This document shows positions 1-64,000 of a stretch of DNA of 64,000 nt, in pieces. Both the position numbers and the translations under genes were made by a program. Origin of the DNA: Gammaproteobacteria bacterium (GTDB lineage Bacteria > Pseudomonadota > Gammaproteobacteria > Eutrophobiales > Eutrophobiaceae); NCBI GenBank assembly GCA_965221695.1, contig OZ244905.1:2528001-2592000 (forward strand), in the 5' to 3' direction. The stretch's first letter is position 1. Each line of letters starts with the position of its first letter. Under the pieces are notes generated by a model. The model was not told the DNA's origin, searched no databases, and saw only the letters and a program-made list of their open reading frames with translations.

Positions 1-21
1 GGAATTATTTTGACCGGGTTC

Positions 22-657
22 ATGTCATTGAGTGAAGATCAGCTTGTCAACAACCTGCAACGGGGCCTGACAGAACTGGGCCTGAACCCGGAGTCCTGTC
101 CCTGTGACGCGTATCTCGAATATATCAACTTGCTGGCCAAATGGAATCGCGCCTACAACCTGACGGGTGTGCGCGATAAACAGAGGATGCTTTATGCGCA
201 CATATTGGACAGTCTTGCCGCGTTGCCTTATATTCGCGGAGAGCGTTGCCTGGATGTCGGCGCCGGCGCCGGCCTGCCCGGTTTCATCCTGGCGCTGACG
301 CAGCCGGATGCGGAATGGACTCTGCTGGATTCAAATGGTAAAAAAGTGCGTTTTCTACAGCAGTTACTGTTCGAGATGAAGGTCGGGAATGTCGAGATCG
401 TCCACTCCCGGGCAGAGGAGTTCTTGTCATCTACCCCGTATTCATCCATTATTTTCCGGGCATTCGGGTCCCTGCCCGCCTGTTACAGGGCAGTGGAGCA
501 CTTGGTGCAGCCTGGCGCCCGATTGTTGGCGATGAAAGGCAGGACGCCGGATTCGGAATTGCAGGAAGTGGCCGCCCGGGTAAAATCCGTTACAGTGGAG
601 GAATTGCATGTCCCCGGTATCGATGCGCACAGAAGTCTGGTAGTGTTGGAACTATGA
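22..657 (+). CDS. rsmG: 16S rRNA m7G527 methyltransferase RsmG (GidB)
   Basis: Motifs WNRAYNLT, HILDSL, LDVGAGAGLPG and LLAMKG; lies directly upstream of parAB. ATG at 22 preferred over TTG at 10. Confidence 0.95.
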   Translation: MSLSEDQLVNNLQRGLTELGLNPESCPCDAYLEYINLLAKWNRAYNLTGVRDKQRMLYAHILDSLAALPYIRGERCLDVGAGAGLPGFILALTQPDAEWTLLDSNGKKVRFLQQLLFEMKVGNVEIVHSRAEEFLSSTPYSSIIFRAFGSLPACYRAVEHLVQPGARLLAMKGRTPDSELQEVAARVKSVTVEELHVPGIDAHRSLVVLEL

Positions 658-674
658 GATATTCGAGCTAAAGA

Positions 675-1469
675 ATGAACTACTTCAGCGGGCAAGACGC
701 GAGGATCATCGCGGTGACGAACCAGAAAGGCGGGGTCGGAAAAACCACGACCAGCGTAAACCTGGCTGCATCCCTGGCCTCGGCCAAACGCAAGGTGCTG
801 CTCATTGACCTGGACCCGCAGGGCAACGCCACCATGGGTAGCGGCATCAACAAAAACGGGCTGGAACACAGCGGCTATGAGGTCCTGGCTGGAAACATGA
901 ATCTGCAGGATATCCTACTGCAAGCGCCGCTGTGCGGTTATGACCTGGCGCCCGGCAACGCCGACCTGACCGGCGCCGAGGTGGCCTTGTTGCAGAAAAA
1001 AGGGCGAGGCGACCGTCTGCAGAACGCGATCAAGCCGGTGCGCGCCAATTACCAGTATATCTTTATTGACTGTCCGCCTTCACTGAACATGCTGACGGTG
1101 AACGCCCTCGTCGCTGCCGATAGCGTGCTCATCCCGATTCAATGCGAATACTATGCGCTGGAGGGGCTGACAGCCCTGCTGGACACCGTTGAGAATATTC
1201 GCAGCTACTATAATCCGAAACTGGAGGTCGGCGGGCTGCTGCGCACCATGTATGATCCCCGTAACAAACTGTCGGATCAGGTGTCCGAACAATTACTTAA
1301 ACATTTCGGCGACAAGGTATACGAGACCGTTATCCCGCGCAACGTACGCCTGGCTGAAGCTCCCAGCCATGGTCTGCCTGTTATACAATATGACAGAACC
1401 TCACGCGGCGCGATCGCCTATCTCAACCTGGCCGGCGAAATGATAAACCGGGAAAACCAGGCAGCCTGA
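675..1469 (+). CDS. parA: Chromosome partitioning ATPase ParA/Soj
   Basis: Deviant Walker A NQKGGVGKTT, plus DLDPQGNAT, IDCPPSL and IPRNVRLAEAPSHG. Confidence 0.96.
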   Translation: MNYFSGQDARIIAVTNQKGGVGKTTTSVNLAASLASAKRKVLLIDLDPQGNATMGSGINKNGLEHSGYEVLAGNMNLQDILLQAPLCGYDLAPGNADLTGAEVALLQKKGRGDRLQNAIKPVRANYQYIFIDCPPSLNMLTVNALVAADSVLIPIQCEYYALEGLTALLDTVENIRSYYNPKLEVGGLLRTMYDPRNKLSDQVSEQLLKHFGDKVYETVIPRNVRLAEAPSHGLPVIQYDRTSRGAIAYLNLAGEMINRENQAA

Positions 1470-1488
1470 TATTTGCTGTGAGATTTAT

Positions 1489-1515
1489 GGAAGCTCTGAC
1501 TTAATCAGAGGTTCC
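1489..1515. repeat. Short palindrome GGAAGCTCTGA-N5-TCAGAGGTTCC (possible IS5-type MITE scar or terminator)
   Basis: 11-bp arms with 1 mismatch; related copies at 2459-2489 and 38943-38969. Confidence 0.5.
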
Positions 1516-1581
1516 TTAACATTTGACTGAGCGCCCGCTGCTGTGGGAGTGGTATAAGGGCATGAATTTCAGGAAATATAA

Positions 1582-2457
1582 ATGAGCGCAAAAAAACGTG
1601 GACTGGGCAGGGGACTGGAGGCCTTGCTGGGCCCCATGGAAACGACCGGTGCCGTGGTTGGCGGCCATGCAGAAGAATTGCGCACCCTGCCGGTCGAATT
1701 GCTGCAGCGGGGCGCTCACCAACCGCGGCTGGATTTTGACGCGGACGCCCTGCAGGAACTGGCCGATTCGATCAGCGCGCAAGGCGTGTTGCAGCCGGTG
1801 CTGGTCAGACCCCTGGACGATTCCGGCAGGTTTGAGATCATCGCCGGCGAGCGCCGCTGGCGAGCGGCGCAACTGGCCGGCTTGCATGAAATTCCCGCGG
1901 TAGTCAGAGAGCTGGATGATCGCGCGGCAATGTGCATTGGCCTGATTGAGAATATCCAAAGAGAAGACCTGAACCCGCTTGAACACGCCCGCGGGCTGGC
2001 GCGACTGGCGAAAGAATTCGATATGACCCATGAATCCATTGCCGAATCCGTAGGACGTTCGCGCTCGGCCATCACCAACATGCTGCGCCTGCTGGAGTTG
2101 TGCGATGAGGTCAAACACTTGATGGAAAACCGGCAACTGGAGATGGGCCATGCACGCGCTTTGCTCACCCTAAGCGAACAGCAACAGAGATGGGCGGCGC
2201 AGCAGATCATCAAGTCGGGTCTTTCAGTACGTGCGGCCGAGTCCCTGGTGCGGCGCCTGCAGAAGACAAAAACCGTGTTGAAACCCGGAGAGGATCGGGA
2301 TGATCCCGATATCAGGCGTCTGGAAACCGAATTATCCGAACAGCTTGGCGCGGCCGTTACCATCCAACAAAAAAAGCAGGGCAAAGGCGCGCTGCGTATC
2401 GCCTACAACTCCCTGGATGAGTTGGACGGCATCCTCGCCAGGATCCGAAATAAATAA
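1582..2457 (+). CDS. parB: Chromosome partitioning protein ParB/Spo0J
   Basis: KRGLGRGL N-terminus, IIAGERRWRAA CTP-binding motif, ENIQREDLNPLE, central HTH. Confidence 0.96.
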   Translation: MSAKKRGLGRGLEALLGPMETTGAVVGGHAEELRTLPVELLQRGAHQPRLDFDADALQELADSISAQGVLQPVLVRPLDDSGRFEIIAGERRWRAAQLAGLHEIPAVVRELDDRAAMCIGLIENIQREDLNPLEHARGLARLAKEFDMTHESIAESVGRSRSAITNMLRLLELCDEVKHLMENRQLEMGHARALLTLSEQQQRWAAQQIIKSGLSVRAAESLVRRLQKTKTVLKPGEDRDDPDIRRLETELSEQLGAAVTIQQKKQGKGALRIAYNSLDELDGILARIRNK

Positions 2458-2458
2458 A

Positions 2459-2489
2459 GGAAACTCTGATTAAGTCTCTCAGGGATTCC
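2459..2489. repeat. Short palindrome related to 1489-1515
   Basis: GGAAACTCTGATTAAGTC...TCAGGGATTCC; 2457-2476 is the reverse complement of 1498-1517 with 1 mismatch. Confidence 0.5.
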
Positions 2490-2537
2490 CAAACCCTCAT
2501 GATCAGGTATCTGCACACTCCGATTGCAAGTAACAAA

Positions 2538-2698
2538 TGGCACAGACCAAGGCATTCCCCCGTACCACTCCCGCAACAGCGGGAGTCCAGTCAAATACTG
2601 TGTCGCCCTGAGGGCGACCCTTTGTTTCACTGGATTCCCGTTTGCACGGGAATGGTACGGGGTGCAGGTCGGTAATAAAAATCTACACAACAAAATAT
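2538..2698. repeat. REP-like composite palindromic element, family A (two CCCG-N-CGGG hairpins around a GTCGCCC-N-GGGCGAC hairpin)
   Basis: Near reverse complement of 60270-60420; core ACTGGACTCCCGC..GCGGGAGTGGTA recurs at six intergenic sites. Confidence 0.85.
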
Positions 2699-2726
2699 AA
2701 TTTCTCCATTTAAGCGCCCATAAAGT

Positions 2727-3878
2727 ATGAATTCAAACAACAACCTTGATGACCTGAACATTACCCTCGGGGTAGAGGAAGAGTTTTTCCTAGTGGACCC
2801 GAATTCCAGGGATTTACTGGCCGATCCGGACCCGCAAATCTTCGAGACCTGCAAGGCAAACCAGGGAGCACACAAGGTGGTGCATGAATTCCTGCGTTCC
2901 CAGATTGAGATCAGTACCCGGGTCTGCACATCGGTACATGATGTGCGTAGTGCGTTAAAGGAAACCCGACGGGTGATGATCGACGGCGCCGCGCAGCACG
3001 GCGCGGCGGTATTGGCTACATCCACCCACCCGTTTGCGGCCTGGGATGAGCAGTTGCCCACACCCAACGATCGCTACGAGACCTTTGCGAATACGTTCCA
3101 GGAAAGTGTCAGGCGGTTGCTGGTCGGCGGCCTGCATATTCATGCCGGCTTTGGCGACCCGGAGACCCGTATCCAGGTGATGACCGCGCTGAGGCGTTAC
3201 CTGCCGGTATTCAATGCGTTGTCCGCCTCGTCGCCTTTCAGCGGCGCTAGGGAAACGGGCTTCAAGTGTGGACGCCTCAACCTGATGGGAGCGCTGCCCC
3301 GAACCAGCGTGCCCAGGGAGCTGAATTCGAAAGCGGATTTCGATCGCATAGTGGCAGATTATCAGCGCATGGAATTTATCGGCGACGGCAGTGAATTATG
3401 GTGGGATATTCGCCCGTCCCATGCTTATCCGACAGTCGAATTGCGCATTTGCGATATTTGCCCGCGGCTGGAAGACACGCTGGGCATAGTCGCGTTGTAT
3501 GCTACATTGGTGCGCCGGTTGTTAAGGCAAGCGCAAGAAGGCAGCTTGCCACCCGAACCCGCCACCGAAATTATTGCCGAAAACATCTGGCTTGCCCAGC
3601 GTTACGGCGTATTGGCTTTTCTTGGAGATACGATGAACGGCGGGCGCGTGGACATAGCCGACATGGTAACCCGACTGGTTGACGAACTCAGTGATGATGC
3701 CGCGGCGCTGGACTGCGAAGACGAATTACATTATGTACTCAATATCATCCGAGAGGGCGCCGGCGCCGACCGGCAGATCGATTGCTATCGGATCAGCCTG
3801 CTGGACGGTGCTACGAAAGAGGAGGCGCTACGTTCAGTCGTGGATATGTCGCTGGCCGAAACTTCGGCCGGGGTATAA
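2727..3878 (+). CDS. Carboxylate-amine ligase, YbdK/GCS2 family (putative glutamate-cysteine ligase 2)
   Basis: TLGVEEEFFLVD, GLHIHAG, SASSPF, WWDIRP and TVELRICD motifs. Confidence 0.9.
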   Translation: MNSNNNLDDLNITLGVEEEFFLVDPNSRDLLADPDPQIFETCKANQGAHKVVHEFLRSQIEISTRVCTSVHDVRSALKETRRVMIDGAAQHGAAVLATSTHPFAAWDEQLPTPNDRYETFANTFQESVRRLLVGGLHIHAGFGDPETRIQVMTALRRYLPVFNALSASSPFSGARETGFKCGRLNLMGALPRTSVPRELNSKADFDRIVADYQRMEFIGDGSELWWDIRPSHAYPTVELRICDICPRLEDTLGIVALYATLVRRLLRQAQEGSLPPEPATEIIAENIWLAQRYGVLAFLGDTMNGGRVDIADMVTRLVDELSDDAAALDCEDELHYVLNIIREGAGADRQIDCYRISLLDGATKEEALRSVVDMSLAETSAGV

Positions 3879-3895
3879 AGAACTTTGCGGTCCGG

Positions 3896-4510
3896 ATGGT
3901 TTCAGAATTAACTGGCAAAGGTACTGCGCTTGCAGGATGGATCACATGCCTCTTTCTGATAACCAGTAATATAACATTGGCACAAGCAAAGGAAGAACAG
4001 ACCTGTGCTGTTGCCTCGGCTGACTTCAGCACGCTGACTTTTGATGTGTTTGATCAAGCTGTTGGCTCACCCTTGTCATGGAGATGTGTCGCTGATACGG
4101 GGGATTTCAAGCAAGCACAAGAGTTAATTCACAAGTACATCGCGGTAAATCAAACACGATTGGATCAATATGAAATTCGAATTCTGAACTTTCATTCCGG
4201 CCAATTAGCCGCTGTTGATGAAAGATATGAGGATGCGATAGGGAAATTTTATCAAGCGCTTGATGATAGTGACAGTCCCGCTGATTTCTTGAGCTGGAAT
4301 GAATATGTGTTAGGCACAATCTACTTCCTGCAAGGTGATATCAAGAAACTTGAACGTAAAATAAAGAAAATAGAATCCAGGAATATACAAATGGATGTTT
4401 ATAATCTGCGCATATTAAAAAACTTCCTCAAGTGTTCAACGGACACATATCAAAGCATATATTCCCGCACATCACCCTGTATTACTAACAAGCCGGATTC
4501 CCCACAATAA
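3896..4510 (+). CDS. Hypothetical exported protein, TPR-like helical
   Basis: Signal-peptide-like N-terminus ending LAQA; helical repeats; more AT-rich than neighbours. Confidence 0.6.
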   Translation: MVSELTGKGTALAGWITCLFLITSNITLAQAKEEQTCAVASADFSTLTFDVFDQAVGSPLSWRCVADTGDFKQAQELIHKYIAVNQTRLDQYEIRILNFHSGQLAAVDERYEDAIGKFYQALDDSDSPADFLSWNEYVLGTIYFLQGDIKKLERKIKKIESRNIQMDVYNLRILKNFLKCSTDTYQSIYSRTSPCITNKPDSPQ

Positions 4511-4827
4511 CCATATCCTCTAGACAATGGCAATTCATCGGATATACGTTTTCTTCAAACCATATTGTAACTCTATTTGACATTTAGTCGTCTATAAGTA
4601 AAGTAGCTCTGCGCTGGAACTTGTCAAACGGCTCAAATGTTACGCTTTCGATTCCGGATTTGTTATCTTACCGACGCCTATAGCTGGAAGGCATCCAGGT
4701 TGGCATGTCAGCGCCTGCGTGAAGCAGTCTCCAAAATGGCAGTGGATAATAGGTTGGATAATCGGGTTGACTGTTCATATTGCATAACCTAGAGTACTAT
4801 CATGACAAGGTGTAAGGGCATTCCCGC

Positions 4828-5253
4828 GTGAAGCTCGACACCACCTTTTTGCACCGGTGTTTAACATCGCTCGAACGGGCCATTAACGAAATCGAGCGGC
4901 TTGACGACACCGAGGATATTCTGTACGAGATTTACTGCGCCGCCTGCGTCAAAGAGTTTGAATTGGTACTCGAGCAGAGTGGCAAGCTCTTGCGCAAGCG
5001 TATCGCAGCATTCTTTGCCAGCAACCTGCAAGCGGATCGTCTGGCCTTCAAAGACCTCTTCCGCCATGCAGCTAAACACGGTCTGATGGATGCTGACACC
5101 GTCGAACGCTGGGTTTCTTATCGCGACAATCGCAACAACACGGCTCACGACTACGGCGAGAATTTTGCCGAAGCAACGCTCAAACTCCTACCTGCGTTTG
5201 TCGCTGATGCAAAGACGTTGGCGGACATTATTGAGTCGGGGGAAGATGGCTGA
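4828..5253 (+). CDS. HEPN-type nucleotidyltransferase substrate-binding protein (HI0074-like toxin)
   Basis: KEFELVLEQSGKLLRK and the Rx4H motif RNNTAH-DY; overlaps the downstream MNT gene. Confidence 0.85.
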   Translation: MKLDTTFLHRCLTSLERAINEIERLDDTEDILYEIYCAACVKEFELVLEQSGKLLRKRIAAFFASNLQADRLAFKDLFRHAAKHGLMDADTVERWVSYRDNRNNTAHDYGENFAEATLKLLPAFVADAKTLADIIESGEDG

Positions 5254-5563
5254 CTGCTTACACCTGGAACCAAGGCACCGCCGGATATTGCAGGCGCTAT
5301 TGCGGAAGAGCTTGCCCGATGTCGAAGTCTGGGCATACGGCAGTCGGGTGAATGGTCGCAGCCACGAAAGCAGCGACTTGGACCTCGTGTTGCGTGGTCC
5401 TGGCTTGAAAGCGATACCAACCTGCCAATTAGCCGATTTTAAGGAGTCGCTGCGGGAATCCACAATACCATTCCTGGTCGAAGCCAGGGACTGGGCACTG
5501 ATGCCAAAGCGGTTTCATCAGGAGACCGAACGAGAGCATGTGTCACTCGAGCATGAGACGTGA
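5246..5563 (+). CDS. Minimal nucleotidyltransferase (MNT) antitoxin
   Basis: YGSRVNG...SDLDL motif; ATG at 5246 overlaps the HEPN gene end. Confidence 0.85.
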   Translation: MADCLHLEPRHRRILQALLRKSLPDVEVWAYGSRVNGRSHESSDLDLVLRGPGLKAIPTCQLADFKESLRESTIPFLVEARDWALMPKRFHQETEREHVSLEHET

Positions 5564-5619
5564 TTTATATATGGGGCAAGTGACACCCTCCCTGAACGCT
5601 ATGGAATCTGCCCCCGCTC

Positions 5620-6138
5620 TCACCTCGTCAGGGAGTGGATCAGCGCTGCTCTATCCGGGTACTGTTCAAGCAGTTGTTCGCGGTCACCCGGGACGTAATC
5701 AGCGTCGATGAAACCCGGCGCCATGGTTGTGCCCAGCAGCGCAAACTCTCCCCCATGGATGATACGAGCGCCCTGCCAGACGCCGGCGGGAGCAACAAAC
5801 TGCAGATGCTGACCGTTCGTTACGTCCTGCCCCAGCGTAATGATCTCGCTGCGGCCGTCTTCTTTCAGCAAGAGCAATTCAACCGGGTCTCCCAGGTAGA
5901 AATGATAGATTTCATCGGTGGGCAGAGTATGCAGCGACGAGAAGGAATCCGGCTCTGACGATAGCAGGTAAAAGATCGCAGTCGAACGCGGTTTGCTTAC
6001 CTGTGTCTCTGTGCCGGGCGCGCTCACGAGAACGTTTTCATCCGCGCGGTAAGTCTGCCGGAAATGTCCCCCTTCAAGCGGCAATATCTCGAGCCCGAAT
6101 GCTTCTATCAATATTTTGGCATTAAGTTTTTTCGTCAT
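5620..6138 (-). CDS. Cupin_5 (DUF985) family protein
   Basis: LPLEGGHFRQTY, STAIFYLL, DEIYHFYLGDP and MAPGF motifs. Confidence 0.88.
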   Translation of the reverse strand: MTKKLNAKILIEAFGLEILPLEGGHFRQTYRADENVLVSAPGTETQVSKPRSTAIFYLLSSEPDSFSSLHTLPTDEIYHFYLGDPVELLLLKEDGRSEIITLGQDVTNGQHLQFVAPAGVWQGARIIHGGEFALLGTTMAPGFIDADYVPGDREQLLEQYPDRAALIHSLTR

Positions 6139-6216
6139 GGCGCCAGTTTATAAGATATCCGGTCTGTTATGTTTATCTTGCAAGCACTGTACCGAAAGGG
6201 TTAGTTATCAAACCTA

Positions 6217-6242
6217 CCCCCGGGACCGCGGGCGGGTCGCCG
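6217..6242. repeat. REP-like element, family B (GGGA[C/G]CGCGGGCG core)
   Basis: Similar to 39001-39050, 56416-56432 and 61317-61343 (reverse orientation). Confidence 0.4.
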
Positions 6243-6279
6243 ATTGACCGCAATTTATCTTCTAAACTTTGTTGCTTTG

Positions 6280-7281
6280 TCATTGTTTGCTCTCCCCTTT
6301 TGCCGCGCGTTTCTTTTTTTCACGCTTGGCCAACATGATTTCGGAGAGCTTGGCGCCCCTTCCGGGTTCCGACCAGGGGCAAACTTCAACACAGATAGAG
6401 CAGCCGTTTGTTTTCGTGAAATACCAGACACACTTGTCATGATCGACATACCACTTCTCCACCCCCCTGACCATTTGCCTTTTGTCTGAAATGGCGCCAA
6501 CCGGACAATTTATCGTACAGGCCTGGCAGGTAAGGCATACATCCTGCACACCAATATCCACTGGTTCATCAATCTTTAGTGGAAGATCGGTCAACACAAG
6601 AGTCAACCGGAAGTTGGAACCGTGCTCCTTGCTGATCATAGACCCATGCTTACCCAGTTCTCCAAGCCCCCCTTCAATAGCAGCGGGCATCATCAGAATA
6701 TCCCTGCCGAAACCAAAGGCTTCCGCCGGCCATCCCAGGGAACGAATGTACGCGGCGACCTTATTCGCAGTCAACGTTCCATAGCGATAAATCCGCACGA
6801 CCTCAACACCGGCTTCATCCTGAGGCGCGTTCTTCATTATTTCGCGATCCTGCTCAAAGCCTATGCTTATCGCGTACTTGTAAGGATAAGACTCCTCGCC
6901 TTCATACAACAACAAATCATCCCTGGCCTCGGTGATGCCAACAATACTGGCTCCCAATTCTTTTGCTTTTTCCTTGAGTTGTGCTGACATGCTTGCAGGA
7001 TCATCGACGGCGACCTGGCGGGGAGCGACTTTTCCTCGAGCATTTCTGCTGGCGTACATCGACAATACAAGCCCACTGAACGTGGCCCAGGACAGGTTAA
7101 AAAAAAAGAAATCCCACAAATCCTTCCACTCGTAATCACGAACGGCGAAATCGTCAGGTGCAAGTATTCTGGGTCTTTTTTTAGTCCTGACACCCAATCC
7201 GTTTATATCGTTTCCGGAAAGGGGAGGCTGTCCGGCGTAATCATGGGTACGGTCTGGTGGCGGTGGATTTTTAGCTCTCAT
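6280..7281 (-). CDS. Reductive dehalogenase-like cobalamin/2x[4Fe-4S] protein
   Basis: AKELGASIVGI, GGLGELGKHG...FRLTLVLTDLPL, CLTCQACTINCP and C...GCSICVEVCPW; GGAGG RBS before ATG 7281; no TAT signal. Confidence 0.75.
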   Translation of the reverse strand: MRAKNPPPPDRTHDYAGQPPLSGNDINGLGVRTKKRPRILAPDDFAVRDYEWKDLWDFFFFNLSWATFSGLVLSMYASRNARGKVAPRQVAVDDPASMSAQLKEKAKELGASIVGITEARDDLLLYEGEESYPYKYAISIGFEQDREIMKNAPQDEAGVEVVRIYRYGTLTANKVAAYIRSLGWPAEAFGFGRDILMMPAAIEGGLGELGKHGSMISKEHGSNFRLTLVLTDLPLKIDEPVDIGVQDVCLTCQACTINCPVGAISDKRQMVRGVEKWYVDHDKCVWYFTKTNGCSICVEVCPWSEPGRGAKLSEIMLAKREKKKRAAKGESKQ

Positions 7282-7507
7282 CCTTATTCCTCCCGAAAGG
7301 CAAACGGTCCACATAAAAAACCCGTCCCTCTTTCTGTGCCTTGCGATAGGCCAGACGGACGATGGCGCCGTATACCGCCCAAAGAAAAAAAGTCACCAGC
7401 ACATAGATGGCAAACATAACATTAGATTTGAACCATGCGACAGGCCCCGTTTCTCTGACCTCAAAATTACCCCGAATATTGGGAGCTTGATTTTCTTCCG
7501 CGCGCAT
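7271..7507 (-). CDS. Small single-pass membrane protein overlapping the rdhA-like gene
   Basis: Hydrophobic stretch VMFAIYVLVTFFLWAVYGAIV; 11-nt overlap suggests translational coupling. Confidence 0.6.
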   Translation of the reverse strand: MRAEENQAPNIRGNFEVRETGPVAWFKSNVMFAIYVLVTFFLWAVYGAIVRLAYRKAQKEGRVFYVDRLPFGRNKDES

Positions 7508-7692
7508 TTGAGTACCTTCCGGGATGTTTTACAGGCGCCCTTATGAGCAGTCTTTAATTATGATGGTTGTACTCGGACCTGATAAAAAATTGCGGCAATA
7601 GCTCGTGGCTTTGAAAACGAGTTTCGCAAACAGGCCATGAATATTGCGCTTTCCGGGGAAATTTAGCGGCCTGTGATAGCCGGATAATGCAA

Positions 7693-8325
7693 TCATGGAC
7701 TAGTGGCCAATTTCAGTATTTGCTGTTTTACTGATTTTTCAATGCCATATAAATCAGTTTGTTGGTGCACTCCTGATCCTAATATTATCATTAATCCTTC
7801 CACCATAGCCGCGATCATAACCGTCCGGTGTTTTATCTCTTGTTGCCCCAGGGCCGGATTTATTGGTTCAATCAAATGGTACAGGCGATTACGGTACATA
7901 CCAAAAAACTCGTCGATTAATTCATCAGCAAGGTGCTCATCTGCGGTAAGCAAAGCCCAGAATTGAATAAAAAAGCGGCGAACCTGCGGATTGCTGATCT
8001 CTTTAAACAGGTAATCTATCACCTTCATAAATTGTTCTTCCGGGCTTATTTCATGATCGACAAGAGGTAATTTGAGGTTTTCGGTGTAGTCTTCGACGAT
8101 GGAGTGAATAAGACCGTGAATCAGTTCCTTTTTACCAGGAAAATAATAATACACATTACTTATATGAATACCGGCTTTCTTCGTGATGTTACGTACCGTG
8201 AATTTCGTATAGCCTTCGTTAATTAATATATACTTGGCGGCGTCCATAATTTGGTTAACGCATTTTCGCCCTTTATCCGCGGTCGCGGTACCCGACTTGA
8301 TAATGTTTTCATATGGAATCGACAT
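7693..8325 (-). CDS. TetR/AcrR family transcriptional regulator
   Basis: HTH IMDAAKYILINEGYTKFTVRNITKKAGIHISNVYYYFPGKKEL; start set at MSIPY. Confidence 0.9.
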   Translation of the reverse strand: MSIPYENIIKSGTATADKGRKCVNQIMDAAKYILINEGYTKFTVRNITKKAGIHISNVYYYFPGKKELIHGLIHSIVEDYTENLKLPLVDHEISPEEQFMKVIDYLFKEISNPQVRRFFIQFWALLTADEHLADELIDEFFGMYRNRLYHLIEPINPALGQQEIKHRTVMIAAMVEGLMIILGSGVHQQTDLYGIEKSVKQQILKLATSP

Positions 8326-8548
8326 TACTGTTTTGGTGTATCCATTTATCGTTTTAGAGTTATATCTGAACCTGATGTTTGCGGGGCTGGATAAGAGCGG
8401 CGTATCTGGCTGATGAGTTTTCGTCAGGCATCTTATCCTAAGGAACAGATATTTACCAAACGGTTTACGCAAGACATAATTGACACGCTTGGAGCCAGGA
8501 TTTATGAACTCGTAACCAGGGCTTTCCCATCCCAACCCGGAGGACATC

Positions 8549-8950
8549 ATGAAAAAGCTTTGTTTTTCTATATTATACCCAGCATTACTCGGCAGTATCG
8601 CGCTGTTGCCGTTCTCTGCCCTCGGCGCTGAAGTAACCGTGTTGTTTAATCAGGATTTACAGGATATGCCGGGCAAGACCGGCCAGCTACTGACCGTGGA
8701 ATTTGCGCCCGGGGAAGTGTCAGCGCCGCATCGCCATAACGCCCACACCTTCGTTTACGTGCTGGAAGGTTCCGTTGTCATGCAGGTGCAAGGCGATGAA
8801 GCAAAGATCCTTACCGCAGGACAGACCTTTTACGAAAACCCGGACGACATCCACACCGTTGCGAACAACGCCAGTAACACGGAACCGGCGAAGATCCTGG
8901 TCTTCTTCATCAAAGACAGCGACGCCCCAGCCAGCATGCCGGTCGAGTAG
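8549..8950 (+). CDS. Exported cupin domain protein
   Basis: Signal peptide; PHRHNAHTFVYVLEG and FYENPDDIH cupin motifs. Confidence 0.88.
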   Translation: MKKLCFSILYPALLGSIALLPFSALGAEVTVLFNQDLQDMPGKTGQLLTVEFAPGEVSAPHRHNAHTFVYVLEGSVVMQVQGDEAKILTAGQTFYENPDDIHTVANNASNTEPAKILVFFIKDSDAPASMPVE

Positions 8951-9077
8951 AGCCGGCGGTCATTTATGTGGCCAAATAATTGTGATATTCTAGATGTTAT
9001 AATATATTTAATCTACAAAACATGTAGTTATCTAATTAATATCCGACCATTAAAGTGGCCAATATGCAGGTGAATTA

Positions 9078-10292
9078 TTGATGACGGCAACCAGTCACGA
9101 TTTTACGCCGTTCATACCCGGCAATGAAGCGCTGGACGACTCCGGATTGCCAGACATGGCGATGTCACTGGCGCGCGCCGATGCGAAACTGGCCGGGCAT
9201 CTGGCTGACGTGACGAAAGAAACAATCCGTCAATACATGGCCATCATAAATTCATATTACTCCAACCTGATTGAAGGCAATAATACCCTCCCGCATGAAA
9301 TCCGCGCAGCGCAACAAGGCAAGTATCACGATGATCCCCTGAAACGGGACTTGCAGAAGGAATCCGTTGCGCATATCCATGTCCAGAACTGGATCAGGGC
9401 CCAGGACCCAGACCAGGATACGATCTATTCATGTGATTTTTTGAAAGCTGTCCACAGGGAGTTTTATGCGCAGCTCCCCGAGCGTATGCGTGAAATCAAA
9501 GACGAGACGGGAAACCTAACAGGCAGGGTCGTGCCGGGCGAATGGCGCTCTGCCCCCGTCATAGTAGGCAGGCATGTGCCGCCGGCAGCGGGCAACCTGG
9601 ATTCACTGATGGAACAATTCTGCGAGCTATACCATCCCGCGCAATACAGCGGAGACAGGAAATATATCGCGCTTATATCGGCACACCACAGACTTGTCTG
9701 GATACATCCGTTCCTGGACGGTAACGGAAGAGTTGCCAGGCTGTTCACTGACGCTGCATTGTCCAGTCTGGGCGCAAACAGTGTGGGGGTGTGGTGTATC
9801 AGCCGCGGTCTGGCCAGAACATCGAGGGAGTACAAAGCACTACTAGCGAACGCCGACACTCCCCGACAGGGTGCCTACGATGGCCGCGGCCTGTTAAGCC
9901 AAAAGGGACTGACCAGGTTTTGTCATTACATGTTTAAAACGGCAATCGACCAGGTCGAATATATCACCGGCCTCCTTGAACTGGGGCAAATGCAAAAAAG
10001 AATCTCTGCCTACATACAGGCGCGTAACGATGATCGCGTCCCGACAATCAGCGCCGGAATCAAGGAGGTGGCCGCGCTGGTTCTGTACCACTCGTACGTA
10101 AACGGTGAGTTGGAACGGCCTAGGGCTTATGAACTTTGCGGCATGCCGGAGCGTAGCGCACGCAGGTTGCTTGCACAGTTGAAGGATGAAGGCCTGTTAA
10201 GCGAAACATCGCCGCGAGCCCCGCTCAGGTGGGCAATACCCGAACATGCCGAACCCTGGTACTTCCCTCAATTAGTGCCGGGGCAGATTTAA
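9078..10292 (+). CDS. Fic family protein with C-terminal HTH-like region
   Basis: Canonical HPFLDGNGRVAR motif and SNLIEGN inhibitory motif. Confidence 0.92.
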   Translation: MMTATSHDFTPFIPGNEALDDSGLPDMAMSLARADAKLAGHLADVTKETIRQYMAIINSYYSNLIEGNNTLPHEIRAAQQGKYHDDPLKRDLQKESVAHIHVQNWIRAQDPDQDTIYSCDFLKAVHREFYAQLPERMREIKDETGNLTGRVVPGEWRSAPVIVGRHVPPAAGNLDSLMEQFCELYHPAQYSGDRKYIALISAHHRLVWIHPFLDGNGRVARLFTDAALSSLGANSVGVWCISRGLARTSREYKALLANADTPRQGAYDGRGLLSQKGLTRFCHYMFKTAIDQVEYITGLLELGQMQKRISAYIQARNDDRVPTISAGIKEVAALVLYHSYVNGELERPRAYELCGMPERSARRLLAQLKDEGLLSETSPRAPLRWAIPEHAEPWYFPQLVPGQI

Positions 10293-10374
10293 CCTCCCCG
10301 CCTGCTGCATAGCAAGAGTATTTTTTCGAATATGTAATGAGCCTGAAAGGTGAAAAGTGTTATGAATTAAATTA

Positions 10375-10419
10375 TTGAACTTCCGTTCAAAATGCGCTAT
10401 TGTTTGAACGGATGTTCAG
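10375..10419. promoter_or_regulatory. Tandem palindromic operators TTGAAC-N4-GTTCA(A/G) upstream of TonB receptor
   Basis: TTGAACTTCCGTTCAA (10375-10390) and TTGAACGGATGTTCAG (10404-10419). Confidence 0.55.
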
Positions 10420-10518
10420 TAATTTATTTTCTACCTTTGAAACCTGGTAATTCAATCATTCGACAATATCTAAAGATTCACTAGCTGGTGAGATTAATGG
10501 CTAGAGTGGGGTAGCTAT

Positions 10519-12825
10519 ATGAAATCATTAATAATTTCAATGCTAAAGAAATTATCTTTAGGATTATGTTTTTCTTATCTTGCGATGACCATCGCAGTTG
10601 CACAAACGGCGCTTGAGGAAGTTGTGGTAACAGCACAGAAACGTACTGAATCACTGCAAGACGTTCCCATCTCAGTAACGGCTTTTTCCTCAGAAGCCAT
10701 TCAGAATATGGAATTCTTGCGCACCGATGACATTGCAAACATGACTCCCAATCTGGAATGGACAGCCCCATACGGTAGTTCCGGGGGAAATGTTTTTCTT
10801 CGCGGCGTTGGCAATGACGTATTTTTCGCCAATGCAACCAGTGGCATCGGCATCTTTACAGATGAAGTCTACCTGAACTCTAAGTCAGTTAATTTATTTG
10901 CGCTGTTCGATATAGAACGTGTAGAAGTGGTGCGTGGTCCTCAAAATACCTTGTACGGGCGCAACTCAACCGGTGGCGCGGTAAATTTTATTTCACGCAA
11001 GCCACGTGTGGAGGATGGTAGTAATGCCAGGCTGGAAATGACCTATGGAAGATTTAACCAATTCGATGTGGATATCGCTGCAGGGACGGCCTTAAGCGAT
11101 CATGTTGCCGTCCGAGCCGCATTTAATGTGCAATCAAGAGATGGTCTGTTTGATAATCAGACTCTGGGTATAGAGGAATCTGATATTGAAAAATACTCCG
11201 GTCGTGCTCAATTGGCGTGGGATGTCACCGATAATATTGATGTGCTGTTAAATATCCACGGTGGTCTGAACCGCGGTGAAAACAGGCGCCCGAAATCTAT
11301 TGGTATATCCGATCCGAATAACCCCGGCGGCCCTTTTGCAGCGAACCCTTGTCCGGTGACGCCGAAACTTGATGGCGGTGTTTGCTCTGACGCATTTGGC
11401 GCTGTCGAAGCCGGTGGTTTTACCGATGTCTTTGCCAACGAACCAAATCCTCTGGAAGATATTGATGCCTATGGCGGTTTTGCCAATATAAGCTGGGAAT
11501 TTGCCGGTTTTACAGTGACATCCATCACGGCATACGAGGGTAATGAAAAAGCCGCTATGGAGGACAGTGATGGCGCTACGAATTTCTTTGGTTTTCATAC
11601 TGTCTCGGAAGCCGATCAGATTACCCAGGAAATTCGCATAACATCTACCGGCGATGGCCCATTGCAATGGATTTCAGGTTTTTATTACCTTCATGAAGAT
11701 CTCGAATCATTTCAAACGTCTCTCAACAGACTACCAGGACGCGGGACCGGAACATTGCTCAACCAGGATACGGATAGCTGGGCTGTATTCGGCCAAGCCA
11801 GTTATGCTATGACCGAAAGCTGGAAGTTCACTGGCGGCCTCCGTTACACGGAAGAAACGAAAGAGGGTACGTTACTGGGACGAAACGTTGCGGTTTCCGA
11901 TGCCAATTTGCCGCCGGGCACGTTGATTTCACCGAATAATTGGTTCTCCCTGCCGCAATTGCCAAATGGACCGGGATTTCTGCTCGGAACACGTTCTGAA
12001 ACCTTTGATGAGACATGGGAAGAAATCGGTTGGAAAGTGGGCCTGGATTTTCAGGTTACCAACGATGCCTTGTTGTATGCCAGTGTTTCCCGTGGTTTTA
12101 ATACGGGTGTGATCGAGACCGCGCCGCGTACTCTGTTATCAATGGCGCCGTTATTTGGCGGACCGCAAATTCCATTTATTGTTGAACCGGAATTTTTGCT
12201 GGCGTATGAAATTGGGGTAAAGACTACGTGGCTGAATGGCGCCCTGCAACTTAATGCGGCAATTTTCAGAAACGAATTTGATGACCAGCAGGTAAACCAG
12301 GTGGTAAATGGGGAAGTGGTGCTCAGAAATGCTGCCGAATCAACCATCGACGGCGCGGAGATTGAACTTCAATGGATACCGGCGGATGGCTGGTTTGTTA
12401 ACCTGGGATTGGGCATTCTTGATTCGGAATTCGACCAGTTTGATTTTGGTGGAGGCACTGATTTTTCAGGCAATAAACTTCCTAATATCCCCGACGTCAG
12501 CTTTAATGGTTTGGTGCGCAAAGAATGGAACCTGGGAAATGGCGTTGCCAGTTTGCAAACCAATTTCAATTATCTTGACAGCATATATTCCAATGATCCC
12601 GGTAACAATCCGCTGCTGAGAGAACCCGGCAACTGGACTGTAAATGCTCGAGGCGCCTATGAATTCGGACCCGATGGGCGCTATGAAATCGCCGCTTGGG
12701 GCAAAAATATTCTGGATGATGAGCAGTGTGCATATCGCTTCGATTTCAGTTTCTTAGGGTTTGTTGAATGCTTTACCCGTGATCCGGCTACATATGGTGT
12801 AACAGCCTCTGTTCGTTTTGATTGA
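10519..12825 (+). CDS. TonB-dependent receptor
   Basis: LEEVVVTAQKR TonB box, RVEVVRGPQNTLYGRNSTGGAVNF plug motif, C-terminal aromatic residue. Confidence 0.95.
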   Translation: MKSLIISMLKKLSLGLCFSYLAMTIAVAQTALEEVVVTAQKRTESLQDVPISVTAFSSEAIQNMEFLRTDDIANMTPNLEWTAPYGSSGGNVFLRGVGNDVFFANATSGIGIFTDEVYLNSKSVNLFALFDIERVEVVRGPQNTLYGRNSTGGAVNFISRKPRVEDGSNARLEMTYGRFNQFDVDIAAGTALSDHVAVRAAFNVQSRDGLFDNQTLGIEESDIEKYSGRAQLAWDVTDNIDVLLNIHGGLNRGENRRPKSIGISDPNNPGGPFAANPCPVTPKLDGGVCSDAFGAVEAGGFTDVFANEPNPLEDIDAYGGFANISWEFAGFTVTSITAYEGNEKAAMEDSDGATNFFGFHTVSEADQITQEIRITSTGDGPLQWISGFYYLHEDLESFQTSLNRLPGRGTGTLLNQDTDSWAVFGQASYAMTESWKFTGGLRYTEETKEGTLLGRNVAVSDANLPPGTLISPNNWFSLPQLPNGPGFLLGTRSETFDETWEEIGWKVGLDFQVTNDALLYASVSRGFNTGVIETAPRTLLSMAPLFGGPQIPFIVEPEFLLAYEIGVKTTWLNGALQLNAAIFRNEFDDQQVNQVVNGEVVLRNAAESTIDGAEIELQWIPADGWFVNLGLGILDSEFDQFDFGGGTDFSGNKLPNIPDVSFNGLVRKEWNLGNGVASLQTNFNYLDSIYSNDPGNNPLLREPGNWTVNARGAYEFGPDGRYEIAAWGKNILDDEQCAYRFDFSFLGFVECFTRDPATYGVTASVRFD

Positions 12826-12852
12826 TTCTGTACAATTAACAGGAGTGACCTG

Positions 12853-14439
12853 ATGGAAACAGATGTTCTTATCATCGGCGCAGGCCACAATGGTTTGACC
12901 TGTGCCGGATATTTGGCGCGAGCCGGTCTGTCGGTACAAGTTCTGGAAAGACGCAATATTGTTGGGGGCGCCTCAGTCACAGAGGAGTTTCACCCGGGCT
13001 TTCGAAATTCCACTTGCGCCTATGGTGTGAGCATGCTGAATCCCAAAGTGATTGATGACCTTGAGTTGAAGCGATACGGTCTTGACATCATCCAAAGATC
13101 CTCCGGGGCTCTGGTTCTGGGGCAAGACAATGACTATCTTTACGGTGGTTCGGATTTCAGTGAATTTCTCAACGACATACGGCGGCACTCTGAGCAAGAT
13201 GCAGATCGTTATAAGGAGTTTTATCTGTTAATTCAGGAAATCGCTGACGTATTGCGGGATATGGTACTTAAAACGCCACCTAATATAGGAGGGGGGCTTG
13301 GTGATTTATGGCGCGCAGGACTGCTCGCCAATCAGTTGCGTAAACTAAGCCCGAAACTCCAGCATGAAGTAATCAAAATGTTCACCATGAGCGTTGCCGA
13401 TTACCTTGCGGAATGGTTTGAAGGTGACCTTTTAATGGCATTGGAAAGCTACATGGCCCAGGTAGGTAACTTTCAATCTGTTTATTCAGGTGGTACGGCT
13501 TACGTGCTGTTGCATCACGCTTTCGGTGAAGTCAATGGTAAGAAAGGGGAATGGGGGCTTGTACGTGGTGGCATGGGTAGTATCACGCAGGCGATGGCAA
13601 AATCGGCAATAGAGCATGGCGCGCAGATTGAAGTGGGCAAAGCCGTTAAGCAGGTGCTGGTCGAGAATGGAAAGGCGACCGGTGTAGTGACTGAAGAGGG
13701 TAAAACCTATCGTGCGCGGGCTGTCTCTGCCAATGTCAATCCCAAACTTCTGTTCCAGAAACTGGTTCCAACAGAACACCAGAGCGCTGATTTCATTCGC
13801 CGGATTAACAATTACCGCTGCGGGTCCGGCGCATTCCGAATGAATGTCGCAATGAGTGAATTACCGCGTTTTTCCTGTATCGCAGACCAGGATAATTATG
13901 ATCAGTTTTTAGGCGGCAGTATTTTTATCACCAGTTCGCTCCGTTACAACAACCTTGCCTGGCAGGATGCAATGAATGATGGCTGGTCAAGCAAGCCTAT
14001 TATTCAGATGGTGATCCCATCCATATACGATGACTCGCTGGCGCCGCCCGGAAAACATGTTGCGAGCCTGTTCTGCCAGCACTTTAACCCTAACCTGCCC
14101 AACGGTCGAAACTGGGACGAAGTCAAGAATGAAGTGACGGAACTGATACTCGATACCGTCAATGAGTATGCGCCAAATTTTCGCGCTTCACTGCTTGGCA
14201 GTATGTCATTGTCACCTCTCGATCTGGAACGCGAATATGGACTCATCGGCGGCGATATTTTCCATGGCGCAATCCAAACAGACCAATTGTTCTCATTACG
14301 CCCCGTTGCTGGTTACGCAAGTTATCGGATGCCGGTAAAAGGCCTGTATTTGTGTGGATCGGGCGCCCATCCGGGTGGTGGTGTGACAGGTTGCCCCGGT
14401 CACAATGCCGCTCGGGAAATACTCAAGGACATTAGCTGA
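12853..14439 (+). CDS. Phytoene dehydrogenase-like (PYROXD2-type) FAD oxidoreductase
   Basis: IIGAGHNGL, GGMGSIT, GGDIFHG and LYLCGSGAHPGGGVTG motifs. Confidence 0.88.
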   Translation: METDVLIIGAGHNGLTCAGYLARAGLSVQVLERRNIVGGASVTEEFHPGFRNSTCAYGVSMLNPKVIDDLELKRYGLDIIQRSSGALVLGQDNDYLYGGSDFSEFLNDIRRHSEQDADRYKEFYLLIQEIADVLRDMVLKTPPNIGGGLGDLWRAGLLANQLRKLSPKLQHEVIKMFTMSVADYLAEWFEGDLLMALESYMAQVGNFQSVYSGGTAYVLLHHAFGEVNGKKGEWGLVRGGMGSITQAMAKSAIEHGAQIEVGKAVKQVLVENGKATGVVTEEGKTYRARAVSANVNPKLLFQKLVPTEHQSADFIRRINNYRCGSGAFRMNVAMSELPRFSCIADQDNYDQFLGGSIFITSSLRYNNLAWQDAMNDGWSSKPIIQMVIPSIYDDSLAPPGKHVASLFCQHFNPNLPNGRNWDEVKNEVTELILDTVNEYAPNFRASLLGSMSLSPLDLEREYGLIGGDIFHGAIQTDQLFSLRPVAGYASYRMPVKGLYLCGSGAHPGGGVTGCPGHNAAREILKDIS

Positions 14440-14461
14440 GTCCAATTGCATGTTATACTAG

Positions 14462-14490
14462 TACTCTTTCAAAATTAAGTTGAAAGAGTA
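14462..14490. mobile_element. Collapsed 29-bp remnant of the IS701-type MITE, flanked by CTAG on both sides
   Basis: CTAG-TACTCTTTCAAAATTAAGTTGAAAGAGTA-CTAG matches the left and right TIR ends of 29964-30224 joined at TCAA. Confidence 0.85.
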
Positions 14491-14494
14491 CTAG

Positions 14495-14605
14495 GAAGAT
14501 GCCGCTTATGTGACAGCGCAGACTATTGCCGTGGACGGTGGTTCCTACGTCCCGGAAAGCCCTGTTCAGGCGCGCGAGTTTTGCGAAAAAAGCCAGACCC
14601 TGTAA
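14495..14605 (+). pseudogene. C-terminal remnant of a short-chain dehydrogenase/reductase
   Basis: Translates EDAAYVTAQTIAVDGGSYV..., the typical SDR C-terminal motif; begins right after the MITE remnant with no start codon. Confidence 0.7.
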
Positions 14606-14713
14606 GGCGCTACGCAGCAATGGGTCCGTGTTAATAATGCGCCCACCCATGCCTTTTGCGACGGAAAATGCAGGCCTGTTACTTGCAACACTGGATAAGG
14701 CTTTTCAGTCATT

Positions 14714-15733
14714 ATGAACAAATTCTATACCCTTACACCCGATGAACAGGGAGAAGAATTGAAGACTATGGCTGTCGAAGCCCTGAAGGCCTGGGGTATA
14801 ACAGCCAGGGAGATTGACCTGATCAAAATCAGGGAAAATGCCGTGTATAAAATTACTACGGTGGATGGGACGCCTTATGCCCTGCGTATACACCGGCCCG
14901 GTTACCATACCGATGAAGAAATAGAGGCTGAGATCTACTGGATGCAGGCCCTGGCGGATTATGGAGTAGAAGTCCCTACTCTCGTCCCCACGACAGATAA
15001 TAGATATATTACGACAATCACCGTAAATAATATTCCCGAGGCAAGACAGGTGGACCTGCTTGAATGGATCGATTCGGAGCCACTGGGAAATTTTGAAGAA
15101 GGCCTGGGGAGTGATACGGACGGTATCCGCCATTCTTTTCAAACAATTGGAAAGATCATGGCCAGGATGCACAACCAGTCGAGTGAGTGGTCGATCCAGA
15201 AGACGCTGGTGCGTCATGCCTGGGACTGTGATGGCCTGGTAGGCGAGGAACCCTTTTGGGGGAAATTCTGGAAACTGGGAGCGCTTTCCAGTGACCAGCG
15301 TGAGTTGATCCAGTTAATGCGAAACCGTATCAGGGACCAGCTATCGCAGTATGACAAGGGACCCGAACATTATGGTTTTATCCATGCAGACCTGGTGGTG
15401 GAGAATGTACTGGTCAGTGATGGGCATGTGCGGGTCATTGATTTTGATGATGCCGGGTTTGGCTGGTATCTATTTGATATCGCCACGGTGTTGTACTTCT
15501 TCCTGGACGATCCTGGTTATCAAGTGGCTTATGATGCCTTGATCAGCGGATACCGCTCGGAGAGGGAGTTGACCGATGAAACCCTTGAAGATCTACCGTT
15601 GTTCCTGGCTGCACGATCAACCACCTACCTGGGCTGGGTCCACACCCGTGGTGAAACCGAAACAGCACAGGAGTTGACTCCAATGATAGTCGAAAAGGCT
15701 TGCAAATTTGCCAGGACTTATTTACAGGGTTGA
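14714..15733 (+). CDS. APH/homoserine kinase type II family phosphotransferase
   Basis: ENAVY, ALRIHRPGY, IHADLVVENVL and IDFDDAGFGW motifs. Confidence 0.88.
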   Translation: MNKFYTLTPDEQGEELKTMAVEALKAWGITAREIDLIKIRENAVYKITTVDGTPYALRIHRPGYHTDEEIEAEIYWMQALADYGVEVPTLVPTTDNRYITTITVNNIPEARQVDLLEWIDSEPLGNFEEGLGSDTDGIRHSFQTIGKIMARMHNQSSEWSIQKTLVRHAWDCDGLVGEEPFWGKFWKLGALSSDQRELIQLMRNRIRDQLSQYDKGPEHYGFIHADLVVENVLVSDGHVRVIDFDDAGFGWYLFDIATVLYFFLDDPGYQVAYDALISGYRSERELTDETLEDLPLFLAARSTTYLGWVHTRGETETAQELTPMIVEKACKFARTYLQG

Positions 15734-15802
15734 CTGGTCTCACTCTGATCTAGCCCGGACAATGTCTCTATTGTCGTAGGACAACAAGCGACTTGGTGAG
15801 AA

Positions 15803-16858
15803 ATGCGGGTTAAAGGTCGGGGCGCGCCCTCAAAAGTGGATGCCAGGTTCCTGGAACATCGGCGCGCTGAATTTGATGACGGCTGGGCGCTGGAACACGA
15901 TGAACGGCCTATCCCCACGGAAATCTACCGGGAAACCCCGCGTACGGTCATTTCCCGTAACCAGTCGCCGGATATCCCGTTTGAAACGTCGATCAATCCC
16001 TATCGGGGTTGCGAACATGGCTGTGTTTACTGCTACGCTCGCCCCAGCCATGCCTATGTGGATTTATCGCCTGGCATTGATTTTGAAACAAAGATATTTG
16101 CTAAGACCAATGCCGCGGAGGTTTTACTGAAAGAACTGCGGAAACCACGCTATGCCTGTTCGCCTATCGCGATGGGGACAAACACAGACCCTTATCAACC
16201 TGCAGAACGGCAGCTTCGTATCACCAGGGATATTATCCAAATTCTACATGATTGCCGGCATCCGCTGTCCATTGTTACCAAATCCTGGTTGATCGAAAGA
16301 GACCTGGATCTGCTCGAACCCATGGCCGCGGACGGCCTGGTTAAAGTATTCCTGTCCGTGACCTCCCTCAAGCATGAATTGGCCCGGCGCCTGGAGCCGC
16401 GCGCCACAGCGCCAACGCGCCGTTTGAAAACCGTACAGACCCTGAACCGCGCCGGCGTGCCAACGGGTGTCATGTTTGCGCCGGTCATCCCCTTTATCAA
16501 TGACTCGGAAATGGAAAGCGTGCTGGAGCAAGCTGCGGCAGCCGGCGCCAAGGGGGCCGGTTACGTGATGTTGCGCCTGCCGCACGAAGTCAAACAGTTG
16601 TTCCGCGAGTGGCTTCAGACCCACGAGCCGGGAAAGACGGAACATGTATTCAGCATCCTGCGCGATTTGAGGTCGGGGCGTGAGAACGATCCCGAATACT
16701 TCACCCGCCAGCGCGGCACGGGTGTTTATGCGAACCTAATCCAAAACCGTTTCCAAAACGCCTGCAAGAAGTTCGGCTTGAATACCAAAAGTTTCGAACT
16801 GAATACCGGGTTGTTTGAACCACCTGTCAACGCAGACCGCCAACAGAGCTTATTCTAA
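15803..16858 (+). CDS. PA0069/Rv2578c-family radical SAM protein (SplB-related)
   Basis: NPYRGCEHGCVYCYAR CxxxCxxC motif, GTNTDPYQP and LEPRA. Confidence 0.92.
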   Translation: MRVKGRGAPSKVDARFLEHRRAEFDDGWALEHDERPIPTEIYRETPRTVISRNQSPDIPFETSINPYRGCEHGCVYCYARPSHAYVDLSPGIDFETKIFAKTNAAEVLLKELRKPRYACSPIAMGTNTDPYQPAERQLRITRDIIQILHDCRHPLSIVTKSWLIERDLDLLEPMAADGLVKVFLSVTSLKHELARRLEPRATAPTRRLKTVQTLNRAGVPTGVMFAPVIPFINDSEMESVLEQAAAAGAKGAGYVMLRLPHEVKQLFREWLQTHEPGKTEHVFSILRDLRSGRENDPEYFTRQRGTGVYANLIQNRFQNACKKFGLNTKSFELNTGLFEPPVNADRQQSLF

Positions 16859-17036
16859 CCGGATGTTCGCGCTGACCTAAGCCTGGCCATGATTAACGGC
16901 AAACGCCGCTAACGCGCAGCGTTGGCTGCCGAATTTAACCCAGGCGTTGGCAAGGGGTTGAAATGCCCCGACAGCAAGACCCTCTTGAGCATCCGGCTAA
17001 GAAACCTGAATTAGTCATAATTTCCTTAAGTTGGTG

Positions 17037-17789
17037 TCAGTCTTTCTGTTTGAGTTTCTGGCCCTGGTCGACGACGGCTAGTCCCTCCAGGGCCAGGCCG
17101 TAGCCCAGCAGTTCATGCGCTGTGGTTTTGATCTGGTGTGCCAGCAGGTTGCGGGTATAGCGCAGCATCAAGGGGTTTTTGCTCAGCAGCATATCTGCTA
17201 ATTCATGGGCTCTGGGCAACAGTTTGTCACTAGGAAGGATTTCATTTACCAGGCCAAGGTCTTTGCATTCTCGCGCGTTTAGAGTCTGTCCGGTCATCAG
17301 GAAATAACGGGCGCGATTCATGCCCAGCAATGCTGGAAATACGATATGCATCCCATCTCCCGGCACCGCATTGACCAGGAAATGCCCCGCGTCCTGCACT
17401 GAGCTATCCTCAACAGCCAGCACAATGTCGGCAAATAAGGGGATTTCCGGATGTCTCAGCGCCGGCCCATTGATACAGGCTATCACCGGCGCCTGGATGT
17501 TGAGCAGGTTCATCACCAATTGTTCGCCATGCCAGCGGATTCCTTCCCATTGTTCGGGGTTGAGCACGGGAAATTTGAAATCCTCAGCGGGAGGGCCGGA
17601 AAAAGTATCGCCGACGCCCGTCATGATTACTACTCGGACATCTGGATTGCGGGATATATCGCCAAACAACGCAGCTAGTTCATCATGGACCGCGCCACTC
17701 CATATCAATGAGCCGCCTTCGGAGTGAAAAGTCATTTCCAGCAGGCCATTATTGAAGTTCAGTTTTGCATGTTCGTAGTCGGATTTCAT
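17037..17789 (-). CDS. Crotonase-fold enoyl-CoA hydratase/isomerase (6-oxocamphor hydrolase-like)
   Basis: PVIACINGPA, DAGHF..VPGDG, RARYFLMTGQ and GLVNE motifs. Confidence 0.8.
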   Translation of the reverse strand: MKSDYEHAKLNFNNGLLEMTFHSEGGSLIWSGAVHDELAALFGDISRNPDVRVVIMTGVGDTFSGPPAEDFKFPVLNPEQWEGIRWHGEQLVMNLLNIQAPVIACINGPALRHPEIPLFADIVLAVEDSSVQDAGHFLVNAVPGDGMHIVFPALLGMNRARYFLMTGQTLNARECKDLGLVNEILPSDKLLPRAHELADMLLSKNPLMLRYTRNLLAHQIKTTAHELLGYGLALEGLAVVDQGQKLKQKD

Positions 17790-17853
17790 TTTCTTTTCCC
17801 CCATTTCTCCAGTTGTTATGTTACCCTGAGAGTGAGCAGAATGGAGACAAATC

Positions 17854-19167
17854 ATGTCGGAATTACTGAATTCCCTCAATGATTCACTGCCCGACGGCGA
17901 GTTGGGCACGTTGCTGTCCTACCCGCCGGAGCTGCGTTTCCTGGTCGCCAAGGGCAGGGGCAGCAAATTGTACGATGAGGAGGGTAACGAATACCTGGAC
18001 CTGTTAATGGGTTCCGGCCCCTTGATCCTGGGACATTGCCACCCCGCTGTGATGGCGTCGGCCAAAGCCCAACTGGAGCGATGCTCAACCTGCTACCAGC
18101 CCACCGCATCCATTGCCGAACTGGCCGAATTGATAGTGAGCGCTTCTCCCTGCGCAGAAAAACTGCGTTTTGTAACCACCGGCGCGGAAGCTACCTATTA
18201 TGCCTTGCGGCTAGCCCGGGCCTTTACCGGACGCGAAAAGATCATCAAGTGCGCAGGCGCCTACCACGGTTGCCATGATTATTCGCTAGTAGGTTTTCTC
18301 GCCGGGGATTATGACCCTCTTGCTGCGCCGGTCAATAGCGCAGGCATTCCCGAGGGTTCAAGCCGTACCGTGCTGCTCAGCGACTTCAACGACCTGGACA
18401 TGGCGTCAGACCTTATGAAACAACATGGTGACAGCGTTGCAGCGATTATTCTGGAGCCGATACTGGGGGTGGCGCCGCCCCAAGAGGGTTTTCTCAAGGG
18501 TTTGCGGGAACTCGCGGACCAATACGGCAGCCTGCTTGTCTTCGATGAGATGATTACCGGCTTTCGCCTGGCTTGGGGTGGGGCGCAAGAGGCATTCGGC
18601 GTGGTCCCGGATCTGGCTTGCTACGGCAAGATCATTGGCGGCGGTTACCCCACCGCCGCGCTATGCGGGCGTGAGGATGTGCTTAACTTGTCTGTATTCG
18701 CAAACCGGGCGAAGTCGGATTATGTCTTGTTCAGTGGTACCTTCTATGCTAATCCTATGGCGGCCGCAGCCGGTGTCGCCACCCTGCAGGAACTGACAAA
18801 ACCCGGCGCGTTTGATCTGTTAAGCCGGGTCGGACAGTCAATCCGGGCGGGTATCAGGAATGTCATCGATAGTCTCGGGATCAGCGCTCAAGTAGTCGGT
18901 GTGGGACCGGTGTACAATATCTTTTTTACCGACCAGACTATTGTCAACCACCGACAAATTGTCGGCAGTCGCATGGACCTGAGTCGTGACTTATTATTGC
19001 GGTTGGCGCGAGAACGGGTATTGATTTCCTCATCAAAGGGCTGGTTGTCAACAGCGCACGATGAGGCTGATATTGCGCGCGCAGTGGCTGCCTATCATAA
19101 GTGTTTAACTGATATGATAGACGCTGGTCTGCTACAGACAGAGTCCGCAAATGGGAATCAAAGTTGA
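17854..19167 (+). CDS. Class III PLP aminotransferase (GSA-aminomutase-like)
   Basis: GAYHG, FDEMITGFR, PDLACYGKIIGGG (PLP lysine) and SGTFYANP. Confidence 0.88.
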   Translation: MSELLNSLNDSLPDGELGTLLSYPPELRFLVAKGRGSKLYDEEGNEYLDLLMGSGPLILGHCHPAVMASAKAQLERCSTCYQPTASIAELAELIVSASPCAEKLRFVTTGAEATYYALRLARAFTGREKIIKCAGAYHGCHDYSLVGFLAGDYDPLAAPVNSAGIPEGSSRTVLLSDFNDLDMASDLMKQHGDSVAAIILEPILGVAPPQEGFLKGLRELADQYGSLLVFDEMITGFRLAWGGAQEAFGVVPDLACYGKIIGGGYPTAALCGREDVLNLSVFANRAKSDYVLFSGTFYANPMAAAAGVATLQELTKPGAFDLLSRVGQSIRAGIRNVIDSLGISAQVVGVGPVYNIFFTDQTIVNHRQIVGSRMDLSRDLLLRLARERVLISSSKGWLSTAHDEADIARAVAAYHKCLTDMIDAGLLQTESANGNQS

Positions 19168-19233
19168 AATCTGTTTCCTGATAACCGCTTTGAAATCTCC
19201 CGACTATACAAAACCGGATAGCCAAAGCGGGAT

Positions 19234-20997
19234 ATGACAGCCGAGATCGACCCCATAACCCTCTCCGTTGTGCAGGGCGCGCTGCAAGCAACCCAACGGG
19301 CTATGACCGCCACCATGGAAAAGACCGGACGTTCCAGCGTGTATGCAATAGCCAGAGATTATTCCAACGCCCTGTTCGATTGGGAAGCAAGGATGATCAT
19401 ACAGGGCGAGGACATTCCCACCCACCTCGGTTCAATGATTCTTGCTACCAAGGCGGTAGCCCGGTTTTTTGCGGGAGAAATCAATCCAGGAGATATCTAC
19501 CTGCACAATGACCCTACTTACGACGGTAGCCACCTGCCTGATATGTGCATGTACAAACCCCTATTCTTTGAGGATGAACTGGTCTTCTGGGTAGTAAGCA
19601 AGGGCCACATGGTGGATGTGGGCGGACCTGTGCCTGGCAGTTATAACCCCGAAGCGAAAGAGATTTTTGCAGAGGGACTACGTGTTCCGCCGATACGACT
19701 GGTTGACCGTGGTGAGCTGCGCCGTGACATATTGAATATGATCCTGACCAACTTTCGCTCGCGCAGGTTCCAGAGCGGCGATATGAATGCCCAACTGGGC
19801 GCTATTACACTAGGAGAACAACGCCTGACGGCCTTGTTGGAGCGTTACGGTAAGGCGACGATGAAGGCCTGCGTGGAAGCGTTACTGGATGCGGCGGAAG
19901 CGCATATGCGCGCAAAGATCCAAGCCTTGCCCGACGGCGCGTATCATTCCCGGGTTGTAGCGGAGGACACCGGTCATGGCCGTGGCGACCAGATTTTGGA
20001 AGCGGAGATCGAGGCGCTTGGAGATGAACTGAAGATCAGGCTCATGTCTCCTCCACAACTGGATTTTTTCACCAACTCGTACCGTTCAAATACCTTGTCC
20101 GGCGTCTATGCCGGATTGTTGATGTGGGCGCAGACACAACCGCCGTTCAACGAAGGATTATACCGCCCGGTCAGCGTGGATTTCGGACCTGAAGGGTCCA
20201 TGCTCAACGCCCGTGAACCTGCTCCTCATGTCAACTGCACCGGCGGGCCGCAAGAAACTATTTGCGACCTGATCCGTACTGGTCTTAATCAGATTGACTC
20301 GACACATGCCGTTGCCGGCTGGAACCATACCTGGGCTTTTAATATTGCCGGAACGCGCCCGGAAAATGACGAACCTTACCTGGACCTGTTGATATCGTCC
20401 TTAATCGGGGGTGCAGGCGCGGTTAACAACCTGGCCGATGGCTGGCATGCTATCGGCGCCCAGGCCGGTCTTGGCGGGGCGCAAATCGGCGATACCGAAC
20501 TGGTCGAACTTCTGGCGCCGATTATCGTGACAAGGCTGGAATTGGCAGTGGATTCCGGGATGCCAGGAAGGTGGCGCGGCGGATGCGGTCTGGTTACGGA
20601 GATAGAGCCCATCGATCATGACATGACAGTGATTGCCTGGGGAGAGGGCGCTCATCATCCTCCACCCTCTGTGGGCGAGGCGCGTTGCCACCCGGAGCTG
20701 GCAGGCCCCAAAGTGGCCCGGGGCTGGCATATCAGAGACGGTGAAATACTTCATGAAGTAAACCGCAACCAAGTATTGTCCATCAAACCGGGAGAGTGTT
20801 ATCGCAGCCAGACTTCCGGCGGCGGCGGCGCGGGAGATCCGTTTACGCGCCCGCCGGAAGCGGTGCGCGATGACGTGGTTAACAAAAAAGTGTCGCTGCA
20901 AGGCGCAAAACTGGAGTACGGAGTAAAACTGCATCCTGAGACATTTGAAATTGATTCTGCCGGCACCGCATTGTTACGAAGGGAAAAGAGAAAATGA
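19234..20997 (+). CDS. Hydantoinase B/oxoprolinase family protein
   Basis: DYSNALFD, PTHLGS, NDPTYDGSHLPD, HMVDVGG and GGGGAGDP motifs. Confidence 0.92.
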   Translation: MTAEIDPITLSVVQGALQATQRAMTATMEKTGRSSVYAIARDYSNALFDWEARMIIQGEDIPTHLGSMILATKAVARFFAGEINPGDIYLHNDPTYDGSHLPDMCMYKPLFFEDELVFWVVSKGHMVDVGGPVPGSYNPEAKEIFAEGLRVPPIRLVDRGELRRDILNMILTNFRSRRFQSGDMNAQLGAITLGEQRLTALLERYGKATMKACVEALLDAAEAHMRAKIQALPDGAYHSRVVAEDTGHGRGDQILEAEIEALGDELKIRLMSPPQLDFFTNSYRSNTLSGVYAGLLMWAQTQPPFNEGLYRPVSVDFGPEGSMLNAREPAPHVNCTGGPQETICDLIRTGLNQIDSTHAVAGWNHTWAFNIAGTRPENDEPYLDLLISSLIGGAGAVNNLADGWHAIGAQAGLGGAQIGDTELVELLAPIIVTRLELAVDSGMPGRWRGGCGLVTEIEPIDHDMTVIAWGEGAHHPPPSVGEARCHPELAGPKVARGWHIRDGEILHEVNRNQVLSIKPGECYRSQTSGGGGAGDPFTRPPEAVRDDVVNKKVSLQGAKLEYGVKLHPETFEIDSAGTALLRREKRK

Positions 20998-23060
20998 ATT
21001 ACCGTATCGGTGTTGACGCTGGTGGCACCTTTACGGATTTTGTCGCCCTAGCGGATGACGGTTCGATAATGGTTCATAAAACGCCGTCAGACCCGCTCAA
21101 TCCAGTCTCCGTGATGCTGAACGGATTGGCAGGACTGGCCGGCAAGGCCGATATGGCATTTCCGGACTTTATCGGTCGCTGCGCGGCGCTGGTGCATGGC
21201 AGCACTATCGCGCTGAATACCCTCATCCAACGTAACGGCGCCAGGACCGGACTGCTGGCGACTGTCGGTCACGAGGACTCCCTGGAGCTTAGGTTGGGCC
21301 ATAAGGAAGATGGCCATCGTTGGGACTTTCGTTATCCCCCGGCAGATATGATCGTGCCGGCGCAACGCCGCCTTGGGGTGAAGGAGCGTATGATTGCCGG
21401 CGGCAAGGTACGCATCCCGTTGGATGAAGCCCAACTGGAAGAACAACTGGAAAGAATGGCTCTGGAAGGGGTGGAGGCTCTTGCTATTTCCTGTCTTTGG
21501 TCTGTCGCTAATGACAGTCACGAAAGAAAAATTCTGGAGAAGGCAAGAAGTCGTCTGCCGGACTGCTTCGTCACCGCTTCGGTGGATGTCCTGCCCAGGC
21601 CAGGCGAATATACCCGCACCAGCACAACTGCGGCGAATGCCTATATAGGACCGATAATGGATCGCTATCTCTCAGAGATTGAAAACGCGCTTGTCCAGCA
21701 CGGTTATGTGGGCAGGTTGTATATTATGCAGTCCAACGGTGGTGTTGCCACGCCTGAGATAGTCAGGCAACGGCCGGTCACCGCGCTGAATTCGGGTCCG
21801 GCAGCGGGTCCGGTCTCGGCGCTCTGGTACGGGCGTGAACTGGGCCATGAAAACGTTATTTCCATTGATATGGGCGGCACCAGTTTCGACGTAAGTCTGG
21901 CGCGCAACGGCCTGCCGGATGTCATCGATAAGGCTGACGTTGCTCGTATCCGGGTTGGTTTGCCTATGGTTAACGTGACCAGTATCGGCGCCGGTGGTGG
22001 CAGTATTGCGCGCTTGGATGAACGCGGCATACTGCAAGTCGGCCCTGATAGCGCCGAGGCCAACCCGGGGCCAGCCTGTTATATGCGGGGCGGTACACAG
22101 CCGACAGTGACCGATGCGCTAGTAATGGCGGGTTACTTCCCGGATACTGGGCTGCTGGGTGGCAGGATGAAAATCGATAAAAACCTTGCCCACCAGGCAA
22201 TCCTGAAGCACATTGTCATACCCGCCGGTATCGACCTGTGCCGCGCCGCGCACGGAATTATCGAGGTCACCTCAAAAAATATGGTGGAAGGTATACGCAT
22301 TGCCTCCATTGAACGGGGCTATGATCCCCGGGATTACCTGCTGGTTGCTGGCGGCGGCGCTGGGCCTGCTTTCGCTGCCATGCTGGCTCGAGAACTTGGT
22401 ATTGAAAAAGTGTTGGTTCCAGCCACAGCCGGCGCGCTCTGCGCTATGGGCGAGGCGACTGCTAATCTGCGCTATGATGCCATTCGCGCCTGCCCCGCGC
22501 GCCTGGCCGAGCTGTCCATCGACCTGGTTGACCGCCTGTTTAACGATATGGAGGAAGAAGGAAAGTCAGCGCTGGGAGTAGGAAGGCGCGGCGCGGTGCG
22601 GGTCGAGCGCAGCGCGGAAATGAAATATGTGGACCAGATCCATTATTGTGACGTCCAAGCGCCCGTCGGCGCAATGGATGCGAACAAACTGACCCTGCTG
22701 CGAGAAAATTTTCACCGGCGACACAAAGAACTTTATACCTATTCGGAACCGGAAAATGAACCGGAAATCGTTTCTTTAAGAACCAGTATTGTCGTAGACA
22801 CTTCGGCGCCGACGTTTGCCCGAGGCGATACAGCAAGGCCTGAAGTAACGCTCAAACCGCAGGAGACCAGAAACGTGATCATGCCGGATACACGCGAATT
22901 CAGACCCACCCCCATTTACCGGAATATGGGACGCTCCGCTGGTTTTTCCCTTCAGGGTCCAGCCGTGATCGAAGAGGAGACCACGACTGTCTTTATTCCT
23001 CCAGGGGATACCGTTCGCTACGACCCGGCCGGTTATTACCTTCTCGAAGTTGGCAAGTGA
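20994..23060 (+). CDS. Hydantoinase A/oxoprolinase family ATP-binding subunit
   Basis: GVDAGGTFTD, DMGGTSFD, GAGGGSIA and GPACY..GG..PTVTDA; 4-nt overlap with the B subunit. Confidence 0.93.
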   Translation: MNYRIGVDAGGTFTDFVALADDGSIMVHKTPSDPLNPVSVMLNGLAGLAGKADMAFPDFIGRCAALVHGSTIALNTLIQRNGARTGLLATVGHEDSLELRLGHKEDGHRWDFRYPPADMIVPAQRRLGVKERMIAGGKVRIPLDEAQLEEQLERMALEGVEALAISCLWSVANDSHERKILEKARSRLPDCFVTASVDVLPRPGEYTRTSTTAANAYIGPIMDRYLSEIENALVQHGYVGRLYIMQSNGGVATPEIVRQRPVTALNSGPAAGPVSALWYGRELGHENVISIDMGGTSFDVSLARNGLPDVIDKADVARIRVGLPMVNVTSIGAGGGSIARLDERGILQVGPDSAEANPGPACYMRGGTQPTVTDALVMAGYFPDTGLLGGRMKIDKNLAHQAILKHIVIPAGIDLCRAAHGIIEVTSKNMVEGIRIASIERGYDPRDYLLVAGGGAGPAFAAMLARELGIEKVLVPATAGALCAMGEATANLRYDAIRACPARLAELSIDLVDRLFNDMEEEGKSALGVGRRGAVRVERSAEMKYVDQIHYCDVQAPVGAMDANKLTLLRENFHRRHKELYTYSEPENEPEIVSLRTSIVVDTSAPTFARGDTARPEVTLKPQETRNVIMPDTREFRPTPIYRNMGRSAGFSLQGPAVIEEETTTVFIPPGDTVRYDPAGYYLLEVGK

Positions 23061-23133
23061 GTATTGCTAACAGGCTGCGCGCCTTAGAAAATTGAACCTG
23101 TTTTATTTTACCGAGATTCGATAATATGATCCC

Positions 23134-24363
23134 ATGAAAATATCCATGTTCCACCTGATGCCCTACCGGGAGTTGCCGGAGGGGTTCGAGAAGACCTATC
23201 CTTCGTCCTGGTTCACGCTGCCTTTTCCCAAGGTGGCCGATGCCGGCAAGGCCGCCCAGTACTACAACTGGACCCTGGATGAGCTGCAATATGCCGCCGA
23301 AGCAGGGTTTGACGGTGTCTGCACCAACGAGCACCACCAGAACGCCTACGGTTTCATGGTCAACCCCAACATGATGGGTTCCGTGCTGGCGCGTGCGACC
23401 CGCGGAACCAACACTGCCATCATCCAGATGGGAGAGACGGCCGTTTTCCTCAATCCACCCATCCGCGTCGCCGAAGAATACGCGATGCTGGACTGCATCA
23501 GCGAAGGCCGCATGGTCGCCGGTTTCCCGGTGGGCCTGGGCGGTGATTTTGCCCACAGTTACGGTTTTGCGCCCATGGAACAACGGGGGCGTTACCGCGA
23601 GGCTCATGAACTGATCACAAAGGCCTGGCAGGCGGAAGAAGTGTTCTCCTGGAACGGCAAGTACTACCAGCTACCGATGGTCAGCGTCTGGCCTCGCCCG
23701 GTGCAAAAACCCCATCCGCCCATCTGGGTGCCGGGAAACGCCAGCCCCAGCACCTGGGATTTTGTGCTGAAAAATGATTATTGCTATTGCTACCTGACCT
23801 ATTTCGGGGCCAAAGGGGCGGACAAGACCGTCGGCGGCTACTGGAAGCGGGCCGCGGAACTGGGCCGGGACAACAACCCCTACCGGCTCGGCTACCTGAT
23901 CCCCGTCGGGGTCGCTGAGACCGACGCGGCCGCGGACGAGATTTACGCAAGACACATCGAATATTTCTACCACAAGCTGCTGCACATCCCCGAGGCGTTG
24001 TTCATGCCGCCCGGGCACATGACTCACAGCAGCTTGAGTTACCTGATTACTAAAAAGCCGTTGCCGCCATTCGACACGCTGAAAAAGAGCAGTTACAAGG
24101 ACTTCAAGGAGAACGAGTACCTGGTGACCGGCAGCGCCGCGAGTGTGACGGAGCAACTGCTGGGCATCGTCAAGCGCCTGCGGGTCGGCAACCTGATGCT
24201 GTTGCCGCATTTCGGCTCCATGTCTCACGAGGAGTCGATGGAAAATATCGGCCGGCTGGCCAACGATGTGCTGCCACACCTGCGCGGTGTCTGGGATGAC
24301 GAAGGTTGGGAAAACCACTGGTGGCCGGAAAACTGCAAACAAACCGTCCGGCAGGCGGCCTGA
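23134..24363 (+). CDS. Luciferase-like (LLM) flavin-dependent monooxygenase
   Basis: GFDGVCTNEHH, RVAEEYAMLDCISEGR and PRPVQKPHPPIW. Confidence 0.9.
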   Translation: MKISMFHLMPYRELPEGFEKTYPSSWFTLPFPKVADAGKAAQYYNWTLDELQYAAEAGFDGVCTNEHHQNAYGFMVNPNMMGSVLARATRGTNTAIIQMGETAVFLNPPIRVAEEYAMLDCISEGRMVAGFPVGLGGDFAHSYGFAPMEQRGRYREAHELITKAWQAEEVFSWNGKYYQLPMVSVWPRPVQKPHPPIWVPGNASPSTWDFVLKNDYCYCYLTYFGAKGADKTVGGYWKRAAELGRDNNPYRLGYLIPVGVAETDAAADEIYARHIEYFYHKLLHIPEALFMPPGHMTHSSLSYLITKKPLPPFDTLKKSSYKDFKENEYLVTGSAASVTEQLLGIVKRLRVGNLMLLPHFGSMSHEESMENIGRLANDVLPHLRGVWDDEGWENHWWPENCKQTVRQAA

Positions 24364-24374
24364 GCGAAAGCGCG

Positions 24375-25175
24375 ATGGCCGATATCCACAACAAAACCGT
24401 GTCCGTCCTGGGCGGGCTGCTCGACCTCAGGGTGGATGTCGCGGGTTCGGGCGAGCCACTGGTTTTCCTGCATGCCGCCAGCGGCTTGAACTGGGACCCG
24501 TTTCTGCACGGACTGGCTGAAAAGTATACGGTCTATGCGCCTTATTTTCCCGGCGCCTACCCCGGCGAACCGAATGATATAGACCATGTTGAAGACCTGT
24601 GGGACGCGGTATTGGCCTATGACGATATGCTCAGCGGACTGGGAATCGAATCAGCGCTTCTTATCGGCCATTCCTTCGGCGGCATGCTGGCCGCTGAACT
24701 GGCCGCGCACCGGCCCGAACGCATCAGCAGACTGGCGCTGATAGCGCCCATCGGCCTCTGGCACAAGGACTGGCCTTACACCGTCGCCGACTGGACTGCC
24801 AAGGACGCGCAACAACTGGCCGCCGCACTGTTCCACAACACCGCCTCCGAGCTGGTGCAGGCCGCACTGACCCAGCCCGATGACGAGGCCGAGGCCGCAG
24901 AGGGTCTGGTGCAATTCCTTTGGACCCTGGGCTGCACCGCCAAGGTGATCTGGCCCATCCCGGACAAGGGACTGAACAAACGCATCCACCGGATCAGCGC
25001 GCCCACCCTCGTGGTCTGGGGAGAAAACGACGCGTTAATTCCGCCCGCTTACGCGGAGATTTTTTCCACGTCCATCAAACAAGCCGAAACCTGCATGATC
25101 CCCAACTGCGGCCATGTTCCCCCCCTGGAACAACTGGACGCGCTCAACAACGCAGTAAACCGGTTCCTCGGTTAA
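24375..25175 (+). CDS. Alpha/beta hydrolase
   Basis: GHSFGG nucleophile elbow, WGENDALI and CGHVPPLEQ. Confidence 0.9.
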   Translation: MADIHNKTVSVLGGLLDLRVDVAGSGEPLVFLHAASGLNWDPFLHGLAEKYTVYAPYFPGAYPGEPNDIDHVEDLWDAVLAYDDMLSGLGIESALLIGHSFGGMLAAELAAHRPERISRLALIAPIGLWHKDWPYTVADWTAKDAQQLAAALFHNTASELVQAALTQPDDEAEAAEGLVQFLWTLGCTAKVIWPIPDKGLNKRIHRISAPTLVVWGENDALIPPAYAEIFSTSIKQAETCMIPNCGHVPPLEQLDALNNAVNRFLG

Positions 25176-25244
25176 CAACCAGACCCGAATCTCCACCTGA
25201 CCGAACTCTCTGGAGCAGGGGTGAAAACCCATAGGAAAATTTCA

Positions 25245-25275
25245 TTGACAATTCGGGAAAAAATCCCGATATTGC
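25245..25275 (+). promoter_or_regulatory. Putative promoter with a dyad in the spacer, upstream of the cupredoxin gene
   Basis: TTGACA (25245-25250) followed by TCGGGA-N5-TCCCGA (25253-25269). Confidence 0.35.
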
Positions 25276-25303
25276 AAACTTGCTTCTTGAAACTGGAGGG
25301 GAG

Positions 25304-25774
25304 ATGATGAAATTTCTTAAACTGGCGGTATTGACCCTGTTGTTGTGCGCAGCATCGCTATGGGCTGAAGAGAAGCGTCACGGCCCGTCGGCTATCGAGG
25401 TGAAAGTAAGCCTGGGCAACGCCGATGAAGAAATGAAGTTCATCCCGGACACCCTTTCCTTTGAACGGGGTAAATACTACAAACTGGTGTTGCACAATCC
25501 CAGTTCGGACGACCATTATTTTACCTCTGATGCCTTCACGACCCGCATCTTTACCAGGAAAGTGGAGGTTGCGGACAGTTCAGGCAAGACCGTCACGGAA
25601 ATCCACGGCGCGGTGTCCGATATAGAAGTCAAACCCGGCGCCACCGTCGAATGGTTCTTTTATCCGATGACCAAGGGCAGCAACCTGAAACTGTACTGCC
25701 ACAAAGACGGCCACGAACAACAAGGCATGGTCGGGACCATCAACATCAGCGGTCCGCCGCCATTCAGTAACTGA
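25304..25774 (+). CDS. Periplasmic cupredoxin (blue copper-type) protein
   Basis: Signal peptide; His (DDHYF) and C-x4-H-x4-M ligand loop YCHKDGHEQQGM. Confidence 0.82.
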   Translation: MMKFLKLAVLTLLLCAASLWAEEKRHGPSAIEVKVSLGNADEEMKFIPDTLSFERGKYYKLVLHNPSSDDHYFTSDAFTTRIFTRKVEVADSSGKTVTEIHGAVSDIEVKPGATVEWFFYPMTKGSNLKLYCHKDGHEQQGMVGTINISGPPPFSN

Positions 25775-25843
25775 TTACGTCTTCCCCTGAAGACAGACCT
25801 GACTGAAACAACAGATCCATTCCGGCAGGTTTGATACGTTTGA

Positions 25844-26017
25844 GCTGTGAATAGTGAAGTCGGCATTATGGCTGCCGAATTGGCGGATTTTCATGGCGAC
25901 CCGGCAGACCGGCTGATTGCAGCGACGGCCATTTGCAATTCAGCAACCCTGTTTACAGCCGATAAGAATATTCTGAGCTGGAAGGGAAATTTATTATGTC
26001 AAAATGCGGCGATCTAA
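25844..26017 (+). pseudogene. C-terminal fragment of a PIN-domain (VapC) toxin
   Basis: Translates ...AAELADFHGDPADRLIAATA...LFTADKNIL; in-frame TGA immediately upstream. Confidence 0.75.
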
Positions 26018-26400
26018 CTCGCCAGGGATGCCAGCGCTTCTGTTCGGTCCGAGCAGATGTGCATGTTCGCAACTAAACCGCCGACCGAGAAAACATTGTG
26101 CACGGGCTTGCTGAGTGAACACAAGCGGAATTGGCGGTCCTGCTTCTCCAACTCTTTGGCGGCGACCAGCGCTACGCGCAGCCCGGCGCTGCTGATGTAC
26201 GAGACCGCCTGCATGTCCAGAATCATCGCGCCGCTGCTTTCGCTGATCAGTTTGCGCATTGCCAATTCAAAGGCGATCGCATTGAAGTTATCGAGTCTCA
26301 TGGTCCCACCAAGACCCGGTGTCGCAATCGTTGCCGCCGCTTCGTGTTCCGCGTGCAGGTCCATTCCCGTTTCCTCCGGATTGCGCGCTTGTGAATTCAT
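26014..26400 (-). CDS. STAS-domain anti-sigma factor antagonist
   Basis: LDMQAVSYISSAGLRV phosphoacceptor motif. Confidence 0.85.
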   Translation of the reverse strand: MNSQARNPEETGMDLHAEHEAAATIATPGLGGTMRLDNFNAIAFELAMRKLISESSGAMILDMQAVSYISSAGLRVALVAAKELEKQDRQFRLCSLSKPVHNVFSVGGLVANMHICSDRTEALASLAS

Positions 26401-26415
26401 AATACAAACTCCTTA

Positions 26416-27792
26416 TCAGGTAGCGCTGCGATCGCCCGCAGTCACCAAATAGTTAGAGAAGGAGCCGAGTTTTTCGCATGTCTCCTCGTACTCCCGCGAT
26501 GGTTTGGACAGGTTCATGATGCCGGCGCCTGCTTGTAGCCAGGTCTTTTCCTTATTCCGGAAAAGTGTTCTGAGTACCAGCGCGCCGTCGAGCATACCGT
26601 TGTCGTCTGCTACGAAAACGCAGCCGCTGTAGAGCCGGCGAGGGGCAGGTTCCAGCCTTCCGATAGCATCTACAGCTTCCCGTTTCGGGACGCCGGATGC
26701 CGTCACCGCAGGGAACAGCGCGCAGAACGCATGCCATGGGTTGCAGCCGTCCAGCAGTTCGCCTTGCAGGCGGGACGCCAGGTGCTGCACCGTACCCCGT
26801 AGCGCAACGAGCATGAACTCCGTGACCCGGACCGTTTCCGGATCGCATACCATGGTCATCTCATCGAAGGAAAGGTATACGGAAATCGCATGCTCGGCGA
26901 TCTCCTTGGCGTCGCTGACAAGGTCTTCGCGCAGCCGCAGCGTCTCGGCGACATCGTTCGACATTGCGCGGGTACCTGCAAGAGGAGTCGTGAATACCTT
27001 GCCGTCATAGACTTCGACAACGGTTTCCGGACTCAGCCCGACCGCCCTGGCGCCGTCCAGGGACACGGCGTAGGAGCGCGCAGGCGTGTTTGCCGCCCGC
27101 GCCTTCAGATAACTTGCCGGCAGGTCAACATGCCCTGGCAGTTCCACGGGTCGAGAAAGAATCACCTTGCGATACTGGTGCGAGGTGATGTCCTTTAATG
27201 CGTTCGTGACCATATCCTCGTACTGGCGCTTGGATTCGGAGTCAACCACCGTCATATCCAGCGCCGGTCCTTTGACCCTGTCGCGAAGCGCCAAAGCTGC
27301 TCCGCTCCGGTCATCAACGGCCGCATTGAAGTCGGCGCGCAGCGAGTCGAGAGTGTCTGGATCCAGCGCCCGCAACAGAACCGACCCGGGCGTAAACCTT
27401 GCTTCGGCCTCGGGGATGAACATGCGCATCAGCGGCCGGTCCGCATCTGCCAGCGCCAGCCCGAAGAGGTGCCGAGACAACTCGAAATCCGCCACGCCAT
27501 AAACGCGCCAGTCAGCTATGTCGATCTGCGCCAATGCGGTCGCCACGGTACTGCCGAAATCCTCATTCGGAAAGCTCCGCTGGTCATCGGTAGTGTGCAG
27601 CACGGCCTTGTCTTCGTAGACCATCAGGTTGGCGTGGGAACCTAATCCGAGCATGATTTCCTGGTTGCACTCGTAGAGCAGGTGATGGTCACTCCACCGA
27701 TCTGCTTCGGCCATCAGGATAGCGGTTTCAATCGGGTCGCCGTCGAAGGGCAACCTCATCTCAAAATACGTGCGTGCGCCGGGCTTCGCCAT
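26416..27792 (-). CDS. Salicylate synthase (Irp9/MbtI-like MST enzyme)
   Basis: KVILSR, ANTPARSY, SPETV, PLAGT, KEIAEHAISV, RGTVQHLAS, FPAVTASGVPK and REYEETCEKL. Confidence 0.85.
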   Translation of the reverse strand: MAKPGARTYFEMRLPFDGDPIETAILMAEADRWSDHHLLYECNQEIMLGLGSHANLMVYEDKAVLHTTDDQRSFPNEDFGSTVATALAQIDIADWRVYGVADFELSRHLFGLALADADRPLMRMFIPEAEARFTPGSVLLRALDPDTLDSLRADFNAAVDDRSGAALALRDRVKGPALDMTVVDSESKRQYEDMVTNALKDITSHQYRKVILSRPVELPGHVDLPASYLKARAANTPARSYAVSLDGARAVGLSPETVVEVYDGKVFTTPLAGTRAMSNDVAETLRLREDLVSDAKEIAEHAISVYLSFDEMTMVCDPETVRVTEFMLVALRGTVQHLASRLQGELLDGCNPWHAFCALFPAVTASGVPKREAVDAIGRLEPAPRRLYSGCVFVADDNGMLDGALVLRTLFRNKEKTWLQAGAGIMNLSKPSREYEETCEKLGSFSNYLVTAGDRSAT

Positions 27793-28010
27793 AGTTTTTC
27801 CTTTTATCGTCTCCGATCGATAGTGGGACTCAGTGTAACACAGTTACAGTTTCAGCCAACCCATTTGCAACGCCCATTTGCAATGTGGCAACTTGTTTTA
27901 AGCCGATATGAATATAATGAACTGCAAGGAAAATTTATCATGTCACAATGTAGCGCCCTACTTGAAAGTCCAAACCTTGAGGCTATAATAATTATTCAGG
28001 TAGATTGATA

Positions 28011-28517
28011 ATGAACAAACAGCGTATTCTCTTGGATTTGGACCTGGAGCCGATCATCGTCAAAGCGATGGATGCGGACGAAGGTCATGGATGGTCTTTT
28101 GGATTTGCCGGCAGGGTCGCACAAGAATACCGCAAGTTTCTGGTTCTCTGTTTTGAAAACCCTGATGTGCCCGTCGTGCCTTCAAGTTATGTCGATGACT
28201 TCTGGCACCTGCACATACTTGACACACAAAAATATATGGAGGACTGCGAGCAGTTTTTGGGTTACATGTTGCATCACTTTCCTTATTTCGGAATGAGGGG
28301 TGAGGAGGATGCACATAATCTGCGCGTCGCATGGGAGAACACGCTGGCATTATATGAATCAACATTCGACGCATCCGCCCCCTCCGACCTATGGCCGAAA
28401 TCCAACCGTTGCCCCAATTGCGGGCGTCGTTGCAGAAAAGGGGACAATGGATTAATCAAACAGCCGTTCTTTGATGAACGAAGACCCAGACTAGCCGATG
28501 CGGGTCTTTCCTTATAG
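28011..28517 (+). CDS. Glycine-rich-domain (GRDP/DUF1399-like) protein
   Basis: EYRKFL, VPSSYVDDFWHLHILDT.KY..DC and LHHFP motifs; Cys-rich tail CPNCGRRC. Confidence 0.7.
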   Translation: MNKQRILLDLDLEPIIVKAMDADEGHGWSFGFAGRVAQEYRKFLVLCFENPDVPVVPSSYVDDFWHLHILDTQKYMEDCEQFLGYMLHHFPYFGMRGEEDAHNLRVAWENTLALYESTFDASAPSDLWPKSNRCPNCGRRCRKGDNGLIKQPFFDERRPRLADAGLSL

Positions 28518-28575
28518 TTACGGGCAATAATATATTGGCTAATTATGTAGCAGCCGTCTGAGCCGGTAGACAGAT

Positions 28576-29433
28576 ATGAATATAAAAGGGATTTTGAAAA
28601 ATCATGGGAAGATTCTTCTCGGCATCATTTGGTTGTTCGTTATTGTGCCTGTTTCTATAGCGGCTGTCTTTTGTCTGGTTGAAGTCTCAGCTATCGATAA
28701 CAAACCTGAATTATTAAGGGGCATAGGCCTGTTTTTGCTAGGAGTAGGGATTGCGCCCCTTGGCTTGTATCTGGCATACAACCGAACCGAATCATTACAA
28801 CTCCAGACTGAAACTGAAAAGGAAAAAGCTGTTACCGATGCATTTGCAAAATCGGTTGAATTACTCGGCAATGAAAGAGAGGCAGCAAGGCAAGGTGGCA
28901 TCTATGCTTTGGGGAGGTTGGCAGACGAGAATCCGAGACTCCATCCTATGATTATGGATATTGTTGCTTCTTATGTAAGACAAGAAAGCCGGCGTTGGTA
29001 TAAAGAAAGAGAGAATGAAAAATATGGATCTGAGGCAGTAAATCGGCTCATTGACAAGAGCGAACTGATAGACCTGCTTAGTTCGGAACCCATGCCCATG
29101 GATGTCGAAGCAGCCATCGCAGTAATTAGGGAGAGAAAAGTGGAGCATGATAAAAAACCTGGAGAAGGGGAATACCTCTTAGATTTATCCAATGCTTATA
29201 TCTTCAATGCCGATTTCAGCAATACCAAACTGTCAAGGTCTAATTTCTCCGACAGCGTTTTGATGAACTGTGTTTTTGGCAAGACAGATTTATCTGAATC
29301 CAATTTTGTCGCATCTAATCTGAAGGGATCGTCCCTGTTACAAAATCAGCTCGATAGTGTTGGAGATTTTAACGACGACACAGTATTTCCAGAAGGGATA
29401 TCCCCACCAGAAAACAATGATGAGCGCCTTTAA
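28576..29433 (+). CDS. Membrane-anchored pentapeptide repeat protein
   Basis: Two N-terminal TM helices, ARQGGIYALGRLA, C-terminal (A/S)(D/N)(L/F)xx repeats; AT-rich. Confidence 0.8.
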   Translation: MNIKGILKNHGKILLGIIWLFVIVPVSIAAVFCLVEVSAIDNKPELLRGIGLFLLGVGIAPLGLYLAYNRTESLQLQTETEKEKAVTDAFAKSVELLGNEREAARQGGIYALGRLADENPRLHPMIMDIVASYVRQESRRWYKERENEKYGSEAVNRLIDKSELIDLLSSEPMPMDVEAAIAVIRERKVEHDKKPGEGEYLLDLSNAYIFNADFSNTKLSRSNFSDSVLMNCVFGKTDLSESNFVASNLKGSSLLQNQLDSVGDFNDDTVFPEGISPPENNDERL

Positions 29434-29451
29434 CGAGAGTATATCCTGATT

Positions 29452-30439
29452 TTAACAAATCAACTTGCTGCCTATTCGCAGGTTCAACTGTTGCGCAGCG
29501 TTGCCGCCGTTGACGGCGATTTCGACCAGTCCTTGTGAGTTTCCGTACCAGAACGCGCTGCCGCGGGGGACGGAAGAGAAGGTGTGCGCGTGCGGAACCG
29601 TGATGCTATTTGCCCGGATTGTCCTGTTATTGGCGAGTGTCTCGGTCCTGAGTCCGGTCATGCAATTGCCAAAGTGGTCGATGTAGACGAGCTCCTCCAG
29701 GTCGTCTGGCCAGCCATGCCGATCGTTCCAGGGAATTGTCGGGCCTATGTCCTGATTGTTCCTGAGCATGGCCACTGCCGGCGCATACAAATCCCGGCCG
29801 TGAAAGCTGGCTGACAGGGTTTCGGGTTGCCAGTCGATGCGCCGGCAATGTACGCTTGAACTGCGCCGGCACACAATATCGAACAAGCCGTTGTCCGGGC
29901 CCACATACCATTGCTTGTCCGCTTCGAGCGCCACGGGCGGGTCATCGAAACTGCCGACACTAGTACTCTTTCAACTTAATTTTGACATATTCAGCGGGTC
30001 GGGAAGTGGTTGAGCGCAAGGCGCGGCGCGCAGGGAATGGCGCGCCCTTCGCAAGCGGCGCAACGACGCGGGCGAGTGCTTCCCGGCCCGCCCGCAGGGA
30101 GCCACACAGCGACGCCAATACGGCGTTGCAGCCCTTGGCAAGGGCGCGCCATTCCCGGCGGGCTGCGCCTTGTCTTGGCGTCGCTGTGAGGCTCTGAATA
30201 TGTCAAAATTAAGTTGAAAGAGTACCAGGATCGACGACAGAGAAGAAAATCGTTCCCGGTTCTGCCGCAATGGCCTGGCTGAACGCGGCCAGCAGATATG
30301 CCGAGGCTTTCGGATTGTTACGCGGTGCGTCAGCCAGCAGGTTGACGACTTTTTCTCCCGGCACAAAACGGTGTAATACCGCTTCCACCTGTCCCAGGTA
30401 GAGGCCATTCAGCCCGTAGTCTGTGAACAGCGCGATCAT
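29452..30439 (-). pseudogene. DUF62 SAM hydroxide adenosyltransferase / chlorinase-fluorinase family gene interrupted by a MITE
   Basis: Removing 265 bp restores a 723-nt frame: MIALFTDYG...VVDPG|VGS...GPDNGL...SFHGRDLYAP...IDHFGN...EIAVNGG. Confidence 0.9.
29964..30224. mobile_element. 261-bp non-autonomous MITE, IS701-family-like ends
   Basis: Perfect 31-bp TIRs TACTCTTTCAACTTAATTTTGACATATTCAG; flanks CTAG (29960-29963) and CCAG (30225-30228); no transposase. Confidence 0.92.
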
Positions 30440-31131
30440 ACGCCGGTAACGAACTGCAATACCTTGTCCATCCAGGTGTTGATTACGCGGTATTGGGAGT
30501 CTCCAACCTCAAGTATCTGCGCCGCGTTCTGCACATAAGTGGAAGGCTGTAACTCGTCCCGACAATGTTGAACCAGGGATCGTGCGCTTGCAGGCGTAGT
30601 TTCCAGGTGAAACTGCATACCGATGACCCGCTGTCCCAGTTGGAATGCCTGGTTCTGACAAGCGACGCTTGATGCAAGCAGCGTCGCTCCTTCTGGCAGG
30701 TTGAAGGTTTCCCCATGCCAGTGAAACACGGGCAACTCCGGGGGGAACGCAAATGGCTGTCCTGCGCCGCCAGCCGCGTTCCCTACAACCGGGAACCAGC
30801 CGATTTCTTTTTCAGGGTTAGGCCGAACGGCAGCGCCCATCGCGCCGGCGATCAACTGCGCGCCGAGGCAGATACCGATTACCGCCTTGTTCATTTCGAT
30901 GGCCGCGCGGATAAACTGTTTTTCCTTTACAAGCCAGGGATACGCGTCTTCGTCATTGACACTCATTGGCCCGCCCATGATAATCAGCAGGTCGAGGCTG
31001 CTCGGCTCCGGCAGGGCCGGATCATCGAAAAACCGAGTTACCGTGACGTCCGCGCGTATCGATTGCAACCAGGTCTCGATACTGCCTAACCCCTCAAAAG
31101 GAACATGTTGCAGGTAGTGAGCTTTTATCAC
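30436..31131 (-). CDS. Type 1 glutamine amidotransferase
   Basis: GGPMSV, GICLGAQL, HWHGETF and QFHLE catalytic motifs. Confidence 0.92.
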   Translation of the reverse strand: MIKAHYLQHVPFEGLGSIETWLQSIRADVTVTRFFDDPALPEPSSLDLLIIMGGPMSVNDEDAYPWLVKEKQFIRAAIEMNKAVIGICLGAQLIAGAMGAAVRPNPEKEIGWFPVVGNAAGGAGQPFAFPPELPVFHWHGETFNLPEGATLLASSVACQNQAFQLGQRVIGMQFHLETTPASARSLVQHCRDELQPSTYVQNAAQILEVGDSQYRVINTWMDKVLQFVTGV

Positions 31132-31313
31132 ATTTTCCTCAATGGACGGAATTGAATCTCTCCCCTACTGCGCAGACATTGGCCGACGCCAACGAGCAAC
31201 GCGACGGGCGGAAACCGGATACCTGATGGCTGGATGTCACATGCCGCCAGAGAGTTTGCAATCACCTCATTATGTTATAATTTTCAACAACTACAAGACC
31301 TTTTTTCAAAGCA

Positions 31314-31535
31314 GTGAAGACCTTATATCTTGCTCGGAAGAACAACGGACCCCGCAGGGACTGGTTCCCTGTAGCACAGTTGGGAGCTGATGAAGAAGCC
31401 CGAAAAGAACAGGCAAGCTGGCAGGAGGGCTGGACTCAAGCTTGTGGCGTCTGGAAAGATCGGGAAGACATTGAGTCGTATATCGCTGACTATCGCGCTG
31501 AACTGGACGCCAGGATTGACGACCTGAAGCAGTGA
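31314..31535 (+). CDS. Small VapB-like antitoxin, possibly chimeric
   Basis: C-terminal ACGVWKDRED resembles CopG/VapB antitoxin tails; GTGA overlap with the PIN fragment. Confidence 0.45.
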   Translation: MKTLYLARKNNGPRRDWFPVAQLGADEEARKEQASWQEGWTQACGVWKDREDIESYIADYRAELDARIDDLKQ

Positions 31536-31711
31536 ACCATACCCTCCTTGATAACTGCATTGTCATCGATTATCTGCGGCAAAATGATCAGGCAGTCAGT
31601 TATATCCATGACTTGACGGCGACGGCGCAGTTATCAAGCATAACTGTCATGGAACTCTATGCGGGAATCAGGGGGCAACGAGAGGCAGCGCAAACGGGCT
31701 GGTCGACATGA
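31532..31711 (+). pseudogene. Truncated PIN-domain (VapC) toxin, N-terminal half
   Basis: Translates MNHTLLDNCIVIDYLR...SSITVMELYAG and stops after 59 aa. Confidence 0.75.
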
Positions 31712-31753
31712 TACAGTGCCAAATTACAGACTGATTTGCCTGATTTTTATAAT

Positions 31754-31935
31754 AAAGGGTCGCCCTGCGGGCGACATAGTATTTGACTGGACTCCCGCTT
31801 TCGCGGGAGTGGTATGGTGAATAGGCGATACAGTGTTCGACTGGACTCCCGCTTCCCGGCCTGCCCCTTTATGGCGTTGAGCAGGGACGGGAGTGGTACG
31901 AAGGAATGCCCTGGTCTGTGCCAATAGTTACATAC
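31754..31935. repeat. REP-like element family A (tandem variant)
   Basis: GGGTCGCCCTGCGGGCGAC and two ACTGGACTCCCGC units, ending GGAATGCCCTGGTCTGTGCCA. Confidence 0.85.
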
Positions 31936-32003
31936 ATATGTGTTTGAGCTTGCAGGTAAGCTCAAACATGATGTCTACCGCTGTCAGGAATTTGGCTTCC
32001 TCA

Positions 32004-35000
32004 TCACGAAAACTCCCATTCGCGCCAGGCGCGTAGCAATGGGAAGTACAACCCGAGATGTATGGGTCGATCATCCAGGGCGGACATGATGTTGGCGTAT
32101 TTTTCCAGTTGTGGCTGGTAGCGGTCCTGTTGCATGTCCAGGAATTGGTCGATGTCGCCGGATTCGTGGCGCGAGGTTTTGTAGTCGATGATCCAGCGTG
32201 TGCCTTGCTCATCAATGAAGGTCCGGTCGATGATGATATTGACGATGTTGCCTGCATGGACACCGCTCAATGCATATTCGTTTTTCTGTTCCTCGTGTGC
32301 GGCCAGCAGCCAGCGGCCCCTGGGGTCTTGCAGGACGCCGTTCAGCGCTTGTTCCACCCAAGCGCAGGTCGTATCCAGCTCCAGCTCGGGCACGCCCAGA
32401 CCACGCAGGGATTCTCTGAACAAGGGTTGGCGCGCGCGGATTATCGCTGAATCCCAGCGTTCAACTCCTTGCTCAGCCATCAAGCGCAAGTAATGATGCA
32501 CGACGGCGCCGGTGTGCATCAGGGCGCGCCCCGCCCACAGGTATTCGATCTTACCGTCTTGCGGCGCGCTCTCAGCGAGATCGTCATCCACCAAATGGGA
32601 CGGCGTCCATTTTGTCCTGGGTGGCGGCTCGGGTAACCGCCAGTCCGCGCGCAACCGCCGCAGGAAGATATCCCGCGCCTCAGTAAACGAACTGGGCGCG
32701 TCCGGCGGCGGATACTGCGCAGCAAGACAGTCCTCAAAATCCTGCTCCAGCGCCGGCCACAGTTGCGCCAGCAAGGTGTTGGCGGCAGGCGGTTTAAGAG
32801 CCACCGATTCATTATCCGTCTCCACTTGCACGCTGCCGATCAGATGCAGTTGTTTGCGCGCCCGGGTCACCGCGACGTAAAGCAGGCGGCCCTCCTCGTA
32901 ACGTTGTTTTTGCTTCTCCAGGTGGCTGATGAAATCATAAATGGGTGAAGCCTCCTCGTCGCTCGCCTTGATCGGCGCCAGCAGCAGGTCGGAACCTTCC
33001 GGGTAAGGGTTTTCCGACCACAGCAGCAATTGTGTTTCATCAGGCCGAAGCGGCCGGGACAGACCGGGCAGGATGACATGGTCGAATTCCAGCCCTTTGG
33101 CGCTATGAATGGTCATGACCTGCAAGCTGTCGTCCGCGCGGGTGTCGGCGCCGGCATAGAGCTCATCCACACGGCGGTGAAGTTCCTCCGGGTTGGTCAG
33201 GTCGCCGCCCTGGTCCAGTTCGTCCAACAGGCCGAAAAACCGTTCGGCGTTGCGTAAGTCGGCGGGCTGGTCCAGGGTGGCCGGGCCGCCCAGGTTAAGC
33301 CATGCGCCCTCTACCCAGCGTCTGAGCGTCGTTCTGCCCCGGCGCACCCAGGCTTCCTCGATCACGCGGCACAGGCGCTCCACGCGGCGCTGCCCGCCGG
33401 CGCTGAGTTTTGATCGCAGATGTTGATCGCGCAAGCATTGCAGGACGGTTCCATTCTCATTGCCGCCGCACAGAGCAAGGAGGTCTGCGAGGCTCAATCC
33501 ACTCCAGGGCGCGCGTAGCAACGCCAGCCAGGCCACACGGTCCGCGGGATGGTGCAGGGCGCGGGTCAGCGCCAGCAAGTCCTGGATCGCGGGACGGGTT
33601 TGTAACGGGTCCAGTTCCAGCGCGCGAAATGGTATTTCCTGCCGGGTCAGCAGGGCTGTGATAGCCTTCAGGTGGGAGCGGCTGCGCGCCAGTATCGCAA
33701 TGCTATCGGAGTTGGATGCGGCCCGGATGTTGCCAATCCGGTCCAGTACCAGTTCGGCCTCCCGCGCGTCATCCCGTTTTCCGCCATATACCAGGATCGG
33801 ATGGATGTAGGCGCCGGTTTTACCCGTCAAGGTTTTAAACGCGTTGGCCGGCGTAAAGCCGACCGCGCCGCGCGTGACATCCGCCACCTCGGGCAGCACA
33901 AGGGGGAACGTTTTGTTCACCCAATTTACCACTGCCGGGTCGGAGCGGAAGTTCACCTGGATTCTGACCGGATTGACGGGAACCTGGCCCAGACGCTGCT
34001 GCTCCCAGGTATTCAGGAACACGCCGACTTCGGCCTTGCGAAAACGATAGATGGACTGCATCGGATCGCCCACCAGGAACAGGCTGTGACCATCTTCCAT
34101 CGACCAGCCGGCTGTCAGTCTCTCCAGCAACACGTACTGGTTGATGGACACATCCTGGTATTCGTCCACCAGGATGTGGCGGATGCGGTAATCCAGGTAC
34201 AGAGCGAGATCGGTCGGTTCTTCTTCGGTTCCCAGCGCCCGCAACGCGCCCAGAGAAAGCCCGGTGTAATCCACCTGGTTACGGGCGGCGAACAACAGGT
34301 GCAACTGGGCATTGGCCAGCGTCAGCAACAGGTACAACGCTTCGAGCGCCAGCCATTGCTCGTCACTGTATTTGACCGGTGGCAGCCGTTTGATTTCCCG
34401 GAACAGTTCCAGCAGGCGCGGATTCTCGGAGAACCTTGCCAGCAAAGTCTGAAACCGCTCTTTCATATCGGCGCCGGCCTTGCCCGCCGGGAACCCGGCC
34501 CTTTTGTCCACGCCCTGGCGCCACTCGTTCTTGGTTGTCAGGCACAGGGAGACCGCATACTGCCAATACGGCAGGTCGGCAGCGTCCGGGCGGGGTAAGC
34601 CCTCTATCCTGCTGGGCGCGTTTTCCAGGTTGGCTGCCGCATAGCGGATACAATCGGCCAACTCCGGCAACGATTGCTGCGGCAAGACCGCCAGGGTAGC
34701 TTCCAGGGTGGCCTCCACGAAATGCGCCAGTGCGCGCTCCAGGTCGGCGCGATCGGGAGGTTGCCCCGTCACGTAGCGCAACCATTGATCGCGTTTTTGC
34801 AGCATCGTGACCAACATATCCCTGACCCGCGGCAGGTCGTTATCCAGGCGTTCCAGCAGGATTGCAACGGCAGCGCCTCTGTCTGCCTGTTGCCCGTCTT
34901 CCGTTGTGTCGTCCTCAAGCAGCTTCAACGTGTTTGCCGCCGCTTCCCGGTACAAGTCACTGGCGTCCTCAATAATATCCGGCTGCCCTCCCAGTTCCGA

Positions 35001-35414
35001 CAACAGTGGCATTTGTTGGGTCAGGGAAGCGCAAAAGGAATCGATGGTCTGGATTTTCAGCCGCGCCGGGTTTTGGGTGAGCCGCCAGCCAAGCTCGCTG
35101 TCTCTGGCCAGCGCCGCGGCTGCCAGCGGCGGTTTGTCGCCATCCTGGCTCGGGTCTTGCGACGCGCCGGCGCGCGCGGCCTCCGCTTCTTTCAATGCTC
35201 TGATGATCCTTTGCCGCATCTCTGCCGCAGCCTTGCGGGTGAAGGTGATGGCGATAATCTCTTCCGGCGCGCCGACCACCGCCAGCAGACGCAGGTAGCG
35301 CCTGACCAGCAACTCGGTTTTGCCCGAACCGGCCGGCGCTTGGACGATAAAAGACTGGTCCGGAGCCAGTACGCGATCCCGGTTTTGCTGATCAACAGGA
35401 CGGCCTTCAATCAT
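32004..35414 (-). CDS. addA: AddA-like UvrD helicase with C-terminal RecB-type nuclease
   Basis: QAPAGSGKT, TFTRKAA, LVDEYQD, VGDPMQSIYRFR, TIHSAKGLEF, YVAVTRAR and IDR...IIDYKT. Confidence 0.85.
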   Translation of the reverse strand: MIEGRPVDQQNRDRVLAPDQSFIVQAPAGSGKTELLVRRYLRLLAVVGAPEEIIAITFTRKAAAEMRQRIIRALKEAEAARAGASQDPSQDGDKPPLAAAALARDSELGWRLTQNPARLKIQTIDSFCASLTQQMPLLSELGGQPDIIEDASDLYREAAANTLKLLEDDTTEDGQQADRGAAVAILLERLDNDLPRVRDMLVTMLQKRDQWLRYVTGQPPDRADLERALAHFVEATLEATLAVLPQQSLPELADCIRYAAANLENAPSRIEGLPRPDAADLPYWQYAVSLCLTTKNEWRQGVDKRAGFPAGKAGADMKERFQTLLARFSENPRLLELFREIKRLPPVKYSDEQWLALEALYLLLTLANAQLHLLFAARNQVDYTGLSLGALRALGTEEEPTDLALYLDYRIRHILVDEYQDVSINQYVLLERLTAGWSMEDGHSLFLVGDPMQSIYRFRKAEVGVFLNTWEQQRLGQVPVNPVRIQVNFRSDPAVVNWVNKTFPLVLPEVADVTRGAVGFTPANAFKTLTGKTGAYIHPILVYGGKRDDAREAELVLDRIGNIRAASNSDSIAILARSRSHLKAITALLTRQEIPFRALELDPLQTRPAIQDLLALTRALHHPADRVAWLALLRAPWSGLSLADLLALCGGNENGTVLQCLRDQHLRSKLSAGGQRRVERLCRVIEEAWVRRGRTTLRRWVEGAWLNLGGPATLDQPADLRNAERFFGLLDELDQGGDLTNPEELHRRVDELYAGADTRADDSLQVMTIHSAKGLEFDHVILPGLSRPLRPDETQLLLWSENPYPEGSDLLLAPIKASDEEASPIYDFISHLEKQKQRYEEGRLLYVAVTRARKQLHLIGSVQVETDNESVALKPPAANTLLAQLWPALEQDFEDCLAAQYPPPDAPSSFTEARDIFLRRLRADWRLPEPPPRTKWTPSHLVDDDLAESAPQDGKIEYLWAGRALMHTGAVVHHYLRLMAEQGVERWDSAIIRARQPLFRESLRGLGVPELELDTTCAWVEQALNGVLQDPRGRWLLAAHEEQKNEYALSGVHAGNIVNIIIDRTFIDEQGTRWIIDYKTSRHESGDIDQFLDMQQDRYQPQLEKYANIMSALDDRPIHLGLYFPLLRAWREWEFS

Positions 35415-38127
35415 CCCGTTCTTGCTCCGTAAGTTGCGCGTTGACTTCATGAATACGGCAAAAAGGTTGCTGTTCGCACCAGTCGCAAGCACGCGGCTGC
35501 GGTGTTACGCTGGCGACGCCGCGGCTGAATTCGTCCGCCAGGTTTTCCAGCACATCGCGCCAGCGATTGAACAACTCATCCCATTCAGGCGAAGCTTCGG
35601 GCTGATCCGCGCCATCCAACAGCTTTTTTGCGAGCCTGTCCTGGGCAAATGCCATCGTATTCGGCAATATACCTTCAGCATCAGCCAGCCCATGAAAACC
35701 GAAATCCTTGCCTCGCTTGAGCCTGGCGTAGGCCAGCGCGGCCACGGGTTCGGGGTAGCTCACCGCGTAGAGCGGCAACTGCGGTTCCCGCGGGCGCTCG
35801 CCTGCCCAGGCATAGGCGCTGGCCTGTCCGCTTTTGTAATCAATGATCACGCGGCGGCCGTCTTCCAGCTCGTCAACACGGTCCAGTCTGGCGGAAAATT
35901 CCACACCTGCGATCGCGCCGTGCATCTCAGCTTCCATATCGACCACGGAAAACGGCGCCCGTTGCAATTCAAGTTGCAGCCATTCATCCAGTATCCGCGC
36001 CAGCCGGGCGCGTTCCATCGCGGCGAAGCGCTCGTTGAGGAACAGCGGATTATGTTTGCGCGAGTCCCTGATTACATCGCGCGCCAGGGTTTCGGCCAGG
36101 GTTTTCCGTTGCTCATCGGTCATGGCGGTCAGGGTTTCCTGGTTTTGCAGCCTTGACCAGGCATTTTCCATCAGCCGGTGCAACAGGATTCCACGGGCTT
36201 TTGCGTCCAGGCCGATATCCGCCTGTTCCGGTTGTCGGGCCTGCAACCGGTGCCTGGCAAAAGCCCGAAACGGGCATTGGGACTGGTCGCGGAACAACGC
36301 GGTCCCGCCGCGCTGGTCGCCGGCAACAGGCGGCGCGATGGAGTCCACAATGGTTTCCAGGGTCGCTTCTGTCCTGCTGCGGAATATCACCTGGTCATAA
36401 GTCGTCGCCAGGAATGGTTGCGCCGCCGGTTCCCCCGGCACAGAAGTGTTCGCCGAACCGGCCGGCGGCATCTGTATTTCGGAAGCCGGTTCCAGCCCCT
36501 GCAACAGCGGGCTCGCCAGCAACGGGCGGTCTGCTTCATTGCGGGCGTGGCTCAGAATGATATGCGGCGTGGACCGGACCAGCGCAGCCTGCAACGCCTC
36601 GGCCTGCTCCAGCGCCAACTCCGTATCGGCCCCCGGCATCCCGTACTGTTTCTGCAATGCGATGGGGATGAAAGGATTGGGCCTGTGGCGCGGCGGCCAG
36701 GCCTCCTCGCTCAGGCCCAGCATCCAGATGCCGTCAAAAGCCATCGCAGCCGCGCCCTGGGGGTCGACAACCTGGATCGGTGTTTCTGCGGTTTCCGGCT
36801 GGAAACCATCCTCGGCGATGCGCCGCAGTTGGGACAATGCCTCAGCCCGGGTCATTTGCGCCCTGACGACGCGCAACGAAACCAGCTTGTCCAACGCCGC
36901 GTTCCAGGCTTGCGCCTGCTGGTATTCGGCGCTGTCCAGCGGCCGCTCACCCGGCCAGCCCAGAACTTCAACAAACCGGGTAAATCCAGCCGCCCATGCC
37001 TCGGGCGACTGGCGCGCGGGCAGCTCATCAATCAGGGCACGGAGCTCGCGCAAAATGCCGCCCAGAATCGGAACGCCCGGTGTCTTACTGCCGATCAAGT
37101 GTGTCAGGTCGTCCCAGCTAATCGTAAGTTGCCCGCGGGAGCGCAATCTCTCGTCGAGCAAGGCCCGTTGCGAATATTCCGTCTGATGGCCACGGATAAA
37201 CGGTGTTCGCAGCAGAACGCCGAGGTTATCCAGGTCCAGCGGCATCTTGCCACCCAATGAGAGCAGCGAGAAGAGCACATGGATAAGCGGGTAGTCCGCC
37301 AGCGGTTGGCCTGTGGAAACGCTGAACGGCAGCGTATTGTCTGTGTTCGGGTAATACAGGTTGCCTGGCGCCAGCGTATCATCAAGGATACGGTGCAAGC
37401 GGGTTCGCAGCCGGCGCAGGTCCGGCGCGATGATGCCTACCACGCATGCCGGGTCGGCTTCTATGCACTGGCGCGCCCAGATCGCGGCGGCCCGGATCTC
37501 TTCGTCAATATCGGCAAAATCAGCCACTTGCGCCGACTCGTTCCGATCGTTGATCGGGTCAACACGCACAGTGACCCCGGAATTTCTCAAGGCTTCACAC
37601 AACAACGCCTGTTCCGGGGTTAACCTGTCGAAGCCGGCCAGGACCAGCTCACCGGCGCCTATGTCGCGCGCGTCGGCGATACCAGGCAACAGCGTGTCCA
37701 CAAGGGACGCGTGATCGATCCAGTTGTTGCGCCGGCAAATCGACTGGAATTCATCTGACCAGTCTCGGAAGGCGGCGGTATCCTTGTTCAGCGCGGTTCC
37801 GTCCGGAAATATCGGGACCCGGTATTGTTGCAGCCGCTGCCAGGCCGCGGCGGCCTGTGCCGCGACCGCTGAAGCCTGCAACAGGCTATGTTTGTGCGCG
37901 GAACCCTCGATCACCTGCTGCCAGAGAACGTTCGCCTGCCGATCGCTGAGCAAAACCTCCTTGGTTTCTGCGCGGGCCTCCCATAAGCGCAGCAACCACG
38001 CCTGCCAGGGCAATATATCGGGACTTTCCCAGGCGCGCTGCCCGCGCCGCAACTGTTCCTGGGTATGACGCAGACGCAGGCGGCGCGCAAGACGCTTATT
38101 TGCGCACAGGGTAGTCAGTCCGCGCAT
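35407..38127 (-). CDS. addB: AddB-like PD-(D/E)XK nuclease with Fe-S staple cysteines
   Basis: QCPFRAF, RLDRVD..IIDYKSG, PQLPLY and CDWCEQQPFC; overlaps addA. Confidence 0.8.
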   Translation of the reverse strand: MRGLTTLCANKRLARRLRLRHTQEQLRRGQRAWESPDILPWQAWLLRLWEARAETKEVLLSDRQANVLWQQVIEGSAHKHSLLQASAVAAQAAAAWQRLQQYRVPIFPDGTALNKDTAAFRDWSDEFQSICRRNNWIDHASLVDTLLPGIADARDIGAGELVLAGFDRLTPEQALLCEALRNSGVTVRVDPINDRNESAQVADFADIDEEIRAAAIWARQCIEADPACVVGIIAPDLRRLRTRLHRILDDTLAPGNLYYPNTDNTLPFSVSTGQPLADYPLIHVLFSLLSLGGKMPLDLDNLGVLLRTPFIRGHQTEYSQRALLDERLRSRGQLTISWDDLTHLIGSKTPGVPILGGILRELRALIDELPARQSPEAWAAGFTRFVEVLGWPGERPLDSAEYQQAQAWNAALDKLVSLRVVRAQMTRAEALSQLRRIAEDGFQPETAETPIQVVDPQGAAAMAFDGIWMLGLSEEAWPPRHRPNPFIPIALQKQYGMPGADTELALEQAEALQAALVRSTPHIILSHARNEADRPLLASPLLQGLEPASEIQMPPAGSANTSVPGEPAAQPFLATTYDQVIFRSRTEATLETIVDSIAPPVAGDQRGGTALFRDQSQCPFRAFARHRLQARQPEQADIGLDAKARGILLHRLMENAWSRLQNQETLTAMTDEQRKTLAETLARDVIRDSRKHNPLFLNERFAAMERARLARILDEWLQLELQRAPFSVVDMEAEMHGAIAGVEFSARLDRVDELEDGRRVIIDYKSGQASAYAWAGERPREPQLPLYAVSYPEPVAALAYARLKRGKDFGFHGLADAEGILPNTMAFAQDRLAKKLLDGADQPEASPEWDELFNRWRDVLENLADEFSRGVASVTPQPRACDWCEQQPFCRIHEVNAQLTEQERDD

Positions 38128-38147
38128 CGCCTGGTGAGATATCCGCG

Positions 38148-38918
38148 CTATTGGGAAAGGCGGCGCGCCAGGGACTTCAGTTTCGTGATGCGTTCAATCG
38201 AAGACGGGTGCGTACCGGAAAATCCACCGGACAGGCGCTTGCTCATTTTATAAACCAGTTCCTGCAGGCGCACCGCCCCTTGCGGGTCGTAACCGGCCTC
38301 GACCGCCCAGATCGCGCCCAGGTAATCCGCTTCCCGTTCATTGTCGCGGCTGTATCGGGTGTTGGAGGCTGTGCGTATGTCGGTAGTGCGCTTGTTTTTG
38401 TGATCTTCACCGTGATTCAACTTCAGGTGGCCCAGTTCATGGCCGATCAACGCGGCGGCCATGTGCACATCCAGACCGAGCAACTCGAGCATGCCGAAGT
38501 TTATGCCGATGATGTTGATTTCAACCGCATTGTCCTTGTCGATCGGTTTGCTGTCCGCAATGGCTTTGCCTTGCAGGCTGACTTTCTCGGGGTCAGCGCT
38601 GTTGCCACCGGGTTCCACCGGCGTCAGTTCCGCTAGCCCCTTGGTGGCAAACGCATTCGGTTGTTCACCATCGGTGATGAGCAACTCGGAACGCAACTCC
38701 GAAACTTCCTCAAGCGCCTGCATCACCGAATAAAGATAGATCATCTGCTTGGAATCAATGCGCTTCAGCAGCCTGTTGTTCTTGTCGCGCAACTCAATGG
38801 TATCGGCATTGGTTCTGGCAAGATCCTCAATACGCCAGGTATGGCTGAACGGTGCGGCCAGCCCGTGGTCGGAAAACAACAATGCCAGACAGGCGCTCAG
38901 GATGATTTTTTTGAGCAT
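38148..38918 (-). CDS. M48 family metallopeptidase, exported
   Basis: PNAFA, HELGH, EREAD and THPSSIERI motifs; signal peptide. Confidence 0.9.
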   Translation of the reverse strand: MLKKIILSACLALLFSDHGLAAPFSHTWRIEDLARTNADTIELRDKNNRLLKRIDSKQMIYLYSVMQALEEVSELRSELLITDGEQPNAFATKGLAELTPVEPGGNSADPEKVSLQGKAIADSKPIDKDNAVEINIIGINFGMLELLGLDVHMAAALIGHELGHLKLNHGEDHKNKRTTDIRTASNTRYSRDNEREADYLGAIWAVEAGYDPQGAVRLQELVYKMSKRLSGGFSGTHPSSIERITKLKSLARRLSQ

Positions 38919-39000
38919 ACACAGGTTACCTCGTTGTCTTTAGGGACCTTCGATTCAGCGAGAGGTTCCTTGAATAACACCAGTATGCAAAAGTATACCA

Positions 39001-39050
39001 CCCCCTGGGAGTACGGGCGTCCAGCATGCATGCTGGCACCGGCCCGCCCC
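39001..39050. repeat. REP-like element family B
   Basis: CCCTGGGAGTACGGGCGTCC followed by the palindrome CCAGCATGCATGCTGG. Confidence 0.45.
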
Positions 39051-39160
39051 GGAATCACGACCTGATTAGATATCTTCCCCTGGAAGCGCCGCGCTGTTGC
39101 AAAAAGCAAAGGGAATGTCACCTGGCGCAACAACCGCGGAATTTTTCAGATCCTTCGATG

Positions 39161-40558
39161 TTATATAGGATAGTGACCGGGTTCACTTTCAACCGTTATC
39201 CAGCGCAGTTCCGTAAAACTGTCAATACCTGCTTTCCCGCCGAATTTACCGTAGCCGGAAGCGCCGACTCCACCAAAGGGCATTTGCGCTTCGTCATGTA
39301 CGGTCGGACCATTGACATGACAGATACCGGATTGAATTTGCCGCGCGACCTTGAGACCTCTTGTCGCGTCTGAGGTAAACACTGAGGCGCTCAAGCCGTA
39401 TTCCGTGTCATTGGCGATACGAATGGCATCGGCTTCATCATTGGCTCGAATAATCCCTGCCACCGGACCAAAACTCTCATCAGAGTAAATATCCATGCCG
39501 GCAGTGACCCGATCAACCAGCGTTGCGGACATCAATACTGAGTCGTTTGTGCCGCCAACCAAAACAGACGCGCCTTTCGCTACGGCATCCTCAATCAGTG
39601 CGTTAACCCGCTCAACAGTCTTCATATCAACAACAGCTCCAAGCGGCGTTTTCCCTTCTCGCGGATCCCCGGCAACAAGGGTTTCCACTTTATCCCTGAG
39701 CTTTTGTACAAACTCTTCCGCCACGTCATCCACAACGATAATGCGCTCGGTTGACATGCAGATCTGCCCCTGGTTCATATAGGCGCCGAAGGCTGCGGCC
39801 TTCACAGCCTCGTCAAGATCGGCATCCTCCAGTACTACTAAGGGGGCCTTGCCGCCGAGTTCCAATAAACAGGGCTTGAGATGGGTGGCAGCGCGCTGTG
39901 CGATGATTCGGCCGACTGCAGTGGAGCCGGTAAAATTTATTCGCTTTACTGTCGGGTGATCGATGATAGCGCCGACAACTTCAGCAGCCGACTCGGGTGC
40001 ATTGGTCACAATGTTGATAGTCCCTTCCGGGAACCCCACTTCATTGCATGCATCAATGATCAGTTCATGGGTCCGCGGGCAGATTTCCGAGGCCTTGAAT
40101 ATGACGGAATTTCCACAGGCAAGAGGAGTGGCAATCGCCCTGACAGCAAGAATTATTGGCGCATTCCAGGGAGCGATACTGAGAATCACACCTACAGGTT
40201 CACGCAAGGTCATTGCCATACAACCCGGTTTGTCCGAAGGAATGACTTCACCACTAATCTGCGTGGTGATCGATGCTGCCTCTCGCAGCATGGAGGCTGA
40301 CAGCATGAGGTTAAACATAGTCCAGCCGGCAGTAGCGCCGATCTCATTTGCCATTGCCTCGAGAAACGCATCCTTTTTTTTCTCAAGCGCTTCAGCGGCT
40401 GCCATCAATAATTGGCGACGGTTATTTGGGCCCTGTTTTGACCAGGCTTGAAAACCAGACTGGGCCTTCTCACATATTGCCGGAATATCCGATGGCTGCA
40501 TCGCCACGGTTTTGCTTGCCAATTCCCCGGTAAGCGGGTTAAGACGTTCAAAATTCAT
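39161..40558 (-). CDS. vdh: Aromatic aldehyde dehydrogenase, vanillin dehydrogenase-like
   Basis: LREAASITTQISGEVIPSD, IAPWNAP, FTGST, ELGGK and GQICMSTER, closely resembling Vdh. Confidence 0.8.
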   Translation of the reverse strand: MNFERLNPLTGELASKTVAMQPSDIPAICEKAQSGFQAWSKQGPNNRRQLLMAAAEALEKKKDAFLEAMANEIGATAGWTMFNLMLSASMLREAASITTQISGEVIPSDKPGCMAMTLREPVGVILSIAPWNAPIILAVRAIATPLACGNSVIFKASEICPRTHELIIDACNEVGFPEGTINIVTNAPESAAEVVGAIIDHPTVKRINFTGSTAVGRIIAQRAATHLKPCLLELGGKAPLVVLEDADLDEAVKAAAFGAYMNQGQICMSTERIIVVDDVAEEFVQKLRDKVETLVAGDPREGKTPLGAVVDMKTVERVNALIEDAVAKGASVLVGGTNDSVLMSATLVDRVTAGMDIYSDESFGPVAGIIRANDEADAIRIANDTEYGLSASVFTSDATRGLKVARQIQSGICHVNGPTVHDEAQMPFGGVGASGYGKFGGKAGIDSFTELRWITVESEPGHYPI

Positions 40559-40603
40559 ACATTATTTCCTCTGATATTCTGTACATTGATTTTTCGCTCC
40601 GCC

Positions 40604-41704
40604 CTATACCGCCTTTTTGTACATACAATTATTATTGATGGCATCGACAACACTGCGGGTCACCTCGCTTGTTGTGGCTGTGCCACCAACATCCGGCGTC
40701 AGAATGCCGGCGCCTGTTGTTTGCTCAATAGCCGACATTAATACTTCGGCCGCTTCTGTTTGTTCAAGGTGAATGAGCATTTGTACAGCAGTCCAGAAGC
40801 TGGCAATGGGATTGGCAACCCCTTTACCGGTGATGTCAAAGGCCGCGCCGTGAATGGGTTCGAACATGGAAGGATAACGTCGTTCCGGGTCAATGTTTGC
40901 AGTAGGCGCAACGCCGAGGCTACCTCCAAGCGCGCCGGCAAGGTCCGAAAGGATATCCGCTTGCAGATTTGTGGCGACTATCGTGTCCAGGCTTGCGGGG
41001 TCCAGAGTCATTCTCACAGTCATAGCGTCAACGAGCATTTTATCCCACCTGACCTCCGGAAATTCAGTCGCTATTTCTGCCGCTATCTCGTCCCACATCA
41101 CCATACCATGTCGTTGAGCATTGGATTTGGTTACGACGGTTAGCAGTTTTCTGGGTCTCGATTTTGCCATTTGAAAAGCGTAGCGCATGATTCGGGTAAC
41201 GCCCACTCGTGTAAAAATAGCTACCTCCGTACCGATCTCCTCCCGGTGACCCCTGTGGGCACGACCACCATGACCCGAGTATTCACCTTCGCTGTTCTCC
41301 CGTATTATTACCCAGTCGAGGTCCCCTGGCTCACAGTTGCGCAGTGGTGAGGATATCCCCGGTAGCAGCCGGCTTGGTCTTACATTGGCGTACTGGTCAA
41401 ATCCCTGACAAATCTCCAGCCGTAAGCCCCATAACGTAATGTGATCGGGCACATCCGGAGCGCCTACCGCACCGAAAAGGATTGCATCGAATGGTTTTAG
41501 TATCTCCAACCCGTTCTCCGGCATCATCACGCCGTGTTTCTTGTAATAGTCCGAGCCCCAGTCGAAAGTTTCAACGTTGAATCCTATTTCAGGAAAGCAC
41601 ATTTGAATTGCCTTGAGCACTTCTATGGTTTCAGCAATCACCTCAATACCGATACCATCTGCCGGTATGGCTGCAATGTTATAAACGCATTTATTTTTAT
41701 TCAT
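40604..41704 (-). CDS. ttuC: Tartrate dehydrogenase/decarboxylase (D-malate dehydrogenase family)
   Basis: IPADGIGIEV, VPDHITLWGL, RENSEGEY, KSNAQRHGM and MFEPIHG. Confidence 0.88.
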   Translation of the reverse strand: MNKNKCVYNIAAIPADGIGIEVIAETIEVLKAIQMCFPEIGFNVETFDWGSDYYKKHGVMMPENGLEILKPFDAILFGAVGAPDVPDHITLWGLRLEICQGFDQYANVRPSRLLPGISSPLRNCEPGDLDWVIIRENSEGEYSGHGGRAHRGHREEIGTEVAIFTRVGVTRIMRYAFQMAKSRPRKLLTVVTKSNAQRHGMVMWDEIAAEIATEFPEVRWDKMLVDAMTVRMTLDPASLDTIVATNLQADILSDLAGALGGSLGVAPTANIDPERRYPSMFEPIHGAAFDITGKGVANPIASFWTAVQMLIHLEQTEAAEVLMSAIEQTTGAGILTPDVGGTATTSEVTRSVVDAINNNCMYKKAV

Positions 41705-41740
41705 TAGCTGTTCCTGACTTGAGAGTGTAATTGATATATT

Positions 41741-43036
41741 TCATTGCCGCTTACGCAGGTGCGCCAGAAGAAGCACCAGTAGAGATGAAAAGATCAATGC
41801 AGCGGCAACGCTGATCAACCCACTATTAAATTCTCCCGTTTGTTCTTTCATCCAGCCGATGATGAACGGACCGGCAAAACCACCCAGATTTCCAATCGAG
41901 TTAATCGTCGCAATACCGGTCGCGGCGGCCGCTCCTGTGAGAAATTGGGTGGGGATACTCCAAAGGGGTGGCTTGGCAGAGCTGACGCCGGCGCTTACCA
42001 GCGCCAGTGACAGAACCACCAGGATAAGGCTGGTGGAATACGCTGCGAGTACCAGCCCCATGGCGGCGACCAGACAGGCTCCCACTACGTGCCAGTTTCG
42101 CTCGCCGGTGCGGTCAGAATGTCTGGCCCAAAACACCATGACAAAGACCGCGAACAGCGGCGGAATTGCATTGATTATACCTGTGGCCAGGGGACCAATA
42201 CCGTACTGGGCGATAATCTGTGGAGACCAGATATTCACAGTGTAAAGCCCTGCGGAGGTACCAAAGTAAATCAGCGCCAGCGAAAGTACCCATGGGTCGA
42301 TAAGGCCGCGTAATACCGACTGGGTTTTGTGTTCATTTGCCACATTCTGTTGTTCGGCCTGCATCTTGGCAATCAACCAGTTCCGCTCTTCTTCGGTCAA
42401 CCATTGCGCCTGTTCCGGTCTATCCGTGAGGTACACAAGAACAACCCCGGCCAACAGCACTGCGGGAGCGGCTTCAACCAGAAATAACCACTGCCAACCA
42501 TGCAGGCCAAGCACGCCATCCATGGTCAGTAACGCACCGGAAATCGGCGAACCCAACGCAATTGATATCGGTACGGCCGCCATGAACAGCGCAGTCACAC
42601 CCGCGCGCTGTTGCGCAGGGAACCAGTAACTGAGATACAGAATAATTCCAGGGAAAAAACCTGCTTCTGCAGCGCCCAGCAAAAAGCGCAATATATAGAA
42701 ACTTGTAGGTCCCTGCACAAACGCCATAGCGCCGGAAATGATTCCCCAGGTGAGCATGATGCGAGCAATCCAGATGCGTGCGCCGACTCGATGCAGGATC
42801 AGGTTCGAAGGCACCTCAAACAGAAAATATCCGATAAAAAAAACACCCGCGCCAAAGCCGAAAGCGGCTGCCGACAAACCGACATCTTCGTTCATGGTCA
42901 GCGCAGCAAAGCCGACATTAACCCTGTCGAGATACGCGACAAAATAGAGCAACATGATGAAAGGCACTATTCGCCGCGTCAATTTGCGAATTACGCGCTG
43001 TTCAATCGTTGTGGTCTGTGTTGGAATTTCGGCCAA
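41741..43036 (-). CDS. ttuB: MFS transporter, TtuB-like (tartrate)
   Basis: AYLDRVNVGFA, FEVPSN..LHRVGARIWIARIM and AEAGFFPG; adjacent to ttuC. Confidence 0.75.
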   Translation of the reverse strand: MAEIPTQTTTIEQRVIRKLTRRIVPFIMLLYFVAYLDRVNVGFAALTMNEDVGLSAAAFGFGAGVFFIGYFLFEVPSNLILHRVGARIWIARIMLTWGIISGAMAFVQGPTSFYILRFLLGAAEAGFFPGIILYLSYWFPAQQRAGVTALFMAAVPISIALGSPISGALLTMDGVLGLHGWQWLFLVEAAPAVLLAGVVLVYLTDRPEQAQWLTEEERNWLIAKMQAEQQNVANEHKTQSVLRGLIDPWVLSLALIYFGTSAGLYTVNIWSPQIIAQYGIGPLATGIINAIPPLFAVFVMVFWARHSDRTGERNWHVVGACLVAAMGLVLAAYSTSLILVVLSLALVSAGVSSAKPPLWSIPTQFLTGAAAATGIATINSIGNLGGFAGPFIIGWMKEQTGEFNSGLISVAAALIFSSLLVLLLAHLRKRQ

Positions 43037-43144
43037 TTTTCATTCTTCTCTGTGGTCAACCAAAACCGTTACAGTAGCCTTATTCATCGTTGACAGCACT
43101 GATTGCGATGATTATATTAATTTTATGAATTATAGGCACTCCGG

Positions 43145-44053
43145 GTGAACCTTAATCTTTTGCGGTGCTATGTTGTTGTAGCAGAGGAACTTCATTTTGG
43201 CCGTGCCGCAAGACGATTGAACATTCTCCCCTCTTCTCTCAGCAGAAATATCAACCTGCTGGAACAGGAACTGGGGCTACGCTTACTATCCCGCACGACT
43301 CGCGATGTTGCCCTGACTCAGAGCGGGCATTCACTGGCGCAGGAAGCCAAGTCTTTGCTTGAACATTCAACTGAGGTTGCCGACCGGGTCAGAAGTTCTG
43401 CCACGAGTAAAGAGCGGGTATTTCGAATTGGCGCGATGGACAGCGCCGCGATCGGCTTGATACCACAGCTTATTCATGATTTTCGTGAATTGGTGCCCGA
43501 ACTGGAATTACGCCTGCTGGAGGAGAAGAGCGCCAGGCTGTTACCGAAGCTGTTATCGGGTGCGCTTGATGTGGCAATTATCAGCCAGCCGGAATGGCCA
43601 TTTGCCGAAATTGAATCTGAGTTCCTGCTCAACCAACGCATCATTGTCGCATTACCGGCCAATCATCCACTGGCAAAACACGTCATGCTGCGTGTCGATG
43701 ACCTTGCAGACGTTCCACTGATACTACCATCACCCAGGAGCCGGCCTCATAGTCACAACCTGACCATACAGCTTTTTCAGGATGCTTCATTACAGCCTCG
43801 CATCGTCCAGCAAGCAGAAGAGAAACAGACCATAATCAACATGGTTGGCGCGGAAATCGGCGCGGCCATCGTGCCTTACTGGGCTAGTCGAAATGTGGTT
43901 CAGGGAGTGGTTTTTCGACCTTTGGTAAACCATTCAGGCAAGCCCATAGAGGAATTGCCGTTAGCGGCTGCATGGATAAAAGGAACTCATGATGTGTTCC
44001 GCGACAAGTTAATGGGTTTGCTCAGAAACAACCTGGAACGCTACTCAAATTGA
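43145..44053 (+). CDS. LysR family regulator (TtuA-like), divergent from ttuB
   Basis: AEELHFGRAARRL HTH and LSRTTRDVALT. Confidence 0.9.
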   Translation: MNLNLLRCYVVVAEELHFGRAARRLNILPSSLSRNINLLEQELGLRLLSRTTRDVALTQSGHSLAQEAKSLLEHSTEVADRVRSSATSKERVFRIGAMDSAAIGLIPQLIHDFRELVPELELRLLEEKSARLLPKLLSGALDVAIISQPEWPFAEIESEFLLNQRIIVALPANHPLAKHVMLRVDDLADVPLILPSPRSRPHSHNLTIQLFQDASLQPRIVQQAEEKQTIINMVGAEIGAAIVPYWASRNVVQGVVFRPLVNHSGKPIEELPLAAAWIKGTHDVFRDKLMGLLRNNLERYSN

Positions 44054-44056
44054 GCG

Positions 44057-44992
44057 CTATTCTCTGTTAATCAGATACTTGTCGAACCAACTCAGCATTG
44101 CGCCGATGTAATCGGGTGGATCGTCCGGTTCTCGCCTGACCCTGCTGCCATTAACTACCTGGCTCGCCTCGAAGCGTGGTCCATGCCCGCCACCCTGCAC
44201 CGGTAACAGTTCGGTATCAATACCGGCCTGTATAAGCGCAGCATGCATTTTGACGGAGCGATCATACGGAACAACCGGATCAGCATCTCCATGTATCAGA
44301 AGGAAGGGCGGATCGTCGGGCGTAACATAAGTAATCGGCGAAGCTTCTGCGAGCAATTGAGATTCGACACTTCCCTTTTTTGCTGCATTTGTTCGAAAAC
44401 CGAACAATGGCGCATCAGGGTTGTCGCGGAGATCCATAGGCGCTGCGCGTGTTACCACAACTTGCACTTTTGCGCTTTCGCGGTTTATCTCGTTGGGATC
44501 AGTCGGGTCGCCGTCACCATCCATGACGCCAAGCATACTGACCAGGTGTGCGCCTGAGGAGCCTCCCATCGCGCCGATACGCGTCGGGACAATTCCGAAC
44601 TTTTCCGCATTGTAGCGGATATAACGGACTGCTCTTTGAACATCCTCGAGTGGCGCAGGGTAGCGAAAACGCGGCGCGGCCCTATGATTGATATTAAATA
44701 CCGTATAGCCGGCTTGCGCCAGCGGTTGTGCGTAGATCTTCTCCTGACCGGTTTGTGTAAGCGGAATTGCATCAAGGCTTAGTTCGCGGGTCCAGCCGCT
44801 TCCAGAGATAAAAATGATGCCATAGCCATTGGGTTTCTCCGGGTAATAGACATCCATCAGCAATGCAAGGCCAGAGTACATTCCGTAGATGACATTGGAA
44901 TCAACCCTGGTTTCGGCGCTTGCCAGTCCCGGTTTGCCCAGGCAAGCCAGCGCAAAAATAATGAGGCAAACATGTGAATTTGGTAATTTCAT
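44057..44992 (-). CDS. Exported HSL-family esterase (BD-FAE-like alpha/beta hydrolase)
   Basis: Signal peptide, SGSGW oxyanion region, GGSSG nucleophile, HGDADPVV and GGGHG. Confidence 0.8.
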   Translation of the reverse strand: MKLPNSHVCLIIFALACLGKPGLASAETRVDSNVIYGMYSGLALLMDVYYPEKPNGYGIIFISGSGWTRELSLDAIPLTQTGQEKIYAQPLAQAGYTVFNINHRAAPRFRYPAPLEDVQRAVRYIRYNAEKFGIVPTRIGAMGGSSGAHLVSMLGVMDGDGDPTDPNEINRESAKVQVVVTRAAPMDLRDNPDAPLFGFRTNAAKKGSVESQLLAEASPITYVTPDDPPFLLIHGDADPVVPYDRSVKMHAALIQAGIDTELLPVQGGGHGPRFEASQVVNGSRVRREPDDPPDYIGAMLSWFDKYLINRE

Positions 44993-45207
44993 ATCGCTCC
45001 TGGAATATGCGAATCTTAGCGGACGACGGTAGTGGAACAATTGTTGCATTTTTTTGTATAAAGTTCAGTATCGGAAGGTGCCTGCTTTTCTGAAATACAC
45101 TGAGTTTCACTTGTGGGGCTGTCTGCTGCTGACAATCGGGATATTCATTGAATATGCCACGCCTTCGGTTCGAACCAACCCTACTAACAGTGACTCGGGG
45201 GACTATA

Positions 45208-48090
45208 ATGAAACAACAACCTACTGCATCAATGCCTACCATCGCCCGCACTTTTTTGATGGTATTGTTCGGATACGTAATTACCCTGTCGGGTAACCTG
45301 GTAATAGCCCAGGACCAGGAAGGGGAAACCCTGGAGGAAATTGTTGTCACCGGTTCACGCATTGCCCGTAGTGACTTTGTATCGCCCAGCCCCTTGGTAA
45401 CTACTGAAATGGAATCGATCGTCTATTCCGGCCGATCAACGATTGATGACTATCTGAAGGACCTTCCTCAATTCGCTCCAGGGAGTGGTGACTACAGTAA
45501 TGACAGTAATGGTGGAACCGCAGGTCGTGCGACGTTGAACTTGAGAAACCTCGGAGCAAAACGCAACCTTGTTCTCATGAACGGGCGCCGTCTGATATCT
45601 TCAGGAACTGACGGCGCCATTGATATCAACACGATTCCATCACTTGCGATTGGAAAAATCGAGGTTATCACGGGTGGGGCCTCAGCGACTTATGGTTCTG
45701 ACGCCCTGTCCGGTGTCGTGAATTTCAAGACCCGTACAGACCTGGACGGCCTGGACTTCCAGGCCCAGTACTCTGTCTTGGATGGCGCCGGTCAGGACAA
45801 CTACAAAATCGGTGCGGCCTACGGAACAGACTACGCTAACGGCAGGGGCAACCTTCTGATTTCAGCAGAATTTACCGACCGTGGCGGTGTTCGCTACTTC
45901 GAACGAGATTTCTTCAATGTAAATCCTCAAGCAAGTCAGTTCACGGCGTATGGGTCTTCCCGTTTGTTACCTCGCGGTCAATTGATCTCGGCCAATAACG
46001 ACGGTACGGCATTCAACGCGAGTAATACTTCTTCACCTACAGGCGCTGGCGGGACAACTTTCAACGGAATTACCGAGCTTCCATTGCTGATTGACAGCCG
46101 AGGAACACTCAGAACCCATGGCCAGTTCAGAAACTGGATACAGGTACCGCTGGAACAAACAAACGTGTTCGGTACGACCGACTTTGAGTTTGATAATGGT
46201 ATTACGGCTTACGGACAGTTCCTGTACGCGTCTTCAACGGCTTTTAACGTCGGCGCAGAGCCAATTTCAGCAGGAATTTGGGGCATAAGGATACCCCAAG
46301 ACAACTTTTATCTGAATCAGGTTCCGGACATTGCCGGGTTAGTCGGCCCTGCTGGAATCAACGACTACCAGATTCGTTTTGTACAAGCCGGAAACCGGGT
46401 CTACGAGACTGACAACGATGTATACCAGGTTCTTGGCGGACTGAGCGGAAGCTTTGGAGAGCACGACTATAACTGGGATATTCACTTCTCTTACGGTAGA
46501 ACAGAAACATCTGACAGAACAATTTCCGGTTCCGTGAATTTCGCAGCCGTTCAGGACGTTATTGATACAACGGATGCGGCGACCGGCGTTAGCCCTCTTT
46601 GTGCGGGCGGCTTTAATCCATTCGGAGGAAGCGCCCCGCTGTCTGCCGAGTGTCTGGAATTCGTTTCTCGTACACCTGTGAACGATACGACTCTGGAACA
46701 GATCATCGTCGAAGCCACGTTAGAAGGAAGGCTTGCTGATATGCCGGCTGGCGAAGCCCGTTTTGCCTTGACCGCATCATACCGTGAAAATACCTATGAG
46801 TTTGATCCTGACGCTGATATAGCTGCAGGGGAGTTGGCAAACCTGGCGAGCGCCGGGTTCACGAAAGGAGAAATAGATGTTGTCGATATTTCAGGTGAGG
46901 TTCTGCTGCCACTCATTTCCGACGCTGAGATGCTCGATTCCATGAACCTGACGATGGGCGCGCGTTATTCGGATTATAGCCCTGCGGGTTCGCAGGAAAC
47001 CTATAAGGCTGAAGTTGATGCGCGAGTGAACAGCAACTTCATGTTGCGCGGTGGCTTCCAACATGCTGTTCGAGCGCCCAATGTTGAGGAATTCTTCAGG
47101 GCCAGTCTTTTGCGAGTTCAACCTTTCCTTGATCCCTGCAGCTCTCGATATAGAGGTGTAAGTGTGGACCGAGCTGCTGAATTAGCGCTTTGCGCGCTTC
47201 AAGGCGCTGACCGTAGCTATACTCAACCCGGTTCATCGGCGCCAACTTTCACAAACGGCAACCCCGACCTGACCCCTGAAGAAGCCGATACTTTTACCAT
47301 TGGCGCAGTCTTTGATTTTGACCTTGGCAATCTTGGCGCTCAGATTACCGTCGATTACTACCACATCAAGATTGACAATGCCATTGAGACCTTGTCAGCA
47401 CAGCAGATCATGACCAAGTGTTTCAACCTGGATGGCACATCCAATCCGACTTATGACAATAACTATTTCCCATGCCAGCAAATCAACCGTCCGGTTCTGG
47501 CGCCTGCGACAACCGCGTTTGATCTTGATCCGGTTAATCAACCGATCCTGAACCTGGGTGGAATTAAAACATCCGGCATCGACATATCGGCAAATTTCAA
47601 TCTTCCGGTGGAGAAGCTGGTCTGGGGCAACGGTGGCGGCGGCATTTACTTCTCGTCATACGTTAACATTCTTGATAAGCATAAAATTCAGGCTTTCCCA
47701 GACGAAGACTTTGCCGACTTTGCCGGACTTGTCGACCTGACCGTAGCTTACCCTGAATTAAGGCTGACCAACTCCCTGACTGTGGAAACAGGCCCTGTAA
47801 CACTCACCGGGGTGTGGCGTCATATTTCAGACATGGATGACATTTCAGCAGTCGGAGGCGCCGCTACCACCATCGAAGGCGCGGATTCGTATGACTACTT
47901 TGATTTGATTGCACGCGTAAATGTTAATGATAAGTTTGAAATCTATGGGGGTATCAACAACATCAGTAACAAGCAGCCACCTCAACTTGGTGGTGAACCG
48001 GTCGGCACCGTATTCTCGAATACCAACCAGGGATATTACGACGGCATTGGCCGTTCATTCTACCTTGGTGTGAATGCCGGTTTCTTCTAA
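45208..48090 (+). CDS. TonB-dependent receptor
   Basis: LEEIVVTGSRI, LRNLGAKRNLVLMNGRR, GASATYGSDALSGVVNF; C-terminal Phe. Confidence 0.95.
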   Translation: MKQQPTASMPTIARTFLMVLFGYVITLSGNLVIAQDQEGETLEEIVVTGSRIARSDFVSPSPLVTTEMESIVYSGRSTIDDYLKDLPQFAPGSGDYSNDSNGGTAGRATLNLRNLGAKRNLVLMNGRRLISSGTDGAIDINTIPSLAIGKIEVITGGASATYGSDALSGVVNFKTRTDLDGLDFQAQYSVLDGAGQDNYKIGAAYGTDYANGRGNLLISAEFTDRGGVRYFERDFFNVNPQASQFTAYGSSRLLPRGQLISANNDGTAFNASNTSSPTGAGGTTFNGITELPLLIDSRGTLRTHGQFRNWIQVPLEQTNVFGTTDFEFDNGITAYGQFLYASSTAFNVGAEPISAGIWGIRIPQDNFYLNQVPDIAGLVGPAGINDYQIRFVQAGNRVYETDNDVYQVLGGLSGSFGEHDYNWDIHFSYGRTETSDRTISGSVNFAAVQDVIDTTDAATGVSPLCAGGFNPFGGSAPLSAECLEFVSRTPVNDTTLEQIIVEATLEGRLADMPAGEARFALTASYRENTYEFDPDADIAAGELANLASAGFTKGEIDVVDISGEVLLPLISDAEMLDSMNLTMGARYSDYSPAGSQETYKAEVDARVNSNFMLRGGFQHAVRAPNVEEFFRASLLRVQPFLDPCSSRYRGVSVDRAAELALCALQGADRSYTQPGSSAPTFTNGNPDLTPEEADTFTIGAVFDFDLGNLGAQITVDYYHIKIDNAIETLSAQQIMTKCFNLDGTSNPTYDNNYFPCQQINRPVLAPATTAFDLDPVNQPILNLGGIKTSGIDISANFNLPVEKLVWGNGGGGIYFSSYVNILDKHKIQAFPDEDFADFAGLVDLTVAYPELRLTNSLTVETGPVTLTGVWRHISDMDDISAVGGAATTIEGADSYDYFDLIARVNVNDKFEIYGGINNISNKQPPQLGGEPVGTVFSNTNQGYYDGIGRSFYLGVNAGFF

Positions 48091-48110
48091 AGAAGCTCTG
48101 CACGCCACGA

Positions 48111-48184
48111 TTGCATATAACTGTTGGCACAGACCAGGACATTACCCCATAGCACTCCCGCAATAGCGGGAGTCCGGTCAAATA
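48111..48184. repeat. REP-like element family A (half copy)
   Basis: TGGCACAGACCAGGACATT...CACTCCCGCAATAGCGGGAGTCCGGTCAAATA. Confidence 0.75.
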
Positions 48185-48709
48185 ATGAAAATTATTCCGC
48201 TTATTTTCTCTCTACTGATTGTTATTTCGCTTCCATGCTTAGCCAATAAAGATCAAGAATCCATCTTTGAGCAATACCCGTCCAAACCGCCCGGCGTCGG
48301 CGCTGAGCCAGTGCTTCAGCTATACGTCACCTTGACTGCTTCGATTGATGTGGGGCAGACAGACGATGGGCAACGCTATATCGTTCCAATTACCGGCGGT
48401 TATTTTACAGGAAACGGAATTTCCGGGGAGGTGCTGCCCGGTGGGGCAGACTGGCAGGTCGTGCGCGCCGACGGAATAAAGAAAATTATCGCCTTGTATT
48501 CGATCAGAACATCTGATGGGGAAGTCATCATAGTGGACAACCAGGGTATCAGTTACACGGATGATGACGGGCGCTACAGACGAACCATTCCAAAATTTCA
48601 TGCCCCCAAGGGAAAGTATGACTGGCTGAACAAAAGCCTGTTTGTCGGAACAATTACGTCCATAAAACAACCGCGTGCGGTTATTATTAGAGTATACGAA
48701 GTGAAATGA
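48185..48709 (+). CDS. DUF3237 family protein with signal peptide
   Basis: IVPITGG.F.G..ISGEVLPGGADWQ and YDWLNKSLFVG. Confidence 0.85.
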   Translation: MKIIPLIFSLLIVISLPCLANKDQESIFEQYPSKPPGVGAEPVLQLYVTLTASIDVGQTDDGQRYIVPITGGYFTGNGISGEVLPGGADWQVVRADGIKKIIALYSIRTSDGEVIIVDNQGISYTDDDGRYRRTIPKFHAPKGKYDWLNKSLFVGTITSIKQPRAVIIRVYEVK

Positions 48710-48799
48710 GCGGGTCCCACGGCGACGCAGCGTTTGATCTTTGCTGCGCCAGAGACTTTTATCATTGGCGGCACGTTACAAACTGGAGGATTTATCTGT

Positions 48800-49639
48800 A
48801 TGAGCGCTGAAAGAAAAGAAGAAGATACGGTTGCATACGAGATTGAGAACCAGATTGCCTGGGTCAGGTTCAATCGCCCCGAAAAGCGTAACTGCATGAG
48901 TCCCAAACTGAATCGACAGATGATGCGCGTTCTTAAAGATATCGAGTTTCGAGAGGATGTTGGCGTGCTGGTCCTGACCGGTGAGGGAACAGCATGGTCT
49001 GCGGGCATGGATTTGAAAGAATACTTCCGCGAAACCGAGGCACAAGGTCTTGGCGCTATCCGGGAAGCCCAGAGCGAAGCCTATGGCTGGTGGCGCAAGC
49101 TGCGTTGGTACCAGAAACCTACGATAGCAATGGTTAATGGTTGGTGTTTCGGCGGTGGTTACGGCCCGCTCCATGCCTGTGATTTGGCATTTGCCGCAGA
49201 AGACGCGCAGTTCGGCCTTAGCGAAATAAATTGGGGCATCCTGCCCGGCGGTGGGGCAACCAAGGTTGCCACCAATTTGCTGAATATGCGGAATGCGATG
49301 TATCACGCCCTGATGGGAGAGAACATTGATGGCAAAACTGCTGCGGCATGGGGATTGGTAAACGAGGCGGTTCCTCAGGCAGCACTGAAAAGCCGTGTTA
49401 TTGAAGTGGCTGAGACTTTGCTGGAAAAGAACCCCGTGGCGCTGAAGGCAACCAAGGATGCAATTCGCCGGGTGATGGAAATGACTTATGACAATGCTGA
49501 GGATTTCCTGATTCGAGCACAGGAATCCGCAAACTTTTTTGATAATCAGGGTCGCAAAGCGGGAATTAAGCAATTTATAGATGAAAAGACCTACAAGCCG
49601 GGTCTGGGAGCATACGACAAGTCTAAACAGGCTGACTGA
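48800..49639 (+). CDS. ech: p-Hydroxycinnamoyl-CoA hydratase/lyase (HCHL)
   Basis: NRPEKRNCMSP, WSAGMDLKEYFRE, GWCFGGG, LSEINWGILPGGG and C-terminal YKPGL; GGAGG RBS. Confidence 0.93.
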   Translation: MSAERKEEDTVAYEIENQIAWVRFNRPEKRNCMSPKLNRQMMRVLKDIEFREDVGVLVLTGEGTAWSAGMDLKEYFRETEAQGLGAIREAQSEAYGWWRKLRWYQKPTIAMVNGWCFGGGYGPLHACDLAFAAEDAQFGLSEINWGILPGGGATKVATNLLNMRNAMYHALMGENIDGKTAAAWGLVNEAVPQAALKSRVIEVAETLLEKNPVALKATKDAIRRVMEMTYDNAEDFLIRAQESANFFDNQGRKAGIKQFIDEKTYKPGLGAYDKSKQAD

Positions 49640-49654
49640 GGACGATCCGCGGAA

Positions 49655-51121
49655 ATGGATTATGTAGCGCTACATGCGCGTTTTCGGCCAGACAAGCTGG
49701 CGGTTTCCGACTTGGCACACAAGCGTCACTGGACCTACTCACAGTTTGATCAATGCATCGCCCGCTGCGTAACAGCGCTTCAAACGAGCGAAATAGCGGC
49801 AGGAGACAGGGTAGCCGCTCTTTCGAAAAACAGGGCGGAGCTGATTACTCTCCACCTGGCCTGCGCGCGCATGGGCGCTATATTTGTTCCCTTGAACTGG
49901 CGGCTCTCTCCTGCGGAAATTAGTCACCTTATTGATGACTGTATGCCGACCCTGCTGATGGGTGACAGCATGGCGGGAAGCGTTGGTGTTGATTACCAGC
50001 CTATCGAAGAATTATTTGAGCGCTGCGATAGCTGCGAGCCAGCTTTTCCACCTGCGGTATCGGCGGACCTGCCATCTTTGATTCTTTATACTTCGGGTAC
50101 CACCGGTAAGCCCAAGGGTGTCATGCTCAGTGAGCGTAACATTACGGAGACCGCTATCAACTTTTCGATATTGGGAGATGTGGAAAGTCAGAGCGGGTTT
50201 CTTTGTGAATCGCCCATGTTTCACATAGTAGGATTGATCACATCAGTTCGACCACCATTTCTGCGAGGTGGGCATGTTGTCATTTCGGATGGTTTTGTTC
50301 CTGAACGCACGCTGAGCCGGTTGTCAGACCCGGAGCTTAACATCAGCCACTTTTTCTGTGTTCCGCAGATGGCTCGTGCCTTACGCAGAGAGGATAGTTT
50401 TGATCCTGAAAAATTACGTCACCTTAAAGCAATTTTTACAGGTGGCGCGCCACATCCGGAGGCACAAATCCGCGAGTGGTTGAACGATGGTATCGCGCTT
50501 GTTGACGGGTACGGCAGCTCAGAAGCAGGCACTGTTTTTGGCATGCCCCTGGACAGAACCATCATTGACTCGAAAGCAGGTTCTGTTGGTGTGCCGACAC
50601 CGCGTATCGGTCATCGACTTGTGGACAACAATGGAAATACAGTTCCTGACGGTATTGAAGGCGAATTGCAGTTGCGGGGAGACAATGTCACTGCCGGTTA
50701 CTGGCAGCGGGAAAATGATTACTCGGAATATTTTACCGACGACGGCTGGTTCCTTACCGGTGATATCCTGATGATCGACGAAGATGGTTTCTATCGAGTT
50801 ATTGATCGAAAAAAGGATATGTATATATCCGGCGGTGAAAATATCTATCCCGCCGAAATTGAAGCGCTTCTGGCCAAATTTCCTGGTGTGACGGAAATAA
50901 CAGTAGCGGGTGTTCCTGACAAAAAGTGGGGGGATGTCGGTTGTATTTTTTACGTCACAGATTCGGCAACTGTTACGATTGAAGAGTTTTCTGATTTTCT
51001 CAGCGGAAAACTTGCCCGCTACAAGTTACCACGCAAAGCGCTGAAGCTGGAAAAAATACCCAGGAACAGCGCAGGAAAAATTCTGAAGCACGCACTTAAA
51101 GAAATGTTCATAGGCCAGTGA
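49655..51121 (+). CDS. AMP-forming acyl-CoA ligase, putative hydroxycinnamoyl/feruloyl-CoA synthetase
   Basis: YTSGTTGKPKG, GYGSSEAG, GWFLTGD and SGGENIYPAEIE; follows ech. Confidence 0.8.
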   Translation: MDYVALHARFRPDKLAVSDLAHKRHWTYSQFDQCIARCVTALQTSEIAAGDRVAALSKNRAELITLHLACARMGAIFVPLNWRLSPAEISHLIDDCMPTLLMGDSMAGSVGVDYQPIEELFERCDSCEPAFPPAVSADLPSLILYTSGTTGKPKGVMLSERNITETAINFSILGDVESQSGFLCESPMFHIVGLITSVRPPFLRGGHVVISDGFVPERTLSRLSDPELNISHFFCVPQMARALRREDSFDPEKLRHLKAIFTGGAPHPEAQIREWLNDGIALVDGYGSSEAGTVFGMPLDRTIIDSKAGSVGVPTPRIGHRLVDNNGNTVPDGIEGELQLRGDNVTAGYWQRENDYSEYFTDDGWFLTGDILMIDEDGFYRVIDRKKDMYISGGENIYPAEIEALLAKFPGVTEITVAGVPDKKWGDVGCIFYVTDSATVTIEEFSDFLSGKLARYKLPRKALKLEKIPRNSAGKILKHALKEMFIGQ

Positions 51122-51122
51122 T

Positions 51123-52424
51123 ATGAGAAATAACCCTCAGCAGATTCTGGATGAAATGCCCATGGGGCGACTACAGGTCGCCGCCGTTTGCATTTGCGTA
51201 TTGCTTAACGGCCTGGACGGTTTTGATGTCCTGGCAATCAGTTTCGCTGCGCCAGGTATCGCCGCGGAATGGGGGATCAACCGCGCTGCGCTGGGTGTCG
51301 TACTGTCGATGGAGTTGATAGGCATGTCCATAGGATCTATTTTTCTGGGCGGAGTTGCGGACCGCTTTGGCCGCCGACCGATGATTCTGCTTTGCCTGGT
51401 ATTGATGACAGCGGGTATGTTTCTGGCAGCACAAGCGGGAGATGTCGTCACATTGTCACTGATTCGTCTTGTCACAGGTCTAGGAATAGGCGGTATGCTT
51501 GCCTCGACCAACGCCATGGTAGCGGAATATTCCAATGCCAGGCGACGTGACTTTTGCATTGCAGTGATGGTAGCCGGATATCCGTTGGGAGTAATAATCG
51601 GAGGTACCTTCGCTTCGATGCTGTTGGCATATTTTGACTGGCGATCGGTGTTCCTGCTCGGGGCAGTAGGAACAGCGGCCATGTTCCCGGTAGTGTGGCT
51701 ATTTTTACCCGAGTCAATTGCTCACCTGGTACATAAACGGGGACCGGGGGCATTGGAAAAGATAAACGCCACATTAAAACGCATGGGGCACGGTATTATT
51801 GATGCATTGCCGGAACTTGCAGAAGAAGGTCCCAAAGCCAGTTGGCGGGACCTGTTTTCGCCCGGCCTGGTCCGTATTACCCTGTTACTCACCCTGTGTT
51901 ACCTGACGCATATCATGACCTTTTACTTCATTTTAAAATGGGTGCCCAAGATAGTCGTAGATATGGGCTTTGCTGCCTCAGCAGCCGGTGGCGTACTGGT
52001 CTGGGCGAGCGTAGGCGGCGCCGCTGGTTCGTATCTGTTCGGGTGGTTAACACATTATTTTCGGCTGCGAAGATTGGTCATATTTGCGATGGCAGGTTCA
52101 GTGATAATGGTCAACATCTTCGGACAAGGTCAGTCCGACCTGACAACATTGGCTGCAGTCGCTTGCCTGGCAGGAATATTTACCAATTCCGCAATTGTCG
52201 GCCTGTATGCCTTGTTTGCCCGATTGTTTCCAACGCATTTACGCGCAGGGGGCACTGGTTTTGTTATAGGTGTTGGTCGCGCCGGCGCCGTTCTTGGCCC
52301 GATAATAGCAGGCATCCTTTTTGAAAGCGGCGAGGGACTGGCTGGGGTTGCATTCATCATGGCGTTGGGTTCTCTCGTTGCCGCAATCCTGCTAACGATG
52401 TTGCGCGATCCCGATCCATCTTGA
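51123..52424 (+). CDS. Aromatic acid:H+ symporter family MFS transporter
   Basis: LDGFDV, ADRFGRRP and FPTHLRAGGTG. Confidence 0.85.
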   Translation: MRNNPQQILDEMPMGRLQVAAVCICVLLNGLDGFDVLAISFAAPGIAAEWGINRAALGVVLSMELIGMSIGSIFLGGVADRFGRRPMILLCLVLMTAGMFLAAQAGDVVTLSLIRLVTGLGIGGMLASTNAMVAEYSNARRRDFCIAVMVAGYPLGVIIGGTFASMLLAYFDWRSVFLLGAVGTAAMFPVVWLFLPESIAHLVHKRGPGALEKINATLKRMGHGIIDALPELAEEGPKASWRDLFSPGLVRITLLLTLCYLTHIMTFYFILKWVPKIVVDMGFAASAAGGVLVWASVGGAAGSYLFGWLTHYFRLRRLVIFAMAGSVIMVNIFGQGQSDLTTLAAVACLAGIFTNSAIVGLYALFARLFPTHLRAGGTGFVIGVGRAGAVLGPIIAGILFESGEGLAGVAFIMALGSLVAAILLTMLRDPDPS

Positions 52425-52536
52425 CATGGTCAGGAAAACAGACTGCACCAAACCATACCAACCACACCCGTTCAGTGCAGGAAGGGAACGATTTACACTG
52501 AATCCTGTCGAACTTTAACGTACTATTGATCCTTGC

Positions 52537-52571
52537 TTGACTGGACTCCCTCTTGCGCGGGAGTGGTAAGG
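52537..52571. repeat. REP-like element family A (single hairpin)
   Basis: TTGACTGGACTCCCTCTTGCGCGGGAGTGGTA. Confidence 0.7.
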
Positions 52572-52657
52572 TGGCGACTTGGTTGCGCGTGGTCTCACAA
52601 GTCCAGGATGGACTTGTCCAGAACAATCTAAGATAATGCGGGTGCGGGGAATAACTT

Positions 52658-53605
52658 ATGTATTTTACAAAAAACGTAATAAGAGCATTAAGACCTTCGC
52701 TTATTATTGTCTTGCTGGCCCTGGTGGCCGGTTGTAACACGACGCCCGTAAGCCGGACATCCGGTGCGCCGGGCGCGCCAGGGTCGCCTGGATCGCCCGG
52801 GCCATCAGGCTCCCCCGGCTCAACCGGTTCTTCCGGCCCATCCATACAGGTGGAGGCGCCGGGCATGCCCGGTGTGCCTGGCGTACCGGGCGTGCCGGGG
52901 CTGCCCACAACCGGTTCGGGTGATGGTGGGGGCGCCTCCGCTCCTGTTACGGTCTCCATACCAACGCCGTCGACCGGCGCCCCGCCCGCAAGCGCCGGCA
53001 CAGGTCAGCCCACGACGCAGACCGGCGCAGCACAACAACCGGCCGGCTCTACACCCAGCGTCGGCGGCCAGGGCAAGAGCGACGATCAAATCCTGGCGGA
53101 AGCCTTGGAGGAACTCAATAAACGGCCCGGCGCGGGGCAACCGGGCGAGAGCGCTGCCGGGCAAACGCCACAGGCTGGTGGCGGCAATCCGGCAACTACC
53201 GATGCCGAGAAGAAGCAATCCCTGGGCAAGGAACTGGAACAGGGTTTTGCCGAATTCGACGAGCTGATGCTGAACGAAAAGCAGGCAAACAGGCAGCGCG
53301 CGGACCAGGAGGGCTTCGCGGACTTCCCCGAGGATGATGACCTGCTTGCCGGGAACGATCCGGCGCAAGGCGGCGCTGAAGGGCCCTTGCAGACCGCAAT
53401 GGTGGATTCCGACCCCGCATCCATCAAGGGCGATATGAATATCCCGACACGCAGCCACAGCCAGGTCCCGCCTGATCTGGCGGATGCCAAGGATGACGAT
53501 ATTATTGCGCGCCAATTGCGCGAGGCCGCGATGAAAGAACAGGATCCCGAGCTAAGGGAAAAGCTCTGGGACGAATATCGCAAGTACAAGCGAGATTTAA
53601 GATGA
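52658..53605 (+). CDS. Pro/Gly-rich lipoprotein with collagen-like Gly-X-Y run
   Basis: Lipobox LVAGC; GAPGAPGSPGSPGPSGSPGSTGSSGPS; helical C-terminus DDDIIARQLREAA...LWDEY. Confidence 0.75.
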   Translation: MYFTKNVIRALRPSLIIVLLALVAGCNTTPVSRTSGAPGAPGSPGSPGPSGSPGSTGSSGPSIQVEAPGMPGVPGVPGVPGLPTTGSGDGGGASAPVTVSIPTPSTGAPPASAGTGQPTTQTGAAQQPAGSTPSVGGQGKSDDQILAEALEELNKRPGAGQPGESAAGQTPQAGGGNPATTDAEKKQSLGKELEQGFAEFDELMLNEKQANRQRADQEGFADFPEDDDLLAGNDPAQGGAEGPLQTAMVDSDPASIKGDMNIPTRSHSQVPPDLADAKDDDIIARQLREAAMKEQDPELREKLWDEYRKYKRDLR

Positions 53606-54804
53606 AAACAAGTCATTTCAAACTGGCAGCGACCGTTGTATTGGCATGTTTCAGCCTGGTTGCATGCAACACGACCACGGTAAAGACAACCAGTTACGAG
53701 GAAGTGGCGATCGAAGCCGAGACGACGCCGGAAGAATTATTGCTGGATGTGGGGATCGGCATCTTCAACCCTGGTACTGACACGTTAAGCGTTGAGGAAG
53801 AGGGTGTGTTTCCGAAGATTCGCGAGGCAGAGGCGCGTTTCATGCCGTACAAACTGATGGAGACACTGCAGCATACCGGCAACTGGGGCGTGGTGCGGGT
53901 GATTCCGGACCGCCTCAGCGAAATGGATCTGTGGGTTGACGGGGAAATCCTGAAGTCTGACGGGGAAAACCTGTGGCTGCAAATTACCGTGGAAGACGCG
54001 ACGGGAAAACGCTGGTTCAGCAAGAAATATACAGGGGTGGCCGGGAAGTACTCGTATGACGATACGACTTCCAATGACCGCGAACCGTTCCAGAGGGTCT
54101 ACAACCAGATAGCTAACGATTTGCTGGGTTATCGCAGCCTGTATGACGCGGCTGAGATCCGGAACATGCGTACCGTTGCAGAGTTGAAGTTTGCCCGGGA
54201 TTTCTCTCCGCAGGTGTTCCACGATTACCTGGCGTTGGATGACAAGGGACGCTATGTGGTGAAACGCCTGCCCGCCGCAGATGACCCGAGCCTGCAACAG
54301 GTTCGCCAGATCCGGGAGCGGGACTACATCTTCGTCGACACGTTGCAGCAGTATTACGCCTCGTTCGTCGACCAGATGGAGGAGCCGTACCGGGAATGGC
54401 GCGAGGCATTCTACCTGGAAAGCCAGGCATTAAAGGAGGTCAGGTCGGAAGCGAACACCCGACTGGTCGGCGGCGCGCTGGCCGTGCTGGCCGGCATCCT
54501 GGCCCAGGGCGTTGACAGCCGGACGGCAAATACTGCCGGTTGGGTCGGTATCGGCGCCGGCGCGGCCGCGATCCAGAGCGGATTGCAAAAGCGTGAAGAG
54601 GCCAAGATCCATGTGGAAGCGCTGGAAGAGGTGTCCGCTTCCCTGGATTCGGAGATAGAACCCCATTCCATAGACCTGGAGGACCGCACGGTTACTCTAT
54701 CGGGTTCGGTAAATGAACAATACGGTCAATGGCGACGGATTTTGCAGGAAATTCATGCTACGGAAACCGGACAGCCATTGATTCCGGCAAATGACGGGTC
54801 CTGA
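53602..54804 (+). CDS. Hypothetical lipoprotein
   Basis: Lipobox LVAC; Gly-zipper-like hairpin near the C-terminus; ATGA overlap with upstream gene. Confidence 0.75.
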   Translation: MKTSHFKLAATVVLACFSLVACNTTTVKTTSYEEVAIEAETTPEELLLDVGIGIFNPGTDTLSVEEEGVFPKIREAEARFMPYKLMETLQHTGNWGVVRVIPDRLSEMDLWVDGEILKSDGENLWLQITVEDATGKRWFSKKYTGVAGKYSYDDTTSNDREPFQRVYNQIANDLLGYRSLYDAAEIRNMRTVAELKFARDFSPQVFHDYLALDDKGRYVVKRLPAADDPSLQQVRQIRERDYIFVDTLQQYYASFVDQMEEPYREWREAFYLESQALKEVRSEANTRLVGGALAVLAGILAQGVDSRTANTAGWVGIGAGAAAIQSGLQKREEAKIHVEALEEVSASLDSEIEPHSIDLEDRTVTLSGSVNEQYGQWRRILQEIHATETGQPLIPANDGS

Positions 54805-56341
54805 AGATCCCGGTTTTGTTCCCATCAAGCCGGCGGCGGTCGACCTGACCGCCGCCCCCGCGCAACAACAGAAAACACCGCGCTTCGGCAACCGGCCCCT
54901 GCTATGGCTGGGGGCGGGCGCGTCCTTGTGCGTCGCCGCGCTGGTTGTTTTCCTGCTGCCGCATTGGATTGACAAACCCGTTATCGAACCCGGCAGGACG
55001 GCGCCCGCGGCTGCGCCGAGCGTGTCGGAACCGGCATTACCCGTCGGGAATGCCTCACAACCGGCGCAGAGCGCGGTTGCCGCAGGCGATGCGCCCTGGC
55101 GGAAGGCGCAACAATTCTCCCAGCGCAAAGCGAGCCAGGAAATTCTGGAACAGTTGCTGGAGGTGCAACAAACCCTGGAAGAGAAGGGGGTGACGGTATG
55201 GGGCAGGAAAGAATACGAGCGCGCGCTGGAACATGCCAGAGCCGGTGATGCGGAATACAGCCGGCAGAATTTCCCCCAGGCACATGATCATTATGCCCAG
55301 GCATTGGAAATCTTCACCGGGTTGCTGCAAGGCGTGGAGGAATTATTCTCCGGCGCCATGGACTCCGGCAACGCGGCGTTGTCAGCCGGCGATGCAGCGG
55401 CGGCCACAGACGCGTTCACTATCGCGCTCGCCATCGACCCCATTGATCGGTCAGCGCTGCAAGGGATGGAACGGGCGGAGACCTTAGATGAGGTCATGGG
55501 CCTGGTTGGCAGGGGCGATGAGTTGTTGCGGGATGGCAACGCAGAGCAGGCCAAAGCCCTGTACCAGCAGGCCCTGGCGCTGGACAGCCAATCGGAGCGT
55601 GCCCGGCAACAACTGCAGTCAGCGGAAAGCGCTATCAGCGAGGGCGCCTTCAACCAGGCCATGTCTTCGGGTTTCCGTTTGCTGGAGCAAGGGCAATATG
55701 CGCAGGCGCGGGACGCGTTTTCCGACGCGCTCAAACTGAAGCCGCGTTCACGGGCCGCACGCAACGGCCTTGAGCAGACGCAACATCGAATCACCTCAGC
55801 AAAGATTAACGCAGCGTTGCAACAGGCAGAAACCGCCCAACAGAACGAGGACTGGCAGGGCGCTGTTGCCGCATACGATGTTGCTCTGAAGCTGGACCAC
55901 AGTTTGGGCAATGCCCGCGAAGCCAGGGACCGGGCAGCCCTGCGCAGTGAAATACACACGAGGCTGGAGCAGATACTGGCCCAACCGGAACGGCTGTTTG
56001 ACAACAGTGTGTATACGGAAGTTGCCGGTTTTCGTGATCGGATACAATCGCTGTCCGAACCGGGTCCCGTGCTGACAAGACAACTGGCGGAACTGAACCG
56101 CATCCTGGCCCTGGCGGATACGCCGGTAACGGTGGAGTTCAGGTCCGACAGCCAGACCCGGGTCACCCTCTACAAGGTCGGTGAACTCGGTTATTTCACT
56201 ACTAAAAGCCTGTCGCTGCGCCCGGGCCACTACGTGGCCGCCGGACGCCGTGACGGTTATCGCGATGTACGCGTTGAATTCTTTGTTGATCCTGACAAAG
56301 CCCTGCCGCCAGTGCTTGTCAGCAGCAGCGAAAAGATCTAG
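54791..56341 (+). CDS. Membrane-anchored TPR protein
   Basis: One N-terminal TM helix, multiple TPR-like repeats (ALAIDP, ALALDS, ALKLKP) and a C-terminal beta domain. Confidence 0.8.
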   Translation: MTGPEDPGFVPIKPAAVDLTAAPAQQQKTPRFGNRPLLWLGAGASLCVAALVVFLLPHWIDKPVIEPGRTAPAAAPSVSEPALPVGNASQPAQSAVAAGDAPWRKAQQFSQRKASQEILEQLLEVQQTLEEKGVTVWGRKEYERALEHARAGDAEYSRQNFPQAHDHYAQALEIFTGLLQGVEELFSGAMDSGNAALSAGDAAAATDAFTIALAIDPIDRSALQGMERAETLDEVMGLVGRGDELLRDGNAEQAKALYQQALALDSQSERARQQLQSAESAISEGAFNQAMSSGFRLLEQGQYAQARDAFSDALKLKPRSRAARNGLEQTQHRITSAKINAALQQAETAQQNEDWQGAVAAYDVALKLDHSLGNAREARDRAALRSEIHTRLEQILAQPERLFDNSVYTEVAGFRDRIQSLSEPGPVLTRQLAELNRILALADTPVTVEFRSDSQTRVTLYKVGELGYFTTKSLSLRPGHYVAAGRRDGYRDVRVEFFVDPDKALPPVLVSSSEKI

Positions 56342-56477
56342 ACAACATGCTTGAACCTGCGCGCAAGCTCAAACACGAAGCTTTTGGCTTTCACCAAGCG
56401 CTGCTCGACACTACGCTGGGAGCGCGGGTGCCACCAGCTTGGGATCGCCCGATGTATCTGCCAGTCTGATTGAAGCC

Positions 56478-58550
56478 ATGTCAAAAGATCCCTCAACGAA
56501 TGAAGACAGGCCCGGCCGAATCGAGGCGGCACAGTATGTACCGCTCTCGTCAAAAAAATCCGCCCGATCCATTCGGGTTAATCCGCGGCGTTTCCTCATC
56601 GCCGCGTTGCTGACGCTCGGCGCGTTTTGCGCGTGGTTCATGTTCAGCGCCAGAGCCGTTTATATCGAAACAGAGCCCGCGAATGCCGGCATAGAGCTGT
56701 CCGGCTCACTGAAACTGAAGCTGGCGCACCGCTACCTGCTGCGCCCCGGCGCCCATGATCTTCTCGTCTCCGCCGAGGGCTTCCGGCCGTTACGGGAAAC
56801 ACTTGTCGTCAGCGCAGAGGCTGCCCAACACTACCTGTACCGGCTGGAAAAACTGCCCGGCCACCTGCTCATCGACAGCGGCGCGGTAACCGGCGCAGAG
56901 GCGCTGCTGGACGGTATTTCCAGAGGGAACACGCCGTTGCGCGTCGGCGACCTGGCGCCGGGCGAGTATCTGCTGGAGATCAGGGCCGAGCGTTATCTGC
57001 CATGGCGCGGGGAGATAATGATAGAAGGAATGGATCGTGAACAGTCGGTGAGCGCAGAGTTAAAGCCGGCCTGGGCGGAAGTCAGTATTGCGTCGGAACC
57101 GGCTGCTGCGCAGGTGTTCAGCGGGGACGAAATACTTGGCACAACGCCGCTCAGCGCGCAACTGCTGCAGGGCAGGTATGAGATCAGGATCAAGGCAGAC
57201 GGCTACAAGGTCTGGCAGGACTCGATTAACGTGGTCGCGGGCAAACCACAGTCCCTCTCCGACATCAGGCTGGAACCGGCAGACGCCACGCTGTTCCTGG
57301 TGTCCACGCCAGCCCGGGCGAATGCCACCATCAACGGCAACTTCATGGGCCTGACGCCGCTGGAAGTCGCAATCACGCCCGGAGAAGCCACCCGAATTCG
57401 ACTGTTCAAACAGGGTTACAACCCGGCCACGAACTCCGTGACCGCGCAGTCGGGCGAGCAGAAAAGACTATCTGTAACCCTGGAACCGGAACTGGTGGCG
57501 GTGGCAGTCAGGGTCGATCCTGCTGATGCGCAATTATTCGTCGACGGCGCGCCGGTTGGAGAGGGCAGCCGTACTTTGCAGTTGCCCACTCGCAAACACC
57601 GGATCGAGGTGCGCAAGCAGGGTTACGTCGATTACAAGACTGAGCTGACACCCCATTTCGGAGTCGAGCATGAATTGGTCGTGCGCTTGAAGTCGGTCAA
57701 ACAGGCAAAGCTGGAGGCTCTCAAACCAGTCATTACGGCGCCGGCCGGTCAAACCCTGAAGCTGTTGTACCCGGACGCCGTTACCATGGGCGCGTCGCGC
57801 CGGGAACCAGGGCGCGGGGCCAATGAAATCCTGCGCAACGTCAAGCTCACGCGGCCGTTTTACCTGGCGCTGAAAGAGGTGACAAATCAGGAATACCGGT
57901 TGTTCGACAAGGGTTTTACGTCCGGGGCCGAGCGCGGCAACAGCCTGAATGGGGACAAACAGCCGGCGGTAAAACTCACCTGGGAGCAGGCGGCAAACTA
58001 TTGCAACTGGTTGAGCAAAGAAGCCTCCCTGACCCCGTTCTACGTTGAACAGGACGGCAAAATTACCGGTTTTGATAACACCGCAAACGGCTACCGCCTG
58101 CCGACCGAGGCGGAATGGGCCTGGGCCGCGCGTACCACGAGCACAGGGCAAACGCTAAAGTTCCCTTGGGGCGCAGAGATGCCTCCCACAAAAAACAGTG
58201 GCAATTACGCCGACCGTAAAGCCGCATCCTTGTTCAGCAGGGTCATCGTCAACTACGATGACGGTTATGTCGTCAGCGCGCCGGTAGGCAGTTTTCCGCC
58301 CAACGGCAAAGGCCTGTTCGACCTGGGCGGCAACGTCGCGGAATGGGTCAACGATTTCTACGGCGTCGAAGTCAGCGCCGGCGGCAAAGTTGAACTCGAC
58401 CCCATGGGACCGGCAAGCGGCGAGTTCCGAGTCATCCGCGGCTCAAGCTGGGCACACGGCGCCATTACCCAACTACGCCTGTCATTCCGCGACTACGACA
58501 ACAAGGCCCGAAACGACGTAGGCTTCAGGATTGCCCGTTTTGCGGATTGA
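56478..58550 (+). CDS. PEGA-repeat + FGE-sulfatase (SUMF1-like) domain protein
   Basis: TM anchor; several PEGA repeats (SEPAAAQV..G.TPL); RLPTEAEW, DLGGNVAEW, RGSSW and VGFRIAR. Confidence 0.9.
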   Translation: MSKDPSTNEDRPGRIEAAQYVPLSSKKSARSIRVNPRRFLIAALLTLGAFCAWFMFSARAVYIETEPANAGIELSGSLKLKLAHRYLLRPGAHDLLVSAEGFRPLRETLVVSAEAAQHYLYRLEKLPGHLLIDSGAVTGAEALLDGISRGNTPLRVGDLAPGEYLLEIRAERYLPWRGEIMIEGMDREQSVSAELKPAWAEVSIASEPAAAQVFSGDEILGTTPLSAQLLQGRYEIRIKADGYKVWQDSINVVAGKPQSLSDIRLEPADATLFLVSTPARANATINGNFMGLTPLEVAITPGEATRIRLFKQGYNPATNSVTAQSGEQKRLSVTLEPELVAVAVRVDPADAQLFVDGAPVGEGSRTLQLPTRKHRIEVRKQGYVDYKTELTPHFGVEHELVVRLKSVKQAKLEALKPVITAPAGQTLKLLYPDAVTMGASRREPGRGANEILRNVKLTRPFYLALKEVTNQEYRLFDKGFTSGAERGNSLNGDKQPAVKLTWEQAANYCNWLSKEASLTPFYVEQDGKITGFDNTANGYRLPTEAEWAWAARTTSTGQTLKFPWGAEMPPTKNSGNYADRKAASLFSRVIVNYDDGYVVSAPVGSFPPNGKGLFDLGGNVAEWVNDFYGVEVSAGGKVELDPMGPASGEFRVIRGSSWAHGAITQLRLSFRDYDNKARNDVGFRIARFAD

Positions 58551-58687
58551 ACGGGATAAGCATCAATTGTGTGTCGGTTTCTTTTCGTTATAGGGTGAAC
58601 CTGGCTGTTGGCCTGCGACCGGAAGGCGTTTCAGACTTTAATATCCATCCGGATACCTTCGTCTTTGATTATTTCAGGAACCGGGGC

Positions 58688-59875
58688 TCATGGTTCCTGC
58701 TTGGCAATTCTTTTAATATAGTTCATTAATGTGGGAATGCCCGGGTAGTACAGTCCTTGATCCAGCGGGTTTGACTGCCAGATGTAACCTTCATTTATTA
58801 GTTTGTCTCTTGCTGTGTCAGGGGTCAGGTTCTCTGGCAATCTCTTGTCTATGGCATTAAATAGTGTTGTTAGATTATTTTCTGTTATGGTGTGATTGTT
58901 CTCAAAGTGATTGGCCAGTTGAATGGCTGGAAGAAGTAATTTTTCTTTTCTTATTTTGCTGTATCGATCGGCATAAAATGACTGTCTTTGAGTTTCTATT
59001 TCATTAAGCGATTGAGTGGCAATCTCTTTGTCTATATGTGTATGCTTTCGTGCTTGAAGCGTTTTGAACAGAGCTTCTCCCCAAAGCTGGGTAAAATAAG
59101 GATACCCCTGGCTGTCCTTGATTATGTTTCTCATGGTTTCGTCGTCGAATGTAATAGCATATTTTTTTAACGGATCGAGGATCGCTTTGAGAGAATCTTC
59201 CGCAGAAAGTAGTCCAGGGTAGATCTTGTAGTTTCTTTCCCAGAATGTTGAAGATAGTGTGCCGAGATGCTCCCGCAGACCGGGTGTTCCAGCCATGACG
59301 AGTAAGAACGGCGCTCTTTTTTTGGTTTTTTGACTGGCGTTCAGCAATGCTTGACCAACTGGTCGTTCAAGGTTATGAGCCTCGTCAAGTATCAGCAATG
59401 TCGGTTTCTTTAAACAGCGTTGTGTCAACGCAGTTGCAACGGTGGTGAATGCAACCTGCTGCTCCGGGTTGAGTTTTGCGCCTATGCTGGCTTCTGCGGG
59501 TATGCCAACAGGGACAGCAGAGGCGCTGGCCCTGATATTCCCTTCTAATCTGCTGAGCAGGTTTCTCTTATGACTGGCTGGCGCGAGGGCGTTTACAAGT
59601 TCCAGGGTTGTATTAATATCATCAGGCGTAAGGTCAATGATATCGATCTCTTCGGCTGCTTGTCTTGAAGTTTCTTTTTCTAGCCATGTGAGCAATGCTG
59701 TTTTCCCATTGCCGCGGGGTGCGCAAAGGAGAGTATCTTTGGATGGACTGCTTTGTTGTTTCAGTTCATTGATCAATGTGTGGAAATGGTGTTGTTCTGT
59801 CTGCCGTCCGGGGAAGGACGGGGGGACTTGTCCGATTCCTGGCCTGAAGGGATTAATGGTGTTTTCAGGGATCAT
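58688..59875 (-). CDS. AAA+ ATPase (AAA_16-like)
   Basis: NPFRPG.G..PP..PGR, Walker A APRGNGKT, Walker B LILDEAH, SQGYPYFTQL; AT-rich. Confidence 0.85.
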   Translation of the reverse strand: MIPENTINPFRPGIGQVPPSFPGRQTEQHHFHTLINELKQQSSPSKDTLLCAPRGNGKTALLTWLEKETSRQAAEEIDIIDLTPDDINTTLELVNALAPASHKRNLLSRLEGNIRASASAVPVGIPAEASIGAKLNPEQQVAFTTVATALTQRCLKKPTLLILDEAHNLERPVGQALLNASQKTKKRAPFLLVMAGTPGLREHLGTLSSTFWERNYKIYPGLLSAEDSLKAILDPLKKYAITFDDETMRNIIKDSQGYPYFTQLWGEALFKTLQARKHTHIDKEIATQSLNEIETQRQSFYADRYSKIRKEKLLLPAIQLANHFENNHTITENNLTTLFNAIDKRLPENLTPDTARDKLINEGYIWQSNPLDQGLYYPGIPTLMNYIKRIAKQEP

Positions 59876-59923
59876 GGTTTTGATGTCTGATCAATATTAG
59901 AATACGATGTATGGCAGTTTCGG

Positions 59924-60229
59924 TTACACCACCTCGGCATGGCCATGCAGCGCACGCAACGCATGCTCCGGGTCTGCGTACAGAATCCTCAGCAACGCTC
60001 GGGCTGGACCGGCTGGCTTTCTGCGACCCTGCTCCCAGTTTTCCAAGGTACGCTTGCTGACACCAAGCAGTGCAGCAAAATGCTTCTGACTCAGACCGGT
60101 CTTCTCGCGAATCTGCCTTACCTCCGGTTCGGAAAACCGGGTGACCCTGCCAGGTGGCAACTCGCCCCCGACTATCCGGTCCATCTCGTGCATGCTTTCC
60201 AGCAATTCATTGAACAGTTCTTTTTTCAT
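59924..60229 (-). CDS. XRE/HigA-like (NadS-type) HTH protein
   Basis: IREKTGLSQKHFAALLGVSKRTLENWEQGRRKPAGPARALL. Confidence 0.88.
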   Translation of the reverse strand: MKKELFNELLESMHEMDRIVGGELPPGRVTRFSEPEVRQIREKTGLSQKHFAALLGVSKRTLENWEQGRRKPAGPARALLRILYADPEHALRALHGHAEVV

Positions 60230-60269
60230 CTGACCACCCCCTTATACGCCTATGGCGTACCAAAGTCAA

Positions 60270-60420
60270 ATATTTTCTGTGTAGATTTTACTGACTAACC
60301 TGCGCCCCGTACCATTCCCGCGCAAGCGGGAATCCAGTAGACAAAGGGTCGCCCTGCGGGCGACACAGTATTACACTGGACTCCCGCTTTCGCGGGAGTG
60401 GTACGGAGGAATGCCTTGGC
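60270..60420. repeat. REP-like composite element family A
   Basis: Near reverse complement of 2538-2698. Confidence 0.85.
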
Positions 60421-60580
60421 CATGGAGTCGAATCCTGGCTGACATGACCTGACTTTCACGGAAGAGTTTGGCGCGCGTCCAACTATTCTTTCAGCCATGC
60501 TATGGATATATGTAATGAGTGCATTCTGATTGGCTGTATAATTCGCAAATCTTTTCTGAATGCAGCCTTGGAGAATAACA

Positions 60581-61300
60581 ATGACAAGAAATATCCAGGA
60601 AGTACCTCAAGAACAACATAACGAAGACCGGATACGGCGCGCCGAGAGCTGGCTCAAACGAAGCGAGGTGGCCGAGGCAAATCGCAAAAAAGCCGTATCT
60701 GATGAGGATAAGGCTGCTTTTGATTGCGAGCAGTTTATCTTTCTTTGGATAGCATTTAATGCCGCATATGGTCGCGAACTGCTTGATAATGATAGTGACG
60801 CCGACAACCCGACTGAGTCTAAAAAGTTTAACGAATTTTTAGCCAAAATCTTAGAACGAGATACGAAGCAAGCTATCAGAACCACGTTGTGGAGAACATT
60901 CTCCAATGCCACTCGTGAGCTTTTGGAAAATCATTACGTGTTCTATTTGTTCTGGCGTTCGCTCAAGGATGCCAATAACAGCATTAATTGGAGGCGCGAG
61001 TTCGAAAGACGAAATAAAACAGTGTCTTCAGCCCTACACGATCATGATATTCAAACAGTTCTTCGCGAGGTTTTCTCGAGACTTTATGTGCTCAGAAATC
61101 AACTATTTCACGGTGGCGCAACGTTTGCCACAGGTTGGGGCAAGTCTCAAGTCAGGGATGGGAGTCGTATCATGGCCAGACTTGTCCCAGCGATTCTAAA
61201 AATTATGGAGACAGACATGCAAAATAATCCCGCGTCAGATATTTGGGGACCCGTTGCATTTCCACGGGTCAATGAAGGTCCTGACCACGGGATAAGGTAA
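60581..61300 (+). CDS. HEPN-domain protein (putative RNase)
   Basis: FIFLWIAFNAAY and the Rx4H motif LRNQLFHGG. Confidence 0.75.
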   Translation: MTRNIQEVPQEQHNEDRIRRAESWLKRSEVAEANRKKAVSDEDKAAFDCEQFIFLWIAFNAAYGRELLDNDSDADNPTESKKFNEFLAKILERDTKQAIRTTLWRTFSNATRELLENHYVFYLFWRSLKDANNSINWRREFERRNKTVSSALHDHDIQTVLREVFSRLYVLRNQLFHGGATFATGWGKSQVRDGSRIMARLVPAILKIMETDMQNNPASDIWGPVAFPRVNEGPDHGIR

Positions 61301-61316
61301 AAAGGTTACCTCCCTG

Positions 61317-61343
61317 TGGGCGAGACACCCGCGCCCCCAAGGG
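61317..61343. repeat. REP-like element family B (reverse orientation)
   Basis: Reverse complement reads TGGGGGCGCGGGTGTCTCGCCCA. Confidence 0.45.
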
Positions 61344-61431
61344 CGGCTTAGCGCTATATCTTTTCCGACACAGCGCTTACAAGTTAAGGAAACTCAGCAG
61401 CTTTTTCCTCTTTGTCGATACGGAATAGAAT

Positions 61432-62130
61432 ATGGATCACGAACGCAAACAACATCTGCTGCGATTTTATAATCTGATCGATCAGCTCGAACAAAACATT
61501 GGCGGCGCTTGTAAGTTGTCTGAATGCACAGGTCGCATGAATTGGCCACAACGAGGTGTTTACTTCTTCAGAGAAGCAGGCGAGAACCGGGATCATACAA
61601 GCTCGGGGCGTCGTATAGTAAGGGTCGGCACACATGCCCTGAAGACAGGTTCTCGCTCCACGCTCTGGACACGGTTATCGCAGCATAAAGGACAGGCGCA
61701 AAGCGGCGGTGGCAACCATCGTGGTTCGATCTTCCGACTGATAGTCGGCACAGCCCTGATTAGACGAGACAGTCTCGATTACCCGACCTGGGGCCAAGGC
61801 AGCACCGCCAAATCCGAGATAAGACAGCAGGAGATATTACTGGAACAAGCTGTCAGTAGAGTCGTTGGAGCAATGCCGTTTCTGTGGCTGGACATTAACG
61901 ATGAACCTGGCCCTGACAGTCTCCGCGGGAATATAGAGCGCAATGCGATTGCGTTATTGAGCAATTACGGCAAAATGTCTCTTGACCCACCATCGCCCAC
62001 GTGGCTTGGTCAGTTCTGCAATCGTCCATTGGTAAGAGAGTCGGGGCTATGGAACCAGAACCATGTTGCTGAACGATACGACCCGGCTTTTCTCGATTCG
62101 TTGGAAGAACTGGTACACGACATGAAGTAA
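61432..62130 (+). CDS. GIY-YIG-like nuclease
   Basis: GVYFF ... IVRVG, LWTRLSQH, NHRGSIFR and IERNAI layout resembles GIY-YIG nucleases. Confidence 0.55.
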   Translation: MDHERKQHLLRFYNLIDQLEQNIGGACKLSECTGRMNWPQRGVYFFREAGENRDHTSSGRRIVRVGTHALKTGSRSTLWTRLSQHKGQAQSGGGNHRGSIFRLIVGTALIRRDSLDYPTWGQGSTAKSEIRQQEILLEQAVSRVVGAMPFLWLDINDEPGPDSLRGNIERNAIALLSNYGKMSLDPPSPTWLGQFCNRPLVRESGLWNQNHVAERYDPAFLDSLEELVHDMK

Positions 62131-62135
62131 ACATT

Positions 62136-62786
62136 ATGATAATCATTATTCAATGCGCAGCATCCAAACAACAAAATGCCGGCTATTTGCGCCGACAAGA
62201 AGGCCAAAAAGTTCTATTCGTTGCCGACCCGCGCAAAGCGCCGACCAATGAGCGCTACATACATGCTCATCCGGATGATATTTCAGATACTGGTAATTCA
62301 TGGCGGAAGGAACTGCTGAACTATAACGATGCTCCGGGTAACAACCCGTTCGGATTACTGCCCGCATGGAAACTTTATAAGAACCGAACTTATGGGCTCC
62401 TTGCAGAGCATTACGGATTGGAAAAACTCTATATTCTGTCGGCAGGATGGGGGTTAATTCCGGCGAACTTTTTGACACCTTGCTACGATATCACTTTCAG
62501 TAACCAGGCTGACACCTATAAACGCAGGAGAAAGCGGGATGACTACCGGGACCTGCAGATGCTGCCAACAGATACCAGGGAGGAAATAGTATGCTTTGTG
62601 AGCCAAGGCTATATCCCGCTGCTGAATGAACTGACAAAGAACATCAATGCGCCCAAACGCCTGTTTTACCGTAGCGAAAAAATCCCGTACGCGCCAGGTT
62701 TTAAATTATATGAGCATACCACCACAACACGGACCAACTGGCATTACGAGTGCGCCCGGAAGTTTATGAGCGAGACGACTGCATAA
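62136..62786 (+). CDS. DUF6884/YaaA-like protein
   Basis: IIQCAASK, PAWKLY, YILSAGWGLI and YDITF; 5 nt after the upstream stop. Confidence 0.55.
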   Translation: MIIIIQCAASKQQNAGYLRRQEGQKVLFVADPRKAPTNERYIHAHPDDISDTGNSWRKELLNYNDAPGNNPFGLLPAWKLYKNRTYGLLAEHYGLEKLYILSAGWGLIPANFLTPCYDITFSNQADTYKRRRKRDDYRDLQMLPTDTREEIVCFVSQGYIPLLNELTKNINAPKRLFYRSEKIPYAPGFKLYEHTTTTRTNWHYECARKFMSETTA

Positions 62787-62837
62787 GCCGGGTAAACTTT
62801 TCAAAGATACTATGTTGATTGGTACGCTTGAGTACAT

Positions 62838-62882
62838 TATTTGACTGGACTCCCGCTTTCGCGGGAGTGGTACGGAGGCATG
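62838..62882. repeat. REP-like element family A (single hairpin)
   Basis: TATTTGACTGGACTCCCGCTTTCGCGGGAGTGGTACGGAGG. Confidence 0.8.
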
Positions 62883-63067
62883 AACAAGCTTGGGTTAACA
62901 GTTACGCCGGGTGCTGATCATGAGGGTTGAGCTTCCCGATACATAATATGGATGAGTGTTCAGTAGGAAACCGGGATTGCCTTACCGACATTCTCAGCAT
63001 ATGATTGAATGATTATGCTTATCAGCAGTCAAATCAAAGAACATCTTTAGAAAAACCATCCGGTTCA

Positions 63068-63280
63068 ATGTATAGAACAATCCTATTACTCGCGCTAGCC
63101 AGTTTCACGGCTATGGCGCAGCAGGCGGCGGATGTTTCCGAAGCTGAGGCTGCGCAAGCCCAAGAGGGAACAGGGGAGCCGCAGGCTGAGCAGGAAATCG
63201 TCGATGCTGCGCCGGATATCTTCGACCCGACTGAGGAGGTTTCCGAGGATTATCCCGTGGATTTTCCTGTAGACATATAA
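63068..63280 (+). CDS. Small acidic exported protein
   Basis: Signal peptide ending AMA; C-terminal FDPTEEVSEDYPVDFPVDI. Confidence 0.65.
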   Translation: MYRTILLLALASFTAMAQQAADVSEAEAAQAQEGTGEPQAEQEIVDAAPDIFDPTEEVSEDYPVDFPVDI

Positions 63281-63297
63281 CCCGGATCAGCCCTGTT

Positions 63298-64000
63298 ATG
63301 AAATTTAATCGGACAACAGACTTTTTCTACCAGTTATTTACGCTGATCGCTGCGATCATCATCGTTCATGCGGTATATGTTGCGGTGATCCGGCCGAACG
63401 CGGAAGCCCTGTTGGAGGAGCAACGCATACAGCAGGAGGCGGGCGCCAGCTATGAGGTCAAGCGTTCCGTCTATATTGTGATCAAGGACTTTGAACAGGA
63501 GGCCTGTTTTATCCTGGCATTGTGGGTCGTGGCCATCATCGGCCTGAAGGCCCGGTTTGCGCTCTCCGAAAGACGGCTGCTGAGCCGGTCCCTGCTGGAA
63601 GTGGCGCCCGGCGCGACTATCCTGCCCGAGGATACCCGGCAATACATCAGGCCGTTACAGGCGCTGCCGGAAAACGAACGGGAATACCTGTTGCCGCGGG
63701 CGTTGCAGGCGGCCCTGCAACGGTTCGGGTCCACCGCGGATATACAAGATGTGTCCTCGGCCATCAGAGAGATATGCGAGACCGAATCCGACCGGCTGGA
63801 TTCCGAGTTGTCGATGATCAGGTACATCATCTGGGCGATACCTTCCATCGGCTTCATCGGCACCGTGCGCGGCATCGGCGAAGCCCTGGGGCAGGCCCAC
63901 CGCGCAGTGGAAGGCGATATTGTGGGCGTAACCGTGAGCTTGGGAGTGGCCTTCAACTCCACGTTCATCGCACTGATTATCAGCATCTTCATCATGTTCC
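63298..64000 (+). CDS. MotA/TolQ/ExbB proton channel family protein (runs off the window end)
   Basis: Not in the ORF track; manual translation MKFNRTTDFFYQLF...WAIPSIGFIGTVRGIG...LGVAFNSTFIAL. Confidence 0.9.
   Translation, partial: MKFNRTTDFFYQLFTLIAAIIIVHAVYVAVIRPNAEALLEEQRIQQEAGASYEVKRSVYIVIKDFEQEACFILALWVVAIIGLKARFALSERRLLSRSLLEVAPGATILPEDTRQYIRPLQALPENEREYLLPRALQAALQRFGSTADIQDVSSAIREICETESDRLDSELSMIRYIIWAIPSIGFIGTVRGIGEALGQAHRAVEGDIVGVTVSLGVAFNSTFIALIISIFIMF

Follow-up and report, generated by a model that had tools for sequence, protein, structure and literature searches.

The stretch from 39143 to 52426 of the window, by which we mean the whole 64,000-nucleotide piece of DNA that was analysed, is in our view probably (at a rough probability of 0.6) a catabolic island, horizontally mobile, for the use of hydroxycinnamic acids esterified with tartaric acid, namely caftaric, coutaric, fertaric and chicoric acid. 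This 13-kb island is carried by an uncultured marine-type gammaproteobacterium, and the reading draws on the family memberships of its genes, their conserved linkage across genomes, a box common to two promoter regions and the borders of the island. No comparable cluster turned up in the literature that was searched. The ten genes and two operator-like boxes are as follows.

39161-40558, minus strand: aromatic aldehyde dehydrogenase of the vanillin/protocatechualdehyde type (Pfam Aldedh, 484 bits), last gene of the ttuB-ttuC-aldehyde dehydrogenase unit
40604-41704, minus strand: TtuC-type tartrate dehydrogenase/decarboxylase (TIGR02089, 554 bits, cut-off 470)
41741-43036, minus strand: TtuB-like MFS carrier of the ACS family (MFS_1), predicted to take up tartrate
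43107-43129, minus strand: operator-like box 1, located between the divergent lysR and ttuB genes and conserved at this place in the 12 loci listed
43145-44053, plus strand: LysR-type regulator (TtuA-like; HTH_1 and LysR_substrate), divergent from ttuB
44057-44992, minus strand: alpha/beta-hydrolase esterase of the BD-FAE family (PF20434, 148.5 bits), putative exported hydroxycinnamoyl-tartrate esterase
45044-45066, plus strand: operator-like box 2 between the esterase and receptor genes, the top matrix site of the genome
45148-48090, plus strand: TonB-dependent outer-membrane receptor (Plug and TonB_dep_Rec_b-barrel)
48185-48709, plus strand: secreted DUF3237 protein (PF11578, 107 bits) with a signal-like N-terminus
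48734-49639, plus strand: p-hydroxycinnamoyl-CoA hydratase/lyase (HCHL/Ech; NF006588, 457 bits, cut-off 276)
49655-51121, plus strand: AMP-forming acyl-CoA ligase (AMP-binding), probably a hydroxycinnamate-CoA ligase
51123-52424, plus strand: MFS carrier of the aromatic acid/H+ symporter family (AAHS; TIGR00895, 348 bits, under the cut-off of 418), probably for hydroxycinnamate uptake

All ten open reading frames lie where the first-pass annotation had placed them, and profile searches bear out every family that it had assigned. The borders of the island are sharp, with a flanking context that differs in 90%-identical relatives: DNA homology to three such relatives has its edges at 40590 (39143 in L039) and at 52426. 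These edges coincide almost exactly with the borders drawn earlier, and the grouping of the genes goes beyond chance. The neighbours outside the cluster are unrelated (AddAB-like helicase/nuclease, M48 peptidase and TPR proteins), and the GC content of the cluster genes, at 0.48-0.535, is lower than that of the flanks (0.63 in the next open reading frame) and of the genome as a whole (0.55).

The ties between the two halves of the island are the linkage of the esterase to the ttu genes and a candidate common operator, and not the position of the aldehyde dehydrogenase gene. When the ten proteins of the window were compared by tblastn with 80 esterase loci, TtuC, the MFS carrier and the LysR regulator were found beside the esterase in 13 gammaproteobacterial loci and TtuC alone in a locus from Gemmatimonadota (L008), with none of the three next to the esterase in the remaining 66. 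The esterases of the window, of 14 loci and of one truncated copy (L052) form a clade of 16 of the 81 tree rows (SH-aLRT 99, stem length 0.3), and a TtuC-type tartrate dehydrogenase is encoded within 10 kb of the esterase in all 15 full-length members, with at least eight different gene orders and two phyla represented among the clade loci. The lysR gene is likewise present in 14/14 gammaproteobacterial loci with ttuC. In the Gemmatimonadota MAG, the esterase is 72% identical to that of the window, and its TtuC is 51% identical yet reaches 505 bits, above the cut-off; in L055, ttuB, ttuC, ttuD (a DUF4147+MOFRL glycerate kinase) and the esterase gene follow one another on one strand. As the linkage traces to one esterase clade, it may represent a single ancestral event.

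The co-localisation of ttuBC and ech that the first-pass annotation had expected in other genomes was also found by synteny. HCHL and the CoA ligase lie near the esterase in the window and in L001, L002, L006, L007, L009, L010, L011, L039 and L052, and just outside the esterase loci in the genomes of L055 and L012, together with aldehyde dehydrogenase orthologs of 76.6% and 50.6% identity, respectively; the aromatic aldehyde dehydrogenase, HCHL and the CoA ligase recur near the module in most lineages. The Pseudohongiella-type genomes L003-L005 retain the esterase and ttu genes, and no HCHL above the cut-off was found genome-wide in any of the three, so that this acyl-side route is not universal. 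They instead carry a CoA-transferase III, an acyl-CoA dehydrogenase, an HpcH/CitE-like lyase, an enoyl-CoA hydratase and a PRK07538 monooxygenase, and given these different genes, the esterase may act there on esters with another acyl partner. The aldehyde dehydrogenase gene, which had been read as tying the halves together, does follow ttuC directly (a gap of 45 bases, same strand), but this arrangement is peculiar to the genome of the window: only remnants of the gene are left in L001, L002 and L039, and its L055 ortholog sits between the AAHS carrier and HCHL.

Boxes related to those of the window occur upstream of the receptor, esterase or hchl genes in L003, L004, L006, L007, L009, L010, L011 and L012. 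A matrix made from eight sites upstream of such genes, taken from other lineages only, was run over both strands of the 3.54-Mb genome (about 7 million positions) and ranked the site at 45044 first (score 24.7) and that at 43107 second (20.1); because the eight training sites had been picked using a matrix that contained the lysR/ttuB box of the window, the second rank is partly circular, whereas the first is not. An earlier matrix had given a summed target score of 152.7, whereas 500 column shuffles gave 76.6 ± 10.5 and never attained that value. According to a promoter scan, box 1 overlaps the -10 element of the best sigma-70-like promoter (43090-43118, facing lysR). The candidate operator is common to both divergent promoter regions of the window and connects them. 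Overall, the earlier interpretation of the two halves as one functional unit is supported, and every in-silico test that was run came out in its favour.

The N-terminus of the esterase, MKLPNSHVCLIIFALACLGKPGLASA, looks by eye like a signal peptide, and the enzyme would hence be located in the periplasm. In A1, neither its GGSSG nucleophile motif (S145) nor H270 varies. The AF2 model (pLDDT 81) has 6xyc, 6tkx, 6nkf and 6mly as nearest folds, which are carbohydrate/feruloyl-type esterases, and the nearest solved structures, carbohydrate esterases or lipases, are 26-28% identical. Three arginines, R189, R273 (three residues past the catalytic His) and R286, occur without variation in 15/15 members of the clade but in none of 33 sister sequences, and as such could suit an anionic alcohol moiety. 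The substrate would be caffeoyl, coumaroyl or feruloyl tartrate; specificity as such is unreadable from sequence.

In the tartrate half, TtuC matches the P. putida TDH 3flk with 350 bits. Enzymes of this family also accept D-malate and meso-tartrate; the glycerate kinase gene that follows ttuC in L055 points to tartrate rather than D-malate. The window contains neither ttuD nor ttuE and no DUF4147 protein was found in the genome, which encodes a GarK glycerate kinase elsewhere. The best solved relatives of the aldehyde dehydrogenase are the salicylaldehyde dehydrogenase 6qhn (776 bits) and the "vanillin dehydrogenase" 9ihb (745 bits). On the hydroxycinnamate side, HCHL matches the feruloyl-CoA hydratase/lyase 7xwc with 446 bits, and its real start is probably 3' of the TTG since homology starts at residue 27. 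The CoA ligase reaches 663 bits with PRK09088, slightly below the cut-off of 696, and its best solved relatives are 8weu and 8wev ("Feruloyl-CoA Synthetase", 288 bits); for the AAHS carrier, PcaK and MhpT are the next matches after TIGR00895. Orthologs of the receptor (68-92%) are found in L001-L004, L011, L012, L039 and L055, and the DUF3237 gene accompanies the receptor gene in L001-L004, L012, L039 and L055. PhcF, PhcG and PinX, characterised members of the DUF3237 family, are phenolic-acid decarboxylases.

From our point of view, it is unlikely that two independent operons merely travel together, one for free tartrate or D-malate and one for hydroxycinnamates, the esterase of which cleaves chlorogenate, rosmarinate, feruloylated sugars or similar esters. 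Such a composition would be in line with the fact that each half is known separately, that the ttu region of A. vitis has no esterase, that BD-FAE relatives of solved structure act on xylan-type esters, and that among 400 sampled Gammaproteobacteria (esterase threshold E<=1e-60, TtuC over its own cut-off) TtuC was present in 22 and the esterase in one genome, G000, only. However, the esterase clade never occurs without ttuC in its full-length members, regardless of gene order and phylum, the L055 esterase lies within the ttuBCD transcription unit, esterase and ttu genes are kept in genomes without HCHL, and the two best matches of the genome to one box fall into both promoter regions. To much the same degree, we doubt that the alcohol moiety is another 2-hydroxy-dicarboxylate (D-malate, a substituted tartrate like piscidic or fukiic acid, or an isocitrate- or tartronate-type compound) handled by a TtuC and TtuB of shifted specificity. 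TtuC and the MFS carrier are 77% and 68.5% identical to their A. vitis counterparts, TtuC scores well above the equivalog cut-off and the TtuD-type kinase of L055 is what tartrate would predict, although TtuC, a member of the isopropylmalate/isocitrate dehydrogenase family, is known to be promiscuous, the L008 enzyme is only 51% identical, and the secreted DUF3237 protein, whose family acts on p-hydroxyphenyl-substituted acids, has no role in a simple tartrate model.

Still a little less probable is an esterase for tartrate esters with a non-hydroxycinnamate or lineage-variable acyl part, to which HCHL would be a lineage-specific add-on. The conserved core does consist of the esterase, lysR, ttuB and ttuC, and HCHL and the ligase, although present in most lineages, give way to a CoA-transferase, an acyl-CoA dehydrogenase and a CitE-like lyase in L003-L005; but the HCHL-less L003 and L004 still have aromatic-acid symporters and aromatic-type monooxygenases, HCHL adjoins in all other lineages with sufficient flanking sequence, and the common box is found at the hchl promoter in L006, L007, L009 and L010. 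Finally, iron piracy, in which the receptor imports Fe(III) chelated by a catechol ester such as chicoric acid, the esterase destroys the scaffold to free the iron and catabolism is salvage, appears very improbable given the complete carbon-catabolic routes for both ester halves, a regulator of the LysR/TtuA-like type and a 980-aa receptor that matches siderophore-receptor models weakly and in the plug. Enterobactin, whose scaffold is destroyed by Fes- and IroE-type esterases, provides the model. In favour of this reading, a TonB-dependent receptor is paired with an exported esterase, and L005, L007 and L009 encode PepSY_TM proteins, which are often tied to ferric-siderophore reduction.

For the preferred reading of a tartrate-ester island, the intact ester would cross the outer membrane through the TonB-dependent receptor and be cleaved in the periplasm by the exported BD-FAE esterase. 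Tartrate would then be imported by the TtuB-like carrier and oxidised towards glycerate by TtuC, and the hydroxycinnamate, imported by the AAHS carrier, would be converted by the CoA ligase, HCHL and the aromatic aldehyde dehydrogenase into acetyl-CoA and protocatechuate, 4-hydroxybenzoate or vanillate. These aromatic products may enter protocatechuate 4,5-cleavage, for which a cluster is present at another site of the genome (LigA/LigB-like subunits, LigK and an OMA tautomerase are encoded), and the TtuA-like LysR protein might govern both divergent promoter regions via the common box.

Among the closest known systems, ttuABCDE in the TAR regions of Agrobacterium (Allorhizobium) vitis serves the use of free grapevine tartrate, as described in the accessible part of the source (PMC9219206). 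Its ttuA|ttuB-ttuC-(glycerate kinase)-(pyk) region has the same order with a divergent LysR, an MFS carrier and TtuC, and the respective identities to the copy on plasmid pRvVAR031b are 50%, 68.5% (residues 7-406) and 77%. In contrast to A. vitis, the window lacks the glycerate kinase (ttuD) and pyruvate kinase (ttuE), and its ttu unit continues into an aromatic aldehyde dehydrogenase gene and has esterase, receptor and hydroxycinnamate genes next to it, whereas no esterase was found in 13 kb of the pRvVAR031b ttu region. The CoA-dependent non-beta-oxidative hydroxycinnamate pathway is represented by fcs/ech/vdh in Pseudomonas and ferA/ferB in Sphingobium SYK-6. Like these, the window has HCHL, an AMP-forming ligase and an aromatic aldehyde dehydrogenase; unlike in fcs/ech/vdh, the dehydrogenase is transcribed with ttuBC and not with ech, the ligase is a distant relative of the solved Fcs, and the genes come together with those for an esterase, a TonB receptor and tartrate use.

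In the chlorogenate (hca) system, the subject of a study from 2003 that is cited in PMC5604120, an esterase (HcaG) also splits a hydroxycinnamoyl ester and the genes for acid and alcohol are linked, but the alcohol moiety is quinate instead of tartrate. Uptake across the outer membrane proceeds there by a porin and not a TonB receptor, under a regulator of the MarR type. A precedent for the TonB-dependent uptake of an anionic aromatic carbon source is DdvT of Sphingobium SYK-6, the receptor for the lignin-derived dimer DDVA, a substrate different from that proposed for the island, in the account given by the accessible part of PMC6874591. Cinnamoyl esterases of lactic acid bacteria act on hydroxycinnamoyl tartrates, as the island esterase would, and are stand-alone enzymes for which the portions of the sources at hand report no linked catabolism of tartrate or acid. 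Hydrolysis of caftaric/chicoric acid is reported for such esterases of Oenococcus oeni (PMC6857119) and Lactobacillus johnsonii (work of Bel-Rhlid from 2012). The gene set of the island would suit a bacterium that lives on caffeoyl-tartrate esters from plants, for instance seagrass chicoric acid, which, in the accessible parts of the respective sources, is reported from five seagrass genera (PMC3982519) and taken as the main phenolic of P. oceanica extract (PMC9262712).

The first-pass annotation had described ten genes (39161-52424) in what is here called the island (about 39143-52426), and both the ORF list and scans with Pfam and NCBIfam bear this out as follows (scores in bits, family cut-offs where they apply):

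39161-40558, minus strand: aldehyde dehydrogenase (ALDH; Pfam/NCBIfam scans)
40604-41704, minus strand: TtuC-type tartrate dehydrogenase (TIGR02089, 554 bits, cut-off 470)
41741-43036, minus strand: ACS-type MFS transporter (TtuB-like)
43145-44053, plus strand: LysR regulator
44057-44992, minus strand: BD-FAE esterase, est (PF20434, 148.5 bits, cut-off 26.8)
45148-48090, plus strand: TonB-dependent receptor (PF07715, 56 bits; PF00593, 80 bits)
48185-48709, plus strand: DUF3237 protein (PF11578, 107 bits)
48734-49639, plus strand: p-hydroxycinnamoyl-CoA hydratase/lyase, HCHL (NF006588, 457 bits, cut-off 276)
49655-51121, plus strand: AMP-forming CoA ligase (PRK09088, 663 bits, below the cut-off of 696)
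51123-52424, plus strand: aromatic-acid/H+ symporter-family (AAHS) MFS transporter

Both the Plug domain and the 22-strand barrel domain of the receptor are present (PF07715 and PF00593, respectively), and the esterase and the DUF3237 protein carry signal-like hydrophobic N-termini, as judged by eye. The genes flanking the island are housekeeping genes unrelated to it. The source organism is uncultured and known as a metagenome-assembled genome (MAG), and none of the six sequencing runs (from five studies) that contain at least part of the stretch is listed as RNA.

From the evidence on inheritance and regulation, it is very probable (roughly 0.85) that the esterase, the receptor, the tartrate-utilisation (ttu) genes and the hydroxycinnamate genes represent one co-regulated and co-inherited unit. 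A one-genome-per-species scan returned 213 esterase relatives, and the ten window proteins were queried by tblastn on the best 80 of these 213 loci. TtuC, the TtuB-like MFS and LysR adjoin the esterase in 13 gammaproteobacterial loci (L001-L007, L009-L012, L039 and L055), and a Gemmatimonadota locus (L008) holds TtuC alone of the three, with a sequence that is only 51% identical to that of the window yet reaches 505 bits, over the cut-off. The other 66 of the best 80 loci show none of the ten proteins by tblastn, except for HCHL and ligase in L052, a truncated esterase copy near a contig end of the same MAG as L009. The relatives that carry names are MAGs labelled Gammaproteobacteria, Pseudohongiella, Woeseiaceae, Rariloculaceae and Gemmatimonadota; Pseudohongiella and Woeseiaceae are lineages of marine water and sediment.

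In a quick maximum-likelihood tree (81 rows), the 14 ttu loci, the window and L052 fall into one esterase clade (SH-aLRT 99, stem 0.3), whose neighbours are Vicinamibacteria-type esterases without ttu genes. Around the Vicinamibacterales and other non-ttu esterases, only housekeeping or unassignable neighbours were found with greedy ORF calls, which perform poorly at high GC, and these offered no clue to function. Among 400 Gammaproteobacteria spread evenly across families, the negatives of which include four genomes flagged as unpublished, the esterase (E <= 1e-60) occurs in one, namely the window's own genome, and TtuC over cut-off in 22; the two sampled genomes from the window's family have neither. 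From the synteny of the clade and these background rates, it follows that the esterase clade depends on ttu and that ttu often occurs without the esterase. At least eight different gene orders are found within the clade. A single clade can mean a single origin of the est-ttu linkage, and the data show that it has been kept through many rearrangements and in two phyla; they do not show that it was assembled several times independently.

The hydroxycinnamate genes follow the same loci in large part. HCHL and ligase lie inside the fetched loci of L001, L002, L006, L007, L009, L010, L011, L039 and L052 (tblastn), and a family search of the genomes of L003, L004, L005, L055 and L012 found HCHL over cut-off in the latter two only, in both cases just past the flank that had originally been fetched. 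The L055 genome has the order AAHS (55%) - ALDH (76.6%) - HCHL (79.6%) - ligase (56.5%), and that of L012 encodes HCHL (84%), ligase, AAHS, DUF3237 and an ALDH at 50.6%; full ten-function sets are therefore found in at least three lineages and in three different layouts. The co-occurrence of ttuC, ech and the esterase in other genomes, a check named together with the proposal of a dedicated pathway for hydroxycinnamoyl-tartrate esters, thus turned out positive, as ttuC and the esterase are co-localised in the 13 gammaproteobacterial ttu loci, with HCHL beside most of them.

When the window is compared by blastn with three relatives (L001, L002 and L039), identity of about 89-90% extends over 40590-52426 (40411-52424 in L039), and the flanks show no homology to any of the three. 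GC content is 0.48-0.535 in the island genes; the whole genome has 0.55 and the next ORF 0.63. Judged by these borders and this composition, the stretch appears to be a mobile island. In L001 (14405-14463) and L002 (14405-14464), about 60 bases of the ALDH gene are left (window equivalent 40274-40333), while L039 has kept the first 148 bases next to ttuC (window 40411-40558) and the last 78 and has lost about 1.17 kb; the remnant at the ALDH end lies at 12042-12138 of L039 (window equivalent 39143-39238). The remnants reflect two different deletions among three 90%-identical relatives, and the intact version is therefore that of the window. The ALDH after ttuC is ancestral in this lineage and has decayed in L001, L002 and L039. 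The link between the two halves that had been seen in the position of this gene stands for the window genome and for that genome only, as the three relatives retain mere remnants.

Regulation points to the same unit. In 12 loci whose lysR-ttuB intergenic regions were compared, an AT-rich conserved block is common to these regions, and a matrix built from ten of these blocks finds its next-best matches upstream of the receptor gene, est or hchl in most loci, as well as upstream of the monooxygenase gene in two Pseudohongiella-type loci (L004 and L005). The summed best target-promoter score is 152.7 compared to 76.6 +/- 10.5 for column-shuffled matrices, with 0/500 shuffles reaching 152.7; a cruder count, in which the target exceeds other intergenic regions in 7/10 loci, is equalled by 160/500 shuffles and hence does not discriminate, so that the weight lies with the score-based test and with the genome-wide ranking described next. 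Because the block overlaps the -10 element of the best lysR promoter (43090-43118), a stricter test was run on both strands of the 3.54-Mb genome, using a matrix from eight sites upstream of the receptor gene, est or hchl in lineages other than that of the window. The top position in the genome is 45044-45066 of the window, between esterase and receptor (score 24.7), which is a genuine out-of-sample prediction. The second-ranked position, 43107-43129 between lysR and ttuB (20.1), is partly circular, since the eight sites were picked with a matrix that includes this box. LysR is the only regulator present in 14/14 gammaproteobacterial ttuC-carrying loci, and so we infer that it would bind both predicted operator sites. 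The next-best matches across the same genome (positions on G000:C1) are at 1138321 (19.9, third), 3194875 (19.2) and 520678 (18.6), and these are possible further members of the regulon. A separate feature of the 208-base lysR-ttuB intergenic region of L010 is a run of short direct repeats (GTGACCCCGT/TTGACNCC type) that none of the other lineages has.

With regard to the individual parts, the tartrate half very much resembles a true ttu unit. A tblastn search against plasmids matched the window MFS to Agrobacterium vitis plasmids at 68.5% identity, in an annotated region with the order LysR, divergent from MFS - tartrate dehydrogenase - glycerate kinase - pyruvate kinase, and a study on A. 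vitis TAR regions describes this ttuA|BCDE layout (PMC9219206). The window shares gene order and orientation with that region, including the divergent LysR and the MFS upstream of ttuC, and its TtuC, MFS and LysR are 77%, 68.5% and 50% identical to the A. vitis proteins. Unlike the A. vitis region, it lacks ttuD (glycerate kinase) and ttuE (pyruvate kinase). The genome, in which a search found no DUF4147 protein, encodes a glycerate kinase of the GarK type at another place. The L055 version does have ttuD, in a ttuB-ttuC-ttuD(DUF4147+MOFRL)-est operon with the esterase in fourth position.

The esterase belongs to the BD-FAE family (PF20434), with 3258 matches at E <= 0.001 among 5875 candidates, and has a Ser-Asp-His alpha/beta-hydrolase core in which S145 (in GGSSG), D236/D238 and H270 are invariant in 28 esterase sequences. 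Solved relatives are distant by sequence search (117 bits at most). Its AlphaFold model (pLDDT 81) matches 6xyc, 6tkx, 6nkf and 6mly, so that the fold search returned generic carbohydrate esterases and lipases alone, at 26-28% identity and with no indication of the substrate. When 15 members of the clade were set against 33 sister and 33 other sequences, three arginines stood out (R189, R273 and R286): every clade member has them, and no sequence from outside the clade does. R273 is located three residues past the catalytic His270, and R286 lies within a clade-specific insertion that forms a beta-hairpin in the predicted model. An anionic leaving group, for instance tartrate, could well be accommodated by extra arginines of this kind close to the active site.

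For the other half, HCHL scores 446 bits against the solved feruloyl-CoA hydratase/lyase 7xwc. The closest solved relatives of the CoA ligase, a pair named fatty-acyl/feruloyl-CoA synthetase, reach only 288 bits. The ALDH scores 776 bits against a solved salicylaldehyde dehydrogenase and 745 bits against a solved "vanillin dehydrogenase", and is by these matches an aromatic, vanillin-type aldehyde dehydrogenase. The three Pseudohongiella-type genomes (L003, L004 and L005) gave no HCHL over cut-off in the family search; here, the est-ttu neighbours are an enoyl-CoA hydratase, a PRK07538 monooxygenase, a CoA-transferase III, an acyl-CoA dehydrogenase, a MaoC-like protein and an HpcH/CitE-like lyase, and an aromatic-acid symporter is also found in L003 and L004. 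The acyl branch is therefore variable, which keeps a rival reading of the substrate alive. Hydroxycinnamoyl tartrates are the reading that we favour, with some reservation, as the substrates of the unit. In L003 (7329-14321) and L004 (7329-13001), the CoA-transferase III, MaoC-like dehydratase, HpcH/CitE-like lyase and acyl-CoA dehydrogenase genes are interleaved with the esterase and ttu genes, a set which presumably resembles itaconate or C5-dicarboxylate degradation.

Downstream catabolism may be provided elsewhere in the genome. At about 679,500-686,000 of G000:C1 (8576-14897 of locus L099), LigA-like and LigB-like subunits, a LigK aldolase and a 4-oxalomesaconate tautomerase are encoded, together with an amidohydrolase, a Gfo/Idh/MocA oxidoreductase and a PRK07538 FAD monooxygenase; the monooxygenase that neighbours est-ttu in the Pseudohongiella-type loci belongs to this family as well. 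By its gene content, this cluster is of the protocatechuate/gallate 4,5-cleavage type, and the genome is equipped to dispose of protocatechuate. A search of the genome for PcaHG gave no match over cut-off and turned up just one protein resembling catechol 1,2-dioxygenase; the ring-cleavage route is instead of the LigAB type.

The DUF3237 gene accompanies the receptor in L001-L004, L012, L039 and L055 (tblastn). Solved relatives of its product are uncharacterised UPF0311 proteins, with a weak match to PhnH. Two reports describe the DUF3237 members PhcF, PhcG and PinX as decarboxylases that act on phenolic acids without a cofactor (PMC9942872, PMC12607616); the window protein shares the domain with them.

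Our literature search, which most subscription journals and supplements lay outside, brought up no bacterial cluster in which an esterase is linked to the catabolism of both tartrate and hydroxycinnamates, nor any microbial one for the use of these esters as a whole, and what it found on caftaric acid, chicoric acid and hydroxycinnamoyl tartrates largely concerns plants, wine or food. The closest known system in logic is the hca/qui arrangement for chlorogenate that Acinetobacter ADP1 reportedly possesses. The parts of the island are of known kinds, namely the ttu operon, the CoA-dependent non-beta-oxidative hydroxycinnamate pathway (fcs/ech/vdh), esterases of the BD-FAE family and uptake of aromatics through TonB-dependent receptors, an example of the latter being DdvT (PMC6874591). 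Grape, chicory, Echinacea and several seagrasses contain hydroxycinnamoyl tartrates as major soluble phenolics (PMC3982519). In Posidonia sediments, microbes consume sugar more slowly in the presence of seagrass phenolics, and the study takes chicoric acid to be the main compound of the extract (PMC9262712).

At somewhat less than even odds, one can tentatively imagine that the island is a bacterial pathway devoted to chicoric and caftaric acid, and the first of its kind. These acids are the dominant soluble phenolics of several seagrasses, and the pathway would be carried as a compact mobile unit by Gammaproteobacteria of marine type and by at least one MAG of the Gemmatimonadota. A TtuA-like LysR, probably sensing released tartrate, would turn on the receptor, the esterase and both catabolic branches via one operator, and the three arginines acquired by the new esterase subclade would recognise the tartrate carboxylates. 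The esterase-ttu-hchl island is a concrete and assayable candidate for the use of hydroxycinnamoyl-tartrate esters as a whole. It could serve as a marker for the organisms by which such phenolics are removed in marine sediments and in holobionts, and as a candidate source of a tartrate-ester-specific esterase. It would also exemplify how a free-acid operon (ttu) was co-opted by a system of receptor and esterase that handles a conjugated plant metabolite.

Some further neighbours were observed. In lineages without the window-type receptor, two secreted metallo-beta-lactamase-fold proteins lie beside est-ttu, at 8529-9893 of L009 (also in L005, L007 and L010) and at 8582-9637 of L007; one has no Pfam match and carries an HGHNDH motif, and the other is subclass B3-like, far below the cut-offs. 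In L005, L007 and L009, a PepSY_TM protein adjoins them. That the c10 protein of L005, L007, L009 and L010 might be an outer-membrane channel replacing the receptor was rejected in view of its signal peptide and its HGHNDH metallo-beta-lactamase-fold motif. In L011, a Rariloculaceae-labelled MAG, ttuB-ttuC are followed on the same strand (407-3458) by an unassigned 234-aa ORF, a second, FrsA-like alpha/beta hydrolase and a thiolase. Within the window, 56439-58550 encodes a large protein with three PEGA domains and an FGE-sulfatase (formylglycine-generating-enzyme-like) domain, downstream of TPR and unassigned ORFs.
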